The translations under genes were made by a program, and so were the position numbers. DNA of 64,000 bases from an uncultured bacterium (GTDB lineage Bacteria; Babelota; Babeliae; Babelales; Babelaceae), in assembly GCA_963819815.1 (NCBI GenBank), contig CAWFXL010000001.1, positions 1,024,001-1,088,000 on the forward strand, in the 5' to 3' direction. The notes beneath the pieces were generated by a model that was not told the origin of the DNA, did no database searches, and was given only the letters and a program-made list of their open reading frames with translations. This document shows, in pieces, positions 1-64,000 of the stretch. Every line of letters begins with the position of its first letter. Positions within the stretch are counted from its first letter, which is position 1.

Positions 1-573
1 ATTACCTCGATGCGCGAAAGATTCGCATATGCTCTTGATCTCTGGAAAAAAGGTGTAGTGTTTACGCATCTTGTATTTCTTGTAGGGGAGCGACCACTTG
101 ATCCTGTGAAAGAATCAGAAGCTATCCTCTATGATGCCCAGAATGTGTATCTCCCTTTTAGACCAGATTGGAAAAACCAGAATGTACAACCTAAGACAGA
201 AACCGATGCAGCAAAGCTTCTTTTTGATCAAGCAAATCTCCCTAAAGAGTTTAAAGATTCGGTAAAGGTAACTTTCATAGATACTCCTATGCAAAAGCTT
301 CCCGATGGCACCTTCAGAAGGCCAAATACAGGAGATACAGTGAATCTCTTTAAGCCGATGCTTGAAAAGACTCCGGGCACGATTCTTGCTATATCCAACC
401 AGCCGTATGTAGGATATCAAGATGCGGTTACAAGAACCCTGCTCGCTGGATACTCTGTAGAAACGGTAGGTGCAAAAGCTAAAGGCAGTCTTCATATCGG
501 TGTTACACTCGACAACCTTGCACGTTGGATCTATCAAGAACACCACTATCAACAATCACTCGCAAAAAAATAA
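1..573 (+). CDS. Hypothetical protein, 5'-partial (possibly DUF218/YdcF-like fold)
   Basis: Frame open from the window edge; RPNTGDT, ISNQPYVGYQ and LDNLARWIY look like conserved blocks; family not certain. Confidence 0.6.
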   Translation: MTSMRERFAYALDLWKKGVVFTHLVFLVGERPLDPVKESEAILYDAQNVYLPFRPDWKNQNVQPKTETDAAKLLFDQANLPKEFKDSVKVTFIDTPMQKLPDGTFRRPNTGDTVNLFKPMLEKTPGTILAISNQPYVGYQDAVTRTLLAGYSVETVGAKAKGSLHIGVTLDNLARWIYQEHHYQQSLAKK

Positions 574-605
574 ACATGTACCAGCTCTGACACCCTAAGA
601 TGGTG

Positions 606-1106
606 TCAGAGCTTACCATTTGTCATACTTGGATACCATTCCAGGCTATATTGATCATAGGAAGATCCTGCTTTGCTGATATGATCCTTATAGAAAGCCT
701 TCTTCACAAAGCCCATTTTTTCATAAAGTCTTATAGATATCTCTTGGGTAACTGTAACAAAGAGAAACAGCTTTTCCATGCTATTATTTCGTGCATATTC
801 TTGGACCTGATAAACTAATGCCCTTCCAATCCCCTTTCCGCGGTATGATGGCTCTACCCAAAAAGAAATGAGCTGGCCGTTCGAGGAATTAATATCTTTG
901 ATTAACCCTATCATTCCTATAATGCGATCATCTATTAAAGCGAACCACATATTACGTATAAAGTCACGCCATTGAGCCTCGTCAAAATGTAGCTCGTCTT
1001 CATAGTTGCCACCAAATGCAAGAGGATCTTCAAGCAAGCCCTTAAGCCTAATAGTTTTGAATCTCAGCCAAGATTCTTGAGAAAGTTGCAAGATCTTAAC
1101 GTTCAA
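606..1106 (-). CDS. GNAT family N-acetyltransferase
   Basis: Acetyl-CoA motif WVEPSYRGKGIGRAL and LYEKMGF. Confidence 0.9.
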   Translation of the reverse strand: MNVKILQLSQESWLRFKTIRLKGLLEDPLAFGGNYEDELHFDEAQWRDFIRNMWFALIDDRIIGMIGLIKDINSSNGQLISFWVEPSYRGKGIGRALVYQVQEYARNNSMEKLFLFVTVTQEISIRLYEKMGFVKKAFYKDHISKAGSSYDQYSLEWYPSMTNGKL

Positions 1107-1525
1107 GGTATTCCTCTCAAAGCAATTTTAGAGTGGAAATGTCTCTTTTTTTGATACTCAGGATACTCATTTTGAGCAAAATATACATTTTGGCGATTAT
1201 GGCCCTGTCAATAACGCTTTACAGCGTTCAACGTGAAATCGACTTTTTTCATTTTGACGTCGAGGCAGGATTCTTCCATGCTTACAATGTGAGACTTCCA
1301 TCTCAGCATTGCCTGACTTGATGATGCGAAAGCGCGTACCGATATTCTTAATCATTCTACTCGTCATACGATTCAATATTTAAATAATTGCAATAAATCA
1401 TTCAACGGGCATAATTTCTTGTCAATCCACGAAAAAGGTCTCTAACCTGGCCAATAGGCCACCATTCAACATGTTCTTTCTCTTCTGGTATACTCCTAGT
1501 ATATGATTAACCATACTACCAGAAT

Positions 1526-4435
1526 ATGACTATGACCGCGCACAATAGATTTTTCACATTACTAGTATCTGTTCTCACTATACTGCCTCTTGTAGCTCTT
1601 AATGGCCAATCAGAAGGACCACGTGGGTGGCATCTGGTTAATACTACCGCAACACCAGTGGGTATTGCCTGGTATACCACTAAGACAGAGAGACACAGCA
1701 TCCAGCCCTCAGGTGAAGCAGTACAAAACTCCGAACCGATAATTATAGAGCAAGGGGAGTCCGAATTTATTAAAGCTCCTACCCATGATTCAGAGAATTT
1801 TCTTCAACTTGCTGTAACACAGAGCCCTGCATTGCTTAAACCGAACTTATCTTCCTCTACTAGTGGTATTGATGATAGGTTGGGAATTTTTATGTTTGAT
1901 AAAAAGACCCTTAAACTACTTAAAAAGCCCCTGCTCCAGTACCTTCCTTCAAACCCTAAGCTCTATATCACTCAGCCAGTGGGCTCAACGCAACTAATAC
2001 TCATTCCTAGCCCAAAGCCACTATCCCCTGAAAAACTCTGTGCAGAAGGCTGGTTACTGCGTAATGCAGCAAACCGACCATTGTATGCGGGATGGTACGT
2101 TTCCACATGGGATTCCAAGCAACACCTCTATAGGGAGCCTGCTCTTGGAACAGATCAAACTATTTTTATGCTAGAACCTGGAGAAAACGCACCAATGTGC
2201 CACCCTCGTGAAGTAAGAAATCAGAAGTGGCAACTGTTGATGTCTTTTGACAATGATTCTTTAACTAAAACGGTTGTCTACGATGCTGCAAAAAATCTTC
2301 CTCAGCGGATTGTGAGCAGAGTAAAGGTTGATTTAGGTCCTTATACAACTCGATGGGACATCTATGATCAGAAGGGATCCCCTTCTTTAGTTCCACATAC
2401 GCATCTTTTGCAATTCGTTAATACAACAAATAACCCACTCTACTGCGCTATGTATTATGTAGATTCATCAGGCGCTACCAAATATGGGCCACGTGATTAT
2501 GTAACAGAGATTCTACCACAGTTGAGTTGCGAAGTACCCTATCCCCCTCGCCTCTGGTGGCACACCACTAAGCTTTTGATTGCAAGAGAGGACCAAAAAC
2601 ATTTGCTCAATGAACCCTTTTTAACGCCAAACCAACTTACGAGCCTCCATATAAAAGATTTTCAGAAGAGTAGCTTCACCAATTGGTACATCGAAGCAGC
2701 TTTTGCTATCGAGCCACACAGATTTAACCCTGATTTGCTTCATGTAAGCTCTATCGGAGGCAGTCTTATTCAACGTCTTGCCCGACTTGCTGTTGATATG
2801 GACTCCTTTAAAGGGTCGCGTATTAAGAAATATGAAGAAGCCTTTCTACGCCAAGATCCCCGCTATATGCCTGATCCGGAGATCATCGCGGCAATGGGAC
2901 GCCCTTCAGTACTTACCGATCCTTCGCAAAGGACTATGGAAGAAGAGTTTGTTGTAAGGCGTAGTGAAATAGTACGCAATGCACTGAATAACCTTTTTGG
3001 TGAAGAAGTTATCCCTCAAGGAGCTTATGTTCCCAAAATTGCTATCGTATTTACCGGCGGCGGCTATCGAGCTATGATCGAAACTATTGGGTTTATAGAA
3101 GGTGCGGCCAGTGAACGGGGCGGTAATATTTTTGATTGCTGTACCTATGTAGCTGGACTATCAGGTTCTACCTGGGCCATTAATGGGCTTGTCGCGTCAG
3201 GACTTTCTCCGAGCGGTTTTGCGAAACACCAAAAACACAAAGTTGGTGAAGGCGGCCTGCTGCCACTTAAAACACTTATTAGCAACCTTATTGAACAGAG
3301 TGCTACCTATCCTGAACAGCGCTTCATTGAAAGCAGATATAATAAATTTCATGGACCTATCGGATTATATGGTCATGCCTTAACCCATGCTCTTTTGCAA
3401 GGATTTGAAATCGAAGGACGAGATGCTCATACGATGAAACTATCAGATCTTCGTACCAATTTAGCCAATGCAAAATATCCACTGCCTTTGAGTGTCGCGG
3501 TTGATCCAGGAAACTCTGATAAAGAAAGAGTCTGGTATGAGTTCAGCCCCTATTATTGTGGAACTTTACAAGAGCAAGGAAGCTGGATCGACACAAAGCT
3601 GCTCGGCTGCAGCTTCTATAAGGGCCGCCCTGTTCACATTGTTCCTGAGTATCCTCTTGCTCAGCACTTTGGGATTTGGGGTTCTGGCTTTGCACTCTCT
3701 CCTGAAGATATTGAAAAAGCTTCATCTTTTGGAGGATTTCTTACTCGTTCAATTTCCAATATAAGCAAAGGATTCTCAAAAGCCTATGCGTTACTTTTCT
3801 CTGAACCTTCAGATGACTCGCTGGCTCCTGGAAGAGTAACTGCAGGTACGATACCTAATTATAATTACCAAAGACCAGATGCTCTTGAAGGAATCGCTTC
3901 AAAGCCACTGCTCCACTTCATTGATGCAGGGATAACTATGGAAGGACAAGAGCGGCATAATTTTGGAACGATACCCGCTCTATGGCGCAATGTAGATATG
4001 CTCATTATGTGCGATTGTACAGGTTTCCCTAACGGCAATATGCACTCAGAATACCTATTTGCTGCAGATGAAGAAGCTAAACGACAACGATTACCGTTCC
4101 CTAACCTTACACGAAGCACACGACATGTGGCTACCCTTAAGAATGTAGACAAAGAGATCACTTCAGTATTTGTTGAAGAGAATGCACCCATCGTTGTGTA
4201 TATGCAAGCCAAGAAGAACAGACGGTACAATGGCTATTTAGCAGGAAGACCTGGTCCTTTCATGAATGGTTTTGATCCAGATTCCACCGTTACTGAATTT
4301 ACCTCATATGCTAACTTCAGCTATACGCCGGAGCAGTATGAGGTTCTTCGCGGTCTGACCAAATCTATCTTCATTCAAAGCAAAGAGGCGATAAAATCGG
4401 CCATCGCAAAAGCAGTAGAACGATCGATAAACTAG
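1526..4435 (+). CDS. Exported cPLA2/lysophospholipase-type phospholipase with three N-terminal repeated domains
   Basis: Signal peptide; IAIVFTGGGYRAM oxyanion motif, nucleophile motif GLSGSTW, WYEFSPY, FIDAG catalytic Asp. Confidence 0.85.
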   Translation: MTMTAHNRFFTLLVSVLTILPLVALNGQSEGPRGWHLVNTTATPVGIAWYTTKTERHSIQPSGEAVQNSEPIIIEQGESEFIKAPTHDSENFLQLAVTQSPALLKPNLSSSTSGIDDRLGIFMFDKKTLKLLKKPLLQYLPSNPKLYITQPVGSTQLILIPSPKPLSPEKLCAEGWLLRNAANRPLYAGWYVSTWDSKQHLYREPALGTDQTIFMLEPGENAPMCHPREVRNQKWQLLMSFDNDSLTKTVVYDAAKNLPQRIVSRVKVDLGPYTTRWDIYDQKGSPSLVPHTHLLQFVNTTNNPLYCAMYYVDSSGATKYGPRDYVTEILPQLSCEVPYPPRLWWHTTKLLIAREDQKHLLNEPFLTPNQLTSLHIKDFQKSSFTNWYIEAAFAIEPHRFNPDLLHVSSIGGSLIQRLARLAVDMDSFKGSRIKKYEEAFLRQDPRYMPDPEIIAAMGRPSVLTDPSQRTMEEEFVVRRSEIVRNALNNLFGEEVIPQGAYVPKIAIVFTGGGYRAMIETIGFIEGAASERGGNIFDCCTYVAGLSGSTWAINGLVASGLSPSGFAKHQKHKVGEGGLLPLKTLISNLIEQSATYPEQRFIESRYNKFHGPIGLYGHALTHALLQGFEIEGRDAHTMKLSDLRTNLANAKYPLPLSVAVDPGNSDKERVWYEFSPYYCGTLQEQGSWIDTKLLGCSFYKGRPVHIVPEYPLAQHFGIWGSGFALSPEDIEKASSFGGFLTRSISNISKGFSKAYALLFSEPSDDSLAPGRVTAGTIPNYNYQRPDALEGIASKPLLHFIDAGITMEGQERHNFGTIPALWRNVDMLIMCDCTGFPNGNMHSEYLFAADEEAKRQRLPFPNLTRSTRHVATLKNVDKEITSVFVEENAPIVVYMQAKKNRRYNGYLAGRPGPFMNGFDPDSTVTEFTSYANFSYTPEQYEVLRGLTKSIFIQSKEAIKSAIAKAVERSIN

Positions 4436-4555
4436 GATCTTGAACCGAAAAGACCTAGTAACCGGACGTAAGAAACTACCCAAAGCCTTGTAGAAGAAAC
4501 CTTTTTATAGTATGTTGAAGCTGCATAAAAAGAAAAAAAGGTTCTCTACAGCGCT

Positions 4556-5941
4556 ATGAAGTACTTCATAAAAATTTTTAGTCTATTGCTCTTATCACAT
4601 GCCCTGCTCAATGCAGAAAGCTGCGTAAAGTGCTGCCCTCCTTTGCCCCCCGAAGACTGGACCTGTCGAGATAGAGCCATCTGGGAACAACCAGTATGTC
4701 CCCCCCCTTCTGGAAGACCTATCAGCTATAATCGCTTCCTTGAAGGAGCGGTAGTCAAGGTAAAGCCCTATGGCTATGTAAAATGGGAATCCTATTGGGA
4801 TACTCGACAGATAGCAGGATTCAGAGATGGCCAAGTGCTCCTGTTTCCACTTCCCGTTCTGCTTGATCCTTTGCGCATAGATATTAATGACCATGGCTTC
4901 TGGCAAATGACAGCGATTGAAACCCGAGTAGGCCTCGCTCTCTATGGCCCTGAATGGCACTGCATGAAAGTTACCGGTCTTATTGAAGCTGATTTTCGGG
5001 GAATTACCGATGTAACCATTGGGGAGTTTAGATTACGACATGCTCTTGGCTGTATTGCATGGGAAAGTGGTTCCTTCCTTTTTGGGCAATGGTGGCACCC
5101 TTTATACATTCTTGAATGTTTTCCACATACGATTTCATATAACATCGGTGCCCCTATGGATCCTCAGGCCCGAGAACCTCAACTCAAGCTTACTCAACGA
5201 TGGAAGTGGTTTGAGCTTATTTTAGCTATAGCTGCCCAAAGAGATTATGCCAGTAACGGCCCCATTGGTATTTCGACAACCTATATCAGTAACTCAGCAA
5301 CTCCAAATCTCCATCTGCAAATGCGAGCTTATGGCAATGACAACAATAATGTCATAGGAGCGGCCGTAGATTATTTGAGGCTCTGTCCACGCATTGAAAG
5401 CCTTACGGGATATAGCGTAGATGAATATATTGGAAGTGTTACCGTCGAAGCATTTGCTGCCTGTAGATACGCTCCTTGGTCATTACGATCAAAAGTCTTC
5501 TGGTCTGAAAATGGTAACGATCAGCTATTAATAAGTGGCTTTGGTGTACGAAGTGTTGAACCTATTACCGACAAGCGTACCTATAGCAATACCGCAGCAG
5601 TCGGCGCCTGGCTCGATTTTTCGTATCTATTTGGCTGCGATGATATAGAGCTCGGATTCTTTACTGGTTGGACCAAAAATCTAGGATCTCGACATCGTCT
5701 CTATATTGATCCCACAACCAAACAGCCGATCATTTATGCGCTTACTGCGTTTGGTCCGAGCCTTGAGTATGTTGCTCGGGTATCTCCTCGTTTTATTATT
5801 AAGAAAGATCCTATTCGCTTTGGCGCAGAGTTTGAGGTAACCCGCGCCGCCTTTGGCACCCTTAACTCCTGCGGTAAAGTAACTCATGGTATTCCTGTAA
5901 CGGGGTATCGTGTGCTGCTAGCAATCTATTATATGTTCTGA
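4556..5941 (+). CDS. Outer-membrane beta-barrel, DcaP-like porin
   Basis: Signal peptide; KPYGYVK, TRVGL, IEADF, FRLRHA, LFGQWW motifs; aromatic C-terminus YYMF. Confidence 0.7.
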   Translation: MKYFIKIFSLLLLSHALLNAESCVKCCPPLPPEDWTCRDRAIWEQPVCPPPSGRPISYNRFLEGAVVKVKPYGYVKWESYWDTRQIAGFRDGQVLLFPLPVLLDPLRIDINDHGFWQMTAIETRVGLALYGPEWHCMKVTGLIEADFRGITDVTIGEFRLRHALGCIAWESGSFLFGQWWHPLYILECFPHTISYNIGAPMDPQAREPQLKLTQRWKWFELILAIAAQRDYASNGPIGISTTYISNSATPNLHLQMRAYGNDNNNVIGAAVDYLRLCPRIESLTGYSVDEYIGSVTVEAFAACRYAPWSLRSKVFWSENGNDQLLISGFGVRSVEPITDKRTYSNTAAVGAWLDFSYLFGCDDIELGFFTGWTKNLGSRHRLYIDPTTKQPIIYALTAFGPSLEYVARVSPRFIIKKDPIRFGAEFEVTRAAFGTLNSCGKVTHGIPVTGYRVLLAIYYMF

Positions 5942-6277
5942 AATTTTCTTACATTCGATCTCTTTTTTTACTGTTGCTCCATACCACATAGGACAGCGCA
6001 AAACTATGTTATATCTCTTTAGATTGGGTTTTCCCCTATTTTTCCAGACAATTTCACACCTACAAAAAATTTGTCTTATCTCTTGAAATAAAGAAGAGTT
6101 TTTTTATATGATGCCTATCGACGGAATTAATTTCTTGTTGATTACAACGTGGAGGTGTATCGATTATAACGCAAAGGCTCTTTGTATCTCTAGAGATACC
6201 TGTTATTAAAATATCTTAAAAAAAGGGCGGCAACCTTTCAATAATGAAAGACATTCTGCCAAAAAAAAGGAACAACT

Positions 6278-6871
6278 ATGAACATGTTTTCTAAAGTAAT
6301 GTCACTTGGGTTACTCGTAAGTCTCTTGGTATCTGTGCCTGCTTTTGCAGGAAAACACGATGAGCGCGATCGTGATGAAAAATGTTGCTATAATAAACAC
6401 AAGCATGACGAAAAATGCTGCAATGATAGACACGACCGTGATGAAAAATGTAGCCTTACAGGTGCTTATACTGCTCAAATGACCAAATCTGGCACTCAAG
6501 ATGATTTTGCTGTTGTTCAATTCAATGACGATGGCACACTGGTAATATCTGATACATTAGGCACCACAAGCCTGGGAGGTACTAATCTCTTTTCTACCAT
6601 ATACACAGGAACTTGGAAATGTGTTGGCAATCGTTGCTTCACATTTTGCGCTACAAGCATATTAGTCATGCCGGCAACACCAAAGAATATCGCATACCGT
6701 ACTAAAGTCTCTGGTACGATTTGCTTCGATCCAACATGCCAAATGGGTACAAGTACCGGTGATTTTACCCTTACTTTTTATGCTATTACGGATCTTACAT
6801 TGAAAAACCCACTTACAACCCCACCTCAATTAGATTTGGGTACTCTTGTTATACAGCGCCTAGCCTGTTAA
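6278..6871 (+). CDS. Exported Cys/His-rich hypothetical protein
   Basis: Signal peptide ending AFA; DEKC occurs three times in a His/Asp-rich segment; beta-rich C-terminal domain; SD AAGGA. Confidence 0.75.
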   Translation: MNMFSKVMSLGLLVSLLVSVPAFAGKHDERDRDEKCCYNKHKHDEKCCNDRHDRDEKCSLTGAYTAQMTKSGTQDDFAVVQFNDDGTLVISDTLGTTSLGGTNLFSTIYTGTWKCVGNRCFTFCATSILVMPATPKNIAYRTKVSGTICFDPTCQMGTSTGDFTLTFYAITDLTLKNPLTTPPQLDLGTLVIQRLAC

Positions 6872-6886
6872 CTAAGTAAAGCATGT

Positions 6887-6916
6887 CGACAGCCAAGAGA
6901 TTTTTCTTGGCTGTCG
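6887..6916 (+). terminator. Stem-loop after the 6278 gene
   Basis: 12-bp stem CGACAGCCAAGA / TCTTGGCTGTCG; no clear U-tract. Confidence 0.55.
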
Positions 6917-7201
6917 GTACGTGTCAGAAGAATTACCATTAACTTATACTCTTAACTTGATATCCACTCGTTACAATTCTTGGGTGTATCTAGAGCAACC
7001 CAACAACAGTTGGTGATTTTTCATACCGTTCTGCTGCAATGCTAGGGAAGTTGGCTTCTTTACAAATCTGACAAAAAGCCTCAGATCTCGACATCATCAT
7101 ATAAGGCTTTTCCTTAAGCTCACCAGGCACCCCAAAACTATTGACTTAATGATGCGAAAAAGAGCACCCTAGGTCCATGACGAAATACCGAGTGGGCCAG
7201 T

Positions 7202-8362
7202 ATGAAACAAACTTTATTCTTATGCATTTTTACCGCCATACCCCTCGTAGGTGTGAAGGGCATTCATGTTGCTCAACCTATATCTCTTAATAACGTTGCT
7301 CATTTTGAGAGTAAGCGTTGTAAGCAACTGCTTCAAGAAGTAGTTCAGCAGCGCGAAAACAGTGGCTATGCAGGCCGTTTTGTTATGAAGCTCACTCCCT
7401 ACCCGGAAACTACCTTTGTGGTTTGGGGACCTTTAAAAGGATCCTATTCTTCCCTGATGCGCACGCTTAGCTCTATCCAAACGCTTGGTATTATTGATCA
7501 ATATCTAAAGATTGTGCACAAAGATACCTATCTTGTATTCAATGGGGATGCTATCAGCGACTCAGAGACTTCACTTGAAACTCTCATGCTCATCCTAACC
7601 TTAATGAAACTTAATCCTACTCAAGTACTCTATATCAAGGGGGAAGCAGAGCAGGAGCTCCAGTGGCAAAATGATGGCCTTAAAAAGGCGCTCCAGCAAA
7701 AATCATTGTCCTTTCCCGGTCAAAAGTCTTCTATAACTAAACTTATCTCCCGTTTTTTTAATACGTTGCCGCTTGCACTCTATATTACCGGAATAAATCC
7801 TCTTGATGGAGCTCTTCGTATTTCTTACTTTCCACGAACATCACGTGAAATCGATGAAACCCACTGTGGGAAAACTCTTACAAATGCCCTACTTAATGTT
7901 CCTCAGATCTGCTCCTTATCATCTTCAGAAAAAGCTCCTGTACCTATCAAGGCAACAATTACCAGTGAGCAGCGGCTCATGAGCTATCAACAGCATCCGG
8001 GACTTACTCTGGTAGAACCGGATAAAGGATCGGTTACCTGGAGCATTTTTTCAGGACCTACCCCACATTATCAACGAGAGTACCAATTTTTCAGGGACGC
8101 TTTTGCACTCATTAAAACGGGCAAAACGATCGATGAAGCACTGATCGAGCTCTACAGCGCAGATCTTCGTACAGGAGAAAATATTCATCTGGTAGGTTCA
8201 TATGATATTATGACCGGCATCGAAAGAAATCCACGACAACTATCTAAAAAACCAGCTCTCAACATAGACAAGAATATTATGTCGTTGTATACCCAGCTTG
8301 AGTCACTGATAGCACAGGCTACCCAGCTTACTGAGATGCTTATAGAGAGGGGAGCTACATGA
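7202..8362 (+). CDS. Exported metallophosphoesterase (PPP-like) protein with degenerate catalytic motifs
   Basis: Signal peptide; GPLKG (for GDxHG), FNGDAISDS (for GDxVDRG), IKGEAE (for RGNHE), FFNTLPLA, SIFSGPTPHY (SAPNY-like). Confidence 0.7.
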   Translation: MKQTLFLCIFTAIPLVGVKGIHVAQPISLNNVAHFESKRCKQLLQEVVQQRENSGYAGRFVMKLTPYPETTFVVWGPLKGSYSSLMRTLSSIQTLGIIDQYLKIVHKDTYLVFNGDAISDSETSLETLMLILTLMKLNPTQVLYIKGEAEQELQWQNDGLKKALQQKSLSFPGQKSSITKLISRFFNTLPLALYITGINPLDGALRISYFPRTSREIDETHCGKTLTNALLNVPQICSLSSSEKAPVPIKATITSEQRLMSYQQHPGLTLVEPDKGSVTWSIFSGPTPHYQREYQFFRDAFALIKTGKTIDEALIELYSADLRTGENIHLVGSYDIMTGIERNPRQLSKKPALNIDKNIMSLYTQLESLIAQATQLTEMLIERGAT

Positions 8363-10821
8363 AAATGTTCATTGCCATGACCCTTTTGATGAGCCTCGGT
8401 ATGAGCAAGAGCATAGCGGGATTTATCAATCTAGATGAGCAACAGCGCTACGCAGCATCGGTGCCTGAGTTTCCTCAGGAATCTCCCGAATCGGGCTACC
8501 AGAAACTCTACGCCTCACTGACCCCAAGCTGGTTACATAGGACACTTTCACAGATCGGTTTGAGAAAAAAGCCCGCATGGAAACCCTCAGATGCAAACTT
8601 GATCATATCAAGTACCTATGAACTTCTTACTAAAACTTCCTCCAACCCGAAGGTAACACTCACGCTCTTACCAGATTCTGAATGTATCGTTTTTGGTGGC
8701 GTTCGAGGTGCCTTTCATTCGCTTACTCGCGCATTACATGATCTTCAAAAACGAGGAATAATTGACACTACCTATAGGCTCAAACCGGGTGTGTATATGG
8801 TATTTCTTGGCGATACACTCGACTATTCTGCGTATGCTCTTGAAACGCTAAGCCTTATCCTTACTCTGCAGAAAGCAAATACTCGGCAAGTTGTTTTCCT
8901 GGCTGGGCACGTAGAATCAAATCAAACATGGCACAGCTCTGGCTTACACAAAGAGCTTATCTTGAGACTTCCTAACCAAATCGCTGAACTTACTAAAAAG
9001 ATCGATACCATCTTTTCAAAGCTCCCAAGAGAACTCCTCGTTCGTCTCGAAGGCACCTCAGACTCTCTTCTCTTTTCCGCTTTTACAAAAGAGCACGAAC
9101 AAGGAGTATCTGCCATTATAACGAGCGATGAAAAAGCTCCTTCTTACCATGAAGGCCAAGGTCTCTATAAGAAGGTTCCTCAAGAAGGGCCTATTACCTG
9201 GCAAGTGGTCTCCTCCCCCATCAGAGAGTATCGTATGAAGCATAGATTTTTCTATGATGCCTATGCGCTTATACAGCTCTCAACAACTCTTAAGGAAAGT
9301 ATCATTTCACTGTATGCAAGCAAGGGAACTGTTCCTTTCACACTCAGTGCTACCTACAATCTGCTTACCGGAACAGTTCTTACTCGTGGTCGTGCATTCC
9401 CCACCATGCATCATACTCCAAATCCCCTTTCAGCTCAGGAGCGTGCATTACATATTTCTACACTCAAAGAACTGACTGATAACCTGCAAAATGAACTAGC
9501 ATCGCTTACTATACAGATAGACCTACCCCAAAGTGATAGTGCTGCACCGACTATCGAGTTACCACCGCTTATTAAGAAACTGGCTGAGGGTGCTTCCCTC
9601 ACTCCTCAGGAAATGGATGAGGCACTTTCAGACATTGAATTTCTATACAATACCCTCAGCACCGAGATGATACATCTCCGTTCCTTAGCGCAAAAAAATG
9701 GGCTCAAGCTTGCATCACCTACCTCCTCAGACTCCAAGACTACGATCACCCTTGGATCGTCTCTTGATCTTTCAAAGAGCGCTAAAGGGCTGGGAATTCC
9801 CTTCAAAACGGGCATGTCGTTAAAAGTCCATGAGCAAAATCGTGCAGGTGGAATCCATGGTAAGCGAGCACATATTATTTTCCTTGATGACGCTTATCGT
9901 CCCGCACTTGCCGAGAAAAATATTGAAACGTTCCTCTCTGTTGATCATACTCCTTTTATTCTTGCACCAGTAGGCAGCCCAACCCTTGCAGCATCACTTG
10001 ATCTTATTGAACAGAAAAAAATACTTGTCCTGTTTCCACAAAGTGGTTCTCTTCTTTTTAGAAAACCTTTGCTTACCCATGTGATTAACTTCAGAGCCTC
10101 GTTTCATGATGAAGGGCGTCTACTTACCGAGTTTGTCATCGAAAAATATCGATCTAAAAAGTTTGTCTTCTTCTACCAAGATGATGAGTTTGGCACAGGA
10201 GTTCTAGAAGGGGCAAAAGATGCACTCAAAACTATGAAGAATACTCAAGCAACAGAAGTCGGCTACCAAGCAAATACCACGAGCTTCGAATCATTAGCAA
10301 CTAAAATAAAAGAAGCAAATCCCGATGCTATAGGTCTCTTTGCCACAGGTCCTGCCGTGTTACAACTTATTCGGGACCTTGGCGTTGAGTTTCTCGCCAA
10401 CAAGATTCTCTTTGCCGTCTCCTCAGTTGGAGATGCAGTAACCAAAAAAGTCTTACAAGAGCGGGGCATCTCTCTTATTATGGGCCAAGTGGTTCCCGAC
10501 CTAACGACAAGCACCCTACCTATCGTTGTGGAGTATCGCAAGGAACTTGCAGCCCAGGGACTTAAGGAAGATGTATTTGGTCTTGAGGCATATATCAACA
10601 CAAGTCTGACCTTCAATGCGATGAACTCGGTAAGCGAACCGATAACGATGAGTAAGCTGATCGAACATTTTGAGCAGATGAAACAGTATGAGTATAAAGG
10701 GTTAACCCTTACGTTTGATCCCAAGTCCCGTTCATTAGGACAGAATATGTGGATTATTAATAAAAATGGAACTGCGCACGAAATGAAGATAGGAGGTTCT
10801 CATGAAAAAGGTACTCCCTAG
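8359..10821 (+). CDS. Exported PPP-like pseudophosphatase fused to a type I periplasmic binding (LivJ-like) domain
   Basis: N-half GGVRGAFHSL, FLGDTLDY, LAGHVE; C-half NRAGGIHG, LDDAYRP, PVGSPT, FYQDDEFG, GLEAYIN; ATGA overlap with upstream gene. Confidence 0.8.
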   Translation: MKMFIAMTLLMSLGMSKSIAGFINLDEQQRYAASVPEFPQESPESGYQKLYASLTPSWLHRTLSQIGLRKKPAWKPSDANLIISSTYELLTKTSSNPKVTLTLLPDSECIVFGGVRGAFHSLTRALHDLQKRGIIDTTYRLKPGVYMVFLGDTLDYSAYALETLSLILTLQKANTRQVVFLAGHVESNQTWHSSGLHKELILRLPNQIAELTKKIDTIFSKLPRELLVRLEGTSDSLLFSAFTKEHEQGVSAIITSDEKAPSYHEGQGLYKKVPQEGPITWQVVSSPIREYRMKHRFFYDAYALIQLSTTLKESIISLYASKGTVPFTLSATYNLLTGTVLTRGRAFPTMHHTPNPLSAQERALHISTLKELTDNLQNELASLTIQIDLPQSDSAAPTIELPPLIKKLAEGASLTPQEMDEALSDIEFLYNTLSTEMIHLRSLAQKNGLKLASPTSSDSKTTITLGSSLDLSKSAKGLGIPFKTGMSLKVHEQNRAGGIHGKRAHIIFLDDAYRPALAEKNIETFLSVDHTPFILAPVGSPTLAASLDLIEQKKILVLFPQSGSLLFRKPLLTHVINFRASFHDEGRLLTEFVIEKYRSKKFVFFYQDDEFGTGVLEGAKDALKTMKNTQATEVGYQANTTSFESLATKIKEANPDAIGLFATGPAVLQLIRDLGVEFLANKILFAVSSVGDAVTKKVLQERGISLIMGQVVPDLTTSTLPIVVEYRKELAAQGLKEDVFGLEAYINTSLTFNAMNSVSEPITMSKLIEHFEQMKQYEYKGLTLTFDPKSRSLGQNMWIINKNGTAHEMKIGGSHEKGTP

Positions 10822-11845
10822 TTCTAATGGAGTCTCGCTCCATTTTCAGGTGGCGAGTCTTTTCCTGACCTTAGTCATGATCATTTCACTCGTACTTCTT
10901 CAGATAAAGAAGTTCTGCGCCGCAGATACTGCTCCACATATCTCACCGGTAACGCCAAAAAGCTTGCAGCATGGTGCTGTTGCAACACCCACCAAAGTAA
11001 CCGTTGGATTAACGATTACCGATTTTCCTTCATTTGATGTTGCGCGCAACGACTTTGAATTCTCGGGAATAATTTGGTTCTCATTCGATCCTGCATTGGT
11101 AAACTTAAAAACAATTGAAAAATTCAGTTTTGTAAAGGGGGAGATTAAGTACATTTCAGAACCGAGTACTCAGCTTGAAGATGATAGACTCACCGTTCGA
11201 TACCGTATACGAGTCTCCTTTAAAACCAATCTCTACTATGGCTACTTCCCATTTGAAGATCATACGCTCTATCTCATGCTCTCAAATGCCTCAGTAAACC
11301 CTGATGAGGTCATCTTTGAGTCAACCTATGCAAATGTCATTATGGACAACCCATATGTCAATGGATGGGACTACAAGGATCATCAGGTAACAACTGGGTT
11401 TAGTACGGTACCGCTAGGCATCGGTCAAAAAGGAAAAGAAGTTGTCTACCCATCAGTTCTCTTTACCTTCGAGTTTTATCACCATAGTATACGCTATCTT
11501 ATGAGCATACTTTTACCCCTGCTAATCATTTTCCTCATAGATCTTTTTTCGCTCTGCTTTGATCAGCGAAAAGAACGGGACATTTTGGTTACGATGACTA
11601 CGGCAAATATTGCAGCATTGGTCGCCTATCGATTTGTACTTGAATCACTCACACCAAAAGTAGGATATCCTACGATTGCCGATTATTTCTTTTTCCTCTT
11701 TCTGAGCAACACCTTTATGATATTTATGATAAATTGCGTCGGCCCTTACTTAACCCGTCGCCAAAAGAAGATCATCAGTATCGTTGTTCAGGTATTCGTT
11801 GTGCTCACTATCGCTTTCCTACTGAGAACGTGGCTCCCTTGCTAA
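10802..11845 (+). CDS. Prokaryotic pentameric ligand-gated ion channel (GLIC/ELIC-like)
   Basis: PTKVTVGL beta1, Pro-loop YFPFEDHTL, M1 ILLPLLII, M2-M3 loop LTPKVGYPTIAD, four C-terminal TM helices plus one N-terminal hydrophobic segment. Confidence 0.88.
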   Translation: MKKVLPSSNGVSLHFQVASLFLTLVMIISLVLLQIKKFCAADTAPHISPVTPKSLQHGAVATPTKVTVGLTITDFPSFDVARNDFEFSGIIWFSFDPALVNLKTIEKFSFVKGEIKYISEPSTQLEDDRLTVRYRIRVSFKTNLYYGYFPFEDHTLYLMLSNASVNPDEVIFESTYANVIMDNPYVNGWDYKDHQVTTGFSTVPLGIGQKGKEVVYPSVLFTFEFYHHSIRYLMSILLPLLIIFLIDLFSLCFDQRKERDILVTMTTANIAALVAYRFVLESLTPKVGYPTIADYFFFLFLSNTFMIFMINCVGPYLTRRQKKIISIVVQVFVVLTIAFLLRTWLPC

Positions 11846-11911
11846 CAAGTCCTAGGTTGCTGTCACCATCTCAGCTCGCGATTGAGTCAGACCATATTTC
11901 AGAGACGTTAC

Positions 11912-11936
11912 TACTCAGTCACTCGTTGACTGAGTA
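11912..11936 (+). terminator. Stem-loop downstream of the channel operon
   Basis: 10-bp stem TACTCAGTCA / TGACTGAGTA. Confidence 0.45.
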
Positions 11937-11964
11937 AGCCTACAGCTCAGTGAGCTTACTGCTT

Positions 11965-11993
11965 TTGACCCAACGTGCAAATATCCTTATACT
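11965..11993 (+). promoter_or_regulatory. Sigma70-type promoter for the S2P-like gene and tyrS
   Basis: TTGACC-17 bp-TATACT. Confidence 0.6.
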
Positions 11994-12046
11994 GTAGCTA
12001 ACTATACATGTTGAACCTATAGGCCTAAACAGCTCTGAGAACCGCG

Positions 12047-12790
12047 ATGATTAACTTAGCATTTGCAGAATTCTTATTTGCGCTCATATTGCTCGTTGTT
12101 GCCTATTTTATTTCGCAAACGATCAATGGGTTTCTCCAAGCCACCATCATTAATGCATTGGGCGACTCAACAGCAAAAGACGAAGGCTACCAGTCTCTCA
12201 ATCCTCTTGATCACATTGATACCTTTGGCTTTCTTGCACTTATCATCCTAGGTATAGGATGGCTCCAAACCGTGCCTATTGATCCCTACTCCTTTACCGG
12301 CTCATATCGGTATTTGAGGCTCCTTATTGCCTTTTCGGTCGAAGCTATTGTTAGTCTTTGCCTTGCTACCGTTTCGTTATTTACGGCAGTGTACTTGTAT
12401 GGATATCCTCTTACGATTAAACTTGTGCTGAAGTTGTTTACCTATTACAGCAAGTTCTTCTTGCTGTTTCTTTCTTCAACGTCAACACTCAACATCGCAT
12501 CCGTATTCTCCGAGAATCCATCAACAACCGCTATTGTTTTCGCTTTTTTATTGGTATCGATGGTGTATCTTAATATCTTGGTTGCGACCATTAGCTTTAT
12601 TTTTAATGGGTTTCGTTATCTCCTTGTGCTCGGATTTGAGCAAGGGTACTCCTATATGGACTATGCAGATTATCTTGCGATTCTTGGACCCTTTCTCGTC
12701 GTGTATGTATTTGGTGACCAGCTGGTATACTTCTTATTGAGACTCACTGAATGGGGAGCTTGTCATATCGCGTGTCTTTTTGGTGTTTAA
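12047..12790 (+). CDS. Site-2 protease (M50)-like membrane protein lacking HExxH
   Basis: [21 protein letters not shown] is the M50 signature; the HExxH position reads NGFLQ; multiple TM helices. Confidence 0.7.
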
Positions 12791-12800
12791 TGAGGATAAG

Positions 12801-13985
12801 ATGGATCAATTTACTGCCTTAAAAGCAGGAACCGCTCAGATCATTCCTGAGGAAGAGTTTAAGAAGAAGCTTGCCTCGGGCAAAAGGTTACGCATTAAAC
12901 TAGGTGCTGATCCTACAGCGCCAGATCTCCATCTTGGTCATGCCGTAGCCCTTTCTAAATTACGTCAATTTCAAGATCTTGGTCATGAAGTAATTTTCCT
13001 TATTGGAGATTTCACCGCACGGATTGGCGACCCTTCAGGCCGTTCAAAGACTCGCCCACCGCTTACTGATGAGCAGATCATGGCTAATACCCAAACCTAT
13101 TTTGCTCAGGTCAGCAAAATCTTAGATCCAGCAAAGACGGTTGTCCGCTATAATTCTGAGTGGAGCGATAAACTTTCCGCGCGCGACTTTGTGGCGCTCT
13201 GCAGCAAGACTACTCTTGCACGGCTCATTGAACGTGAAGACTTTGCTAACCGTATGGCAGCACATCAACCTATCGGGTTTCATGAGCTTTTGTACCCCCT
13301 TCTTCAAGGATACGATTCAGTAGCTCTCGAAGCTGACGTTGAACTAGGAGGAACTGACCAAACATTTAACTTACTTATGGGGCGCTTTCTTCAAGAACAG
13401 TGGGGACAAAATCCGCAAGCAGTTATGACACTTCCTCTTCTTGAAGGGCTCGATGGCGTACAGAAGATGTCAAAGTCGTATGGTAACGCAATCGGTCTTG
13501 CAGAGCCAGCTGACCAGGCCTATGGCAAGCTTATGTCACTTTCTGATGATCTTATGTGGCGCTACTACGAAGTGCTCCTGCATGCTACTGAGCAGGATAT
13601 TAAGAAGATGAAGGAATCAATTGCGATGCAAGGGATCAACCCGATGGATCTTAAAAAGAAGATGGCTCATCAGGTGATAGCTCGCTTTTGGAGTCCTCAA
13701 GAGGCTCAGCAAGCGCAAGAAATGTTTGAAGAGCTCTTTCAAAAGAAAGACTATTCTCATGCTCAAGAAATATCCTGCGAACCCTTCCTTGGTAAGGAGG
13801 CCTGGATCGTAGATATATTGAAGTTTCTAAAAGCGGTAGAAAGTACTAGTGATGCACGTCGTCTCATCGAGGCGGGTGCGGTCGCACTGGATGACAAGAA
13901 AGTAACCGACTTTAAGATGCAGTTAGCGCTTGCACCTGGCATGCTTATTAAGGTAGGTAAGCATAGATTTTATAAGGTAGTGTAA
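12801..13985 (+). CDS. tyrS: Tyrosine-tRNA ligase
   Basis: [28 protein letters not shown]-terminal S4 domain; ATG at 12801 preceded by GAGGA. Confidence 0.97.
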
Positions 13986-14319
13986 GAAACCTCTTGCAGG
14001 AATTTGGTTCCAAGGAGCACCAATATTTGGCGCTTCCCCTCGGATGGTCTCATTTCCCTTTTGGAAATCATACCAATAGTTTATTCATGGCCGCAAGATA
14101 CAATGGCAAATCTCGCTTTGTTTTTGTTCAATCCTCTTGGGAGGCTCTTTCTCCAAAGCTCGCTCACGCAACATCCCCAGGCTTAACAAGCCGGCTAACA
14201 AGCCATGCAGTTTTCTGGCTATGGTAGTAAAGGGCTTAGAGTAAAAGCACAGTGTTCAACATCGCTGGTGGACACGATAATAAGTTGGTATATGAGGACG
14301 GAAAAACTGTCATTCACCA

Positions 14320-14348
14320 TTGACAAGCTAACTCCTTTACCCTACCTT
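14320..14348 (+). promoter_or_regulatory. Sigma70-type promoter for gmd
   Basis: TTGACA-17 bp-TACCTT. Confidence 0.5.
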
Positions 14349-14418
14349 GCTAGTTAAACTTATGAAAAAGATACTGATGGTCAGCACAGTTCATTCATCA
14401 AAAAAAAGGGATCTCCTA

Positions 14419-15564
14419 ATGAATAAGATGAGAGTCGTTATACTTGCGTTTCTTGGTTTAACTTCTTTTGACTTACTTTCTATAAAGAAGGCCCTTATCA
14501 CTGGCATAACAGGGCAAGACGGCGCCTATCTCGCCGAATTCTTACTTGGTAAAGGATATGAAGTTCATGGGGTTATAAGACGTTCCTCTTTAATCAACAC
14601 CCATAGGATCGACCATCTTTATAAAGATAGACATGAGGCAGACCATGCGCTTTTTATCCTTCATTACGGAGATCTTACTGATTCAACAAACCTAATCCGG
14701 ATTATTAAGGAAGTAGAACCGGATGAGATATATAACCTTGCAGCACAGAGTCATGTAAAAGTGTCTTTTGAGACCCCCGAATATACGGCAAATGCTGATG
14801 GGATTGGAACTTTACGTTTATTGGAAGCTATTCGATTACTCAATTTGACACACAAAACAAAGTTTTATCAAGCTTCTACTAGTGAAATGTATGGCTTAGT
14901 ACAAGAGATTCCTCAAACTGAAAAAACCCCTTTTTATCCAAGGTCACCCTACGGTGTGGCAAAACTGTTTAGCTATTGGATTACCGTAAATTACCGAGAA
15001 GCATATACTATGTTTGCTTGCAATGGCATCTTATTTAATCATGAGTCAGAACAACGGGGAGAAACCTTCGTTACCCGGAAAATTACTATGGCTATTGCAC
15101 GGATTGCCAATAACTTACAAGAAACACTTTATCTTGGAAATCTAGACTCGAAGAGAGACTGGGGTTATGCAAGAGATTATGTAGAAGCAATGTGGCTTAT
15201 GTTACAACAGGATAAGCCTGAAGATTTTGTTATTGCTACAGGAGAGACGCATTCTGTCCGAGAATTTGTAGAGCGTGCGTTTAAAGAGGTAAACATCGAA
15301 ATTGAATGGCAAGGCACAGGGGTAAGGGAGATTGGAGTTGATAAAAAAACTCAAAAAACGCTTGTAAAAATTGATCCTCGATATTTTAGGCCAACTGAAG
15401 TTGATTTATTAATTGGAGATGCCTCAAAAGCCTTCAATAAGTTAGGCTGGAAACCAAAAACGTCCTTCGCTCAACTTGTTAAATTAATGATGGCTCATGA
15501 CATAACTGTAGTGAAAAATGATCCAAAAAAATTAGGCCTGCATCTTCAATCTCCTAAAAAGTAG
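14419..15564 (+). CDS. gmd: GDP-mannose 4,6-dehydratase with a hydrophobic N-terminal extension
   Basis: [55 protein letters not shown]. Confidence 0.96.
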
Positions 15565-15631
15565 GACAAAGGCTGGAACATTTTTTTTGAAGGCGGCACC
15601 ATCATCAAGTAAGCTGTACCCGTGCACTAGT

Positions 15632-15868
15632 TCAAAAAGTATTTCCTATAGCCTGAGTAAAGTTCTTTATTTGCTGAGCAGGTTTCCAATTCTTCAGACC
15701 AGTAGAATTTAAGAAGAGCATTTCCTCATTTGACTCAAGAGTATTTCTGACAAGAAAAGTTTTGCATACTCTTCGCCGCCCATATAATGCTATAAATTCA
15801 GGCCTAGGCGAATGATACGCACGCAATAATTCTTTTTGTTCTTTTCCCCTGCCAATAACTACTTTCAT
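15632..15868 (-). pseudogene. N-terminal fragment of an AAA/archaeal-type ATP-binding protein
   Basis: IGRGKE..LYGRRRVCKTFL (P-loop Gly replaced by Cys); stops after about 78 aa. Confidence 0.75.
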
Positions 15869-15907
15869 AGATTTCTCCCAACTCCTAGCCTCTTTTGGCA
15901 CTCTTTG

Positions 15908-15955
15908 TATATGAAGCCGGATAAAGCAAAAAAATGTGTTATCCGGCTTCATATA
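15908..15955. repeat. 17-bp perfect inverted repeat
   Basis: TATATGAAGCCGGATAA / TTATCCGGCTTCATATA with a 14-nt spacer. Confidence 0.85.
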
Positions 15956-16028
15956 GTTTCAGCATGTGGAGCATAATAACACAAAAAAATGTTCCAACGG
16001 GCTATGGATCGTACAACTGGAGATAATT

Positions 16029-16724
16029 TTAGCCGCGAGAAATCGATGGAGTTTTGCCAGGCTTCCGTCTTCCCAACTGAACAAATGAGGCAACCTCTTC
16101 TGCAAGTACTGCAAATTGCTCAGGATCTGTCTCAAACTCTTTATCGCAGTCTAAGATAAGAACGGGTACATTTACAAGTTCGGCGAGCAGCCCCTTTTTA
16201 TGCACCAGAAAGTCTTCATGACATTCATGGATCTGCTGAACATAGGTAAGACTAATTACTTTTTCTGCAGACCTATCTCGAGCTTTAATGCGCTCATAAG
16301 CAACTTCAGGTGCAGTTCTCAAATAGATAAACCCTTGAGGAGGCATACATTTACCGGTAACTAAAAAGTTAAACCATTGTAGATAGACCTGCCATTCAAG
16401 TTCCGACAAAAATCCATTTTGGTAGCCATTGATTGCAAAGACATAATGACCAGAATAGATTGAGCGCTCCATCAAACGAAACGGATTAGGATTTTCTTGC
16501 TCTATAAGATGCTCTTTTACACGACAGGCCATGGCTAAAGTCTCCATCGTATAGGCCCATCGATGAGGATCTTTATAGAAATTTGCAAGTATAGACTGCC
16601 CATAAACCTTACTAAACCAGCTATTCATAGGCTCATATACTACTGCAATCTCTGGGAGCCTTTCTTGAATCAACTTGAGAAATGTGGTTTTCCCAGCACC
16701 AATATTACCTTCAACAATATACAT
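16029..16724 (-). CDS. Deoxynucleoside kinase
   Basis: IVEGNIGAGKTT P-loop, ERSIYS, ERIKARDR lid. Confidence 0.93.
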   Translation of the reverse strand: MYIVEGNIGAGKTTFLKLIQERLPEIAVVYEPMNSWFSKVYGQSILANFYKDPHRWAYTMETLAMACRVKEHLIEQENPNPFRLMERSIYSGHYVFAINGYQNGFLSELEWQVYLQWFNFLVTGKCMPPQGFIYLRTAPEVAYERIKARDRSAEKVISLTYVQQIHECHEDFLVHKKGLLAELVNVPVLILDCDKEFETDPEQFAVLAEEVASFVQLGRRKPGKTPSISRG

Positions 16725-17006
16725 GACCTATCCTTTGGCCTAATACTATATAACCTCTCTCTTAAATAAGAGTACCACAGAACAGAAAAAGGTTCTATGC
16801 AAAAAGAATAGAAAGTACCTTCAAGTGGCGTATAGATACCTTTAGACAGAGGTCTATGAATGAAAGATCATGCATCTTTAGCTAAGAAGAGATTCTACAT
16901 ACTACGTGTACTTAATTTTCACATAATAAAGCAAAGATCGAACTGCTCACCGCTCAAAGATGAGTAGTAACATTGGGAAAGATACCTCTCTACAAAGATC
17001 GTTGCA

Positions 17007-18191
17007 TTACTTAGAGGAGGCTCCCCAGAGAGGCTTTGATGGCTTGAGCAGCATAAGGGACGCATGACCCTCAACGACAGTTCGCTCAATGGCGCCATTA
17101 ATACAGGTCATTAAAACATTCGTTATTTGGCCTGCTTCACGAGCTACCTCATACGGCTGCACCTGAGGGGCATTCCCGATAAGGATAAGCTCATCTCCCA
17201 CCTTTACGTCCGGAACATCTGACACATCAAAGGCTGCCAAATTCATACTGACGATGCCTGCAACAGGAACAATGTGGCCCTGAATAAGCGCTTTGCCTTT
17301 ATTTGAAAGAGCATGAGGATACCCATCCCAATAACCGATAGGCACCATGGCAATAGTGCTTGGCTTCGTGGTCGTAAAGGCAAGTTGATAGCCAACATTT
17401 GAGCCGGTTGGTAGCTGCTTTACTTGTATAATACGTGTTCGCCACTCAAGTATAGGAGACAGCGAAAAAGAAGGATCAACCTCTTTGACAAGTGCAATCT
17501 GCGAAGGATTTTTCCAGAGGCCATAGGCAGCAGCACCCACTCGCATAAATGAATACGTACGTTTTGGCTTAAGATGTAAGCTACTTGATGAAAGCGCATG
17601 GGTACAAGGAATCGCAATGCCTGCCGCTTCAAGATCATCCAGTACATCATCAAATTGTGCAAGTTGCCTATAACTATAATCATGATCTGCGTGACCTGTA
17701 TTGGAAAGATGCGTAAAGACCCCATACACTTTTAAAGAGGGCAGCTTCGCCATCTCATTAACAATTCTTACTGCCTGACTGGCAAGAATGCCTAGGCGTC
17801 CCATACCTGTATCGATTTTTACGTGAATAAAGGCCGTCTTACCCACCTTTTGTGCAGCAGCGGTAACGGCCTGTGCATCTTCCCATGAGCAAACTGCAAG
17901 ATGAAGCCCCTCTATAACCGCCTCTTCGAGATTCCCCTCAAGATAAGAAAGAACCACAATAGGCTTGGTTATCCCCTGAGTTCGTAGAAAAAGAGCTTCC
18001 TGTACCCCAGCAGTACAGAGCCAGCCAACTTCTGGGTGAGCTTGCGCAAGAGATGCTATTGGTAAGATCCCATGACCATAGGCATTGCTCTTAACGACAA
18101 TGGCAAGAGATGAATAGCCGCTAAGGTTAGCGATATGCGAAACATTTGAATTAAAAGCGGCTCGGCTCAGGGTCAGGGTCGTTCGTGTCAT
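17007..18191 (-). CDS. alr: Alanine racemase
   Basis: VVKSNAYGHG PLP lysine motif, KIDTGMGRLG, IGYWDGY; start at ATG 18191 (TTG 18209 is an alternative). Confidence 0.95.
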   Translation of the reverse strand: MTRTTLTLSRAAFNSNVSHIANLSGYSSLAIVVKSNAYGHGILPIASLAQAHPEVGWLCTAGVQEALFLRTQGITKPIVVLSYLEGNLEEAVIEGLHLAVCSWEDAQAVTAAAQKVGKTAFIHVKIDTGMGRLGILASQAVRIVNEMAKLPSLKVYGVFTHLSNTGHADHDYSYRQLAQFDDVLDDLEAAGIAIPCTHALSSSSLHLKPKRTYSFMRVGAAAYGLWKNPSQIALVKEVDPSFSLSPILEWRTRIIQVKQLPTGSNVGYQLAFTTTKPSTIAMVPIGYWDGYPHALSNKGKALIQGHIVPVAGIVSMNLAAFDVSDVPDVKVGDELILIGNAPQVQPYEVAREAGQITNVLMTCINGAIERTVVEGHASLMLLKPSKPLWGASSK

Positions 18192-18200
18192 AGTTGGTTT

Positions 18201-18227
18201 GGCAGCCAAGGCTCATGCTTGGCTGCC
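18201..18227. other. GC-rich hairpin between the sHsp-like gene and alr
   Basis: GGCAGCCAAG-7 nt-CTTGGCTGCC, 9 nt upstream of the alr ATG. Confidence 0.6.
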
Positions 18228-18236
18228 TTATACTCG

Positions 18237-18854
18237 TTATGAAAGTGGTAAAACTTCTTCTTTTTGCTTTTGAACAGTCAACTTAAACTCGGTTGGTTGT
18301 ACTTCACCTTTGAGGGTACTCACCTCAACTGCAGTACTAAATACCTCGGCAAGTGTTGCTGATTGAGAAGTATAGAAGGTTCGGTCCTGCTGTTTAGCAT
18401 CTTGGACCTTCTTATCAGCTTTCTCTTCTTTCTTAAGCTCTATACGGGATGTTAGTTGAAACTCCACTGGGCTTATAAAAAACTCAATACGCCCATCTTT
18501 TAGCGTAATTGTTCCAAGCCAACCAGTATCTTTTTTTACGACTTTTACCTCATCTTTTGATAACCCGGTAAACCCTTTAAAGGTAATCGCTACTGACGAA
18601 TCATCCTCTTTAATCTCATGGGTAATCTTCGAAAGGTCTTCACGAGCTTTTTTAAAGGCCTCATTTACTTCTTTTGATGGCCCAAATGACTCAAAACGAC
18701 TTGCAAAGCCATCCATCATCCTTTGATGAGAAGCCATAATAGAATCTATCCATGATCCACTAAAGGGATCATCTATCAAGATATATCGTGCCTGTATCGG
18801 AACAGAAAGACATGATGTTACAGCAAATAATACTATAAGGGATTGTTTGTTCAT
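18237..18854 (-). CDS. Exported protein, divergent small heat-shock (alpha-crystallin)-like
   Basis: SD AAGGAG; signal peptide MNKQSLIVLFAV; DDPF..RMMDGF N-arm; EIKEDD..GLSKDEVKV resembles Hsp20 strands. Confidence 0.5.
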   Translation of the reverse strand: MNKQSLIVLFAVTSCLSVPIQARYILIDDPFSGSWIDSIMASHQRMMDGFASRFESFGPSKEVNEAFKKAREDLSKITHEIKEDDSSVAITFKGFTGLSKDEVKVVKKDTGWLGTITLKDGRIEFFISPVEFQLTSRIELKKEEKADKKVQDAKQQDRTFYTSQSATLAEVFSTAVEVSTLKGEVQPTEFKLTVQKQKEEVLPLS

Positions 18855-19049
18855 AATGAACTCCTTTATGTAATAGATGGTTGTACAAATCACTTCGGTA
18901 CTTAAAACCAGTATACACCCAAGTGAATGGTAAATGCAAGAGCATAGTATGAGCATAGATGCTCCTTAAAAACAGTTCACCCCTTGAGCCACGCTCCCAA
19001 GTAGTTTATACTCAAGGAGTTAAAGAACTTTGATAACCACGGATCGGCA

Positions 19050-20414
19050 ATGAAAAAACTACTCCTCAGTTCCCTGGTACTTATCTCCTTGGTTTTCATT
19101 GGAGGTGGCTTCAGCGTAGCCCAGGCAGCAGCCGTCGCTCCTAAACCTACGTTGCTCACAAAAGAGCTTCTTGGATATATTGAACCCCAAGAATACTTGC
19201 GCACTCCGCGCACAGCAAATCCATCACAGGCCGCAAGCAGCCCAGGAAACACACACCAAACTTCCCTTATCCAGCTTCCCGTGCTTGACCAAAATAAAGA
19301 ACCTGAGAAGAAGGGTAGCACAAAGAATAGTTCCGCTTACCATGCTTTGCGCAATGGAGTTATTCTCCTAAAGGCTCTGATAGATCCTTTAGATTATCGT
19401 AGCGTCGAAGGACTTGTAAAACTGTATGATAAAGAAGACCTATATAAAAAACTTTCCTATGAAGGTTCATGGCGAAATACCATTCGAAGCAAGCGTCATG
19501 GAAACTTTACCGATAGCCTCAGTCTTAAAGAGCTCGAAGTCCTCATAGCTGAAGAAAATAAGACTGGAGACCTTGCAGGAACAAATCTCCCTTGTGCCTA
19601 TTTTGAGTATGCAAATACGGATGAACCTACTGAAAGAGACTTTGAAGTGTTTAATGTAAGTGAAAACCTCAAAAAGATTAAAGCAAAACTTACTGCTGAT
19701 GAAGATTTTGCTGCTCTTATACTGGTGTATGTCGATACACACACGGCAAATAATCCCATCTTTGAAAAAAAACCTGTGAAGTGCACAGTAGAAGGTCCAG
19801 ACTGCACAGGGAGAGCGTTAAAAAAAACTCCCTGCTGTGGAAATTCGCTCTGTAATCCATGTTGGGGCACATCTCTTGCAGATAATCTGAGCGCCTGCCC
19901 CATGTGCAAATCTAGAAACCCAGGACCGCTCGAAGAAGAGATCACAAAGTTAGCAACAAATAAGCCACTAACTGGACAATTCGTTGCTCTTGTACTTGCC
20001 AAAGTACAGGACAAAAGGCAGTACTTTCTAATGGATTCAGCAAATGAAAAGCATCGTTTTACTACAAATAAGCCGATCAAAAAACTTCTTCAATACCTTG
20101 AAGATCCCAATGACCCCCAGGAAACAGATGCAGGCCTCTTGGAGCTTCCTCGCTTTATTCCTGATCCAAGGCGTGTAAAAGACGCCCGCATAGACGATCT
20201 CGTGGAAGCCTTTAAAGACTATAAAGACTCTTATAACCCAGTACCCCAAAAAGCTCCTGCAGCCCTTCAAAACCAGACCGATACATCATATTCCAAAGCA
20301 AAAGGCTTCATTGGTGGCGTCCTTGGAATTTGTGCCCTCTATGCCTGCCTTACGTATTACCAACGCTCTCAAAAACCAAACTCGCCGCAAGCAACCACTC
20401 CAACGGTACAGTGA
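19050..20414 (+). CDS. Exported RING-finger protein with C-terminal membrane anchor
   Basis: Signal peptide; C-x6-C..PCCGNSLCNPC..CPMC; C-terminal TM GFIGGVLGICALYACL. Confidence 0.75.
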   Translation: MKKLLLSSLVLISLVFIGGGFSVAQAAAVAPKPTLLTKELLGYIEPQEYLRTPRTANPSQAASSPGNTHQTSLIQLPVLDQNKEPEKKGSTKNSSAYHALRNGVILLKALIDPLDYRSVEGLVKLYDKEDLYKKLSYEGSWRNTIRSKRHGNFTDSLSLKELEVLIAEENKTGDLAGTNLPCAYFEYANTDEPTERDFEVFNVSENLKKIKAKLTADEDFAALILVYVDTHTANNPIFEKKPVKCTVEGPDCTGRALKKTPCCGNSLCNPCWGTSLADNLSACPMCKSRNPGPLEEEITKLATNKPLTGQFVALVLAKVQDKRQYFLMDSANEKHRFTTNKPIKKLLQYLEDPNDPQETDAGLLELPRFIPDPRRVKDARIDDLVEAFKDYKDSYNPVPQKAPAALQNQTDTSYSKAKGFIGGVLGICALYACLTYYQRSQKPNSPQATTPTVQ

Positions 20415-20507
20415 AATTGTTAATGGGGTGAAGACTTTGATAAATTACTCGATCCTCTGTATGCTACATAAAACTATGAGCACACACATCACTACTATAG
20501 TAAAGAA

Positions 20508-21254
20508 ATGGCACAAAAAAATAATTCCAATAAAAAAGACAAAGGTCTTGAATTAGTTTATGGGGTTCACCCTATCGTTGAGCTACTCAAAGCAAAACGG
20601 AGGACTCTTGTCACGATCTATACGACTAAGCCGGTCCCCAAAGCCTGGGCACTCATTGAACCATTGCTTACTTCAAACACACAACTTCAGTACGTTTCAC
20701 GTGATGTGCTCACTCGTTTGGTAATGACCAGTGATCATCAGTCTGTCGTGGGCCTTGCCACTCCATTTGTAAAACGAAGCAAATTCTTTGATCCTCAGAA
20801 AAGCCCTTTTCTCATTCTTCTTGATAGCATCCATGATCCACGCAATCTTGGCGCAATACTCAGGTCAGCCTACTGTACTGGAGTTACCGGTGTAATCATG
20901 TGTGGAAATAATAGCGCTCCTTTACAAGCAACCGCTCTCAAATCTTCAGCTGGCCTTGCTGAGCATCTTGAGATTTATGAGACTCCAGCGGCACTTGGTG
21001 CCATCCAAGAACTTAAGCGGGTTAACTATGCACTCTACCTTGCAACGCTTTCAGGGGAAAATGCCACCACAATTAAGTATAAAAAGCCACTCTGTTTAGT
21101 CATCGGTAATGAAGCCACGGGAATTGCTAAAAACCTGCTCTCCTATGGGACTCAGGTGAGACTCGCCCAACGAAGCTCTGATATATCCTACAATGCATCA
21201 GTAGCTGCTGGGATACTTCTCTTTCTTATGGCTGATCAGCTTAAGATCATTTAG
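20508..21254 (+). CDS. rlmB: TrmH/SpoU family RNA methyltransferase (RlmB-like)
   Basis: YGVHP, DSIHDPRNLGAILRSA, VIGNEATG, SYNASVAAG. Confidence 0.88.
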   Translation: MAQKNNSNKKDKGLELVYGVHPIVELLKAKRRTLVTIYTTKPVPKAWALIEPLLTSNTQLQYVSRDVLTRLVMTSDHQSVVGLATPFVKRSKFFDPQKSPFLILLDSIHDPRNLGAILRSAYCTGVTGVIMCGNNSAPLQATALKSSAGLAEHLEIYETPAALGAIQELKRVNYALYLATLSGENATTIKYKKPLCLVIGNEATGIAKNLLSYGTQVRLAQRSSDISYNASVAAGILLFLMADQLKII

Positions 21255-21450
21255 AATGTCTCCAGGACTCTTTCTAGGCAGTATATTCAAACTTCCTCAA
21301 CAAACAGCTATCGCTTCAATAACGCAACCATTTGTCAGACTTTCTATGCATGGCAGTAGGATCACATCGTAATAATTTTTTTTGCAATTACAGTTTTCTG
21401 TTATACTAAACAGTAAATTTTCTGGGCTCTTCCTTTAGGGATGTAAGCAG

Positions 21451-22203
21451 ATGAATATGGTACGTTTCATAGGTAACAAAAAAGTTCTCATCGCCATTGG
21501 AGGAATCAGCCTCTTTCTGGTCGGGATGCAACGCGCCTTTACTCCGCAATCACTTACCATATCATGTGATCCACGATGGACCTCAGAGTATCAGCACGCC
21601 ATTAAAAAACAGCTTGAAAATATCTCGATACGGACTATTGGTGCCTATCGCCTCCGAAATCAGCTCCAGCCTGAATTCCCCTTTATAAAAGATATCAGCA
21701 TCTCATACGAAAGTGCTTACCGAGCACAGATAAACATCATAGGCTGGATCCCCAAAGTTCTCATGCAGTCTTCTTTACCTGGCAATAAAGACTATGCGCT
21801 CTGCACAACCGGGCAGGTTCTTGAAAAGCATTATTTTTCTCAAGAGGCTCTACAGGGACTCCCTACAATGATTCTTGAAGGAGTAGATTTTGAGACAAAG
21901 CGGCTTGCTCAAGAGTTTATTGATACCGCTTTGCGGTTATCAAATAAGCACTTTGAAGTTTATACCATAGTGTGGCACTCAAAAACTGAGATTCTCCTAC
22001 ACGATAAAGAGAAAAAGATCCGTATCATTTCCGATATGAACTCCATACATGATCCGGATCGCTTTACCTACCTAGAACAGATTTATGCACAAGAAGAAAG
22101 CTATAAAAACGGCATGAAAGCAGACATACGCCTAAAAGATTCTATTGTCTGTGCTCCCATAACCAACTATACTAGAACTTATGAAGAATCAAACACTCTA
22201 TAA
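21451..22203 (+). CDS. Divergent FtsQ/DivIB-like cell division protein
   Basis: N-terminal TM, FPFIKDISI POTRA-like segment, C-terminal ADIR, overlaps the ftsA start. Confidence 0.55.
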   Translation: MNMVRFIGNKKVLIAIGGISLFLVGMQRAFTPQSLTISCDPRWTSEYQHAIKKQLENISIRTIGAYRLRNQLQPEFPFIKDISISYESAYRAQINIIGWIPKVLMQSSLPGNKDYALCTTGQVLEKHYFSQEALQGLPTMILEGVDFETKRLAQEFIDTALRLSNKHFEVYTIVWHSKTEILLHDKEKKIRIISDMNSIHDPDRFTYLEQIYAQEESYKNGMKADIRLKDSIVCAPITNYTRTYEESNTL

Positions 22204-23419
22204 CGACCTCCTCGTTGCACTTGATGTGGGCACCACAAAAATAAGCGTGCTCATTGCCCAAAAAATTGCCGATGATGGTCTCTCGATAATCGGCATCGGA
22301 GAAGCTCCTGCTTACGGAGTCTCTCGTGGTGTAGTCGTTGATATTGCTCAGGCAGTAGATTCGATTAAACTTGCTGTTAAAGAAGCAGAACTGATGGCCG
22401 GTCATAAAGTAGAAACTGCCGTGGTAGGAACTACCGGCGCTCATATTCAGTCGCTCACCTCAACGGGCATGATCCCCATTAAAAATGGTCAGATTCGCCC
22501 CCATGATATTACAGCAGTCTTAGCAGCTGCCCGTGCTATAGTACTTCCAGAAGGACAACAAATATTGCATGTACTGCCCCAGTATTATACGATCGATTCA
22601 AGCCATCGGGTAACAGATCCTGAAGGTATGTTCGGGGTACGCTTAGAAGCACAAGTGTATATCATCACCGGGGCAAGTGCCTCAACACAAAACTTAGTGC
22701 GCTGCTGCCAGACGGCTGGTGTAGCAGTTAGCGATCTCGTACTTCAACCCCTTGCCTCAGCAGATGCTGTGCTCAGTCGCGATGAGCGAGAGTTGGGAAT
22801 CGGCGTTCTTGATATTGGAGGTGGCAGTTCAGACTTTGCTATCTATCAGCAGGGAACAATTCGGCACACTAAGATATTCCCGATAGCAGGAAACTATATT
22901 ACTCATGATATTGCCCTCTGTTTGCGCACAACGCTAAAAGATGCAGAGCGCGTAAAAAGAACCTATGGTTCCACCCTACGAAAATACTTTACTGAAGATG
23001 AGCAGATAGAAGTTGAAATGGTGCATGGCGAAGAACTCACGACCGTAACTCCTGATGAAATAACCCGTATTATCGAACCTCGCGTTGCCGAGCTTCTAGC
23101 AATGGTTCAAAAAGATATTAAGACAAATCATCTAGAACATCTTATGCCAGCAGGTATTGTGTTAACAGGTGGAGGATCCCTCCTTCATGGCATACAAGAA
23201 AGTGCAGAGTTTACTTTAAAAGTTCCTGCACGTGTGGGAGTACCCCATGTTCCACCTATGTATAAAGAAGCATTAGCAAATCCCACCTATGCAACATGCT
23301 ATGGCTTACTCTTACACGCTCTTAAGAAGAGTAAGGGTAGCACCGCCTATTCCCTCTCGGGACCGGCCGTCAGTCAGATAATGAATCGCATGAAATCTTG
23401 GGTAGCAGACTTTTTTTAA
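22181..23419 (+). CDS. ftsA: Cell division protein FtsA
   Basis: ALDVGTTKI, LDIGGGSSD, GIVLTGGGSLL, C-terminal amphipathic KSWVADFF. Confidence 0.97.
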   Translation: MKNQTLYNDLLVALDVGTTKISVLIAQKIADDGLSIIGIGEAPAYGVSRGVVVDIAQAVDSIKLAVKEAELMAGHKVETAVVGTTGAHIQSLTSTGMIPIKNGQIRPHDITAVLAAARAIVLPEGQQILHVLPQYYTIDSSHRVTDPEGMFGVRLEAQVYIITGASASTQNLVRCCQTAGVAVSDLVLQPLASADAVLSRDERELGIGVLDIGGGSSDFAIYQQGTIRHTKIFPIAGNYITHDIALCLRTTLKDAERVKRTYGSTLRKYFTEDEQIEVEMVHGEELTTVTPDEITRIIEPRVAELLAMVQKDIKTNHLEHLMPAGIVLTGGGSLLHGIQESAEFTLKVPARVGVPHVPPMYKEALANPTYATCYGLLLHALKKSKGSTAYSLSGPAVSQIMNRMKSWVADFF

Positions 23420-23431
23420 GAAGGTACGAAC

Positions 23432-24643
23432 ATGATAGAATTTGAACGAGAAAGTAATAATCGCATCGCTGTAGCCCGCATTAAAGTGTTGGGTGTAGGT
23501 GGCGGTGGCAGCAATATGGTTAATAGCATGGTTGAGTCATCTGGCTACGACATGATAGATTTCATTGTCGCAAATACCGATGCCCAGGCCCTTAAAATCT
23601 CAAATGCTCCCCACAAGATCCAGCTTGGTATTAAATCAACTAAAGGACTTGGTGCCGGTGCTAACCCTGAGGTGGGTAGGCGTGCGGCAGAAGAAGACCT
23701 TGATACGATTATTAGACAGGTAAAAGATGCCGATGTCGTCTTTTTTACGGCAGGCCTTGGGGGCGGTACTGGTTCAGGAGCGTTACCTATCATTGCTCAG
23801 GCACTGAAAGAAAAAGATATTCTGAGCATAGCTGTTGTCACCAAACCATTCATGTTTGAAGGAAGGCGTCGTGCCCGCGTTGCAGAAGAGGCTCTTCATA
23901 AGCTCGAAGGTGTTGTTGATACGCTTATTGTTATTCCTAACCAAAAGCTCCTTGATGTTGTTGATCAGAAAGTTTCTCTGTTAAATGCCTTTGATCTTAT
24001 TAACAGCGTTCTCAATCAATTTATTAAATCTATTGCCGATATTATTGCAAAGCCAGGTCATATTAATGTCGACTTTGCCGACATTAAAACGATTATGAAA
24101 CAACGTGGCTACGCTGTTATCGGAACTGGCAGGGGATCGGGACCTGACCGTGCGGTGAAAGCAGCACGTGAGGCTATCGTATCTCCACTTCTTGATAATA
24201 CCAATATCAAAGGTGCCCAAGGGGTTCTTCTGAATATCTCAGGAAGCTCCAGCTTGAGTCTTCATGAAGTGGGAGCCGCTTCTCATATCATCTATGAAGA
24301 AGCACATGAAGATGCGTCAATTATCGTCGGATCGGTTATTGATGAGTCGTTGGGAGACGAAGTTATCGTAACGATTATTGCCACAGGATTTGAATCTGAT
24401 AGGTCCCTCTCAGTACAACCTGCGGTGAAGCATTCTTTTGAACAGGAATCTTCCGTCCAAGAAAAAATACCTACTCAAGAATCACCTATAGGAGCTACAC
24501 CCCTAGAATCTAAGCCTGGAGAGGGGGAGCCTGGTGAGCATAAGCTGGAATCCAAGACTGAGCCTAAGAAAGAAGAGGTCGACGTAAATGACTTTGAAAT
24601 TCCTGCAATTATGCGGCAGATGCTTAAGAAAAACCAAGAGTAA
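23432..24643 (+). CDS. ftsZ: Cell division protein FtsZ
   Basis: GVGGGGSN, GGGTGSG tubulin signature, NVDFAD, C-terminal core FEIPAIMR. Confidence 0.98.
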   Translation: MIEFERESNNRIAVARIKVLGVGGGGSNMVNSMVESSGYDMIDFIVANTDAQALKISNAPHKIQLGIKSTKGLGAGANPEVGRRAAEEDLDTIIRQVKDADVVFFTAGLGGGTGSGALPIIAQALKEKDILSIAVVTKPFMFEGRRRARVAEEALHKLEGVVDTLIVIPNQKLLDVVDQKVSLLNAFDLINSVLNQFIKSIADIIAKPGHINVDFADIKTIMKQRGYAVIGTGRGSGPDRAVKAAREAIVSPLLDNTNIKGAQGVLLNISGSSSLSLHEVGAASHIIYEEAHEDASIIVGSVIDESLGDEVIVTIIATGFESDRSLSVQPAVKHSFEQESSVQEKIPTQESPIGATPLESKPGEGEPGEHKLESKTEPKKEEVDVNDFEIPAIMRQMLKKNQE

Positions 24644-24645
24644 TC

Positions 24646-24911
24646 TTGGCTGCCTACCAATCAATTGAGAACATGCATGCAAGCTTTCAAAATATGTGCT
24701 TATCCAAAGTGGTTCAACTGCTCAAAAGTGGCGGCAGTAAAACAATAAGAAAAGAGTTTCTCTGGAGTGATAGTTTTTGTGGGCATATAAATATTTTGCC
24801 GAAATATCCAAGGAAACTAGATCTTAAAGCTGTTGAAAGCTATATAAAAAATCAGTAAAGCTTATTTGGGAGTCGGAGAAGCCCCGGCTTTTAAGCCGGG
24901 GTCCAGATCAC
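24646..24911 (+). mobile_element. IS200/IS605-family remnant (TnpA C-terminus plus right-end hairpin)
   Basis: LSKVVQLLK..SKTIRKEFLWSDSF..YIKNQ; hairpin CCCCGGCTT-TT-AAGCCGGGG (24882-24901) followed by TCAC. Confidence 0.8.
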
Positions 24912-24967
24912 TCCAAGAATTCTTTGTAAGGTCAAATTATGCACTAGTAACGCGCTTACCTATAACG

Positions 24968-25647
24968 CTATTTGGACTCAAAATACCAAAAAGGACCGTC
25001 TAAGTGCAGCGTTACATTGAGTTGCAACGCAGCTCTTTGAATAGCTGCTAAAACCGTTAGCCTGCCGGTATGATCTCTCCAGTCCGCATCATCTCCGCAC
25101 ATTGTGCCACCTTCATTTAATTTTGGATACCAATTCATTACATCATTATAAACAGATTCCTCATCGTGTGATGCATCAACATAAATGAGATCAGCCTTAA
25201 CGTTGAGACCCCTCGCAGCTTCGGTAGTATCCATTCTAACAGGAATTATCTTATGACCCATCTTCTTGTGAATTACATTTGATAAAAACTGTTGGTAGAG
25301 TGTTGGGATTCTTTTTTTAGTTCAGGATCAATAACGCTTAATAAGGCAATGTCTGTTTGTACCATCCAATTATCGACAGCATACAATTTACCGTTCTCTC
25401 TCAAAAGCTCTGCCATATATATTGTGGAATTTCCTAACCAAGAACCAAGTTCCACAATAATAAGCGGTTGATACTTCTCAATTAATCGCTTTAATTGAAG
25501 CCTGTTTTCTCCTTGAAACCAATTATGATTAAAATTATCCATTGGCAATTGCTGAATGGATGAATAGGGCTCCGGTAAAGGTAATTCAGCTACCACAATA
25601 AAACAAAAAGAAGTACACGACAGTAAAAGCTTCATTAAAAAATTCAT
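24968..25647 (-). pseudogene. Class I SAM methyltransferase (Methyltransf_24-like) split by a 1-nt frameshift in an A7 tract
   Basis: VELGSWLGNST in the 5' ORF and IYVDASH..GDD in the 3' ORF; one extra A at 25312-25318 joins them as ELKKRIPTLYQQFLSNVIHKKMGHK. Confidence 0.85.
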
Positions 25648-26079
25648 TGTTTATCCCCTCATATAAAATTAATAAATAACGATTCACTTATTTTCAAACT
25701 AACATAAAGAAAATTATTAAGTCAAGAACATTCTTCTTCTTTTTGTCGGTACGCAATAGATATGTCCTCTTTTACTTCCCTCGTCTATGAGCACGGGATT
25801 ATTTCTGGGGATTTCTGAACTTTTATGTTCCATTAATTTTGGTTTGTAAGTTCTTGGCTATAAGGTGCTTTCTCCTCAAAAAACTACCCCGTCCCTTAGT
25901 AGACAAATCAGGCCCAAGCTATCTCTTGATAGCTAAACTAATAATATGACAGAATCAAATTTAATGATCCTCAGGAAAATCAAAAGACGCAACTAAACCT
26001 TAAGTGAGATAGCGGTAGTTTTTTCGTGTTTTTTACACAAGTGAACCACAATGCCAATAATTTCGCAGTTACCTTATTT

Positions 26080-26119
26080 CATTTTTTGTAGTTATCCGGC
26101 ATTTTTTGTAGTTATTCGG
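26080..26119. repeat. Tandem 20-bp direct repeat
   Basis: CATTTTTTGTAGTTATCCGG / CATTTTTTGTAGTTATTCGG. Confidence 0.8.
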
Positions 26120-26174
26120 TGCGATCCATTATATCGCGTTATCTAAAAAAGTTCAAAGTAAGGACCATAGAAGC

Positions 26175-26345
26175 AGGGTATAGCTCCTTCCAATCGACGC
26201 AAGGGTCTTCTAGTTGAGAAAAATGCTCTAAAAAAATGAAACTCCGTTGAATTCTATATCCTGTGCCATTGCTACTCCTTTCAGGTTTCTGAAAGTTTGA
26301 CAAAGGAAGTGCATAATATCAAATTATTATAATGCGTTAGCCCTG
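26175..26345 (-). mobile_element. ISAs1-family left-end remnant
   Basis: End sequence CAGGGCTAACGCATT (26345-26331); SD AAGGAG and ATG 26269; frameshifted LEHFSQLEDPxVDxKxLYP transposase N-terminus. Confidence 0.7.
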
Positions 26346-26425
26346 ACCATAGAAGGCCCCCATAGGTTTTTTGGGCAAACTATGCTACGCTTATTCTGGT
26401 ACCAAGAAGCTATGAGGGCATTAGA

Positions 26426-29020
26426 ATGACATCGTTAGATCTGCGTAAGAAATTTTTCGAATATTTTGAACAACATAAGCACACCTATGTGCAAAGCTCC
26501 TCGTTAATACCCGCACAGGACCCTACCCTTTTATTTACCAATGCTGGTATGAATCAGTTCAAAGATCTGTTCTTAGGCAAAGAAGAACGGAGCTATAAAC
26601 GTGCCGTTTCCATCCAAAAATGCATCCGGGCAGGTGGTAAGCATAATGACCTTGAAAATGTTGGCTTCACCAAAAGGCATCTGACTTTCTTTGAAATGAT
26701 GGGCAACTTCTCTTTTGGAGACTATTTTAAGAAAGAAGCAATAGAATTTGCCTGGGAATTTCTTACTAAGGTCGTCAAGCTTGATAAGGAAAAGCTCATC
26801 GTTACGGTGCATCATAAGGATGAAGAGGCCTATGTTATCTGGAAAGATCTCATAGGAGTGCCTGCATCACGAATCTTCAAACTCGGCGATAAAGATAACT
26901 TCTGGCAAATGGGCGATACTGGTCCCTGCGGGCCATGTACTGAAATCTATGTCGATCGAGGGGTAACCTTCGGCTGTGGTTCAAAGGATTGCAACCCTGA
27001 AGATGGCTGTGAACGGTTCTTAGAAATATGGAACCTGGTATTTATGCAATACGATCGACTCCCCGATGGCACTGACAAACCACTTAAGCAAACGGGTGTC
27101 GATACCGGTATGGGTCTTGAGCGCTTATGCTCTATCGTCCAAGATAAAGACTCGGTATTTGAAATTGATCTCTTTGCACCGCTTATTAAACGGATTGAAG
27201 AGCTTACCAACATTACCTATGACACAGCAAACCCAGAGATTCAAGCAGCATTTCGAGTGTTAGCTGATCATATCCGCTCATCCTGCCTTGCTATAGCTGA
27301 TGGGGGAACCCCTTCCAATGAAGGCCGTGGGTATGTCATTAGAAAAATCATTCGCCGTGCAACGCTCTTTGCTCAAAAGCTTGGACGGGAAACGATCTTT
27401 CCTGAAATCGCTCCAGCGCTTATAGAGTTCATGAGTCCTATCTATCCTGAGCTCAAAACGCAAGAGAAGCAGATCATCTCTCTTCTTAATGCAGAAGTAG
27501 AAAAGTTCCATAAGACGTTCCTTCATGGGCAGCAGATGTTAGAAAAATACTTTGCACAGGCAGGGACAGACAAGCTAATCACCGGTATCCAAGCTTTCAA
27601 ATTGTACGATACCTATGGATTTCCTCTGGAGCTTACCAAAGTAATGGCCTTTGAAAAAGGCTTTACGGTAGACACAGAAGGCTTTGAAAAAGAGATGGAA
27701 CTCCAACGAGAAAGGTCGGGTAAAAAGGGGCTCGGAGAAGAATGTGATCTTGATGTTACCATTACCACAACCTTTACCGGCTACGAAGTGCATTACAATG
27801 CAGCAAAGGTTCTTGGGCTTATTCAAGACTTCAAAGAAGTTTCAAAGGTTTCTGCAGGTGCCCATGTCTATGTTATTACGGACGTATCACCCTTCTTTGT
27901 TGAATGTGGTGGCCAAATAAGTGACCAAGGGTGGATCCGTGTCGGAGACAAAAAAGCTCCCTTGCGCGGCCTTAAAAAATTCGGAGCTGCCATTGGGTCT
28001 TTCATTGAAACTCCCGTTGAGCTCAAAGTAGGAGATACAGTACATCTCGAGGTTGACTCCCCTACTCGTATAAATACCATGAAAAATCATACAGCAACCC
28101 ATCTGTTACAGGCTGCGCTCATTGAATTGCTTGGCAAACAGGTGAGACAATCAGGATCGGTGGTAACTCCTGACTATCTCAGATTCGATTTTACGTACCA
28201 TGAAAACCTTACCCCCGAACAGATTAAGATCGTTGAAGATCGCGTAAATGCAAAGATCCAAGAAAATATTCCTGTAGAGGTAAGCTCTATGACTCTCAAA
28301 GAAGCTACCAATAGAGGGGTCATTGCTATTTTTGGTGAGAAATATCAACCTGAAAAAGTACGCGTTGTCGATGTTCCCGGCTTCTCAGCTGAACTCTGCG
28401 GAGGTACCCATGTCCCCGCTATTGGCGATATTGGTCCTTTTAAAATTACTGAAGTGTCCGCCCTTTCGGCAGGAAACCGGCGTATCGTAGCAGTCACCGG
28501 CCCTAAGGCGGTAGAGCTCTTTCAAGATACCTTCAATGCCCTCAAAACCTTAGGAACTGAATTTAAAGTACCTATCGACCAGGTTGGACAAGCGGTTATC
28601 AAGCAAAAAGAGCAGCTTAAAACAGCCCTCGCTACGATAAGAGAGCTCAAACGAGCACATCTTACCTCCCAGATCGACACCTGGGCCACTCGCATAGAAT
28701 CTGTGGGAACACTGCCATTCCTGTATCTCTCGCTTGACGATGTTCAGGCTGATGAACTAAGGGACCTTGGTACCCTTCTTACTAAGAAGCATCCAGCTCT
28801 CTATTTCCTGCTGGCCAAAGGCCCTGAAAGATCCTCCTTCTTTATCACCCTTGCCCCCTCACTAAGTCATCTAATCGATCTTAAAAAGCTCGCAGGATGG
28901 CTCAAGGAGCAAGGAATCCAAGGGGGTGGTAGCGGAGCTACCCTTCAGGGTGGCATGCCGGCCACGGTTCCTCATCTTGAAGAGAACCTCAAGAAATGGC
29001 TTAAAAGCACCGTCAGCTAA
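26426..29020 (+). CDS. alaS: Alanine-tRNA ligase
   Basis: LLFTNAGMNQFK, GPCGPCTEI, DTGMGLERL, editing motifs HTATH and ELCGGTH. Confidence 0.98.
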   Translation: MTSLDLRKKFFEYFEQHKHTYVQSSSLIPAQDPTLLFTNAGMNQFKDLFLGKEERSYKRAVSIQKCIRAGGKHNDLENVGFTKRHLTFFEMMGNFSFGDYFKKEAIEFAWEFLTKVVKLDKEKLIVTVHHKDEEAYVIWKDLIGVPASRIFKLGDKDNFWQMGDTGPCGPCTEIYVDRGVTFGCGSKDCNPEDGCERFLEIWNLVFMQYDRLPDGTDKPLKQTGVDTGMGLERLCSIVQDKDSVFEIDLFAPLIKRIEELTNITYDTANPEIQAAFRVLADHIRSSCLAIADGGTPSNEGRGYVIRKIIRRATLFAQKLGRETIFPEIAPALIEFMSPIYPELKTQEKQIISLLNAEVEKFHKTFLHGQQMLEKYFAQAGTDKLITGIQAFKLYDTYGFPLELTKVMAFEKGFTVDTEGFEKEMELQRERSGKKGLGEECDLDVTITTTFTGYEVHYNAAKVLGLIQDFKEVSKVSAGAHVYVITDVSPFFVECGGQISDQGWIRVGDKKAPLRGLKKFGAAIGSFIETPVELKVGDTVHLEVDSPTRINTMKNHTATHLLQAALIELLGKQVRQSGSVVTPDYLRFDFTYHENLTPEQIKIVEDRVNAKIQENIPVEVSSMTLKEATNRGVIAIFGEKYQPEKVRVVDVPGFSAELCGGTHVPAIGDIGPFKITEVSALSAGNRRIVAVTGPKAVELFQDTFNALKTLGTEFKVPIDQVGQAVIKQKEQLKTALATIRELKRAHLTSQIDTWATRIESVGTLPFLYLSLDDVQADELRDLGTLLTKKHPALYFLLAKGPERSSFFITLAPSLSHLIDLKKLAGWLKEQGIQGGGSGATLQGGMPATVPHLEENLKKWLKSTVS

Positions 29021-29185
29021 CCTATTCTAATGCATTCCTTTTCTCAAGGTTCCAAACGGCGGCCTTAAAACTTGTATGAATTTTCATAAATTCTTGCGTT
29101 TTTCTATTCTATTTGTGTAGTATAAATAGGAGAAGATGCCTCTATCTGAATCAATGAGGCAATAACGTAAAAAAAGGAGCTTTGA

Positions 29186-29737
29186 ATGGATAGTATGATA
29201 TGCAAACGATTGAATTCGTTTCTCTTAATGGGATTTTTCCTCATAATCTTAGGCTCGATAGCCTTAACATCAGTTTTCTGGAGCACAATGGCGAGTGTCG
29301 TACTCTTTGGTGCATTACTCGTTGCTGCAGGTAGTGCCATGGTTTTAAATGCCTTTTGGTCAGCCGGATGGAAAGGTTTTTTTGGAGAGCTGGTTGGAGG
29401 GATACTTGCGGCAGTAGTTGGATGGTTCATCATAACAAATCCAATACTCGGTGCAGCATCGCTCACCCTGCTTCTTGCACTGTATTTTTCAGTGTCTGGG
29501 CTCTTTAAAATTGCCAGTGCGATCATCTATCATCTTGAACATTGGGGCTGGCTCCTATTTAATGGGGTAGTAAGTCTTGCACTTGGTCTCCTCATATTAG
29601 CTCAATGGCCAGTAGCTTCGCTATGGGTATTAGGCATGTTCCTGGCAATAGATTTAATGGTAAGTGGTTGGACCTCGGTCATGCTTTCACTTGCCCTACG
29701 CAAAACCTGTAAACTTGCAGGTAAAGAAACAGCATAA
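29186..29737 (+). CDS. HdeD/DUF308 family membrane protein
   Basis: About six TM helices; WGWLLFNG..QWP..SLWVLG..IDL..GW pattern. Confidence 0.88.
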   Translation: MDSMICKRLNSFLLMGFFLIILGSIALTSVFWSTMASVVLFGALLVAAGSAMVLNAFWSAGWKGFFGELVGGILAAVVGWFIITNPILGAASLTLLLALYFSVSGLFKIASAIIYHLEHWGWLLFNGVVSLALGLLILAQWPVASLWVLGMFLAIDLMVSGWTSVMLSLALRKTCKLAGKETA

Positions 29738-29755
29738 AAGATCACCAAAGCAGAC

Positions 29756-29792
29756 AAAAGAGGTAGCCCCATTGCGAGCTGCCTCTTTTTTT
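29756..29792. terminator. Bidirectional intrinsic terminator between hdeD-like gene and pth
   Basis: AAAAGAGGTAGC..GCTGCCTCTTTT with T7 tail between convergent genes. Confidence 0.75.
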
Positions 29793-29825
29793 ATAGCTAC
29801 TAGGTACTGCTTAGAATGAGATCAA

Positions 29826-30356
29826 TTAGGTATAAAGTTGCTCGATCATCTGAACTGCTTCATCGATACACGTCTCAACGAGATCGGGATTTTCAAAGCG
29901 CTCCAACACATAGTGAGGAACTTGTTCTCTTACTTCTGGACGACCTATGCCAAATCTCAGCCGGGCAAATTCTGAAGTGCCCCACCGTTCAATGAGGGAT
30001 TTAAGGCCGTTGTGGCCTCGCGCACTTCCACCCATCCTAACAGCAAGTTTTCCAAGAGGCTTCTCAAGCTCATCGTGAATGACTAAGATATCCTGCGGCC
30101 CTATCCCCTTTTTCTTTAAAAAGGAAACTACGTCGCCAGAATTATTCATATAGGTAAGGGGCTTAATCAGAAGAACCGAATGCCCTTTAATCTGTATGGT
30201 GGCAACCTGCTTATCTGAAAAAGATTGCCAATGGCCGCCAAAGACGGCGGCCACTGCATCTACAACTTTGAACCCAGCATTATGCCGAGTATCTGAATAT
30301 TTCGCGTCGGGGTTACCAAGTCCAATGAGAACTTTTGGTACCTGAATCTCAGTCAT
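29826..30356 (-). CDS. pth: Peptidyl-tRNA hydrolase, copy 1
   Basis: IGLGNP, TRHNAG, KPLTYMNNSG, HDEL, GHNGLKS; start MTEIQ matches copy 2. Confidence 0.95.
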   Translation of the reverse strand: MTEIQVPKVLIGLGNPDAKYSDTRHNAGFKVVDAVAAVFGGHWQSFSDKQVATIQIKGHSVLLIKPLTYMNNSGDVVSFLKKKGIGPQDILVIHDELEKPLGKLAVRMGGSARGHNGLKSLIERWGTSEFARLRFGIGRPEVREQVPHYVLERFENPDLVETCIDEAVQMIEQLYT

Positions 30357-30360
30357 CGTA

Positions 30361-30999
30361 TTATTTTGATGCTGGCGTCTTTTTATCTTTACGGTAGGCC
30401 GCATTTACTACAGTCACAACATCTTCGGTAATATTGAACCGTGAACCGCTTGATACGGTAGATGCAACTGAATCACGTGGAACCGCAAAATCCCAGCCTT
30501 GCGTCTTACAAACTTCATCAATCCCTGCGATAATTTTTGGAACAACGATCTGCTGAATTCTTCCCAGTTCATTGTTAGCTAATTGCTGAGCTTCATATGA
30601 TTGTATTTGAAGCTGTTTTTCTATAGGCGCAAGTTCATCTTGAGCACGTTTAGCAATTGTTTCGGGTGTGGCCATTTTACTTCTTTGAAGAGCTTCAAGT
30701 TCTTTGACCTTCGTTTGATAGTCATTTTGTAACTTGGAAATTTCTTCATTTATCGGACGCAAGGTATCTTGGAACTTGGTGTAAAGATCACGCCATTCTG
30801 CACAAACAGAAGCTTCATCTTTTAAAAGCTGTGGATCTTGTGCCAACATGCGACGGACGTCAACTATGGCAATCTTTGCTGAAACACCTGTTCTTGTCAT
30901 CTTTGTGTCCTTTGGTTTTGGAGTGTCAGCTAATACAGGTAACCCAACAAGGGAGATACCCGACATTAACACAACATACGATATGATTTTGGTTTTCAT
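30361..30999 (-). CDS. OmpH/Skp family periplasmic chaperone
   Basis: Signal peptide; KIAIVDV, long coiled coil, FNITEDVV C-terminal motif. Confidence 0.8.
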   Translation of the reverse strand: MKTKIISYVVLMSGISLVGLPVLADTPKPKDTKMTRTGVSAKIAIVDVRRMLAQDPQLLKDEASVCAEWRDLYTKFQDTLRPINEEISKLQNDYQTKVKELEALQRSKMATPETIAKRAQDELAPIEKQLQIQSYEAQQLANNELGRIQQIVVPKIIAGIDEVCKTQGWDFAVPRDSVASTVSSGSRFNITEDVVTVVNAAYRKDKKTPASK

Positions 31000-31247
31000 A
31001 GAAGATCCTTTTGTAAAGGGTAAACCTATCTGATACTATACATCAGTATACAGCAACGGCCATTTTTTAAAAGATAGACAATGAACCAATACAGTGCATC
31101 CCTAGATCAATCTCAGTTAGCATTTGTTATTGTTTGCTAAAAATATCTACGCCCATATTAGCATTAAGCGGCTGCCGTTCTTATAATTGCAAGAAAAGTA
31201 TTGTGAATTACATTTAACAAAATTGTTGGAACAATTTTGTTTTTTAC

Positions 31248-31303
31248 TGATGATTTTTGAAAGCCTGCTGATCGCAAATTCTCTACAGCAAATCGCTTAT
31301 TAT
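31248..31303 (-). pseudogene. Remnant of a GT2 paralog
   Basis: Minus strand encodes NNKRFAVENLRSAGFQKSS, matching NNEQFAVENLRSACFQKSS of the 40407 gene. Confidence 0.65.
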
Positions 31304-31562
31304 TAGGTGAGCGCTATTTTGTAACCGTTTCTCCGTTTCTGGCTTGAACAGCCAGCAGTCTCTACTGTCGGTTAATGACCGTACCTATTTCCAACGACCG
31401 CAATTGCACAAACTTTAAAATAATAATCTGAAAACATTTTCAATGCTGTGTAATGCAATTAGAAAATAATGTTTTGATAAAAAAATATTGATTTTCAAAG
31501 CTTAATTATGCTAATGTGTAATTAATGAGTAAAACTAATAAATATTCAATTGGGGAGAATAT

Positions 31563-32324
31563 ATGAAAAAAATACACCTCATTTTCTTTACATGGCTTGT
31601 AGCTTCTTATTGCACCATTTATGGCCACGTATTTTGCCCAATCTGCAAAAAACAGTCCGAAGTTTTTCTATGCACTGGTGTTGTTTCTCGAAACAATGCA
31701 TCTTGTCCACATTGCCATTCTCTTGAGCGGCATCGTCATTTGTGGCTATTTTTGCAAGAAAAAAAGAATGAGCTTTTTGAGAGAAACCTTACCTTACTTC
31801 ATTGGGCTCCAGAATCATGCCTTTTTAAGACATTAGAAAACATGTCGAATATTCGTTATATACCGGCTGATCTTAATCCAAATTGTTCTGATGTGCGTAA
31901 GCTTGATATTACCCAGATTGAGCTGGATTCTAATAGCATTGATGTCATTTTATGCAGCCATGTACTTGAACATGTTCCAGATGACAACAAGGCAATGGCA
32001 GAACTCTTTAGAGTATTAAGGCCTGGTGGGTATGCCATCATTATGGTTCCGCTCTACACAAGCCTTGATAAAACCTATGAGGATTTTTCCATAGTTCATC
32101 CAGAAGCTAGAGAGTTGCATTTTGATCAAGATGACCATGTAAGAAAATATGGTCATGATATTTTGGAAAGGTTAAAAGCTGCCGGGTTTGAGGTTGAAAA
32201 ATTTCCGCTCCATCGCTTGTCTAATGTTATGCGTGAACAATATGGTATGGCAGGCTTTGATGGTGAAGAACGAGTTAATGCTGCCCGAGGAGCTGATATA
32301 TTTCTTTGTACAAAATTATTGTAA
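31563..32324 (+). CDS. Class I SAM methyltransferase with N-terminal CxxC/CxxC motif and signal-like peptide
   Basis: CPIC..CPHCHSLERHR, LHWAPE, CSHVLEHVPDD, RVLRPGG, QDDHVRKYG. Confidence 0.88.
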   Translation: MKKIHLIFFTWLVASYCTIYGHVFCPICKKQSEVFLCTGVVSRNNASCPHCHSLERHRHLWLFLQEKKNELFERNLTLLHWAPESCLFKTLENMSNIRYIPADLNPNCSDVRKLDITQIELDSNSIDVILCSHVLEHVPDDNKAMAELFRVLRPGGYAIIMVPLYTSLDKTYEDFSIVHPEARELHFDQDDHVRKYGHDILERLKAAGFEVEKFPLHRLSNVMREQYGMAGFDGEERVNAARGADIFLCTKLL

Positions 32325-32341
32325 GATTAGAAAGCAAAATC

Positions 32342-33205
32342 ATGTTTAAATCAAAATCGTTACTGCTCATTATTTTAATAAATTATCTAGAAATGGGTTG
32401 TGTGAATCAGCCTGCAGTTCCCCAAAAAGAAGAAGTTCGGTTTGTGATAGTAATTCCATCTTATAATAATGAGCTATGGGCATTGGATAACTTGAGATCT
32501 GCCTGTACTCAAAAGTCTTCTCAGCCCTACCAAGTAATCTGTGTCAACGATTGTTCCACTGATAGAACAGGTGAAATCATGGACGAATATGTTAAAGAAA
32601 ATCATCTCGAATCAATGGTTACGGTAATTCACAATAACGCACGACTTGGTCATATGGCTAATTGGTATAACACTATTCATAAGTACATCCCTGATCATAA
32701 CGTGGTAGTTAATCTCGATGGTGATGATATTCTTGCCCATGATAATGTTCTCCTAACCTTAGAGAAATATTATGTGAACCCTAACTGCTGGCTTACCTAT
32801 GGTTCGGCAGTTGCATACCCATCAGGAAATAGCCTCCCTCGCATGTCACAAGGTATTCCTGATAGAGTGTTTCATGAAAAGGAAATAAGAAAATATGAAT
32901 TTGTAGCTCAACATTTGAGGACCTTCAAAGCTGGGCTATTTAAGAAAATTAATAAAGATGATCTTTCTATAGATGGAGAATTTGTACAAGCAGCAGTAGA
33001 TATGGCATTCATGTTACCTATGTTGGAAATGTGCTCACCCAAAGGAGAAACAAATGTTAATCATTCAGCATTTATTCCAGAACTCTTATATTTGTATCGC
33101 ACCAATAATCCGATCAGTATTTTTAGAACTAGGCGCGCTTATCAACAAGCGATTGATCTGTTTATCAGATCTAAAAAACCATATGAGTCCTTGGATTCCT
33201 TATAA
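32342..33205 (+). CDS. GT2 glycosyltransferase (paralog 1)
   Basis: FVIVIPSYNNE, VNDCSTD, LDGDD, HLRTFK, DMAF; hydrophobic N-terminus. Confidence 0.9.
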   Translation: MFKSKSLLLIILINYLEMGCVNQPAVPQKEEVRFVIVIPSYNNELWALDNLRSACTQKSSQPYQVICVNDCSTDRTGEIMDEYVKENHLESMVTVIHNNARLGHMANWYNTIHKYIPDHNVVVNLDGDDILAHDNVLLTLEKYYVNPNCWLTYGSAVAYPSGNSLPRMSQGIPDRVFHEKEIRKYEFVAQHLRTFKAGLFKKINKDDLSIDGEFVQAAVDMAFMLPMLEMCSPKGETNVNHSAFIPELLYLYRTNNPISIFRTRRAYQQAIDLFIRSKKPYESLDSL

Positions 33206-33266
33206 TTAAGCTGGGAGTCCAGCTAGGTAAATCCATAGGTTATCTATAGATGTATGCGACAAACTT

Positions 33267-34013
33267 CTAGCGACTGAATTTTTCAAACAAAAACTGATTA
33301 ATGCGCTTTTTAAGAGCCACTTCTAAAAAGGGAGGTTCTTCAAAATGATATTTTGTCTTTACCGCTTGCAGATTCTGTATAAACCGTCGGGTTATCACTT
33401 CCCCCGCTAATGTAAGAAGATGCAACTGCTCAATATCATTGAGATTATTATAGAATTTGCCGCCCACAGTTTCCCGCCTTAAAATGGACAAAGCAACAAA
33501 CTGGGATTCTGAGGTTAGAAAGCTCAAAGCCCAATCCTTCAAAGTTGTGCCTACACCAGTTGAATACAGCGAAAGAGTTTGAAGAAGTTCGTTATAGTAC
33601 TTATCAAGAGGATCAAAAGTCTCTTCTGGATTTATTTGAAACTCGTATCTAGGAATGATGATCTCTTTTATAAGCTTCTGCAATTCACTCTTATGCATCT
33701 TTGGCGCTGTAGACGGAAGGTAGCGCTTCTCAAATTCTTTCCTTACCTGCTTAACTTTTTGTTCAAGCTGCTCTTTATTCAAGTACTCAGTAAAAGGCAG
33801 TTGGGACTCATTCACCAGGAAGTCACGTGCAATTGGGGTCAATATCTTTCCAAGATCTTCTGATAAGTAAGATCCTGGAGTATCAACCACCCAATCAATA
33901 AAAGCTTTATCTGCCTGCTTATTTTTGTCTTCCAAAGAAATATAAGGTGCTTTTTTTGCCCCTTCTAGAGGAAGCAAAAGACAGGTTAAGACAAGATATA
34001 AGAACCTTTTCAT
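33267..34013 (-). CDS. Exported hypothetical protein
   Basis: SD GGAG; MKRFLYLVLTCLLLPLEG signal-like start; long open frame. Confidence 0.7.
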   Translation of the reverse strand: MKRFLYLVLTCLLLPLEGAKKAPYISLEDKNKQADKAFIDWVVDTPGSYLSEDLGKILTPIARDFLVNESQLPFTEYLNKEQLEQKVKQVRKEFEKRYLPSTAPKMHKSELQKLIKEIIIPRYEFQINPEETFDPLDKYYNELLQTLSLYSTGVGTTLKDWALSFLTSESQFVALSILRRETVGGKFYNNLNDIEQLHLLTLAGEVITRRFIQNLQAVKTKYHFEEPPFLEVALKKRINQFLFEKFSR

Positions 34014-34577
34014 AAGACAATCTCCAGAGATCAAAAAAAGAAGGAGGCGCATGAATTAAAACTCATTTTTCTCTCCGCCTCATACTCGTCCTACACATAT
34101 AGTCTTTGTCATCAAAAGAATGTCCTGCAAAGACTCATCTGACATTCTTAGGTTTAGCAATTTCATCAGCATATCTACTCACTAAACAGAGTGATAGGCA
34201 TTCCCTCGTTACCTTTATGAGCATACAGATCAAGGGAATATCTTAGAGCTCATAAGTACAGCGAATCAGTTCGATCCGATGCTCGTGAAGTCCAGCTTCA
34301 CGCATAACTTGACCCTCATATTACGAGCGCAGGGGTCATCTTACTCGATGTGCACGAAAATGGTGCGAAAACAAACACGACATAACGTCGTTATCGCCTC
34401 CGGCATATTTTGTAGGTGTCAATCATTCCTACTTTTAGGCTAACAGTTCAGAGATCTGATTGTCAATAATATTAGTATTTTTTTAATAGTGATGACAATG
34501 AATGCATAGCGCATTAAGCACCATACATATCTCGGGGGGACAAAAGATCTGAATTTATGAAGATTGGGGGAAAAATC

Positions 34578-34946
34578 TGGTGGAGGCGATGGGAGTCGAA
34601 CCCATGTCCGCAAAACACTCAACGAAAAGCGCTACATGCTTAGTCTTTATTAATTCATATAATGGCTTGCAAAGACACATCACACTATATGCCTGGTTGG
34701 TTCATCATTCAAGGCTACTTACCAAGTAAACCTACCTTGACGTCCTATTATTTTTGTTATACGAGTATAGAGAAACTATAGGCAGTTTCTTTATACAAGG
34801 CGCTTATGCCCTTAGGCGCAAGCAACGTGGGCGTTAAGCCCTGGCATTTCTGCACTTATTGTTCGACCATTTGGTTTACGAGCACACAGTCAAAGCTCGG
34901 CATGCTCAGATCGCATCATATCATACGTCGAAGCCAGTACGCCCCC
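34578..34946 (-). ncRNA. ssrA: tmRNA
   Basis: 5' GGGGGCGTACTGGCTTCGAC; 3' GGGTTCGACTCCCATCGCCTCCACCA; 369 nt; tag frame 34853-34812 encodes AEMPGLNAHVACA*. Confidence 0.96.
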
Positions 34947-34968
34947 GAAAATTTCAATTGTTAGTCTT

Positions 34969-34997
34969 AGTGTACTGTAATAGTTACACATTGTCAA
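34969..34997 (-). promoter_or_regulatory. ssrA promoter
   Basis: TTGACA-17 bp-TACACT. Confidence 0.75.
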
Positions 34998-35012
34998 GAG
35001 CTGCCAGGAATT

Positions 35013-35378
35013 CTATTCTGGGTGTATTTTGAGCAATTCGACCTTAAAGCGCAAAGTCGCCTGAGGAGGTATTGCTGCTCCTGCTCCACGCGTTCCATAT
35101 GCCAATTGAGGGGGAAGAATAATGTAGCGAACTTCTCCTTCATGCATCTCAAGAAGTGTTTCATCCCACCCCTTAATAACCTGACCTACGCCAACCACAA
35201 AGGAAAAAGGACGGCTCCGATCATGGCTACTGTCAAACTTTTTACCCTGCTCACCTGCATTATCAAGCCATCCCGTATAATGAACATCTACGACATCCCC
35301 AGGAGTAGGGGTATGGTCTCCTGAGCCCTCTTTTTCAATATGATATTGAAGCCCATCAGGGCGTATGATAAATTCCGT
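35013..35378 (-). pseudogene. Duplicate FKBP-type PPIase, full-length frame with ATG changed to ACG
   Basis: Colinear 366-nt copy of 46420-46785 with no internal stop; start codon ACG at 35378. Confidence 0.75.
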
Positions 35379-35435
35379 GATTCTCCGCTGGTAATGAAAC
35401 AGGGCGCCAAACTATATGCCCTGCCTGTATGTTCC

Positions 35436-35567
35436 TTATTTAACTTTGAGAAGTTCAACCCTAAACCGAAGTGTTGAATTTGGTGGAATTTTAGCAACTG
35501 ACATCGATCCATAGGCAAGTTTAGGCGGAAGAATAATGTAGCGAGTTTCACCCTCTTTCATATCCGC
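35436..35567 (-). pseudogene. 3' fragment of the membrane-anchored FKBP
   Basis: Matches 46845-46976 (ADMKEGETRYIILPP..LLKVK). Confidence 0.9.
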
Positions 35568-35938
35568 TTGGTCGGCAGGATGGAAAGGTTTTTTTGGAGA
35601 GCTAGTTGTAGGGATACTCGCAGCGGTAGTTGGCTGGTTCATCATAACGAACCCAATTCTCGGTGCAGCATCACTCACCCTCCTTCTTGCACTGTACTTC
35701 TGTGTATCAGGGCTCTTTAAAATTGCAGGAGCACTTATATATCATCTTGAGCATTGGGGTTGGCTCTTGTTTAATGGTATTGTAAGTCTTTTTAATTTTG
35801 GCTCAATGGCCAGCAGCTGCTCTGTGGGTTTTAGGTATGTTCCTAGCGATAGACTTAATCGTCAGTGGCTGGACATCAGTCATGCTTTCTCTTGCTCTAC
35901 GCAAAACATGTAAACTTGCCGGTCAAGAAACAGCATAA
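35568..35938 (+). pseudogene. 5'-truncated duplicate of the hdeD-like gene with an 11-nt deletion
   Basis: Aligns to 29356-29737; 10 nt in place of 21 nt after GTAAGTCTT (about 35790). Confidence 0.9.
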
Positions 35939-35954
35939 AAATTCACCAAAACAA

Positions 35955-35990
35955 ACTGATGGAGGGGAACATTAGTTCCCCTCCATCAGT
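35955..35990. repeat. 16-bp perfect hairpin (possible terminator)
   Basis: ACTGATGGAGGGGAAC-ATTA-GTTCCCCTCCATCAGT. Confidence 0.85.
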
Positions 35991-36249
35991 GCGCACGGTT
36001 TCGTATACAGCTCTTCACTGAAGTCTGATTTGTAGAAAATACGGTCATGGTAATAAGATAAAATAGTACGTAGTATGCTATGTTTTGCTTTGCTAATGAT
36101 GATATCGAAGCAATAAAGCTTACTTTTATTGCGCACAAATGGCTTGTTGTTGGAAAAAAGAAGAGCTAAAGGAATTGGTCAACAAGATTTCATTGAAAGT
36201 CCTTCAGTTAAAGAGTCTTGTATAAGAAAAAAATGGGCAGAGCTCCTAA

Positions 36250-36490
36250 GAAAACGATTGATATCTTTCTGCCTTCAAAGCCTGCTTTTTCAGAAGCATG
36301 AACCATCTGCCTTTATGTCGAATAGTTCGATCTCCGATTGTTTTTTAATACAAAAGATTGAGTTAAGATTACATCCCTCAATCGAACGATGAAGGTAGCA
36401 TCTTTCAATGGCTCTACATTAAATTTTTCATTATAGTGCTTGGTGTACTAGCTTTGTAGGAAGTAATTAGCTTCTTCAATTGTAGTAAAA
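36250..36490 (-). mobile_element. ISNCY (IS1202-like) transposase remnant
   Basis: Broken frames TTIEEANYFLQS..HYNEKFNVEP..HRSIEGCNLNSIFCIK..RTIRHKGRWF; homologous to 45960-46131. Confidence 0.7.
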
Positions 36491-36655
36491 GAAAAGGGGT
36501 CTTTGTTCATAGTCAGGGAGGACATTTCTTTTGCGTTCCGACAATTATTTTTGCAACCATTGCTTTTTCTTTAAAATTATAAGTAAGATGAGGGTAAGAG
36601 GTCGAGCAAGCTTTTCAAGATCGAAAGGCATCAAAAATCACTAGGAGGGAAATTT

Positions 36656-37417
36656 ATGAAAAACAAAATAGTTTTATATTCTAAGCATTTAACAAAGATA
36701 CTAGCCAGTTCTTTATTGCTACTTCTAGTATGCACCGTCCAACTGACATTTAGTTCAATCGTTGACAGTAAAGCAGCTGATGAAAAATTACGAGAAATTC
36801 ATTCAAAATTAAGTATAAAGCATGGGGACTTTTCCTTGGAATATGACGAACAAAAGATGAACGTCATGTTTCTCCCAAAGGATGCGAAAGTTTTAGAAAT
36901 AGGAGGAAATATTGGCAGAGTCAGTTGTGTCACTGCCTCCATTCTAACTCACCAAGATAACTTGGTTACTTTGGAATCCCATCCGGTGTACGCGAAACAA
37001 TTGCAAGAAAATAGGGATCTTAACGGATTAAACTTCCATATTGAAGCATCTGCGCTATCAAAAGTGCCTTTAATCCAAGCGGGTTGGAATTCAATGCCAA
37101 GCGAAGTTTTATTGCCGGGCTACATTTGGGTCAAAACAATATCATTTGCTGAGCTGCAAAAGAAATACAACATCGAATTTGATACATTGGTGGCTGATTG
37201 TGAAGGTGCACTATATTACATTCTTCGAGATGATCCAGATATCCTTAAAAATATTAAATTAATCCTTATCGAAAACGACTTCCTAGAGCAAGAACATTTA
37301 GATTTTGTTCATAATCTATTCAGACAAAATGGATTTGAGGCTGTATATAGCCAGAGGTGTGAATGGTGTCGTATGTTCCCTAGTTTTGAATATTTCTTTC
37401 AAGTATGGAAGAGATAA
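36656..37417 (+). CDS. FkbM-like methyltransferase with N-terminal hydrophobic segment
   Basis: VLEIGGNIG, LVTLES, LVADCEGA, LIEND. Confidence 0.82.
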   Translation: MKNKIVLYSKHLTKILASSLLLLLVCTVQLTFSSIVDSKAADEKLREIHSKLSIKHGDFSLEYDEQKMNVMFLPKDAKVLEIGGNIGRVSCVTASILTHQDNLVTLESHPVYAKQLQENRDLNGLNFHIEASALSKVPLIQAGWNSMPSEVLLPGYIWVKTISFAELQKKYNIEFDTLVADCEGALYYILRDDPDILKNIKLILIENDFLEQEHLDFVHNLFRQNGFEAVYSQRCEWCRMFPSFEYFFQVWKR

Positions 37418-37489
37418 GCATTAACACCCGCTCTCTATAAGATTTTGTAAAGGCTTTGCGGTCAGGCATTCAACTTTGTCGATTAGCAC

Positions 37490-37519
37490 GAGGTAGCTCA
37501 CAATGGGCTACCTCTTTTT
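37490..37519. terminator. Intrinsic terminator, counterpart of 29756-29792
   Basis: GAGGTAGC..GCTACCTC followed by T5. Confidence 0.7.
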
Positions 37520-37537
37520 ATTGGAATTTAGAAAGAA

Positions 37538-38071
37538 TCAATTAGGAAAAAGCTGCTCTATCATCTGAACTGCCTCGCTGGTCAAATTCTCAACAAGAGC
37601 AGGGTTCTCAAAGCGCTCCAGGACATAGTGTAAAACCTGTTCTCTGGCAACCGGCCGACCAATGCCAAACCTCAGCCGAGCAAATTCAGAAGTACCCCAT
37701 CGCTCAATAAGGGACTTAAGGCCATTGTGACCTCGTGCACTCCCTCCCGTCTTAATAGAAAGCTTTCCAAGAGGTTTTTCAAGCTCATCATGAATAACAA
37801 GAATATTCTGTGGCCCAATCCCCTTTTTCTTTAAAAAAGGCACGACATCGCCAGAGTTATTCATATACGTAAGGGGCTTTACAAGGAGTACCGGATGACC
37901 TTGAATCTGTATGGTAGCAATCTGCGTATCGGGGAAAGATTGCCAGTGGCCGCCAAATGAAGCGGCCACTGAATCTATAACTTTGAAGCCAGCATTGTGT
38001 CGGGTTTCAGCATATTTCGCATCGGGATTACCAAGTCCAATAAGAACTTTTGGCACCTGAATTTCAGTCAT
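37538..38071 (-). CDS. pth: Peptidyl-tRNA hydrolase, copy 2
   Basis: All Pth motifs intact; close paralog of 29826-30356. Confidence 0.93.
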   Translation of the reverse strand: MTEIQVPKVLIGLGNPDAKYAETRHNAGFKVIDSVAASFGGHWQSFPDTQIATIQIQGHPVLLVKPLTYMNNSGDVVPFLKKKGIGPQNILVIHDELEKPLGKLSIKTGGSARGHNGLKSLIERWGTSEFARLRFGIGRPVAREQVLHYVLERFENPALVENLTSEAVQMIEQLFPN

Positions 38072-38075
38072 CTTC

Positions 38076-38110
38076 TTATTTTGAAGCTGGCCTTTTTTAT
38101 CTTTACGGTA
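38076..38110 (-). pseudogene. 3' tip of a duplicated OmpH/Skp gene
   Basis: TTATTTTGAAGCTGG..TTTTTATCTTTACGGTA matches 30361-30396. Confidence 0.75.
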
Positions 38111-38124
38111 CGTAGTTAGAGTTC

Positions 38125-39083
38125 GGCGATGTCAATAATGAAATGCAACACATAGGATTTTCACATAGAAAAGATGCATTTTGAAGGCTCCAATATATTC
38201 ATTCATGCATCATCTCCTTAAAAGCCTCTGAAGCCATTTTATAATTTAGGATTGCTCTTGGCATATTGTTAAGCTTTTGAGCAGCCTCTTCAATATCTTT
38301 CTCGTTGATCTGATCATGTCTACCTTTAAGGGAAAGAAATGTCTGATAAGGCCATTGACGTTCTCTATGCTACCCTTTTGCCATGGCGCTCCTGAGTCAC
38401 AGAAATAAGTTGCTATGCCCAGTTCATTCAATAGCTCATGATCAGCAAATTCGCTACCATTGTCAAAGGTTAAACTTTTAACAGGAAGATCTGATTCTTT
38501 AATTGTATGAATCAGCCCCCATATAACAACATTAGTTGTTTTATTTGGATTCTTGGAGTTTTATCAGCTTTCCTCCTCAGACCTCTTTTTTTATGAGATC
38601 TGAGCAAGAATTTATTTAAATTGAGTCCTTTCCCTTCACTACTATAGATCCATTGATAAATAGCTTCTGCCGATATTCTTAGCCCAGAACTCTTATTATT
38701 CCGTGCTCCAGATATTGTTTGAGAAGACCAACCAATTTTAAGATGTTCAACAATATAAGCTTTCAATGCAGGATCCTTCTTAACTTTTGGCATGTTCTTA
38801 TGCTTGCGCTTAGCGGTTCTTTCTTGAGCTTCACCAGAGTATAAATAGCCTATGTGATCACTGTTTCTAGCTATCTCTCTTGAGATTGTAGATGGTGCTC
38901 GACCAAGTTCAACAGCTATTTGCCGTATCGGCTTTTGTCTACAGAGGGCTCTATAAATATGACATCTTTCATAGTACGATAGCTGAGTAAAGTTTTCCAT
39001 AATTTGCAACACTCTTTCGGTATAGAATATGACGCAAATATCATTCTATCTGAAAAGTGTTGCATTTCATATTAGACTAGGCC
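38125..39083 (-). mobile_element. IS30-family element, internally deleted
   Basis: 27-bp imperfect terminal inverted repeats sharing ATGAAATGCAACAC; TTC on both flanks; HTH GRAPSTISREI in 38512-39012; TFDNGSEF..PWQKGSIENVNGLIR in the 3' fragment. Confidence 0.92.
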
Positions 39084-39109
39084 TTCACATCAAAGATTCC
39101 AGAGCCTCA

Positions 39110-40204
39110 TTACTTGTTACAGCTTTTAATATCAAATAAAAGCCCCTTCACATATTCGGGGTCTAGAATAATTATTTTTGCTTCTTTATCTTCTATCCCG
39201 ACACCTATTAATAAATTTTCACCAGAATGATCGAAGGTCATTGACGTACAAAATTCAACACCGACGTGGGTAAAAGTAAAGGGAAGGGAAATTTTTGTTA
39301 TGCGAAATTCTGCGTCCAGATACAAGAATCTGTGGGTATAGCTATAATTTTGAACACGCTCATGAACCACCATTAGGTATCCATTATCAAAGTCTATGGG
39401 CGCCGCAGACCCACGAGAATAAGAAAAGTCTAATTTAGGCGAATAGCTAAGAACTGTCTTGAATGTTCCATTTTCCATGTTTGGCTCTATGAGTATAAAG
39501 GGATCATATGAGTAAATAAACCTGAGCTTTTCCTGCCTAACAATGGGCATCCAATTCTTTTCGTGGCGTCTTTCTTCTGGTCCATGAAAAAGTGCTAATG
39601 TTTCAATCGTTGGTCGGGGAAAATGATCAAAAGAATTAAGTTCGCAACTAAGCCTACATACCGCTACTTTTTGTAACCAATTAGAGGATTTGATGGCTGA
39701 GCATCCCACTAACCAGTGGGAATTATCCCAATAGAATATTCTGCCATCTTCCACTTGGTAAGCTTCGTTTATATTTTTTGTAAGATGAGATGGTATCGTT
39801 ATTTCTTGCTCAGATAGGAGGTTAAAATCTTTATCATACCTGAGAAAAAAGTTCCTGATTTTCGGGGTATCTCCACTTACTATTGTACGATAATCAGGAA
39901 TCTTAAGATTTGTAACTTTGCACATAATATCATAGCCATTTGCCGTTTTTATGATCGATGGATTAAGTGGTACATAAGTTTCACTATGGCCTTCCTTAAT
40001 TAGTGGCAAGGTAAAAGTAACATCTATAATCTCTTTAGATTCTAGGTTCCTTAGTAAAGCTAGCATAGGTTGAATATATTTTTCTTTATCAGCTTTCGAA
40101 ATGCTTTTGCTTAATATAAGTTGATCAAGTTCCCTTAGAGATTCTTTTTGAGAGAATATTAAAGAACTACATAATAACTGTATGAGCATCAATAGATACA
40201 ACAT
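39110..40204 (-). CDS. Exported beta-propeller glycoside hydrolase/phosphorylase-like protein (GH130-like)
   Basis: Signal peptide; LNPSI, VEDGRIF, EKNWMP, RGSA, YTHRF, VEFC, GIEDKEA. Confidence 0.7.
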   Translation of the reverse strand: MLYLLMLIQLLCSSLIFSQKESLRELDQLILSKSISKADKEKYIQPMLALLRNLESKEIIDVTFTLPLIKEGHSETYVPLNPSIIKTANGYDIMCKVTNLKIPDYRTIVSGDTPKIRNFFLRYDKDFNLLSEQEITIPSHLTKNINEAYQVEDGRIFYWDNSHWLVGCSAIKSSNWLQKVAVCRLSCELNSFDHFPRPTIETLALFHGPEERRHEKNWMPIVRQEKLRFIYSYDPFILIEPNMENGTFKTVLSYSPKLDFSYSRGSAAPIDFDNGYLMVVHERVQNYSYTHRFLYLDAEFRITKISLPFTFTHVGVEFCTSMTFDHSGENLLIGVGIEDKEAKIIILDPEYVKGLLFDIKSCNK

Positions 40205-40406
40205 GACCTCTCCCTTTTTATATTTTCCGCCCATATGCTTATTATAAAATACTTAGATAGATATTTGCAATAATTTTCTAATGAAGATAAAAGCTCACAT
40301 TGAGCACTAACATTTATTCATCTAAATTATAGACTTATCGATATTAAATTTAGTAATTTTAAAATATATGACTACTATCACTAATTTTTCAAGAAGGAGG
40401 GGTTCA

Positions 40407-41291
40407 ATGTTTTCACTATCAAAATCTTATCGATTTCTTTATCTGAGTATGGCCATATTGAGTTCGCTTTCACAGGCTGAAGAAAGTCAATTGAATATGA
40501 CCGTAACTCACCCTATCGAATTTGTAATTTTGATCGCATCATACAATAATGAGCAATTTGCTGTTGAGAATCTGCGATCTGCTTGTTTCCAAAAATCATC
40601 AAGACCTTACGAGGTTATCTATGTGAATGATTGTTCTACTGATAATACTCATGCAGTCGTAGAAGCCTACGTTAAAGAACATGGACTTGAAAACCGAGTA
40701 ACCATTATTAATAACGAAATAAATGTTGGCCAAGTTGGAAACTATTACAATATCATACATAGCTTCATACCTGACCATAAAATTGTTGTTTTACTTGATG
40801 GTGATGATAAATTAGCCCATGATGAGGTATTGTCTGTTCTTGAAAAACACTATTCAAACCCAAATACATGGATGACCCATGGATCACGCATAATATTTCC
40901 TGAACAAGGTATGGATAATGTTCCTGAGTCCCAACCATATCCAAGTGATGTAATTTTGGAGAGATTATTTAGAAAAAGTGAATGGGTAAAAGGAGCTCAT
41001 TTAATATCTTTCAAAGCTTGTTTATACAAAAAGATTCGAAAAGAAGATCTCATGTATCAAGGGAAATTCTTAAAAGTGGCGGGCGATGTGGCATTTCTAA
41101 TGCCTATATTTGAAATGTGCTCGCCCTACAAAGGCAATAAAAAAAGCCACATTCAATTTATTCCAGAGGTTCTCTATCTCTATCGAGTAAATAATCCCAT
41201 AAGTGACTTTAGAATATATAAAGGTGCACAGAGTGAAATGAACGGGTATATAAGAGGCTTGCAACCCTATGAAAGCCTAGAATCACTGTAA
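40407..41291 (+). CDS. GT2 glycosyltransferase (paralog 2)
   Basis: Signal peptide ending SQA; FVILIASYNNE, NDCSTD, LDGDD, GDVAF. Confidence 0.9.
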   Translation: MFSLSKSYRFLYLSMAILSSLSQAEESQLNMTVTHPIEFVILIASYNNEQFAVENLRSACFQKSSRPYEVIYVNDCSTDNTHAVVEAYVKEHGLENRVTIINNEINVGQVGNYYNIIHSFIPDHKIVVLLDGDDKLAHDEVLSVLEKHYSNPNTWMTHGSRIIFPEQGMDNVPESQPYPSDVILERLFRKSEWVKGAHLISFKACLYKKIRKEDLMYQGKFLKVAGDVAFLMPIFEMCSPYKGNKKSHIQFIPEVLYLYRVNNPISDFRIYKGAQSEMNGYIRGLQPYESLESL

Positions 41292-41310
41292 ATGGCAATT
41301 CGTCAGCTAC

Positions 41311-41365
41311 TGCACGTTGTGGCAATTTTTTTGAAAAAAAATAAAAAAAATTGCCACAACGTGCA
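41311..41365. repeat. 22-bp perfect inverted repeat
   Basis: TGCACGTTGTGGCAATTTTTTT / AAAAAAATTGCCACAACGTGCA. Confidence 0.9.
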
Positions 41366-41449
41366 CTGCCAAAAATCGTTTACTTTTTTCTAAAAGACCG
41401 AAAAGCCTATTTAAGTGAGTAGTTGGGTTGTAATTTAGAGACAAGGCAT

Positions 41450-41551
41450 TTTGGAAATAGACTAAATGCACATTAATTAGAGGTAAGTGCACGCTCTTTT
41501 CAGTAAAAGTTGCTCATTGGGGTCTGAGTCTAAAGTAGCCTAAAAATTTGC
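41450..41551 (+). repeat. Degenerate dispersed repeat, copy A (copy B at 42905-43019)
   Basis: Shared AGACTAAATGCACA..CTCTTTTCAGTAA..TGCTCA..CTAAAGT. Confidence 0.75.
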
Positions 41552-41642
41552 TCTAACAATATTAAACTCTTGAAATTTAATCATTGTTTTTGCTAACATG
41601 AAGTTAGAAGCTTTTTTATTATATAAAACAGGGAGAACAATT

Positions 41643-42353
41643 ATGATTTATATCTACTTATTACTGAGCTGTTTTTTGGGAAATCTCACTGGACAGATTT
41701 TTTGCGAACGGGGAAAGCTTGAAACTAATGATAGTAAGATGGAAGAGATTTTTACCGAAGTTTACGAAAAAAATACATGGTGGAGCTCTGAATCAAGATC
41801 TGGTACGGGATCAACTTTAGCAAATACCGTATTTCTTAGAGAAGAGCTTGTGCAGCTTCTTTCTACCTTTCAAGTTTCGTCAATGCTTGATATTCCCTGT
41901 GGTGATTTCAATTGGATGAAAGCTGTAGACTTAAAAAGTTTGAAGTATATCGGTGCTGACCTGGTAAAACAAATAGTTATCGAAAACAATATAAGATTCC
42001 AGACAGATACAATAAAGTTTATGCACTTGAATGCATGTAAGGATACTCTACCAAGAGTTGATCTTATTTTTTGTAGAGACATGCTGCAGCATATGTCTTT
42101 AAAAGATATAAAGCTTGCACTTGCCAATTTTAAGAAGAGTGGTTCAAAATATTTATTAACCTCAACTTTTCCGCATGTAGACCTCTGGTATGATCTTGAA
42201 ACTGGGTTCGATTGCAGAGAAATAAATTTCCGAAATTCTCCATTCAATTTTCCAGCACCTCTTTACCTTATAGTTGAGAATAGCATTGATGTTCGCGGAA
42301 AATGTATGGGACTCTGGTTGCTGAAAGACATTCCTGATGAAGCTTTGTCGTGA
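41643..42353 (+). CDS. Class I SAM methyltransferase with signal-like N-terminus
   Basis: ESRSGTGS, LDIPCGDFNWM, YIGAD, CRDMLQH. Confidence 0.85.
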   Translation: MIYIYLLLSCFLGNLTGQIFCERGKLETNDSKMEEIFTEVYEKNTWWSSESRSGTGSTLANTVFLREELVQLLSTFQVSSMLDIPCGDFNWMKAVDLKSLKYIGADLVKQIVIENNIRFQTDTIKFMHLNACKDTLPRVDLIFCRDMLQHMSLKDIKLALANFKKSGSKYLLTSTFPHVDLWYDLETGFDCREINFRNSPFNFPAPLYLIVENSIDVRGKCMGLWLLKDIPDEALS

Positions 42354-42429
42354 AACTTCAAGGTCCCTTGTAGCTTTATCTATCAGCTCCTTTGCTTAAG
42401 AAATACAAGCATGCTTTTTTCAGACTTAC

Positions 42430-42755
42430 ATCAACCCATCATTTAAGACGGCAGAACTATTACAGAAAAAGTTTCTGAATGATATGGGCATTAAGAAATA
42501 TACGGCAGCTCATCATAAAGCGGGTTTTAACCTGTTAGATTTGGAAGGCATTAACATCGATGTTATTCTGCTTTCTCAATTTCACCCGGAACAAGAGTTT
42601 ACGAACCAAATGCCCTCACTGCTAAACCATGAGAATTGTAGACATCTTGAATCAGTTCTTCAGCTTGAGTAATCTCGTTTGTTTGGCCAGAACTTGCAGT
42701 GGTTTTCCAACAGCATATAATATGCTGCATGTGTTTTCGTTGAATACCCACACTA
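42430..42755 (-). mobile_element. Heavily degraded IS5-family transposase remnant
   Basis: Frameshifted GYSTKTHAA, AVGKPL, GQTNEITQAEELI, FCRLK segments; limits approximate. Confidence 0.6.
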
Positions 42756-42904
42756 AATACAACATTTTTCTACTAGCAATCCAATCTACATTATGATAAC
42801 TATGCACAATAATCTCTTCTGCACGTATTTCAAGAGACACATTGAAATGTTTATTACTTTTACTTAACCCCCGTAAAGCTCAAAGCTATTCTATAAACAT
42901 AACG

Positions 42905-43019
42905 TTTTGGCAACAGACTAAATGCACACTCATTAGTGTGGGCATATACTCTTTTCAGTAAGAACTGCTCACTTGGGCCTGATTCTAAAGTGAGAGCTCA
43001 GATAGCCTTACCTTTTTGC
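42905..43019 (+). repeat. Degenerate dispersed repeat, copy B
   Basis: Homologous to 41450-41551 with a short insertion. Confidence 0.75.
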
Positions 43020-43075
43020 ATCTTAATTTAAAACAAAGTCTTGCTTGGATTGCTTGTACAATTTGCAAATTGGTT

Positions 43076-44338
43076 CTATTTCACAATATCACAATATTTA
43101 TCGTAGAGCTCTTTTGAATTCGTCATCAGATAGTTCTCACCAATAATATTCTCAGGCCCGAGAATAACTTTTTTAGGAATCACCAACATGTGAAACTTAT
43201 TTTTCAAGTCCTTCCACAGATATCTTTTTACCCATTCTCTTCCCTGCTCCGCACTTTTCTTATACTCAGAATAATTAGAGTAGACTTTCCTTAGTTCTTT
43301 GCGGACATCCTCAATACTACAGTGAAAATTGTAACCGCAATCTCCAAAATCAAGACTCCCATACGTAGCTTTGTTTGGTATATTAGAGCAAACGCCAGAC
43401 ACATAACCACTATTGCAAATAGTAGCATGTGCAGTATTATTACTAATGATTGTAGGGATACCAAGAGCCAGGGCTTCGCGTGGAGTAATTGAAAATCCTT
43501 CACCCTTTGAGACAAGAACATAGCAATCAAAGCTTTTCATTAATTCTATGTACTTTTCATGCGAAAGTGACTTATTGCTAAGTATTATTGAAGGTATCGA
43601 ATTAGGTTCAACCTTACTCTTTACTGCTTCAAAATAGTAGCCCCCGTTGCCATGGAGAACCAACTCCACACTATCATCCCCAGCAAATTCAGCAAGAAAA
43701 GCATCTATTAATAAATGATGGTTCTTTCTATCTATAAATGTGCTACAGCATCCAAATCTAAATGGTTTATTTGGGGCTTTTTTGATCGGTTGTTGGAGAA
43801 AATCTTCGAGATAAATTCCGTGTGGTAAAACAAAAATCGGTATTGTAACGCCACTCATTACATAAGTCTCAACGAGCCATTCATCAGGTACGATCACTGC
43901 ATCAAAGTTCTCATTAAAATTGGCAACCCATTTTTTTGGTATTCGTGTGCTCTCTAACATTGAGTAAGCAAGTTTAATATGGCTTTTTATAGCATTTACT
44001 TCATCATAGCTGCTCCAGGCAAGGTACCAATACAAAAGTGCTACATTACCAGCTGTTATATCATCATTTTGTCTCCCAAGGTCAAAATGATTGATTTTAA
44101 GATCATTTTTTAAGATATCTGCAATCCCAATGCCTATGCTTCCTAGTCCAGTATCAGATTGTGCTACCCCTATTAACGATAGATCAATAGGTGACGGCGT
44201 AAATGATTTAACTTGGCCAAGTTCACGTTTATTGTTTGGCACCATGAATTTCTGCCCTTTTCTATCACCTTCCTCACAAGATATTTCGTGGGTAGATACC
44301 AGCAATAAACAACCAATTAGCATTCTGCAAAACAGCAT
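43076..44338 (-). CDS. GT4 (GT-B) glycosyltransferase with signal-like N-terminus
   Basis: YSMLESTRIP, RKNH, SKGEGFSITPREALALG; tandem paralog of 44402-45679. Confidence 0.88.
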   Translation of the reverse strand: MLFCRMLIGCLLLVSTHEISCEEGDRKGQKFMVPNNKRELGQVKSFTPSPIDLSLIGVAQSDTGLGSIGIGIADILKNDLKINHFDLGRQNDDITAGNVALLYWYLAWSSYDEVNAIKSHIKLAYSMLESTRIPKKWVANFNENFDAVIVPDEWLVETYVMSGVTIPIFVLPHGIYLEDFLQQPIKKAPNKPFRFGCCSTFIDRKNHHLLIDAFLAEFAGDDSVELVLHGNGGYYFEAVKSKVEPNSIPSIILSNKSLSHEKYIELMKSFDCYVLVSKGEGFSITPREALALGIPTIISNNTAHATICNSGYVSGVCSNIPNKATYGSLDFGDCGYNFHCSIEDVRKELRKVYSNYSEYKKSAEQGREWVKRYLWKDLKNKFHMLVIPKKVILGPENIIGENYLMTNSKELYDKYCDIVK

Positions 44339-44401
44339 GATTAATCCTTCCTTTCTTAAGAGTCTTGGTTAAGACTTCATTTTTCAAACCTAAAAATAGC
44401 T

Positions 44402-45679
44402 CTAAACCTCATGTCCCATAGATGCAATGTTGCAATATTTATTATAAAGCTCTCTAGAATTAGTCATCAAAAAATCTTCTCCAATAATATTTTCGTTTCC
44501 AAGGATAACCTCTTTAGGTTTCACCAACATGAGAAACTTGTTTTTCATGTTTTCCCAAGTATATTGTTTTACCCACTCTCTTCCCTCTACCGCAATTTTT
44601 TTGTGCTCAGCGTAATTAGAATAGACTTTCCTCAGTTCTTTACGAACGGCAGCAATATTACAATTAAAGTTGTCACCGCAATCTCCGAGATTATACGAGG
44701 AGGGATACTCAGCTTTATTCCGTATATTTGAGGGAACTCCAAATACATATCCACTATTACAAATTGTAATGTGTCCAGTATTATTACTAAGGATCGTAGG
44801 AGTTCCTAGTGCGAGCTCCTGACGAGGCGTAATTGAATACCCTTCCCCCTTTGAGAGAAGGACATAACAATCAATACTTTTCATAAACTCTATATACTCC
44901 TTACGTGTTAGCGTATTATGATTACTAATTTTTATTGATGGCACCGAAGATGCCTTAACCTTTCGTAGGGTCTCTTCAAGGTATTTTCCACCACCATCGC
45001 CATGAAGCACTAACTCAACGTTATGGTCTCCGGCAAATTCAGCTTGGAATGCATCAATTAATAGATGCTGATTCTTTCTATCGCAAAATGTAGCACATGA
45101 ACCAAATCTAAATGGCTTTGCATGAGTCGCCCTAATAGGCTCATTTAGAAAATCTTCGAGATAAATTCCATGGGGTAGTACAAAAATCGGTACAGTTACT
45201 CCACATGTTAAATATACATCCTTAAGCCACTCATCAGGTATGATCACAGCATCAAAGTTCTTATTGAAATTATTTACCCACATTTCAGGTATTTTTGTAC
45301 TCTCTAACATAGAATAAGCAAGTCTAACATAACTTTTTACAGAGTTTACCCTATTGCATTCTTCGACGTTGTATATTGGAAAATAAAGCAAAGCTACATT
45401 ACCTGGGGTTTTATCAGTATTTTGTAATATTTCTACTATATTTGATGGGATATTGTCATAAATAAAAATTCGGCCTATGTGCGAATAGTAATTGATTTTT
45501 ATATCATCTTTCAATACATCTATAATCCCTACCCCTATGCTTCCTAACCCAGTATTAGACTCCGCCAGTCCAATCAATGTTAAATCAATAGGAGAAGGTA
45601 CAAACGCATGTATTGGAAATGATAGGATAATAAAATAGTGCACCTTATTAATGCCCCGAAGGAACCGGTGGAATAACAT
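44402..45679 (-). CDS. GT4 (GT-B) glycosyltransferase
   Basis: YSMLESTKIP, RKNQ, SKGEGYSITPRQELALG. Confidence 0.88.
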   Translation of the reverse strand: MLFHRFLRGINKVHYFIILSFPIHAFVPSPIDLTLIGLAESNTGLGSIGVGIIDVLKDDIKINYYSHIGRIFIYDNIPSNIVEILQNTDKTPGNVALLYFPIYNVEECNRVNSVKSYVRLAYSMLESTKIPEMWVNNFNKNFDAVIIPDEWLKDVYLTCGVTVPIFVLPHGIYLEDFLNEPIRATHAKPFRFGSCATFCDRKNQHLLIDAFQAEFAGDHNVELVLHGDGGGKYLEETLRKVKASSVPSIKISNHNTLTRKEYIEFMKSIDCYVLLSKGEGYSITPRQELALGTPTILSNNTGHITICNSGYVFGVPSNIRNKAEYPSSYNLGDCGDNFNCNIAAVRKELRKVYSNYAEHKKIAVEGREWVKQYTWENMKNKFLMLVKPKEVILGNENIIGEDFLMTNSRELYNKYCNIASMGHEV

Positions 45680-45959
45680 TCACTCTCCCATGAATATTGG
45701 TTGCTGCCGTATTTAGACCCAGTTATATACAATTAAGGACTCCGACAATAAACTACTATCTATTTGTCTTTCTAAATACTAATAATAATAAGATTATAAA
45801 TGCAAGAGTTTCATACATCTCTGTCGGAACGCAATTAGAATGTCCTCTTTTTTTAAGTTTGTATTCTGGTTTCTCTATTTCTACGTAGTTAAGTCATTGG
45901 TTGCCTACCTCAAGTGATATTGTCCCATCGAATGCTATGCTTATCGAGATAGAAGATCC

Positions 45960-46131
45960 CTTCTGTAGCTCTTTTTTCATAAGCAAGAACCATGTGCCCA
46001 TATAGCGAATAGTTCGACTTCCGTTTATTTTACGTTTTCTTTAATACGAAAGATGGAGTTAAGATTAATTCCTTCAATGGAGCGATGAGGGTTAACATTT
46101 TCAATGGCACTACAGTGAATTTTTCATTATA
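45960..46131 (-). mobile_element. Second ISNCY (IS1202-like) transposase remnant
   Basis: Nucleotide homology to 36270-36436; YNEKF..HRSIEGINLNSIFRIK. Confidence 0.65.
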
Positions 46132-46419
46132 AGGCCTTATTACCTGTTAATTGAAGAGGTTAACTTTCCGCTCCCTTATAGAGAAGAAACTCAATAACAG
46201 GAAGCTGAGCTGCCGTAACTGACCTTTTTAAAAGGGTATCTCCAAATTTATCTTGAAAATTTATCGGTACACCCTTTAAGATAAACTCTTGCCCCTAGGC
46301 AAGTCTCCAAATTGAACTGCACTGAGAAGATCAGTGCTGGACCCGCAACAAGGTAAAGTCTATGCCTTTTTATTATTCGTAAAGCAACAGTTACACATCG
46401 TCAAGTTCTGCCGGAAATT

Positions 46420-46785
46420 TTATTCTGGGTGTATTTTGAGCAATTCGACCTTAAAGCGCAAAGTCGCCTGAGGAGGTATTGCTGCTCCTGCTCCACGTGC
46501 TCCATAGGCCAACTGTGGGGGAAGAATAATGTACCGAATTTCTCCTTCATGCATCTCAAGAAGTGTTTCATCCCACCCCTTAATAACCTGGCCTACTCCA
46601 ACTACAAAAGAAAAGGGACGGCCCCGATCATGGCTACTGTCAAACTTTTTACCCTGCTCCCCTGCATTATCAAGCCATCCCGTATAATGAACGTCTACGA
46701 CGTCGCCAGGAGTAGGAGTATGGTCTCCTGAGCCCTCTTTTTCAATATGATACTGAAGCCCATCAGGGCGAGTGATAAATTCCAT
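46420..46785 (-). CDS. FKBP-type peptidyl-prolyl isomerase (soluble)
   Basis: [38 protein letters not shown] before ATG 46785. Confidence 0.95.
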
Positions 46786-46844
46786 GGTTCTCCGCTGGTA
46801 ATGCAAACAGGGCATCATAGTTTGATGCCCTGTATACGTGCTCT

Positions 46845-47321
46845 TTATTTAACTTTGAGAAGTTCAACTCTAAACCGAAGTGTTGAATTTGGTGGAATTT
46901 TAGCAACTGACATCGATCCATAGGCAAGTTGAGGAGGAAGAATAATGTAGCGAACTTCACCCTCTTTCATTTCGGCCACGGTTATATCCCACCCAGGAAT
47001 AACGGTACCGGTACCTACCTTAAACGAAAATGGTTGACCCCTATCGACGCTACTGTCAAACTTGGTTCCCTCTAGCCCATTAACATCAAGCCATCCGGTA
47101 TAGTGCACGTCTACTTGACCACCTTTGACAGGTTTACGCCCTTCACCATGTTTCTCAATGCGATACTTGATTCCTTCAGGACTTGTTATAAAGTCCTCGG
47201 CCGTGGCAGGTTCAGCAACTTTTTCCGAAGTAGGCTCATTCTTTTTAGTAATGGCCCAAAGCGTCAGTCCAACGCCACCAAGTAAGGCTACTCCCAGAAG
47301 AACTAAAGTATTTCTTTTCAT
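46845..47321 (-). CDS. FKBP-type peptidyl-prolyl isomerase with N-terminal membrane anchor
   Basis: [50 protein letters not shown]. Confidence 0.93.
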
Positions 47322-47397
47322 AAAATCCTCCTATGAAAATGATGCATGGTTAAAATACTACAATGCGTATAACTCTATCACTAATTAAAACCAAGAT

Positions 47398-48651
47398 CTA
47401 GACCCTTTTTACCCATTGGGCAAGAAACGTTCCCAGCTCTTGGGTAGGTATCATATGACTTTCAGGTTGGAATCGCAACTTGCCTTCAATAACCTCTTTT
47501 TCAGCCGTTTTATCGCTCATAACCAATCGGAGCGGTATTCCAATAAGGTCCGAATCGGCAAACTTTTGTCCTGGGCGTGCGTCACGATCATCATACAATA
47601 CTTCATAGCCTTTGCTTTGAAGCTCAAGATACAATGCGTGAGCTTTCTCCTGAATAAGAGAATTATTCGATAGAGAAAGAAGATGAATATCAAAGGGCGC
47701 TACGGAAGCTGGCCAAATAATGCCCTGGGCATCATGCAAGGCTTCTACTATGGTTCCCATAAGTCTTGTCGTACCTAACCCATAACAACCCATAGGAACA
47801 GGATGCTGGGCATCTTCGCTATCTCTATACACCAGATTAAACGGTTGTGAAAATCGATACATGAGTTTAAAGATGTTTCCTACTTCAATGGACTTATGCT
47901 CAATAAGATCTTTTGAGCCACATTTAGGGCAGCTTGATTGCTCTGCGATAATTTCATGATTGATACCTATTTTGCATGAGGTACAGACATAGATCGTATC
48001 CTCCCCATAGGGAGTCACGGTCTGAAACTCATGTGAATATTTACTAAACGTACCTCCAGCTGCATAGGTAAAGTAGGTTATATCCCCAAGGCCACAGCGT
48101 TCAAATATCCGAGTGTATGCATCGGTGACACGATCATAATAAAGATTGAGATCTTCTTCAGTCTTATGAAATGAGTACAGATCTTTCATACGAAACTCCC
48201 GGCCACGCAACAGCCCAGATTTAGGACGAGCTTCATTGCGAAATTTCGTTTGTATCTGGTACACGGCACGAGGCAGATCTTTATAGGAAGTAATAAATGA
48301 AGTCACTAACGGGGTCACGACCTCCTCGTGCGTAGGCCCTAAACAGAGATCACGGTCACCCGCCTTGAGCTTATATAACACATCAACCGTGTCCCACCTG
48401 CCCGTAATTTCCCAGGGCTCCTTTGGCTGCAATGAGGGCATTAAAATCTCCTGAGCGCCGAGCTCATTCATCGTATCCCGGACAATGGTTTCAATCTTAG
48501 TAAGCACACGATATCCAAGAGGGAGATAGGTAAATACCCCAGCCATAAGCTTAGAAATATAGCCAGCACGCTCAAGAAGCTGTGCATTAATACTATGTTC
48601 CTGTTGCGATATCTCTTTTCGTGTTTTAGTGAGCAACTGCGACTGTCTCAT
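47398..48651 (-). CDS. proS: Proline-tRNA ligase, short form
   Basis: LGPTHEE, FRNEARP.SGLLRGREF, GCYGLG; about 417 aa, so no INS editing domain. Confidence 0.95.
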   Translation of the reverse strand: MRQSQLLTKTRKEISQQEHSINAQLLERAGYISKLMAGVFTYLPLGYRVLTKIETIVRDTMNELGAQEILMPSLQPKEPWEITGRWDTVDVLYKLKAGDRDLCLGPTHEEVVTPLVTSFITSYKDLPRAVYQIQTKFRNEARPKSGLLRGREFRMKDLYSFHKTEEDLNLYYDRVTDAYTRIFERCGLGDITYFTYAAGGTFSKYSHEFQTVTPYGEDTIYVCTSCKIGINHEIIAEQSSCPKCGSKDLIEHKSIEVGNIFKLMYRFSQPFNLVYRDSEDAQHPVPMGCYGLGTTRLMGTIVEALHDAQGIIWPASVAPFDIHLLSLSNNSLIQEKAHALYLELQSKGYEVLYDDRDARPGQKFADSDLIGIPLRLVMSDKTAEKEVIEGKLRFQPESHMIPTQELGTFLAQWVKRV

Positions 48652-48659
48652 GCATCTCC

Positions 48660-49118
48660 TCAATAGGTAATTTTTCCTTTTAATTCACGGCGCGTCTCCC
48701 GTTGTATATCGCGCTCTTTAATCGCCTCTTTAATGCCATGTGCTTTCTTATGCTTAGCAAGGCCAATCTCTACTTTGACAAGCCCTTTGCCGGTGATATA
48801 GACCTTCAAGGGAACTGCCGTAACTCCTTTGCGAGCTATCTCGCTCATAAGCTTCCTCAGCTCTCTTTTAGTGAGTAAAAGCTTTCGAGAACGCTTTGCT
48901 AACTCTTCTGCTTTTGCGTAAGCATGAGAATAGGGAGATATATTGGCATTGAGAAGATAGAGTTCATTATTATGAACGGTAGCATAGGCTCCTACGAGGG
49001 ATATATGGCCAGCACGGATAGACTTAACCTCATCTCCCGTAAGCACGATACCAGCTTCCCATCGATCCAAAATATCATACTCATGGAATGCTTTTTTATT
49101 CTGAGCAATGACTTTCAT
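48660..49118 (-). CDS. smpB: SsrA-binding protein
   Basis: NKKAFHEY, EAGIVLTGDEVKSIR, RKLLL. Confidence 0.97.
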   Translation of the reverse strand: MKVIAQNKKAFHEYDILDRWEAGIVLTGDEVKSIRAGHISLVGAYATVHNNELYLLNANISPYSHAYAKAEELAKRSRKLLLTKRELRKLMSEIARKGVTAVPLKVYITGKGLVKVEIGLAKHKKAHGIKEAIKERDIQRETRRELKGKITY

Positions 49119-49121
49119 AGT

Positions 49122-49616
49122 CTATACTTTTTGTTTCTCAAGCTGTATGGCAATGCGCGATAAAATTCGCGTTAGCAGAGGATATAAGGGAAGGCATATC
49201 ATAGTCGCTAACAGAAAACCACCACCTAATAAGTACCATAAACACAGCTCTGCACCTATATATTGTTTCAAATCAACATACTTAGATAAAAAGGTATTAA
49301 ACCGTTCTACCCACCAGGGATTATACTGTATTAAATCGATTCCGACTACCTTGGTAAAAAACCATGCACCAAGAGCATAGCCCGAAACATAGATGGGGAT
49401 TAAGGTTATGGGGTTATTCACAATATATAAAGTTGCCACGGCAACGCCAACATTAAGGCCTAAAAGCCAACCAAGCACCATAACTAACGGTGTTTGCAGT
49501 GGAATTGTAGGAGTTAATGCGATAAAAGTTCCTAAACATAAAGAGGCAGAAACCTTTTGCACACTGCGTTCCTTAAGTAAGAGGTTCTCAAACCACTTAC
49601 GCAACCTTTTTGCCAT
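49122..49616 (-). CDS. DUF2062 family membrane protein
   Basis: LGTFIALTP..QT..NNPIT..PIY pattern; TM helices. Confidence 0.8.
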   Translation of the reverse strand: MAKRLRKWFENLLLKERSVQKVSASLCLGTFIALTPTIPLQTPLVMVLGWLLGLNVGVAVATLYIVNNPITLIPIYVSGYALGAWFFTKVVGIDLIQYNPWWVERFNTFLSKYVDLKQYIGAELCLWYLLGGGFLLATMICLPLYPLLTRILSRIAIQLEKQKV

Positions 49617-49866
49617 TGTCTACCTTTTTAATAGCCAGCATTTTCAAGCTTTGCTAGCAGTATACCTGTTTTTAAGGCCCTAAGAAAAGGGTTCGCCCAT
49701 TTTGGTAGGGCTCAAAATAATACTCAAGCGTTGAAATATTAAGATCAGGTGTCTGCTTATGATGTGTATGTGCAGAATAGACAAACTCGTAGCCATTACC
49801 CTGTTACCTATTCCTCCCTCATGATTTAGCGGGTATACTAAGTAGAAAGCTTTACAGAAAGGTCTC

Positions 49867-50886
49867 ATGGAATCATTGATATTTGGTATAGAAACCTCAT
49901 GTGATGAGATTGCCGCAGCAGTCTACTCAAACACGAGAGGAGTCCTCTCCAATGAGCTCTACTCCCAGATAGAACTCCATGCTCTCTATGGAGGAGTAGT
50001 CCCCGAGATAGCTTCTCGTTCACATCTTGAAAAAATAAGACCCATCTGTGAAGCAGCATTGGCCAAAGCTGGCGTCACTCTGTCAGATATCTCAACGATT
50101 GCAGTCACCTCTAAACCTGGATTGCCGGGCTCATTGCTTGTCGGGTTAAGCTTTGCAAAAGCGATTGCCTGGGCATCGGGCAAAAACCTCATAGGGATAA
50201 ACCACCTAGAAGGACATATTTTCTCGGCCTGCATTGAGCAAGACATCCCCTTTCCCTTTCTTTGCTTAACTGCTTCAGGTGGACATACTGCTCTTTATAT
50301 GGTCCATGATTATGGAACCTTTACCTTATTGGGGCAAACTCTTGATGATGCAGCTGGAGAAGCCTTTGATAAAATAGCAAAGTTTATGAATTTGCCCTAT
50401 CCAGGTGGCCCCATCATTGAAACACTCGCCGCTGAGGCGTCTTTTCAAGACTTCTTCCACTATCCACAACCTATGAAGCATAGCTTAGATTTTAGCTTTT
50501 CTGGCCTCAAGACTGCAGTGCTCTATAACCTGGTTTCTCAAGGTGCCTACGATCTTAAAGAAAAGCGCTTCCTAAAAAATGACGACCTTGAGTTGAAGCA
50601 AAAAGTGGCAAGCTCATTTTTGGTATGCATAGGAGATATCTTTGAGCATAGGCTCACCATGGTCCTAAAAGAACATACACCGAAAGCAATCGCCTTTGTA
50701 GGAGGAGTTGCCTGTAATAGGTACCTGGGTGACAGATTACGTACCTTTGGCAACAAAAATGGATTGACCGTCTATACCCCTTCAAGGCAGTACTGCACCG
50801 ACAATGGTGCTATGATAGCATTCGTTGGTAATTATAAAGCACAGCAAGGTGCCTTCTCGTCGCTTACCTTGGACTTGTTTGAGTAA
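49867..50886 (+). CDS. tsaD: tRNA N6-adenosine threonylcarbamoyltransferase
   Basis: GIETSCDE, GGVVPEIASRSH, HLEGH, TLDDAAGEAFDK, CTDNGAMIA. Confidence 0.97.
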   Translation: MESLIFGIETSCDEIAAAVYSNTRGVLSNELYSQIELHALYGGVVPEIASRSHLEKIRPICEAALAKAGVTLSDISTIAVTSKPGLPGSLLVGLSFAKAIAWASGKNLIGINHLEGHIFSACIEQDIPFPFLCLTASGGHTALYMVHDYGTFTLLGQTLDDAAGEAFDKIAKFMNLPYPGGPIIETLAAEASFQDFFHYPQPMKHSLDFSFSGLKTAVLYNLVSQGAYDLKEKRFLKNDDLELKQKVASSFLVCIGDIFEHRLTMVLKEHTPKAIAFVGGVACNRYLGDRLRTFGNKNGLTVYTPSRQYCTDNGAMIAFVGNYKAQQGAFSSLTLDLFE

Positions 50887-50917
50887 CGCAGATCAATCTT
50901 CTGCAGTATGCAAGATC

Positions 50918-52213
50918 TTATGACGAAGATGAAGAAGTTGGTGTTGTTGTTGCAGTCTTTTTCATCGAATCGATAAACTCATCGTTCGTCTTAAACTTCT
51001 TAATCTTATCGATCAGAAACTCCATACCTTCTACCGTGTTCATACCACTCAGGAACTTACGAAGAATCCAGATCTTATTAAGCTGATCTTCATCCATAAG
51101 AAGATCTTCGCGACGGGTTCCTGATTGCAAGAGATCAAAGGCAGGAAATGTACGTCGGTTAGAAAGCTTACGACTCAGATGCATCTCCATATTACCAGTT
51201 CCCTTAAACTCTTCATAAATAACCTCGTCCATACGTGAACCGGTTTCTACAAGAGCAGTACCTATGATCGTTAACGACCCAGCTTCTTCAGTCTTACGAG
51301 CAGCACCAAAGAAACGTTTAGGATGTTGTAAGGCTGTCGCATCAATACCACCGGTAAGCACCTTCCCTGAAGCAGGGGCTACGGTATTATAGGCACGAGC
51401 AAGCCTCGTAATCGAATCAAGAAGAACGACAACATCATACCCCACCTCAACCAAGCGCCGTGCTTTTTCTATGACAATTTCGGCAACTTGCACATGGCGC
51501 TCTGCAGGTTCATCGAACGTTGAGCTAATAACCTGAGCATGGTTCATGCCAACCACCGCATATTTCATCTCGGTGACCTCTTCAGGACGCTCATCGACAA
51601 GCAGCACAATGATATATGTCTCAGGATTATTTGCAGCTATTGCCTGGGTAAGCTCCTTTAGAAGAACCGTTTTACCGGTCTTTGGTGGTGCAACGATTAA
51701 ACCACGTTGCCCTTTACCTATAGGGGTAAACAGATCCATAATTCTTGTTGATATCGCGGTCGGATTGTGTTCAAGAGTAAATTTCTGAGTAGGATGATGA
51801 GGAGTTAAGCGCTCAAAGAAAGCTCTATCTATAAGAACTGAAGGATCCTTATAGTTCACTAAATCAACTTTAAGCAATGCAAAATACTTTTCACCCTCTT
51901 TTGGCTTTCTGATGACTCCTGAAATAGTATCCCCTGTTCTGAGCCCAAAACGTCTAATCTGAGAAGGTGATACGTAGATGTCATCAGGACCTGACACGTA
52001 GTCGAACTTCGCTGAACGTAAGAAACCAAAACCATCGGGTAATTTTTCAAGAACCCCTTCAACCGGTATTTCTTTATCTGGATTTTCTTTAAGGTCGATA
52101 ATATTTTTTATAAGATCTGGCTTCGACATGAGGGAAGAACCCACTACGCCAACTTTACGAGCTTGGATCAATAGCTCAGCTAATGGTAGCTTTTTTAATT
52201 CTTGATCTTTCAT
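50918..52213 (-). CDS. rho: Transcription termination factor Rho
   Basis: [49 protein letters not shown]. Confidence 0.98.
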
Positions 52214-52413
52214 AGAACCTGTAACTCCTTTCCCATCCGGGATAAGTAACTCTATAAGAGTAATTGTGATTTTTTTAGAAAATAGATACGTATTTCGTTA
52301 GTAGTAATTGGGGAGCAAACTAGGAAAAGTCTGCAATCTTTTTAGTATTAAGCCTCACAGCCTACAAGGGTAGAAGCAAAATAACTGTTTGTTGTGCTTT
52401 CAAGTACCAGTAA

Positions 52414-53355
52414 TTATGCACTCTTTTTAGGGTATAACATATAAAGAACCGGCGTTGCAATAAATATTGTAGAATAAATTCCAAATATTATACCGATAAA
52501 GAGTGCAAGGGACAGATCTCGCAGCGTTTCACCGCCAAAAACTAAAAGCGAGACAACCACTAAAAGGGTTGCAAATGTCGTAAGCAACGTACGGCTTAAG
52601 GTCTCAGTAATACTTATATTAATGACATCATAGATTGATCGATTTGCCAAGAGCTTAACATTTTCACGAACACGAGCAAAAATCACAATCGTGTCATTCA
52701 CCGAATAGCCAAGCACCGCTAAAATCGCACCGATAACGTTCATAGAGATCTCTTTATCAAAAATAAGGAAAAAGGCTAATATCGCAATCGCATCATGGAA
52801 TAATGAAACAATAGCTCCCATGGCATAGGCAAAAGACCAGAACCTTATGGCAATATAGAGAAGCATAAGAATCAAACTCACTAAAATTGCATAGATAGAG
52901 TTAGTACGCATCATCGATCCAGTTGCCATCCCAACGCTGTCAGTTTGCTCAATGGTAACGGTATACTCAGATCCAAGACCTTTTTGCACCGCTTCACGAA
53001 TAAGCTCAGCTTCCTTAGAAACATCCTTTGCTTCTTTTTTTACGCGCACTAAATGCTCCGTAGCAGAGAACTCGCGCGTCACACTACCGGGCCATCCAGC
53101 TTTTTCTAAGATCGCCACTACCTTTTCACTTTCTACAGGCTTATTAAAGGCAAGCAACGTTTGAATACCCCCCGTAAAATCGACACTGTAATTAAAAGTA
53201 TGACCATCTGGGTTCGTAAAGCGCTTATACAGATAAGTTCCAAAGAAAGATGCTAATAAAAGACCTGATACAATAGCAGAAACATACTGAAGTTTAAGGA
53301 AATCTATCGGATTATTAATAGCCTCAGATTTATGGTAACGGAAAAAATTAAACAT
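52414..53355 (-). CDS. secF: Protein translocase subunit SecF
   Basis: VDFTGG, HD, GYSVNDTIVIFARVREN, TLSRT. Confidence 0.95.
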   Translation of the reverse strand: MFNFFRYHKSEAINNPIDFLKLQYVSAIVSGLLLASFFGTYLYKRFTNPDGHTFNYSVDFTGGIQTLLAFNKPVESEKVVAILEKAGWPGSVTREFSATEHLVRVKKEAKDVSKEAELIREAVQKGLGSEYTVTIEQTDSVGMATGSMMRTNSIYAILVSLILMLLYIAIRFWSFAYAMGAIVSLFHDAIAILAFFLIFDKEISMNVIGAILAVLGYSVNDTIVIFARVRENVKLLANRSIYDVINISITETLSRTLLTTFATLLVVVSLLVFGGETLRDLSLALFIGIIFGIYSTIFIATPVLYMLYPKKSA

Positions 53356-53419
53356 AAGTACTCTACCCTTGCCAAAATGCGCTCAAAACCTATATAACTC
53401 GATCACTATAACTAAATTC

Positions 53420-53677
53420 TTAGGAAGCTGCAAGCACAGAAACGTACTTACGACCTTTTGGACCATAATGAAACTTTACTTTACCTGATCCAATAGCATA
53501 AATAGTGTGATCGGTTCCCAATCCTACGTTATTACCAGGATGAATACGTGTGCCGCGCTGGCGAATAATGATCTCGCCGCCCGAAACAACTTCGCCGTCA
53601 AACAATTTAACGCCTAGCCTTCTGCCTCTACTATCTCTACCATTGGAGGTCGATCCACCCGACTTACTGGTTGCCAT
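53420..53677 (-). CDS. rpmA: 50S ribosomal protein L27
   Basis: [30 protein letters not shown]. Confidence 0.97.
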
Positions 53678-53764
53678 CGTAATCCTTTACTCAGTGATAT
53701 CATTCAATTGTTTTTTACCTTGGAAGATAGCCCTAGAATTAGGGCATTTTTGTCTATGGGATTG

Positions 53765-53793
53765 AGTATGCCTTTTTTTTAGCCTTCTGTCAA
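53765..53793 (-). promoter_or_regulatory. Promoter for rpmA-secF
   Basis: TTGACA-17 bp (containing A8)-CATACT. Confidence 0.6.
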
Positions 53794-53888
53794 AACTTTA
53801 TAAAACAAAGAACGATAAATTATTGCAAAAATGAATTGGGGTGGTTTATTATTAAAGCAAGAACAACAAGTTGAACTAGGTGGGACAT

Positions 53889-54485
53889 ATGTTTTTTTTA
53901 TTATTATTGATACAACTATTATGTAGCTCAATGATGTTCGCTCATCAACAATCATTGGAGGAGCTGGACCAACTTTTATTGAGCAAAAGTATCCCTCAAG
54001 CTGATAAGACAAAATATATTGAACCTATGCTATCTTTCGTAAAAAGCCTTGAACATAAAGATGCTATAGATATTACCTTTACCTTACCACTAATAAGGGA
54101 AGGGCATAGCGACACTTTTCTGCCCCTTAATCCATCTATCATAAAAACTGATGGCGGCTATGATATTATTTGTAAGACTACAAATCTTAAGTGTCCTGGT
54201 TATCAGCCAATTATACCTGGAGAAACTCCTAGTATCAGGAATTTTTTCCTCAGGTATGATAAAAATTTTAACCTCTTAAATGAGCAAAAAATGCACATCC
54301 CATCTCATCTTACAGTAAATATAAACGATGCTTGGCAAGTAGAAGATTGCAGAACATTCCATTGGAATGAATCCTACTGGCTCATAGGATGCGCACTTAT
54401 TAAACCTCGTTTGCCCAAAGTAGCTATGCAAATAGTATATCAACCTACTAAACATAGAGCATTTGGCGAAAAAACAAACGCTTGA
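53889..54485 (+). pseudogene. C-terminally truncated paralog of the 39110-40204 propeller protein
   Basis: Similar through LNPSI and VEDCR; homology ends near KVA and the EKNW half is missing. Confidence 0.75.
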
Positions 54486-54548
54486 TGGCTGTTATTTCTT
54501 TTTTGGAATTAATTTAAACAACTAAACCAAAAAGAGGGGGAACGAATC

Positions 54549-55391
54549 ATGCTGTTAAGATCAGTTTCATGGACATTGCTCGCAATGGGCAGTTTATTTA
54601 CTATGATGGAAACCGAGGCTAATCCGACTAAATTCGTAATACTTATAACATCATACAACAATGAAAAATTTGCAGAAGATAACTTACGGTCAGCCTGCTT
54701 TCAAAAGTCTACATATCCCTACAGGATCATATATGTCAATGATGCTTCTACTGATAGAACCAAGGAAATTGTAGAAAACTTTAGAACCGAACAGAATCTT
54801 TCACACGTGCTTACTGTAATAAACAATGCTACAAATATGAGTGGGATAATGAACTACTATAATGTCATTCATGGGTATATTGATGACGAAGAGATAGTCG
54901 TAAATCTCGACGGAGATGATATTTTAGAAGACAATGTCTTATTAACCTTAGAAAGGTATTATAGTAATCCAGATGTATGGCTAACATATGGATCAGCGCG
55001 CTTCTATCCTGGAGGAGAATTGATACGCAACATGTCCTCCGAATATCCTGAGCATATAATAAAAGAAATGAAATTTAGAGAATACGACTTTTTTGCCCAG
55101 CACTTAAGAACATTTAAAGCCTGGCTATTCAAGAGGTTAAATAAAGACGACTTTTATTATAATGGTCTTCCCATAACTGGAGCACCTGATATGGCCTTTA
55201 TGATCCCTATGCTGGAGATGTGCTGTCCTTATGGTGAAGGAGGGATTAATCATTCAACATTTGTTCCAGAAGTCCTATATAATTATCGAACAACAAACCC
55301 TTTAAGCCAACATATACTTAATCTTCAACGACAAAAAAATGAAGATGATTTCATCCGGTCAAAGAAGCCATATCAACCAATATGTCGATAG
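54549..55391 (+). CDS. GT2 glycosyltransferase (paralog 3)
   Basis: Signal peptide ending TEA; FVILITSYNNE, NDASTD, LDGDD, HLRTFK, DMAF. Confidence 0.9.
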   Translation: MLLRSVSWTLLAMGSLFTMMETEANPTKFVILITSYNNEKFAEDNLRSACFQKSTYPYRIIYVNDASTDRTKEIVENFRTEQNLSHVLTVINNATNMSGIMNYYNVIHGYIDDEEIVVNLDGDDILEDNVLLTLERYYSNPDVWLTYGSARFYPGGELIRNMSSEYPEHIIKEMKFREYDFFAQHLRTFKAWLFKRLNKDDFYYNGLPITGAPDMAFMIPMLEMCCPYGEGGINHSTFVPEVLYNYRTTNPLSQHILNLQRQKNEDDFIRSKKPYQPICR

Positions 55392-55943
55392 CATTTAGAT
55401 GACTAAATAAATGAAAATATCATCGTACCCGCAATATATATCATAAAATGTTGCCCGGGCACGAATGATATTTTTTGGGTTTTGATTCCAGTGGTCTTTA
55501 TTGAGGGTGAGGTTTAGGTTTTCTGGGCTTAGGGGGGTAAGCCTTTCATATACTGTAAACAATTAAGTTTTGGAAAAGGCATAAATAAATAATAAGGCCA
55601 CATCTCAAATAAAGCATACCTTCCTATATGCAGGTATAGTCTGAGCAACAGAACCCAAGAATTTCAGAAAACGCTATCTCATACTACAAGCAGAAGTAGA
55701 CCAATTAAAGCAACTTTTGTAATACTTATGCAGAAATCCACGAGATACTTGGTACATGATTTGAAAAGCAGAAACATAAAAATAGATTAAATCTTCAGCT
55801 AACTCAGAATACAATGATCTCTAACGGCCTGACATTCTTTCGGCATACTATTGGTTTTGTTTAAATTTAAATACTACCTTAAAATTAAATTACACTTGTC
55901 GATGACCGGCTCTGAAGAAGATCCATAACATGGGAGTCCTTAT

Positions 55944-56000
55944 ATGATACCAAAAATAGCCTTTCTGTTCCTTACAGTTGGGAATGTTTTCCATGAAGGT
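55944..56000 (+). pseudogene. N-terminal remnant of a Core-2/I-branching-like glycosyltransferase
   Basis: SD GGGAG, then MIPKIAFLFLTVGNVFHE, interrupted next to the IS1595 remnant. Confidence 0.45.
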
Positions 56001-56014
56001 CAAGCCTATGGACA

Positions 56015-56165
56015 CTATCGTAATTCTTTTGGTGTTCCAAAATTAAACCTCCATTCGCACTCTTTTATGTACAAATAAAATTGCTTTTGTGGTACACCAT
56101 AAAACGTCTTAAATGCCTTTTGGCTTAGTTCCAAAAATTTTCGATTCCATTGATGTGGTTCTCTT
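56015..56165 (-). mobile_element. IS1595-family transposase C-terminal remnant
   Basis: NHINGIENFWN*AKRHLRRF then shifted GVPQKQFYLYIKECEWRFN. Confidence 0.8.
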
Positions 56166-56245
56166 ACAAACCCAAAAAAATGCTGCGCTTTCTGGCATTC
56201 AAATTACCAAATTACGGCAAGTTATCATGTACTCCATAAGCTTGG

Positions 56246-57250
56246 TCAATTACTTGTAATCAAAACTTTAAATTTAGTTATATCCGCACTACTATGACGT
56301 ATCTCACCAATTCGTTCAGGCCCAAACGTAAGCACACTAGTAGAATAGGGAAATTGTACCCTAAGATTATCGAGAAGTTCTAGTAAGCTCAAACTTCTAC
56401 CTGTTGCAATGTTAAATACTTCTCCTCGTACTCTTGCGCGGTCATGCATCCCCATCAGCAAATTAGCCTCCGCTACTTGTTCTACATGGACAAAATCCCG
56501 GGTTTGTAAGCCATCTCCGAAAATGGTAATCGGTTTATTTTCTCTTAATTGAGCAGTAAAACGAGCAACAACCGCTGCATAATCCCCTCGGGGACTTTGA
56601 CGCGGCCCATACACATTAAAATACCTCAATATAACAGTATCAATACCATAGTTTAAGGCATATTGCTTACACAAATATTCACCTATCAGTTTTGAAAATC
56701 CATACGGAGAAATAGGATTCGTGGGGGTGTGTTCAGAGCAACATCCCTCAGTAAGACCGTACACTGCAGCGGAAGAGGAAAAAATGAATCGGGGCACAGC
56801 ATTAATTCTTGCAGCCTCAAGGAGATTCGAGAGACCATCAATATTCACTTGGAAGCACTGCATAGGTTGTTCAATAGATTGCGGTACAGAAATAAAAGCC
56901 GCTAGATGAAAAACAATATGCTGACCATGTGTCGCCTCCAAACAAGCATCCATATTACAAATATCTGCAGTAAGTAAGCGCACTCGCCCTTTACACGTTT
57001 GGATGTTTTCAATAGAACCAGTCGCAAGATTATCAAGAATGGTTATATTAGCTCCTAAGTCAAGAAGTTTTTCACAAATATGCGACCCTATAAAACCACA
57101 CCCGCCAGTCACCAAAACATTCTTATCGTGATAAAACTCTTGCACCTCTTTCTTAAGAGATCCAGGCAACTCAAGACGAGGCTGAATAGCCCCTTCAAGA
57201 GATATAACAAATAGACATATGCATGAAATTGCAGAGAAATGTTGCTTCAT
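56246..57250 (-). CDS. NAD-dependent nucleotide-sugar epimerase/dehydratase with signal-like N-terminal extension
   Basis: VTGGCGFIGSH, FHLAA, SSSAAVYG, SPYGFSK, LRYFNVYGP, RDFVHV. Confidence 0.92.
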   Translation of the reverse strand: MKQHFSAISCICLFVISLEGAIQPRLELPGSLKKEVQEFYHDKNVLVTGGCGFIGSHICEKLLDLGANITILDNLATGSIENIQTCKGRVRLLTADICNMDACLEATHGQHIVFHLAAFISVPQSIEQPMQCFQVNIDGLSNLLEAARINAVPRFIFSSSAAVYGLTEGCCSEHTPTNPISPYGFSKLIGEYLCKQYALNYGIDTVILRYFNVYGPRQSPRGDYAAVVARFTAQLRENKPITIFGDGLQTRDFVHVEQVAEANLLMGMHDRARVRGEVFNIATGRSLSLLELLDNLRVQFPYSTSVLTFGPERIGEIRHSSADITKFKVLITSN

Positions 57251-57625
57251 GAATACTCTTCTCTCTTTTGGCACAGGCAATTAGGTAAAAAGTGTTAGCA
57301 CTATTAAAATTTTATTAATAATAGCACTAAAAAGTCAAGGTTAATCCTTCGAACCTCTGCACACACTAGAAATAGCGTTATAGAACGCAACTCCCATTGA
57401 AGCATTTCTTGAAAACAAGCTTGCTCATACTATCACCTTATTATGCAACATGAGCGCTCGCTGATTGATAATATTAAAGCTTTTTCAAGATCATTCTGTT
57501 TAACTGAAGGAAGCGAAATACGAGTCACATTAACAAATTTATAACAAACTCTTGTATTTTCAAAAATCTGCATGCTAGTATTGTGGCGATCTAAAAAAAG
57601 TATCGTACAAAAAAGGGAGATCCAA

Positions 57626-58867
57626 ATGAAATTACGTGCTTGTATCAGCCTTCTCATACTTACAATCAGTTCATCACTACTTGCAACTACCCAACCCATG
57701 CTCGTGGTGCTTATTATGGCTAAAGATGAACATCAGGTTATTATTCCTACCCTTGATACCTACCTTTCTGCAGATATAAAAGTAGGTAAACCTGACTCTG
57801 GAGAAGTTGCTTATATACTCTATGATACAGGTTCAACTGATGGCACTGACCTCCTTGCTCAAAAGTTTTTTAAAGAAAAAAAAATCACTCACTATCGCAT
57901 AGAAAAGGAGCCCTTCATTAACTTTGCAGAATCTCGCAATAGGGCACTTTCGATTGCTAGACAAGCATATCCACAGTCAACCTTCATCCTCTTTCCCGAC
58001 GCAGAATGGTACATGCATGGGTTTGATGAGCTGCTTACCTTTTGTAGACAAAAAATTGCAGAATATGAGACCGGAGTGATCCCCCCTCCCTATTATAATC
58101 TCCGTATGGAGAGACCAGATTGTTATGTCTCACTCACTTCGCGTCTCTTTTTAACCGATGACTCTGTGGAATTTGAAGGGAGAGTCCATGAGTGCCCTAC
58201 CAAAAGTTCCAATATTCAGGTACCTCCAGAGATGTATTTCGAAATTGGATCGAGCAAATTCGGCAATGACAAGAGTAAGAACCGCTGGTACCGCGATCGA
58301 AACCTCCTATTGCAAGATCTTCAAGAAAATCCTAACAACTCTCGTTCAACACTTTATTTAGGACTCACCGAGAAATGGCTCGGACATAACGAAATTGCCT
58401 ACATTTATTTAAAAAAGCGTATCCTTTTGCCGGCATTTCCTGAGGAAGACTATTACGTGCTTTTTAACCTTGCAGAAGTAACAAAACTGCTTAGCGAAAA
58501 CGATCCGGAGAACTATACTTGGGAAGAAGCTCTTGGCTATTATATACAGGCCTATGAAATGCGCCCCCATCGAGCAGAACCTCTTATAAGACTTGCAGAA
58601 CATTATTTATACAAAGGAAACTACGCCGTTAGTTATCTTTTTATTAAAAGAGCAACTGAGCTTCCCCTACCCGTAATTGAACAAGAAATGTTACCCTTCG
58701 ATGTTGAGGAGTATACCTATTACCGTTGGCAACTCTTAAGCCAAGTCGCCTGGTATGTAGGTGAATTTCAAATAGGAGAAGCTGCCGTGAAAAAAGCAAT
58801 CGAAGAACGACCAAACCTCCCATTCTTATATAGTGACCTTGCATGTTACTGGGAACGTACTCGATAA
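57626..58867 (+). CDS. Exported GT-A glycosyltransferase-like protein with C-terminal TPR repeats
   Basis: Signal peptide; DTGSTDGT, FAESRNRAL, DAEW, GRVHE; TPR-like YEMRPHRAEPL. Confidence 0.8.
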   Translation: MKLRACISLLILTISSSLLATTQPMLVVLIMAKDEHQVIIPTLDTYLSADIKVGKPDSGEVAYILYDTGSTDGTDLLAQKFFKEKKITHYRIEKEPFINFAESRNRALSIARQAYPQSTFILFPDAEWYMHGFDELLTFCRQKIAEYETGVIPPPYYNLRMERPDCYVSLTSRLFLTDDSVEFEGRVHECPTKSSNIQVPPEMYFEIGSSKFGNDKSKNRWYRDRNLLLQDLQENPNNSRSTLYLGLTEKWLGHNEIAYIYLKKRILLPAFPEEDYYVLFNLAEVTKLLSENDPENYTWEEALGYYIQAYEMRPHRAEPLIRLAEHYLYKGNYAVSYLFIKRATELPLPVIEQEMLPFDVEEYTYYRWQLLSQVAWYVGEFQIGEAAVKKAIEERPNLPFLYSDLACYWERTR

Positions 58868-58884
58868 CAAAAAAGGACCTTTTC

Positions 58885-59781
58885 ATGAATCGATTTTTTG
58901 CGAGCATTGTTCTAACAGGATTTGCAACGGCTGCCTATGGGATACCTCGTATGCCCCAAAGATCAGAAGCACCAGAGTTTGTCGTACTGGTTACCTCTTA
59001 TAATAATGAAAAATATATAGAAAAGAACCTTGACTCAATCTTCTGTCAACGTTCCTCAAAGCCATTTCTGACGATATATGTGAATGATGGCTCAAAAGAT
59101 GGCACGGAAGCTAAACTTGATGAGTACGCACAGAAGCATCATCTTGATGAATCACAGTTCCTCATAATTAATAACAAGGTACAGCTTGGATCGGGCATTG
59201 CCAACATTTATACTACGGTACATAACCTCATAGAAGATCATAAAGTGGTCGTTTGTGTCGACGGTGATGATTACTTGTCCTTCTCGGGAGTATTAGAGCG
59301 ACTTGAAAAGGAATACGCTAACCCTGACGTCTGGATGACCTATGGGAGATTTGTGGTATACCCTGCAGGAGAATTCTGGTCACTCACCTGGGGCTATGAT
59401 GATGAGGTGATACGTAATCGAAGCTTTAGACAGCATGAAAATGTTCCCTCTCATTTAAAAACCTTCAGGGCAAAGCTGTTTAAACAGATTAAGAAAGAGG
59501 ACCTTACTGACGAAGAGACGGGTACCTTCTATACAAAAACCTGGGATATGGCGATGTTCTTTCCTATGCTTGAAATGTGTGCGCCAAAAGACCCAGATGG
59601 TATAAATCACAGCCGCTTTATTGAAGATACGGTACTGTACATCTATAACTTTGCTAACCCGATCGGTGATGCACAGAATAACGGACGAGAAGAACAGATT
59701 CGTCTTGATAGAATTATTCGCGCAAAACCTTCTTATGAATCACTTGAGACATTATTTGACGAGCAAGAGGATCCCTTATGA
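58885..59781 (+). CDS. GT2 glycosyltransferase (paralog 4)
   Basis: Signal peptide ending AYG; FVVLVTSYNNE, NDGSKD, VDGDD, HLKTFR, DMAM. Confidence 0.9.
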   Translation: MNRFFASIVLTGFATAAYGIPRMPQRSEAPEFVVLVTSYNNEKYIEKNLDSIFCQRSSKPFLTIYVNDGSKDGTEAKLDEYAQKHHLDESQFLIINNKVQLGSGIANIYTTVHNLIEDHKVVVCVDGDDYLSFSGVLERLEKEYANPDVWMTYGRFVVYPAGEFWSLTWGYDDEVIRNRSFRQHENVPSHLKTFRAKLFKQIKKEDLTDEETGTFYTKTWDMAMFFPMLEMCAPKDPDGINHSRFIEDTVLYIYNFANPIGDAQNNGREEQIRLDRIIRAKPSYESLETLFDEQEDPL

Positions 59782-60620
59782 AAAGACTTTTAATCTGTTT
59801 AGCGCTCACTTTTACACTCCTGGGAAAACAAAGTTCTCTTGAATTTGTCTTTGTTATTCCTTCTTATAATAATGCAAAGTATGCGCGATGGAATCTTGAA
59901 TCCCTGATTAACCAACGAACCACCAATAGCACCTACTCAATTATTGTCGTTAATGATTGTTCCCGTGATACTACCGGACAAATCTTAGAGGACTTTAAAA
60001 AGGAACATGGGCTTAGTGATTCATTCTTAAAAATTATCCATAATCCAGTACGTATAGGTGCCCTAGCGAACATCTATACTACAATTCACAACCACTGCAA
60101 GGATCATCAGATAGTTGTGCTCGTTGATGGTGATGATGCCCTGCCTCATAACAATATTATTAATCGTCTTGAAAAAGAGTATGCTCAGGACATTTGGATG
60201 ACCTATGGCCAGTTTATTTTCTTTCCCTGTTGGCCAACAGGGCGCCAATGGGGCACTACCTACGAGATAGACCATGAGGATCAGGTAAACAAAAACATCC
60301 GCTCATTGGTATATGTTGCACAGCACTTGAGAACTTTTAAGGTATCCCTCTTTAAAAAAATTAAGAAAGAGGATCTTATGCTTAATGGATCATTTTATCA
60401 GATGAACGCAGATATGGCGATCATGCTACCGATGCTTGAAATGGCTGCTCCACTCACCCCTCATGCAAAAAGCCGAAGTCTCTTCATCCCAGATATTATG
60501 TATATCTATAACTGCAGCAATCCAATTAATGACCATAAAGTTGATGAATCATTACAGATCTCTCTTGAAGAGGTAATTCGCGCAATCCCGCCCTATGATC
60601 CTCTTAAAGCTCTTGAGTAA
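59778..60620 (+). CDS. GT2 glycosyltransferase (paralog 5)
   Basis: Signal-like start; FVFVIPSYNN, NDCSRD, VDGDD, HLRTFK, DMAI; ATGA overlap. Confidence 0.9.
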   Translation: MKRLLICLALTFTLLGKQSSLEFVFVIPSYNNAKYARWNLESLINQRTTNSTYSIIVVNDCSRDTTGQILEDFKKEHGLSDSFLKIIHNPVRIGALANIYTTIHNHCKDHQIVVLVDGDDALPHNNIINRLEKEYAQDIWMTYGQFIFFPCWPTGRQWGTTYEIDHEDQVNKNIRSLVYVAQHLRTFKVSLFKKIKKEDLMLNGSFYQMNADMAIMLPMLEMAAPLTPHAKSRSLFIPDIMYIYNCSNPINDHKVDESLQISLEEVIRAIPPYDPLKALE

Positions 60621-60631
60621 AAGGAAAGATA

Positions 60632-61993
60632 ATGAAGTACTTACTCTTTTTTTTATTACTGTTTTTTCCAAGTCTCTATGCAAGAACCAATGAGGGTAAT
60701 AAAGGCGCTCATCAGGAAGTTAATCTAATTGATGGGCTCACGGTGTCTAAAAACCGTATTGATATACAGATTAATGAAGGCTTTAAGAAAAAGTTTCTTA
60801 AAAAGGACTTTTTTGCAGTCTATGATGAGGATCTTGATCTATCACAGCTTGATTCATCATTGCTCGTACTACCTTTTGTCTCAAACGTAATCTCTATTAT
60901 CTGGATTTCAGGGAGAACCTTCTATATCGACTTCTTAGATCAAGATTTTTATGAATCTCTTACAAAAGTTAAAGAAGTCTTTAAAAGAATGTACCCTCAC
61001 ACAAAATGGAATGGGCAACTTATTCCCCGAAAACTCGTAAAAAACAATTTCCGCTTTCTCTCAAAACCTGGCGAAAATGAACGAACCGCGTTATTGTTTA
61101 GCGGCGGTCTAGATTCTATTACTTCATCGCTGTACCACAGAGAGAAAAAACAGCTCCTTATAACTGTTAACGGTCACTGGGACCTTCCTCTATGGGATAA
61201 GCATCTACTTCAAGAGCGTAAAAAAGATCTGATGGCGTGGGGCACACAGTATGGCCATGAGAATTCGTTTATCAATTCTAATTATTATGATTTTCTTAAC
61301 AGAGATGTCCTCGATTGGTACTCCCATGAGATTACCTCATGGCGTATTTTTTGCGTAGAAGGTATCGGCTGGGCAGGGCTTGCAGCCCCTATAATGGCGC
61401 TTAAGGGGTATCCTAGCTTACTGCATGGATCCACGATCACCTGGGATTTTAATTTCCCAGCATGCGCAAATCCATTTGTAGATAACAATATTAGGTTTGG
61501 TGGCATGCGACTTAAGCATGATCTTTTTGATATGAATAGACTCGGAAAATGTGAATTCATTGCCAGTCTTAGAAAAGCAGGACTCATTACGACGCCTACT
61601 ATCAGAGTCTGTGAAGAAAAATCGGTCGACAACTGTGGTACCTGTCAAAAGTGCATCCGCACCATCATTGAGCTGGTAGTCGCTGGGGAAGACCCAAGGC
61701 CTTATGGTTTTGCTTGCGATGTCGAAAAAGTATTACGCAATTCTGAGAGATTCATGAAAAGCCATGGTACCGGAGCAACCACCGTCTGGCATTTTATGCA
61801 TATTCAAAAACGGCTGCAAGAAAAGGCCGCACATAAGGAAAAAATCCCCGAATCTCTAACCTGGCTCCTTAAGGTTAACCTTAAAAAGAAGCTTACCACC
61901 GAAATAGAGAATCAGCATAAACTAGATTGGCGAGATTTTGTTGATCTATTGCCAGACATTGAGGTTCCTGAAACTGTTGATCTAGCATTTTAA
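60632..61993 (+). CDS. Exported PP-loop (adenine nucleotide alpha-hydrolase-like) protein with Cys cluster, paralog 1
   Basis: Signal peptide ending LYA; LLFSGGLDS; RVC-x6-NCGTCQKC. Confidence 0.78.
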   Translation: MKYLLFFLLLFFPSLYARTNEGNKGAHQEVNLIDGLTVSKNRIDIQINEGFKKKFLKKDFFAVYDEDLDLSQLDSSLLVLPFVSNVISIIWISGRTFYIDFLDQDFYESLTKVKEVFKRMYPHTKWNGQLIPRKLVKNNFRFLSKPGENERTALLFSGGLDSITSSLYHREKKQLLITVNGHWDLPLWDKHLLQERKKDLMAWGTQYGHENSFINSNYYDFLNRDVLDWYSHEITSWRIFCVEGIGWAGLAAPIMALKGYPSLLHGSTITWDFNFPACANPFVDNNIRFGGMRLKHDLFDMNRLGKCEFIASLRKAGLITTPTIRVCEEKSVDNCGTCQKCIRTIIELVVAGEDPRPYGFACDVEKVLRNSERFMKSHGTGATTVWHFMHIQKRLQEKAAHKEKIPESLTWLLKVNLKKKLTTEIENQHKLDWRDFVDLLPDIEVPETVDLAF

Positions 61994-62001
61994 GGAAAAC
62001 T

Positions 62002-63324
62002 ATGAATAGATTGCTCACGGCGATGATACTCTTAAATTGCTCACTCGATGCAAAAGACCTTATCACTGAGATCTCGGTTACTAAGAACCGTCTTTCGATA
62101 CGAGTAAACAAGGAGTTTAAAAAAAAGTATCTTACCGGAGACTTTTTTGTTGAATATGAGCCTGATATAAGCCTCGAGAAGTTTGATTACTCGATCCTCA
62201 GTATGCCCTTTCTTATGAATGTAGTTTCTATTGTCTGGATCTCAGGCGAAACCTACTATCTGGATGAGATGGATGCCGAACTCTATGAATCACTCAAACG
62301 GGTAAAGAAAGTCTTTGAGGTTATGTATCCAAAAACTTCGTGGCATGGTGAACTCAAAGCTCGCAAGCTGGTGCCACATCAAAGACCCTTTTCTGAAGAT
62401 CCCACGACAACGGCTGTCCTTTTTAGTGGAGGTGTCGATTCTGTTTCTGCAGCACTAGGACTTCGAAATAAGAAACTGCTCCTTATCACCGCATGGGGTC
62501 ATTGGGATCTTCCGCTTTCAAATAAGGACCTTTGGAAAACTCGTTCCCGAAAAATTCAGGAACTTGGAGAGAGTTTCGGTAATAGAACAACATCCCTACG
62601 TTCAAATTATACTTCTATGCTGAACTACCAGTATCTCTCACAACTTTCTCCTGAGATACCTAAGTGGCGCCTCGGCGCTGTTGAAGGGCTTGGCTGGGCA
62701 GGCTTAACTGCTCCTATTCTTTTATCTAAAGGGATTACCACCCTCCACATTGCTTCTTCACATACCTGGTGCTATCCCTATCCATCTGCAGCAAGCCCCT
62801 TCATAGATAACAATCTGAGATTTTGTGGACTAAGAGTACTACATGATCAATTCAACCTCACCAGACTTCAAAAAGTAGCCTATATCGATGCGGTATATAA
62901 TAAGCTTGACTTAGAAAAGCCCTTTTTAAAAATATGTAGCTATGAAAAGTCTCAGGATGGCAACTGCCAGGAATGCCGGAAGTGCTTAACCACAATTCTC
63001 TGCTTTGAAGCGCTTGGCATCGATCCTTGCCAGTACGGGCTTCCAAACAGCGCTGGCATCTCACAGAAGATTCTTGCCTTGTTTAAAGAACCTAAGCTTA
63101 ATTACTACACGATCGTACTTGGTAAAGAAATTCAAGAGACTATATATAAATGCAAGGCTCAAGGAGTTTCTCTTGATCTCTATCTTGAAAAGTTTCTGAC
63201 TATTAATTTTGATACCAAAGTTGCTTTCGATATAGCACCACAAGCCAAACTGGATTGGTCAACTATGATCTCTCTTCTTCCTCAAGATCATGGCCTTGAA
63301 ATACCTCAGATGACCTGCTCATGA
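62002..63324 (+). CDS. Exported PP-loop protein with Cys cluster, paralog 2
   Basis: Signal peptide ending LDA; VLFSGGVDS; KIC-x8-NCQECRKC. Confidence 0.78.
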   Translation: MNRLLTAMILLNCSLDAKDLITEISVTKNRLSIRVNKEFKKKYLTGDFFVEYEPDISLEKFDYSILSMPFLMNVVSIVWISGETYYLDEMDAELYESLKRVKKVFEVMYPKTSWHGELKARKLVPHQRPFSEDPTTTAVLFSGGVDSVSAALGLRNKKLLLITAWGHWDLPLSNKDLWKTRSRKIQELGESFGNRTTSLRSNYTSMLNYQYLSQLSPEIPKWRLGAVEGLGWAGLTAPILLSKGITTLHIASSHTWCYPYPSAASPFIDNNLRFCGLRVLHDQFNLTRLQKVAYIDAVYNKLDLEKPFLKICSYEKSQDGNCQECRKCLTTILCFEALGIDPCQYGLPNSAGISQKILALFKEPKLNYYTIVLGKEIQETIYKCKAQGVSLDLYLEKFLTINFDTKVAFDIAPQAKLDWSTMISLLPQDHGLEIPQMTCS

Positions 63325-64000
63325 AGAACAATCGAAGAGGTATCCTAATCATACCTATTCTCATTGCGTTCCCATCTTTGCATGCTCACAAGCCAATACC
63401 GCTCATTGACAAGCTCACGGTTCATAAGAACCGAATCGACGTAACCGTCAATGAAAGCTTTAAAAAGAAGTATTTAAAAAGTGATTTTTTTGTTGAGTAT
63501 GACGAAGATATTAATCTTGAACAGTTTGATTACTCAATTGTCAGCCTACCCTTCCTTATGAATGTGCTCTCGCTTATATGGATCTCAGGGGAAGACTATC
63601 TCATTGAAGAAATGGACAGGGAAGTATATGAGTCTCTTGAGCGACTTCATCCTGTGTTTGAGATTATGTTCCCTAAAACCTCTTGGAAAGGACATCTTAT
63701 TCCCCAAAAGCTCGTTTCCCATGAACCTGTCAAAGAAAAAGTTCCCGGAAAAATAGCATTACTTTTTAGTGGTGGTGTAGATTCGACAACTTCTTCATTC
63801 TATCATCGCAAGACTCCACAGCTCTTAATTACCGCATGGGGCCAAAGCGAGCTTCCTCTTAACGAGCAAACACTTTGGACGAGGAAAAAGCACCAGATGA
63901 TCGATTTTGCAGAACTCTATGGCCATGAAAATGCTTTCCTCAAGTCGAATTACTATTACTTTCTTGATTTAACCAAACTGAAACACCTTTCGCCTGAGAT
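63321..64000 (+). CDS. Exported PP-loop protein, paralog 3 (3'-partial, absent from the ORF track)
   Basis: ATGA overlap; MKNNRRGILIIPILIAFPSLHA signal; IALLFSGGVDS; frame open to the window end. Confidence 0.8.
   Translation, partial: MKNNRRGILIIPILIAFPSLHAHKPIPLIDKLTVHKNRIDVTVNESFKKKYLKSDFFVEYDEDINLEQFDYSIVSLPFLMNVLSLIWISGEDYLIEEMDREVYESLERLHPVFEIMFPKTSWKGHLIPQKLVSHEPVKEKVPGKIALLFSGGVDSTTSSFYHRKTPQLLITAWGQSELPLNEQTLWTRKKHQMIDFAELYGHENAFLKSNYYYFLDLTKLKHLSPE

Follow-up and report, generated by a model that had tools for sequence, protein, structure and literature searches.

A divergent homologue of pentameric ligand-gated ion channels in Candidatus Dependentiae and its putative partners, catalytically dead PPP-fold proteins and a LivJ-type binding domain

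We have analysed a stretch of 64 000 nt (the window) from a Candidatus Dependentiae MAG, a genome 88% complete, and found in it three adjacent genes, g1, g2 and g3, encoding a stand-alone protein with a dead PPP phosphatase fold, a paralogous domain joined to a LivJ-type periplasmic binding domain (PBP), and a homologue of the pentameric type of ligand-gated channel for ions (pLGIC). The bacterium carrying these genes is obligately host-dependent. Across the group these parts are found together again, or joined in a single chain, and so are likely to work as one sensor-channel; we consider it fairly probable that they form a periplasmic sensor complex gating g3, with the channel served by the dead-PPP/PBP partners and perhaps by a porin. 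The proposal that the dead phosphatase and binding proteins are auxiliaries of the channel, made earlier in a sequence-only reading of the window, is now strongly supported by gene order, phyletic dependence and three natural single-chain fusions, all of them genomic indications.

All three genes are on the + strand and share an operon structure: g1 at 7202..8362 (386 aa), g2 at 8359..10821 (820 aa) and g3 at 10802..11845 (347 aa). According to the ORF listing, g1 and g2 overlap by 4 nt and g2 and g3 by 20 nt; the anatomy given in the sequence-only reading (three co-oriented genes, their overlaps and their domain make-up) has coordinates and overlaps matching this list exactly. Both internal starts are preceded by a purine-rich, Shine–Dalgarno-like motif. 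At the g1/g2 junction (8345..8362, + strand) GAGAGGGGAG stands ahead of position 8359 and is followed by the ATGA stop/start overlap, while at the g2/g3 junction (10793..10821, + strand) TAGGAGGT accompanies the g3 ATG at 10802, with the g2 stop codon at 10819-10821. Two neighbours, of 197 and 247 aa, were considered as members of the module and rejected, as no homologue of either was found in the other 41 loci (E ≤ 1e-3).

The product of g3 was recognized as a divergent pLGIC homologue by sequence and profile comparison, AF2 modelling and Foldseek. The AF2 model (pLDDT 93.2) has a hydrophobic N-terminal helix (residues 13-35), a periplasmic beta-sandwich (64-227) and, after it, four transmembrane helices, M1-M4 (231-344). 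Foldseek placed GLIC first (E 4.9e-16, probability 1.00), with GluCl, GABA-A, sTeLIC, ELIC and DeCLIC following; g3, in which GLIC/ELIC hallmarks had been reported from the letters alone, does model as a pLGIC. In searches of PDB sequences g3 on its own matched GLIC and sTeLIC at 2.3e-6, and the family profile matched GLIC at 8.5e-15. There was no match to g3 in Pfam, Neur_chan_LBD and Neur_chan_memb included; the NCBIfam model LGIC_1 gave 25.3 bits with a cut-off of 500, and one of 40 g3 relatives matched Neur_chan_LBD (E 0.009). With GLIC, ELIC and sTeLIC the g3 protein shares the fold, a Pro-loop motif of the FPxD type, a short M3-M4 link and the M2-M3 Pro; however, identity to them is ~15-17%, g3 scores below the Pfam and NCBIfam cut-offs, and it differs from them in its extra N-terminal hydrophobic helix, in a small or polar residue aligned to 9' and in having apparently dedicated partner proteins.

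The Pro-loop of g3, F149-P150-F-E-D-H, aligns with the YPFD of GLIC; in the family alignment Pro150 is kept in 40 of 40 sequences and the preceding Phe in 38. Pore positions were assigned via the HMMER alignment of transmembrane segments, in which a one-residue shift is possible; with this proviso, the family has small or polar residues where 6' (G/A), 9' (Thr in 25/40) and 13' (A/G/S) align, and Phe is found at the aligned 16' in 39 of 40 members. In pLGIC pores the 9' residue is usually hydrophobic. The g3 residue that aligns with GLIC -2' is an Asp, and on this ground the ion flux may tentatively be described as cationic. By its fold g3 is a pLGIC homologue; assembly into a pentamer and gating by a ligand are predicted.

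The g1 protein, an exported stand-alone pseudo-PPP protein according to AF2, Foldseek and motif alignment, consists of a signal-peptide-like segment (residues 1-25, read from the sequence; residues 1-32 are of low confidence in the model), a PPP fold, an alpha/beta sandwich of the calcineurin-like type (~35-350), and a long C-terminal helix (355-385). For the AF2 model (pLDDT 88.5) the best Foldseek matches in the PDB were RDGC, PP5, PP2A, calcineurin and PP1 (probability 1.00, E ~1e-10), and the profile of the PPP-like family matched PPP phosphatases of the PDB at ~1e-8. No Pfam match was found for g1 itself; Metallophos was matched by 21 of 54 PPP-like relatives (E ≤ 0.01). The N-terminal domain of g2 is a paralogue of g1 (matches at 4e-21 and 2.9e-13), and g1 also has similarity to an intact PPP paralogue in the same genome (L010 5169-6782; E 1.6e-11).

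Loss of the catalytic site was scored at eight positions, those of the motifs GDxHG, GDxxDRG and GNHE and of two later His. With GPLKG / GDAISDS / GEAE in g1 and GGVRG / GDTLDYS / GHVE in g2, each protein keeps one of the eight catalytic or metal positions. Where motif II would have its phosphate-binding Arg, g1 has Asp and g2 has Tyr. All eight positions were intact in none of 51 family members; six were kept in seven members, including GNHE and the motif-II Arg, and at the HGG and RAH histidine positions His was present in only 8 and 2 of the 51, respectively. What the family does conserve is structural rather than catalytic: an LPLA-like motif, an FSxP..Y-like one and the G..E of motif III. 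Since g1 and g2 keep one position of eight and no relative keeps all of them, we characterize these proteins as pseudo-enzymes rather than phosphatases, and the earlier description of two pseudophosphatases, an exported one in gene 1 and a paralogous one in gene 2, holds. They have in common with PP1, PP2A, PP5, calcineurin and the intact paralogue the fold and the structural motifs, and differ from all of these in the lost metal and catalytic residues, a predicted periplasmic location, the PBP fusion (in g2) and the linkage to an ion channel.

In g2, an exported protein characterized by Pfam, structure-sequence matches and motifs, the pseudo-PPP domain (residues ~95-400, nt 8641-9558, + strand) is followed by a helical linker (residues ~400-461, + strand) and a Peripla_BP_6, LivJ-type domain (residues 462-800, nt 9742-10758, + strand), in the order that the sequence-only reading had given. 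Peripla_BP_6 scored 125.3 bits here (Pfam cut-off 31.7); it is one of the three Pfam families named by that reading, the other two giving no match in g3 (Neur_chan_LBD) and g1 (Metallophos). The closest solved structure to the binding domain is 4kv7, a probable Leu/Ile/Val-binding protein (1.2e-23), with LivJ at 2.8e-9; the sole indication of the ligand is this LivJ-type similarity, by which it is probably amino-acid-like. In relatives the PBP domains form tandem arrays of two to seven divergent copies, 37-59% identical within one protein.

The genome, at its 88% completeness, contains two Peripla_BP_6 domains, one in each of its two pLGIC loci, and no Liv-type permease beside either locus. 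The sole BPD_transp_2 permease of the genome is located ~190 kb from the window locus and ~39 kb from the second one, in an operon with its own PF04392 binding protein and ATPase. Thus the cognate LivHM-type permease and ATPase by which an ABC substrate-binding role would be recognized were not found for g2.

The second pLGIC locus of the genome is a rearranged paralogous one, in the order porin, pLGIC (349 aa), PPP-PBP fusion (764 aa) and PPP-like protein (324 aa). For comparison we took 40 pLGIC loci, one from each of 40 further genomes of the class; they were chosen by hand, not at random, so as to cover different families and lie on long contigs: 33 had a PPP-like gene, a PPP-PBP fusion was present in 26, and in 7 the genes were split into PBP, pLGIC and PPP-like, in this order. 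In one further locus the PBP was fused to the C-terminus of the channel, and in six the pLGIC was alone, one of these being at a contig end. Copy numbers may be matched within a locus, as in L033 with its gene order pLGIC-fusion-pLGIC-fusion; on the other hand, the only pLGIC match of genome G227 and a PPP-PBP match are ~91 kb apart.

At the level of genomes, a strong PPP-like match (E ≤ 1e-45, a threshold set after the gap in the score distribution was seen) was observed in 128 genomes of the class, all 128 having a pLGIC, and in none of the 102 genomes without pLGIC, counts that include related genomes and are not independent samples. Weaker matches to the PPP profile, sampled in five genomes with no pLGIC match, were intact PPP enzymes. 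The genes of the module therefore co-occur widely across genomes, a point that the sequence-only reading had proposed to check by gene neighbourhood. The dependence has one direction: among 159 pLGIC-bearing genomes (related ones included) 31 had no strong PPP-like match, and these, with the six lone loci, show that the channel family can occur where the partner is absent.

Three protein clusters join the pLGIC, the dead PPP and the PBP in one chain; they were found with a homologue search using residues 1-370 of P0057. This protein, of 1113 aa, contains a pLGIC, Metallophos and Peripla_BP_6, with no signal peptide at the junction. The second, P0161 (1111 aa, on a 220-kb contig), matched both the pLGIC and the PPP-like profiles with hhalign probability 100, and a third candidate is P0162. 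A pLGIC has its C-terminus in the periplasm, and the fusions therefore put all parts in one compartment. In a further protein, P0133 (1049 aa, PBP and PPP-like), a hidden pLGIC was looked for and not found. One of the fused proteins comes from a MAG labelled alphaproteobacterial by its source.

Upstream of g1, at 4556..5941 on the + strand, lies a gene for a 461-aa porin-like outer-membrane protein, designated so by ESM Atlas feature similarity. It had no match in Pfam or NCBIfam; its nearest ESM Atlas clusters, at a score of 0.98 that we take as a lead only, are those of DcaP / OmpL-like beta-barrel porins, DcaP or Porin_2 being present in 16-28% of their members. The genome has exactly two copies of the gene, each adjoining one pLGIC locus, and in 15 of 28 genomes of the window's family with a porin homologue a copy was located <1 kb from a pLGIC match (compared by hand). 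The protein is a probable fourth component of the module; like the second pLGIC locus, it had been missed in the sequence-only reading.

We propose that the products of g1, g2 and g3 make up a single module of the cell envelope, to which the product of the upstream porin gene probably also belongs. The pentameric channel of g3 would sit in the inner membrane, its periplasmic domain being served by secreted partners built on the dead PPP fold. The Venus-flytrap (LivJ-type) domain of g2 would capture a small solute, probably amino-acid-like, and the dead PPP domain would act as an adaptor, holding the binding domain to the channel and relaying ligand occupancy to the gate; the g1 protein would be a second copy of the adaptor, one that has lost its binding domain and probably pairs with g2. 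Coupling in the direction from ligand to gate would then open the channel to an ion flux, tentatively cationic. One could speculate further that in the dead PPP domain a bacterial pLGIC has an obligatory auxiliary subunit, the first of its kind, a pseudo-enzyme adaptor by which the closing of a Venus-flytrap domain, or of several interchangeable ones, is turned into gating, and that together with the DcaP-like porin it makes an ABC-free, envelope-spanning route for sensing or uptake of host metabolites; this extended version is tentative, and we would sooner doubt it than rely on it.

The same parts could serve uptake instead of signalling, as an energy-independent, binding-protein-gated import of a host metabolite, e.g. 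a small organic cation or an amino acid, with the pLGIC pore in place of an ABC permease. A porin, a binding protein in the periplasm and a pore in the inner membrane are laid out as in a pathway of nutrient uptake, the porin gene is present at both loci with no Liv-type permease linked to them, the arrays of two to seven divergent PBP domains resemble a multi-substrate collector, and the residues aligned to pore-lining 6', 9' and 13' are small or polar. Still, the Phe at 16' could form a narrow gate, the pore assignment is the one that may be off by one residue, and we know of no pLGIC that carries metabolites; we therefore regard uptake as unlikely, though worth keeping in mind.

It is quite improbable, in our estimate, that these periplasmic and membrane proteins are only co-regulated, as parts of a single physiological response, and do not associate physically. 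The complex is supported by genomic context alone and lone pLGICs do exist, but mere co-regulation does not fit easily with three independent single-chain fusions plus two that join channel and PBP, with the strict dependence of the PPP-like family on the channel (128/128), or with matched copy numbers such as those of L033. About as improbable is that the PPP-like domains retain metal or phosphate binding, or a weak enzyme activity, and process or recognize a phosphorylated ligand in the periplasm, which in turn acts on the PBP or on the channel. The members that keep six positions and those that pass Pfam Metallophos speak for some residual function, against which stand the absence of any member with all eight positions and the rarity of the HGG and RAH His. 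At the window locus the phospho-ligand receptor, which the sequence-only reading had offered as a variant, is disfavoured by the single kept position and the loss of the motif-II Arg. Of all these readings the sensor complex gating g3 is the one that we prefer.

Literature searches returned no published description of a pLGIC combined with dead-PPP/PBP proteins, in agreement with the earlier remark that a link between such channels and phosphatase-fold proteins is undescribed. Prokaryotic pLGICs fused to PBP-I, PBP-II, Cache and MCP-N sensors, or located with them in operons, have been described (Tasneem, Iyer, Jakobsson and Aravind, Genome Biol 2004, PMC549065); the words 'phosphatase' and 'calcineurin' do not occur in that paper, which cites a link between NMDA receptors and PBP-I. 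These systems resemble the window module in having a Pro-loop channel and a type-I periplasmic binding domain, with small-molecule sensing inferred; in modules of the window type, by contrast, the PBP is usually on a separate secreted dead-PPP protein and not on the channel, there are up to seven PBPs, fusions occur at the channel C-terminus and a porin gene is linked. DeCLIC (PDB 6v4a, 7q3g; PMC12664993, PMC9897478) is a pLGIC that has an additional periplasmic domain at its N-terminus; it is like the proposed module in being modulated by an accessory periplasmic domain, and g3 matches its fold, but that domain is N-terminal, calcium-binding and neither a phosphatase fold nor a PBP, while the window partner is mostly a detachable protein. 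Ionotropic glutamate receptors, with their LIVBP-like amino-terminal domains, also have a membrane receptor or channel controlled by a Venus-flytrap domain. The same holds for MBP-Tar, a binding-protein-dependent chemoreceptor; both differ from the window module in that the channel superfamily is unrelated and there is no pseudo-enzyme adaptor.

Bacterial pLGICs serve as structural models for human neurotransmitter receptors, though for most of them neither the natural ligand nor the physiological role has been established. To our knowledge, no detachable auxiliary subunit has been described for them; the present family would offer ligand recognition outsourced, via a pseudo-enzyme adaptor, to a modular binding-protein antenna, with natural single-chain versions ready for expression. 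It would also clearly exemplify how a eukaryote-type PPP phosphatase can be recruited to serve as a scaffold in the periplasm, and the module is among the few conserved envelope devices for sensing or uptake that can be seen in Dependentiae, bacteria about whose life within protists little is known.

In two loci (L019 and L031) an in-frame TGA separates the channel and partner genes. Recoding or read-through of this codon was considered and rejected, as the downstream genes have starts of their own; in L019 the start of the partner gene leads into a hydrophobic, signal-peptide-like N-terminus.

We found that the three plus-strand genes g1 (7202-8362, 386 aa), g2 (8359-10821, 820 aa) and g3 (10802-11845, 347 aa) overlap in the window's ORF listing by 4 nt (g1/g2, ATGA) and 20 nt (g2/g3), as the sequence-only reading had described. 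Purine-rich Shine-Dalgarno-like motifs lie 5-8 nt upstream of the g2 and g3 starts, each within the preceding gene; such motifs together with the overlaps fit translational coupling of g1-g2-g3. Spacers of 330 nt 5' of g1 and 200 nt 3' of g3 flank the trio. Because of the overlaps, the internal motifs and these spacers, the genes look like a single operon. An 11-bp hairpin read from the sequence (6887-6916), absent from the terminator scan's list, opens the spacer upstream of g1, past the stop of a gene for a 197-aa protein.

An HMM search proposed earlier for the trio found Peripla_BP_6 in g2 (residues 462-800, 125 bits against a cut-off of 31.7) and gave no Pfam match for g1 or g3. Against NCBIfam LGIC_1 g3 scored 25 bits (cut-off 500); its sequence matched GLIC and sTeLIC at 2.3e-6, and a profile of 40 members of its family matched GLIC at 8.5e-15. 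In the AF2 model (pLDDT 93.2, pTM 0.86), a hydrophobic helix at the N-terminus is followed by a beta-sandwich (residues 64-227), after which residues 231-344 form four TM helices; Foldseek placed GLIC best (4.9e-16), followed by GluCl, GABA-A, sTeLIC, ELIC and DeCLIC. The Pro-loop reads FPFEDH, with Pro invariant in 40/40 relatives. Sequence, profile, model and structure search thus uphold the GLIC/ELIC hallmarks claimed for g3, which models as a pentameric ligand-gated ion channel (pLGIC).

Pore positions were read from the HMMER alignment to GLIC, i.e. an alignment of TM segments, with the conventional prime numbering. Residues 260-281 of g3 cover the aligned pore, where -2' is Asp and 9' is Ala. 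The family has Thr at 9' in 25/40 members, Gly or Ala at 6', Phe at 16' in 39/40 and a nearly invariant YRFVIE at 14'-19'. As aligned, this pattern appears unusual; pLGICs without a hydrophobic 9' residue are uncommon. One family of the class (f18) has channels of about 550-570 aa (L033 8040-9719 and 15385-17058, minus strand; L034-L037), lengthened at the N-terminus by about 220 aa in which Pfam finds no match.

The solved structures closest to the g2 binding domain (PBP) are LivJ-type binders (4kv7, 1.2e-23; LivJ 1z15, 2.8e-9). For g1, NCBIfam likewise gave no match, and PDB sequences matched faintly at most (rdgC, E 0.098). Within the same genome, g1 matched a PPP phosphatase (L010 5169-6782) with E 1.6e-11; this paralogue is intact, retaining GDLHG, GDYIDRG, GNHE, HGG and RAH. 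The profile of the PPP-like family (54 sequences) reached BSU1, PP2A, PP5 and PP1 at about 1e-8, Pfam Metallophos matched 21 of the 54 members, and the AF2 model of g1 (pLDDT 88.5) gave Foldseek matches to RDGC, PP5, PP2A, calcineurin and PP1 with probability 1.00. Judging by the paralogue match, the profile, Metallophos in relatives and the modelled fold, g1 is a member of the PPP family.

To score catalytic residues, the family was aligned to the intact paralogue at eight positions. One of the eight is retained in g1 (GPLKG, GDAISDS, GEAE) and one in the N-terminal domain of g2 (GGVRG, GDTLDYS, GHVE); all eight occur in 0/51 family members, the maximum being six, in seven sequences. On this alignment the label 'pseudophosphatase', given to both from sequence alone, is justified at the window's locus. 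The intact paralogue, a 537-aa PPP-type Ser/Thr phosphatase with all five motifs (G000:C1, about 565-567 kb), is likely to represent the ancestor type of the dead domains; comparable intact enzymes are present in Dependentiae genomes without a pLGIC match.

The window's genome (1.64 Mb, 2 contigs, 88% complete) carries a second paralogous locus about 230 kb from the first; it lies on the minus strand and is rearranged, with the order porin-like (450 aa), pLGIC (349 aa, 36% identity to g3), PPP-PBP fusion (764 aa) and stand-alone PPP-like (324 aa). This second locus is adjoined by a 1403-aa protein (L009 1427-5638, plus strand) with dozens of about 40-aa repeats and, as read from the translation, a recurring ALIGLGN..Y.D motif.

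Gene order was sampled in 40 other genomes, hand-picked for family spread and long contigs and so non-random, by taking roughly 20 kb on which a pLGIC match lay and mapping domains with phmmer. The neighbourhood proved conserved: a PPP-like gene was present in 33/40 sampled loci, 26 with a PPP-PBP fusion gene and seven split as PBP, pLGIC and PPP-like. One locus (L032) has two channels with PBP fused at their C-terminus and no PPP-like domain; six have a lone channel, one of these at a contig end. PBP domains number one to five per partner in the sampled loci and seven in the protein P0014, and copies within one protein are 37-59% identical.

The g3 family was found in 159 of the 261 genomes of the class. 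Best E-values of the PPP-like profile per genome had a bimodal distribution whose gap runs from 1e-40 to 1e-48, and a strong match was defined as E <= 1e-45 after the gap was visible. Strong matches occurred in 128 genomes, all 128 with a pLGIC, and in 0/102 genomes without one, these genomes being related and not independent samples; 31 pLGIC-bearing genomes had no strong match. Weak matches sampled at seven loci in five genomes without a pLGIC match kept all five intact PPP motifs in three cases and most in two; at the remaining two loci no reading frame passed the filter. A search of 1.84 billion representatives with the profile gave 667 clusters, formed at 50% identity, with E <= 1e-30.

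Single-chain forms were also observed. P0057 (1113 aa; a one-member cluster from one 11-kb contig) joins a pLGIC (21-315, 32% identity to g3, 2e-39), Metallophos (480-606) and Peripla_BP_6 (765-1080), with no signal peptide at the junction. P0161 (1111 aa; four member sequences, 220-kb contig) matches the channel profile over 10-340 and the PPP-like profile over 369-740, both with hhalign probability 100, and bears PF13458; a further candidate, the third, is P0162 (1008 aa). The pLGIC C-terminus is periplasmic, and the channel, PPP-like and PBP parts are thus in one compartment. The P0161 contig is labelled by its source as an alphaproteobacterial MAG, which raises the possibility that the module is present in, or was transferred to, organisms outside Dependentiae. 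In L019 (9226-9234, minus strand) and L031 (9011-9028, minus strand) the channel and the next PPP-PBP gene are in frame, parted by TGA and 0-1 codons; both came up as open frames (1118 and 1115 aa) in the genome search. This arrangement may have arisen by chance or through recent splitting of a single chain, or may allow read-through.

A putative porin gene (4556-5941, 461 aa) precedes the trio. Its product matched no Pfam or NCBIfam family; the nearest Atlas clusters are DcaP/OmpL-like porins (score 0.98, a lead only). The genome has exactly two copies, one adjoining each channel locus. Homologues occur in 28/41 genomes of the window's family, and by hand comparison a copy lies <=1 kb from a pLGIC match in at least 15 of these 28, among the best 150 of 274 pLGIC matches. 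Since copies adjoin both loci and the matches of these relatives, the module would reach upstream to 4556.

We consider a periplasmic sensor complex gating the channel the probable reading. In this predicted complex the PBP of g2 would capture a small solute; acting as adaptor, the dead PPP fold would dock on the channel's periplasmic domain and relay occupancy, and g1 would be a second adaptor without PBP. The linked porin also admits an uptake route through porin, PBP and channel, gated by the binding protein, which we hold to be doubtful. As further evidence that the genes of the trio belong together, Peripla_BP_6 domains in the window's genome are confined to the two PPP-PBP fusions, and the one BPD_transp_2 permease is part of a different operon, of ABC type, that has a PF04392 binding protein of its own.

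Co-regulation alone, with no complex formed, is disfavoured by the single-chain fusions and by the 128/128 dependence of the PPP-like family on pLGIC, and is very unlikely. Also very unlikely is that the PPP-like domain still acts on a metal or phospho-ligand: some relatives keep six positions, but one of eight at the window's locus speaks against it there, and likewise against the phospho-ligand receptor role proposed from sequence.

The module is real and conserved, an apparently unpublished variation on the theme of bacterial pLGICs coupled to sensors. Tasneem et al. (2004, PMC549065) describe bacterial pLGICs that are fused to periplasmic sensor domains or share operons with them. In term searches, their text lacks the words 'phosphatase' and 'calcineurin', Jaiteh et al. 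2016 (PMC4795631) lacks 'phosphatase', 'TM6', 'Dependentiae', 'periplasmic' and 'operon', and the DeCLIC paper (PMC12664993) lacks 'phosphatase'. A full-text literature search, with most subscription journals outside its coverage, found no published Dependentiae ligand-gated ion channel and no relevant pLGIC link to a pseudophosphatase, calcineurin-like protein, metallophosphatase, accessory subunit or Dependentiae; the phosphatase-fold link suspected to be undescribed has no published account in the literature searched. New elements are the pseudophosphatase adaptor, binding domains that are detachable and multiplied, single-chain forms occurring in nature and the linked porin; the window specifically adds the arrangement with two adaptors, the duplication of the locus and the 2/2 porin association.

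In a quick PPP-like tree (abbreviated search, SH-aLRT supports only, midpoint root, the intact paralogue attached to a long branch), g1, the g2 N-terminal domain and both second-locus PPP-like domains shared a single clade of 14 rows, all from the window's family (support 96). There g1 pairs with a stand-alone orthologue of the relative genome G031 (support 99), next to full PPP-PBP fusions on weakly supported forks (below the starred level); a second stand-alone type clusters with a different fusion. Because the two types each group with different fusions, stand-alone adaptors would have had at least two origins through PBP loss. Four loci (L013, L014, L027, L031) retain two fusions per channel, which suggests a two-paralogue partner set.

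Between the porin gene and g1 lies a gene for a 197-aa exported protein (6278-6871, plus strand), with many Cys, His, Asp and Lys residues towards its N-terminus in a repeating CC..KH..EKC pattern; it had no family match and no homologue among 41 other loci. Directly upstream of the porin, a 969-aa protein (1526-4435, plus strand) matched Pfam PLA2_B (5.8e-24), the eukaryote-type cytosolic phospholipase A2/lysophospholipase catalytic domain; it is a candidate for an effector that this host-dependent bacterium directs at its host.

Follow-up and report, generated by a model that had tools for sequence, protein, structure and literature searches.

A RING-like insert nested in a predicted papain-like, catalytically dead protease domain from Candidatus Dependentiae

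Several described systems resemble parts of the protein examined here. One is the ubiquitin editor A20/TNFAIP3, whose E3 zinc finger is separate from its OTU domain; FAM105A (6drm) and other pseudo-deubiquitinases offer a second point of comparison. OTU-type deubiquitinases with helical insertions are represented in Legionella and Simkania by 7bu0, Lpg2529 (6yk8), LotA (7f9x) and SnOTU (8cmr), and the Josephin deubiquitinases of bacteria and eukaryotes by PaJOS (9g7g), BpJOS (9f5t), PcJOS (9fn4), JOSD2 (6pgv) and ATXN3L (3o65). A 2026 review reports membrane-anchored deubiquitinase effectors, with transmembrane domains predicted in SnOTU and SnVTD, describes bacterial zinc-binding RING effectors as few, and presents as their latest addition SnRING, an effector from an intracellular bacterium whose zinc-binding RING is called atypical (PMC13720258). 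Bacterial deubiquitinase-like effectors, RING effectors and pseudo-deubiquitinases are all known already; the locus described below varies these kinds on the basis of an unannotated family. In the open-access literature and bioRxiv, our searches met no account of a RING lying within the fold of a protease or deubiquitinase, and on the tentative broader reading set out below, this would be the first RING finger nested within a deubiquitinase fold. The protein differs from A20 in that the RING interrupts the protease fold, in being a bacterial protein with a predicted signal peptide and transmembrane anchor, and in lacking any sequence relationship to it.

The gene lies in a window of 64,000 nucleotides, the whole stretch of DNA that was analysed. 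Its limits in the list of open reading frames coincide exactly with those of the original prediction (Table 1). From N to C terminus, the product (hereafter the query) consists of a signal-like segment, a dead papain-like domain that a RING insert interrupts, a linker and a transmembrane-like helix. The hydrophobic segments span residues 1-31 and 416-438 on the Kyte-Doolittle scale (windows in 1-31 above 1.4) and both ends are helical in the predicted structure (3-20 and 414-440), which fits the signal peptide and C-terminal transmembrane helix that had been proposed from the sequence. Across the 45 rows of the family alignment, a crude hydrophobicity threshold was passed by 35 at the N terminus and by 17, chiefly from the closer subfamily, at the C terminus.

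Table 1. Features of the open reading frame and predicted domains of its product (positions in the window)
Feature	Position	Strand	Residues and remarks
Open reading frame	19050..20414	+	454 aa + stop
Signal-peptide-like segment	19050..19127	+	aa 1-26; A-Q-A before aa 27, read by eye
N-terminal papain-like core and helical lobe	19257..19754	+	aa 70-235; alignments, mostly pLDDT >90; Q81, S95, Y97-H98-x-L-R-N, W141-R142
Catalytic Cys position	19332-19334	+	S95
RING-like insert	19776..19913	+	aa 243-288, 8 Cys; relatives' homology
C-terminal papain-like core	19935..20114	+	aa 296-355; strand from G309-Q310-F311, then hairpin ending D329-S330
Catalytic His position	19977-19979	+	Q310
Acid position and following Ser	20034-20039	+	D329-S330
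C-terminal transmembrane-like helix	20298..20360	+	aa 417-437; then 17-residue tail

Four close homologues of the query, with 88, 86, 70 and 44% identity and the last of them truncated at the N terminus, came from a word-indexed search across 5.8 billion proteins. An exhaustive phmmer search of 1.84 billion representatives gave 16 proteins at E<=1e-3, of which 10 reached E<=1e-10 and 7 reached E<=1e-30. Single-protein searches at E<=0.01 yielded weak same-genus matches in 7 of 61 related genomes. The weakly matching reading frames L003 to L006 carry both motifs of the query with the catalytic residues intact: SCGYHALRN and NGHWFTLVV..YLIADS in L004, DCAYHALRN and NGHWVSMVV..YVVADS in L005, SCAYHALRN and NGHWIPLVI..YIVADS in L006, and SCLYHACRN and LGHYTGLLV..YISLDS in L003. 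The motifs that the original prediction had noticed on either side of the insert are real motifs of a family, with the signature Q..SC.YHALRN ... GHW..LV..Y...DS.

At E<=1e-5, a family profile built on 21 members (A2) detected the family in 51 of 261 Candidatus Dependentiae genomes, in 30 of 145 genera and in all nine of the other genomes of the genus; a narrower profile (A3) found three related loci. At this threshold the genome of the window has two members in all, one intact and the other dead. The intact copy is a 481-aa open reading frame (L042:1068-2513; profile match G000:C1:1320184-1321518) with the motifs SCGYHAFRN and NGHWITLVV..YYVLDS. Cys and His are likewise intact in two further relatives, P0008 and P0009, which in addition bear two RINGs and one RING, respectively.

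The protease part has no Pfam model: searches with the query at E<=10 and with 12 relatives at E<=1 gave chance-level rows only, the non-RING rows of the query including RNase_H_2 (E 0.019) and Baculo_IE-1 (E 0.062). NCBIfam gave nothing useful for this part in five members, and the family profile retrieved only chance-level rows from unrelated proteins among PDB sequences (best E 0.33). The query belongs to a family of papain-like cysteine proteases without a library model, seen here only in Candidatus Dependentiae, an obligately intracellular phylum. If the functional interpretation given below is correct, the known effectors of this widespread and almost uncultured phylum would gain an unannotated protease class. 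The case also shows that comparison of paralogs within the phylum makes 'hypothetical' genes of Dependentiae readable.

Conservation was assessed on the 39 rows of the 45-row alignment (A4) that fall outside the clade with Ser at the nucleophile position, which leaves 22 columns with a conservation of 75% or more. Of these, 19 are retained in the query, the changes being C95S, H310Q and W311F. The column of S95 holds Cys in 37 of the 39 rows and that of Q310 holds His in all 39, so that the replacements of Cys by Ser and of His by Gln, both anticipated in the original prediction, are true losses; with catalytic Cys and His both gone, the query cannot be a cysteine protease. Residues Q81, S94, Y97, H98, N102, W141, R142, D329 and S330 are kept, the last two in columns occupied by D in 38 and S in 39 of the 39 rows. 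Comparison with the orthologue in genome G001, which likewise has S95 and Q310, gave a dN/dS of 0.24 overall, 0.20 in the N lobe, 0.16 in the RING and 0.14 in the C core, values that come from this single pair with 3-21 substitutions per segment. By this measure the query is under continued purifying selection, acting on the insert about as strongly as on the core. The losses fall at residues that are near-invariant in other members and the remaining fold is conserved under selection, as in a pseudoenzyme that has retained fold and groove and not as in a decaying gene.

The Ser at position 95 raises the question of a hydrolase that uses this residue as nucleophile. Three relatives, P0004, P0006 and P0007, do combine Ser with His and Asp and have formally a serine-protease-like triad. 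The query and the two sequences closest to it nevertheless have Gln instead of the His, so no general base is left at the catalytic position, and continued hydrolysis through Ser95 is highly improbable.

The AlphaFold model of the query, made with alignment A2, has a mean pLDDT of 76.9, with most of the core above 90, and contains strands at 220-227, 311-319 and 322-328. The model of P0010, an intact and RING-less member, was made with alignment A4 and reaches a mean of 88.3. Neither model had a match in the PDB at E<=0.001 by Foldseek. The top rows of those searches were kinesins, AMPA receptors and BRISC, the sole protease-like row being CidB (7fiu, probability 0.97, E 0.066). The P0010 model also had no match at E<=0.001 among the viral structures of BFVD, where weak rows from giant viruses were Hokovirus (E 1.8e-3), Hyperionvirus (7.5e-3) and Edafosvirus (1.1e-2).

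Structural alignment with VIA-align was more informative in its composition than in its scores. Nearly all rows that do not involve a transmembrane helix are papain-fold or adenain-fold cysteine proteases, mostly deubiquitinases, and the matches of the query model to deubiquitinases span aa 70-235. The highest Z values for the query model came from OTU-type deubiquitinases (6.4, 6.1 and 5.2). All Z values in these lists lie in a range common for unrelated pairs; rows less than one Z unit apart were treated as ties, and non-deubiquitinase papain-like proteases occur at similar Z (staphopain C 5.1, cathepsin B 4.4, C39-like 4.3). A feature-based search of the ESM Atlas had a best score of 0.81, its only leads being clusters of C39 and C58 peptidases. 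In the models, the nucleophile position lies at the start of a helix, the His position at the start of a strand and the acid on the neighbouring strand, which together with the papain-fold matches is the predicted arrangement of papain-like clan CA. The composition of the structural lists and the conserved Gln, Cys, His and Asp therefore support a papain-like, deubiquitinase-like fold for the family, without placing it in the Josephin, OTU or any other particular class.

Like the OTU-type effectors with helical insertions, the query has a large lobe of helices that separates the Cys region from the His region. Unlike them, its family has no OTU match in Pfam, and its invariant acid follows the His by 19 residues and sits, as papain's does, on the next strand; the catalytic arrangement of OTU enzymes differs from this layout. 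The original prediction had called the domain a dead Josephin-like deubiquitinase. The dead papain-like protease with its RING stands, and Josephin has no profile match in the query (E<=10) or in 12 relatives (E<=1). The query itself departs from the Josephin catalytic triad, with S95, Q310 and only D329 kept, whereas its relatives in the family keep all three residues. In PcJOS, PaJOS and BpJOS the acid lies at His+16 according to the report on these enzymes (10.1101/2024.07.24.604956), and in the present family at His+19. Because the canonical order Cys...His...Asp, in which the acid sits on the strand that follows, is Josephin- or papain-like rather than OTU-like, 'Josephin-like' remains a reasonable though putative label.

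An aromatic 'gatekeeper' after the His is described as usual in conventional deubiquitinases (10.1101/2024.07.24.604956), and VTD deubiquitinases are described as having a D-x-H motif and no such gatekeeper (PMC9741609). Membership in the VTD group was ruled out for the present family, in which the column after the His holds W in 33 of 39 rows (F311 in the query) and there is no D-x-H motif; the residue two before the His is variable, being N, L, H, P, Y, S, D or V among the matches listed.

The insert occupies 45 residues between the strand '..LILVYVDTH' and the His strand, just before the latter, at a loop whose length varies across the family. Its cysteines are arranged as C245-x6-C252-x9-C262-C263-x4-C268-x2-C271-x11-C283-x2-C286, and all eight are invariant in the five closest sequences (alignment A1). 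The best match of the query among solved structures by sequence is the RING of RBBP6 (3ztg_A, E 0.011, query residues 260-293), marginal alone, over the stretch 'PCCGNS.C..C...CP.C'; the RINGs of CNOT4 (the third PDB hit, E 0.13), RNF125 and RNF168 follow. As in the C4C4 RINGs of RBBP6 and CNOT4, all eight putative ligands are Cys; unlike those, the query RING is nested inside another domain instead of forming a terminal module, and its first pair is C-x6-C. In Pfam the query falls below the RING cut-offs of 27-27.9 (Prok-RING_4 11.3 bits, E 0.34; zf-C3HC4_2 10.3; zf-RING_5 8.9), it is absent from the four PF13920 matches of a six-frame search of its genome at E<=0.01, and pLDDT in the region is 51-63.

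Relatives and a second protein of the same genome carry the assignment further. The insert at the same site in P0008 scores 31.2 bits with zf-C3HC4_3 (E 1.9e-7), above the cut-off of 27, and the homologous inserts of P0006 and P0009 reach 20.0 and 19.6 bits, below it. The first Cys pair is C-x2-C in P0005, P0006, P0008 and P0009 versus C-x6-C in the query clade, whose remaining spacing fits a RING (C-C-x4-C-x2-C-x11-C-x2-C); the ending C-P-x-C-[K/R] is kept in the query clade, P0006 and P0009. V247 (two residues after C245), W272 after C271, and P284 and K287 at the last pair would fit an E2-activating RING. The genome also codes for a stand-alone RING protein (L043:832-2073(-); longest reading frame 414 aa), with a hydrophobic N-terminal segment if an internal Met is the start, then the RING and a hydrophobic C-terminal segment. 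Its RING, 'TPCC.N..C..CW....CP.C[RK]', matches that of the query with BLASTP E 8e-6 and that of P0008 with E 9e-7, and scores 27.1 bits in the six-frame genome search versus 23.1 bits in the whole-ORF hmmscan. The Cys insert of the query is, on this sequence evidence, homologous to RING fingers, in agreement with the RBBP6-like RING that had been predicted; the query's own RING sequence is weak and degenerate, and a RING call made on it alone would be marginal.

The degenerate character of this RING (C-x6-C, sub-threshold Pfam scores, low pLDDT) is also what would be seen in a non-catalytic scaffold or decoy for ubiquitin or E2~ubiquitin, in which the Cys insert is a binding or 'fingers'-like module and the protein shields, sequesters or reads ubiquitin marks on a membrane, with no activity as a ligase. 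USP deubiquitinases grip ubiquitin with a Zn-ribbon 'fingers' insert of this sort. The dead domain retains nearly all family-conserved residues and the insert adjoins the substrate-binding face of the His strand, both of which suit such a role. We consider it unlikely all the same: the eight Cys and the C-P-x-C-[K/R] ending persist in the query clade, P0006 and P0009, homologous inserts pass or approach the Pfam RING models, and the dN/dS of the insert indicates purifying selection matching that of the core.

The order in which these changes arose was read from a maximum-likelihood tree of 22 members (360 kept columns) rooted on the same-genome paralog. Nine rows form a clade with support 100/100, made up of eight RING-bearing sequences and the RING-less P0007. 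One branch of it contains P0008 and P0009, with Cys and His intact, and P0005, which is truncated at the N terminus and has an intact His. The other, with support 87/90, comprises the six rows with Ser (P0007, P0006, P0004, P0003, P0002 and the query), and within it the query, P0002 and P0003 form a tip clade with Gln (93/89). The simplest reading is that an active protease gained a RING once while its active site was intact, that Cys then changed to Ser and His later to Gln, and that the RING was secondarily lost in P0007. This order depends on a root outside the nine-row clade, which is supported by all 13 RING-less intact rows. Relatives that combine an intact active site with a RING suggest an ancestral 'editing' enzyme.

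A broader reading would make the family an effector class of deubiquitinases or ubiquitin-like proteases that is specific to Dependentiae and lies outside the seven known families of cysteine deubiquitinases, with a stepwise passage from eraser to writer in one lineage; it is tentative, and we hold it to be somewhat doubtful. The series envisaged runs from a deubiquitinase, through a deubiquitinase with a nested RING (an A20-like 'ubiquitin editor') and a Ser mutant, to a fully dead pseudo-deubiquitinase kept as the receptor for ubiquitin or substrate of a membrane-anchored RING E3, and is just as tentative. Should the functional interpretation prove correct, the family would provide a natural series of intermediates in the conversion of an enzyme into the binding module of another enzyme, and its members would be candidate tools, as active deubiquitinases of unassigned linkage preference and as combined deubiquitinase/E3 proteins.

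For the query itself we favour a Sec-exported, membrane-anchored effector in which the dead papain-like scaffold and the RING together form a candidate E3 or an E4-like chain extender, an interpretation that we judge to stand about evenly between right and wrong. The scaffold comes from the phylum-restricted papain-like cysteine proteases, with their deubiquitinase-like active-site layout of Gln, a nucleophile Cys where a helix starts, His with an aromatic residue behind it, and Asp at the end of the next strand. The RING was inserted in the loop before the His strand, the nucleophile Cys then turning to Ser and the general-base His later to Gln. Once exported by Sec and brought by some route to the host, the protein may be held by its C-terminal helix in a host or vacuolar membrane. 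The dead groove could still bind ubiquitin, a modifier resembling it or a substrate that carries it, and the RING could recruit a host E2, which would make the protein an E3, or an E4-like extender of chains, at that membrane. Several features count against the E3 reading. Taken at face value, a signal peptide followed by a C-terminal stop-transfer helix gives an inner-membrane protein facing the periplasm, an oxidising compartment in which zinc-Cys sites may fail to form. Another is the weak RING of the query, with its degenerate first zinc knuckle (C-x6-C), sub-threshold Pfam scores and low pLDDT.

The same topology is the starting point for an envelope protein with no link to ubiquitin, that is, a family of periplasmic or surface papain-like peptidases, acting for instance on surface proteins of the bacterium or its host, of which the query would be a dead structural variant knotted by Cys through zinc or disulfides. 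The signal peptide and anchor put the domain outside the bacterial cytoplasm, the staphopain C, cathepsin B and C39-like matches have Z values similar to those of deubiquitinases, and the ESM Atlas leads, with scores <=0.81, are peptidase clusters. Such a protein seems improbable to us, given an insert homologous to the RING, a domain of the eukaryotic ubiquitin system, the predominance of deubiquitinases among the top structural rows and the conserved aromatic residue after the His. All family sequences of known source, in searches made within the phylum, also come from an obligately intracellular phylum. Signal-peptide-bearing effector candidates are moreover the rule in Dependentiae according to the Chromulinavorax report, which gives signal peptides on 44% of coding sequences, putative effectors included (PMC6561590).

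The presence of one intact and one dead member in the genome, both with a hydrophobic C-terminal segment, would also suit a query that is the pseudoenzyme partner of the active paralog, pairing with it or regulating it while the RING adds a recruitment surface. Pseudoenzymes commonly pair with active paralogs, BRCC36 and Abraxas/KIAA0157 being an example. The two genes are about 277 kb apart, however, and their products are distant kin, the paralog having been missed by the single-protein search and found by the profile only, and we rate a partnership as quite improbable. The candidate membrane-anchored E3 or chain extender remains the reading that we prefer.

The gene is flanked on the minus strand by an alanine racemase gene and a 239-aa reading frame of unassigned family, and on the plus strand by genes for a SpoU methylase, a 250-aa protein without a Pfam match, FtsA and FtsZ; the 250-aa protein is taken to be FtsQ-like from its position only. 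The arrangement is the same in G001. In other species of the genus, the position ahead of the SpoU gene is taken by a RING-less family member with intact residues (P0016, in G003), an AAA_14/DUF4143 reading frame (G005), a 396-aa reading frame of unassigned family (G006) or nothing (G002). A recent horizontal island was rejected as an explanation, since the flanks are housekeeping genes and the GC content is unremarkable (0.42-0.43), yet the slot before the SpoU gene does vary between species.

The bacterium that harbours the gene lives inside protists. For Babela, the genome report describes many ubiquitin-related proteins, including F-box and RING proteins and secreted C19 ubiquitin hydrolases, and gives a type II system as the only secretion system (PMC4378268). 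The genome of the window contains four secretin matches above the cut-off, and four further reading frames that match RING models, each with an N-terminal hydrophobic segment as judged by eye.

Two metagenomic relatives of the 454-amino acid ORF were found to combine a RING with an intact active site. P0008, a protein of 481 amino acids, retains the catalytic Cys and His and carries two tandem RING inserts, while P0009, truncated at 305 amino acids, retains both residues and carries a single insert. Each is a candidate 'editing' enzyme that would unite deubiquitinase and E3 activities in a single chain; the two are arguably of greater interest for testing than the ORF itself. Intact family members are also encoded within the genus, including a paralog located in the same genome (G000) but outside the window, which is followed by an ORF having the appearance, by eye, of a WD40-type repeat protein. 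In G043, a further genome of the phylum, a distant family member contains a different Cys-rich stretch, which was matched by a loose RING regular expression.

The content of the slot located directly upstream of the SpoU methylase gene varies among the species of the genus, as illustrated by G000 and five other genomes (Table). On the opposite side of the ORF, the adjoining gene on the other strand had no match in Pfam; its counterparts, with identities of 41-91%, also lie beside an alanine racemase gene in G001, G002 and G005.

Features associated with the RING-containing ORF and its family (dead RING form: catalytic Cys replaced by Ser and His by Gln, RING inserted)
Feature	Genome	Position	Strand	Remarks
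239-aa ORF	G000	window 18237-18956	-	internal hydrophobic signal-like segment
SpoU-upstream slot		window 20415-20507; L044-L047
Slot content	G000, G001			dead RING form
Slot content	G003			intact family member
Slot content	G005			AAA_14/DUF4143 ORF
Slot content	G006			396-aa ORF, unknown
Slot content	G002			nothing
Intact paralog, 481 aa	G000	C1:1320067-1321512 (L042:1068-2513)	+	SCGYHAFRN / NGHWITLVV..YYVLDS
439-aa ORF after paralog	G000	L042:2675-3994		N-terminal hydrophobic segment
Distant family member, 336 aa	G043	L029:2225-3232	-	ASCGYHTVKN
Four further RING-matching ORFs	G000	C1, near 1589213, 1405986, 520799, 1469145		outside window

Inspection by eye of the four further RING-matching ORFs of the genome revealed an N-terminal hydrophobic segment in all of them, although in the ORF near 1589213 this holds only if an internal Met is the translation start. 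In one of the four, a second hydrophobic segment lies at the C-terminus, and the RING is of the 'TPCC' type, as in the ORF of the window. Another appears, by eye, to associate ankyrin repeats and a MYND-like Cys cluster with its RING.

Finally, the base composition of the window is uneven, with a GC content of 0.33-0.39 at about 36000-46000 and 52000-58000 against 0.40-0.45 across most of the remaining sequence.
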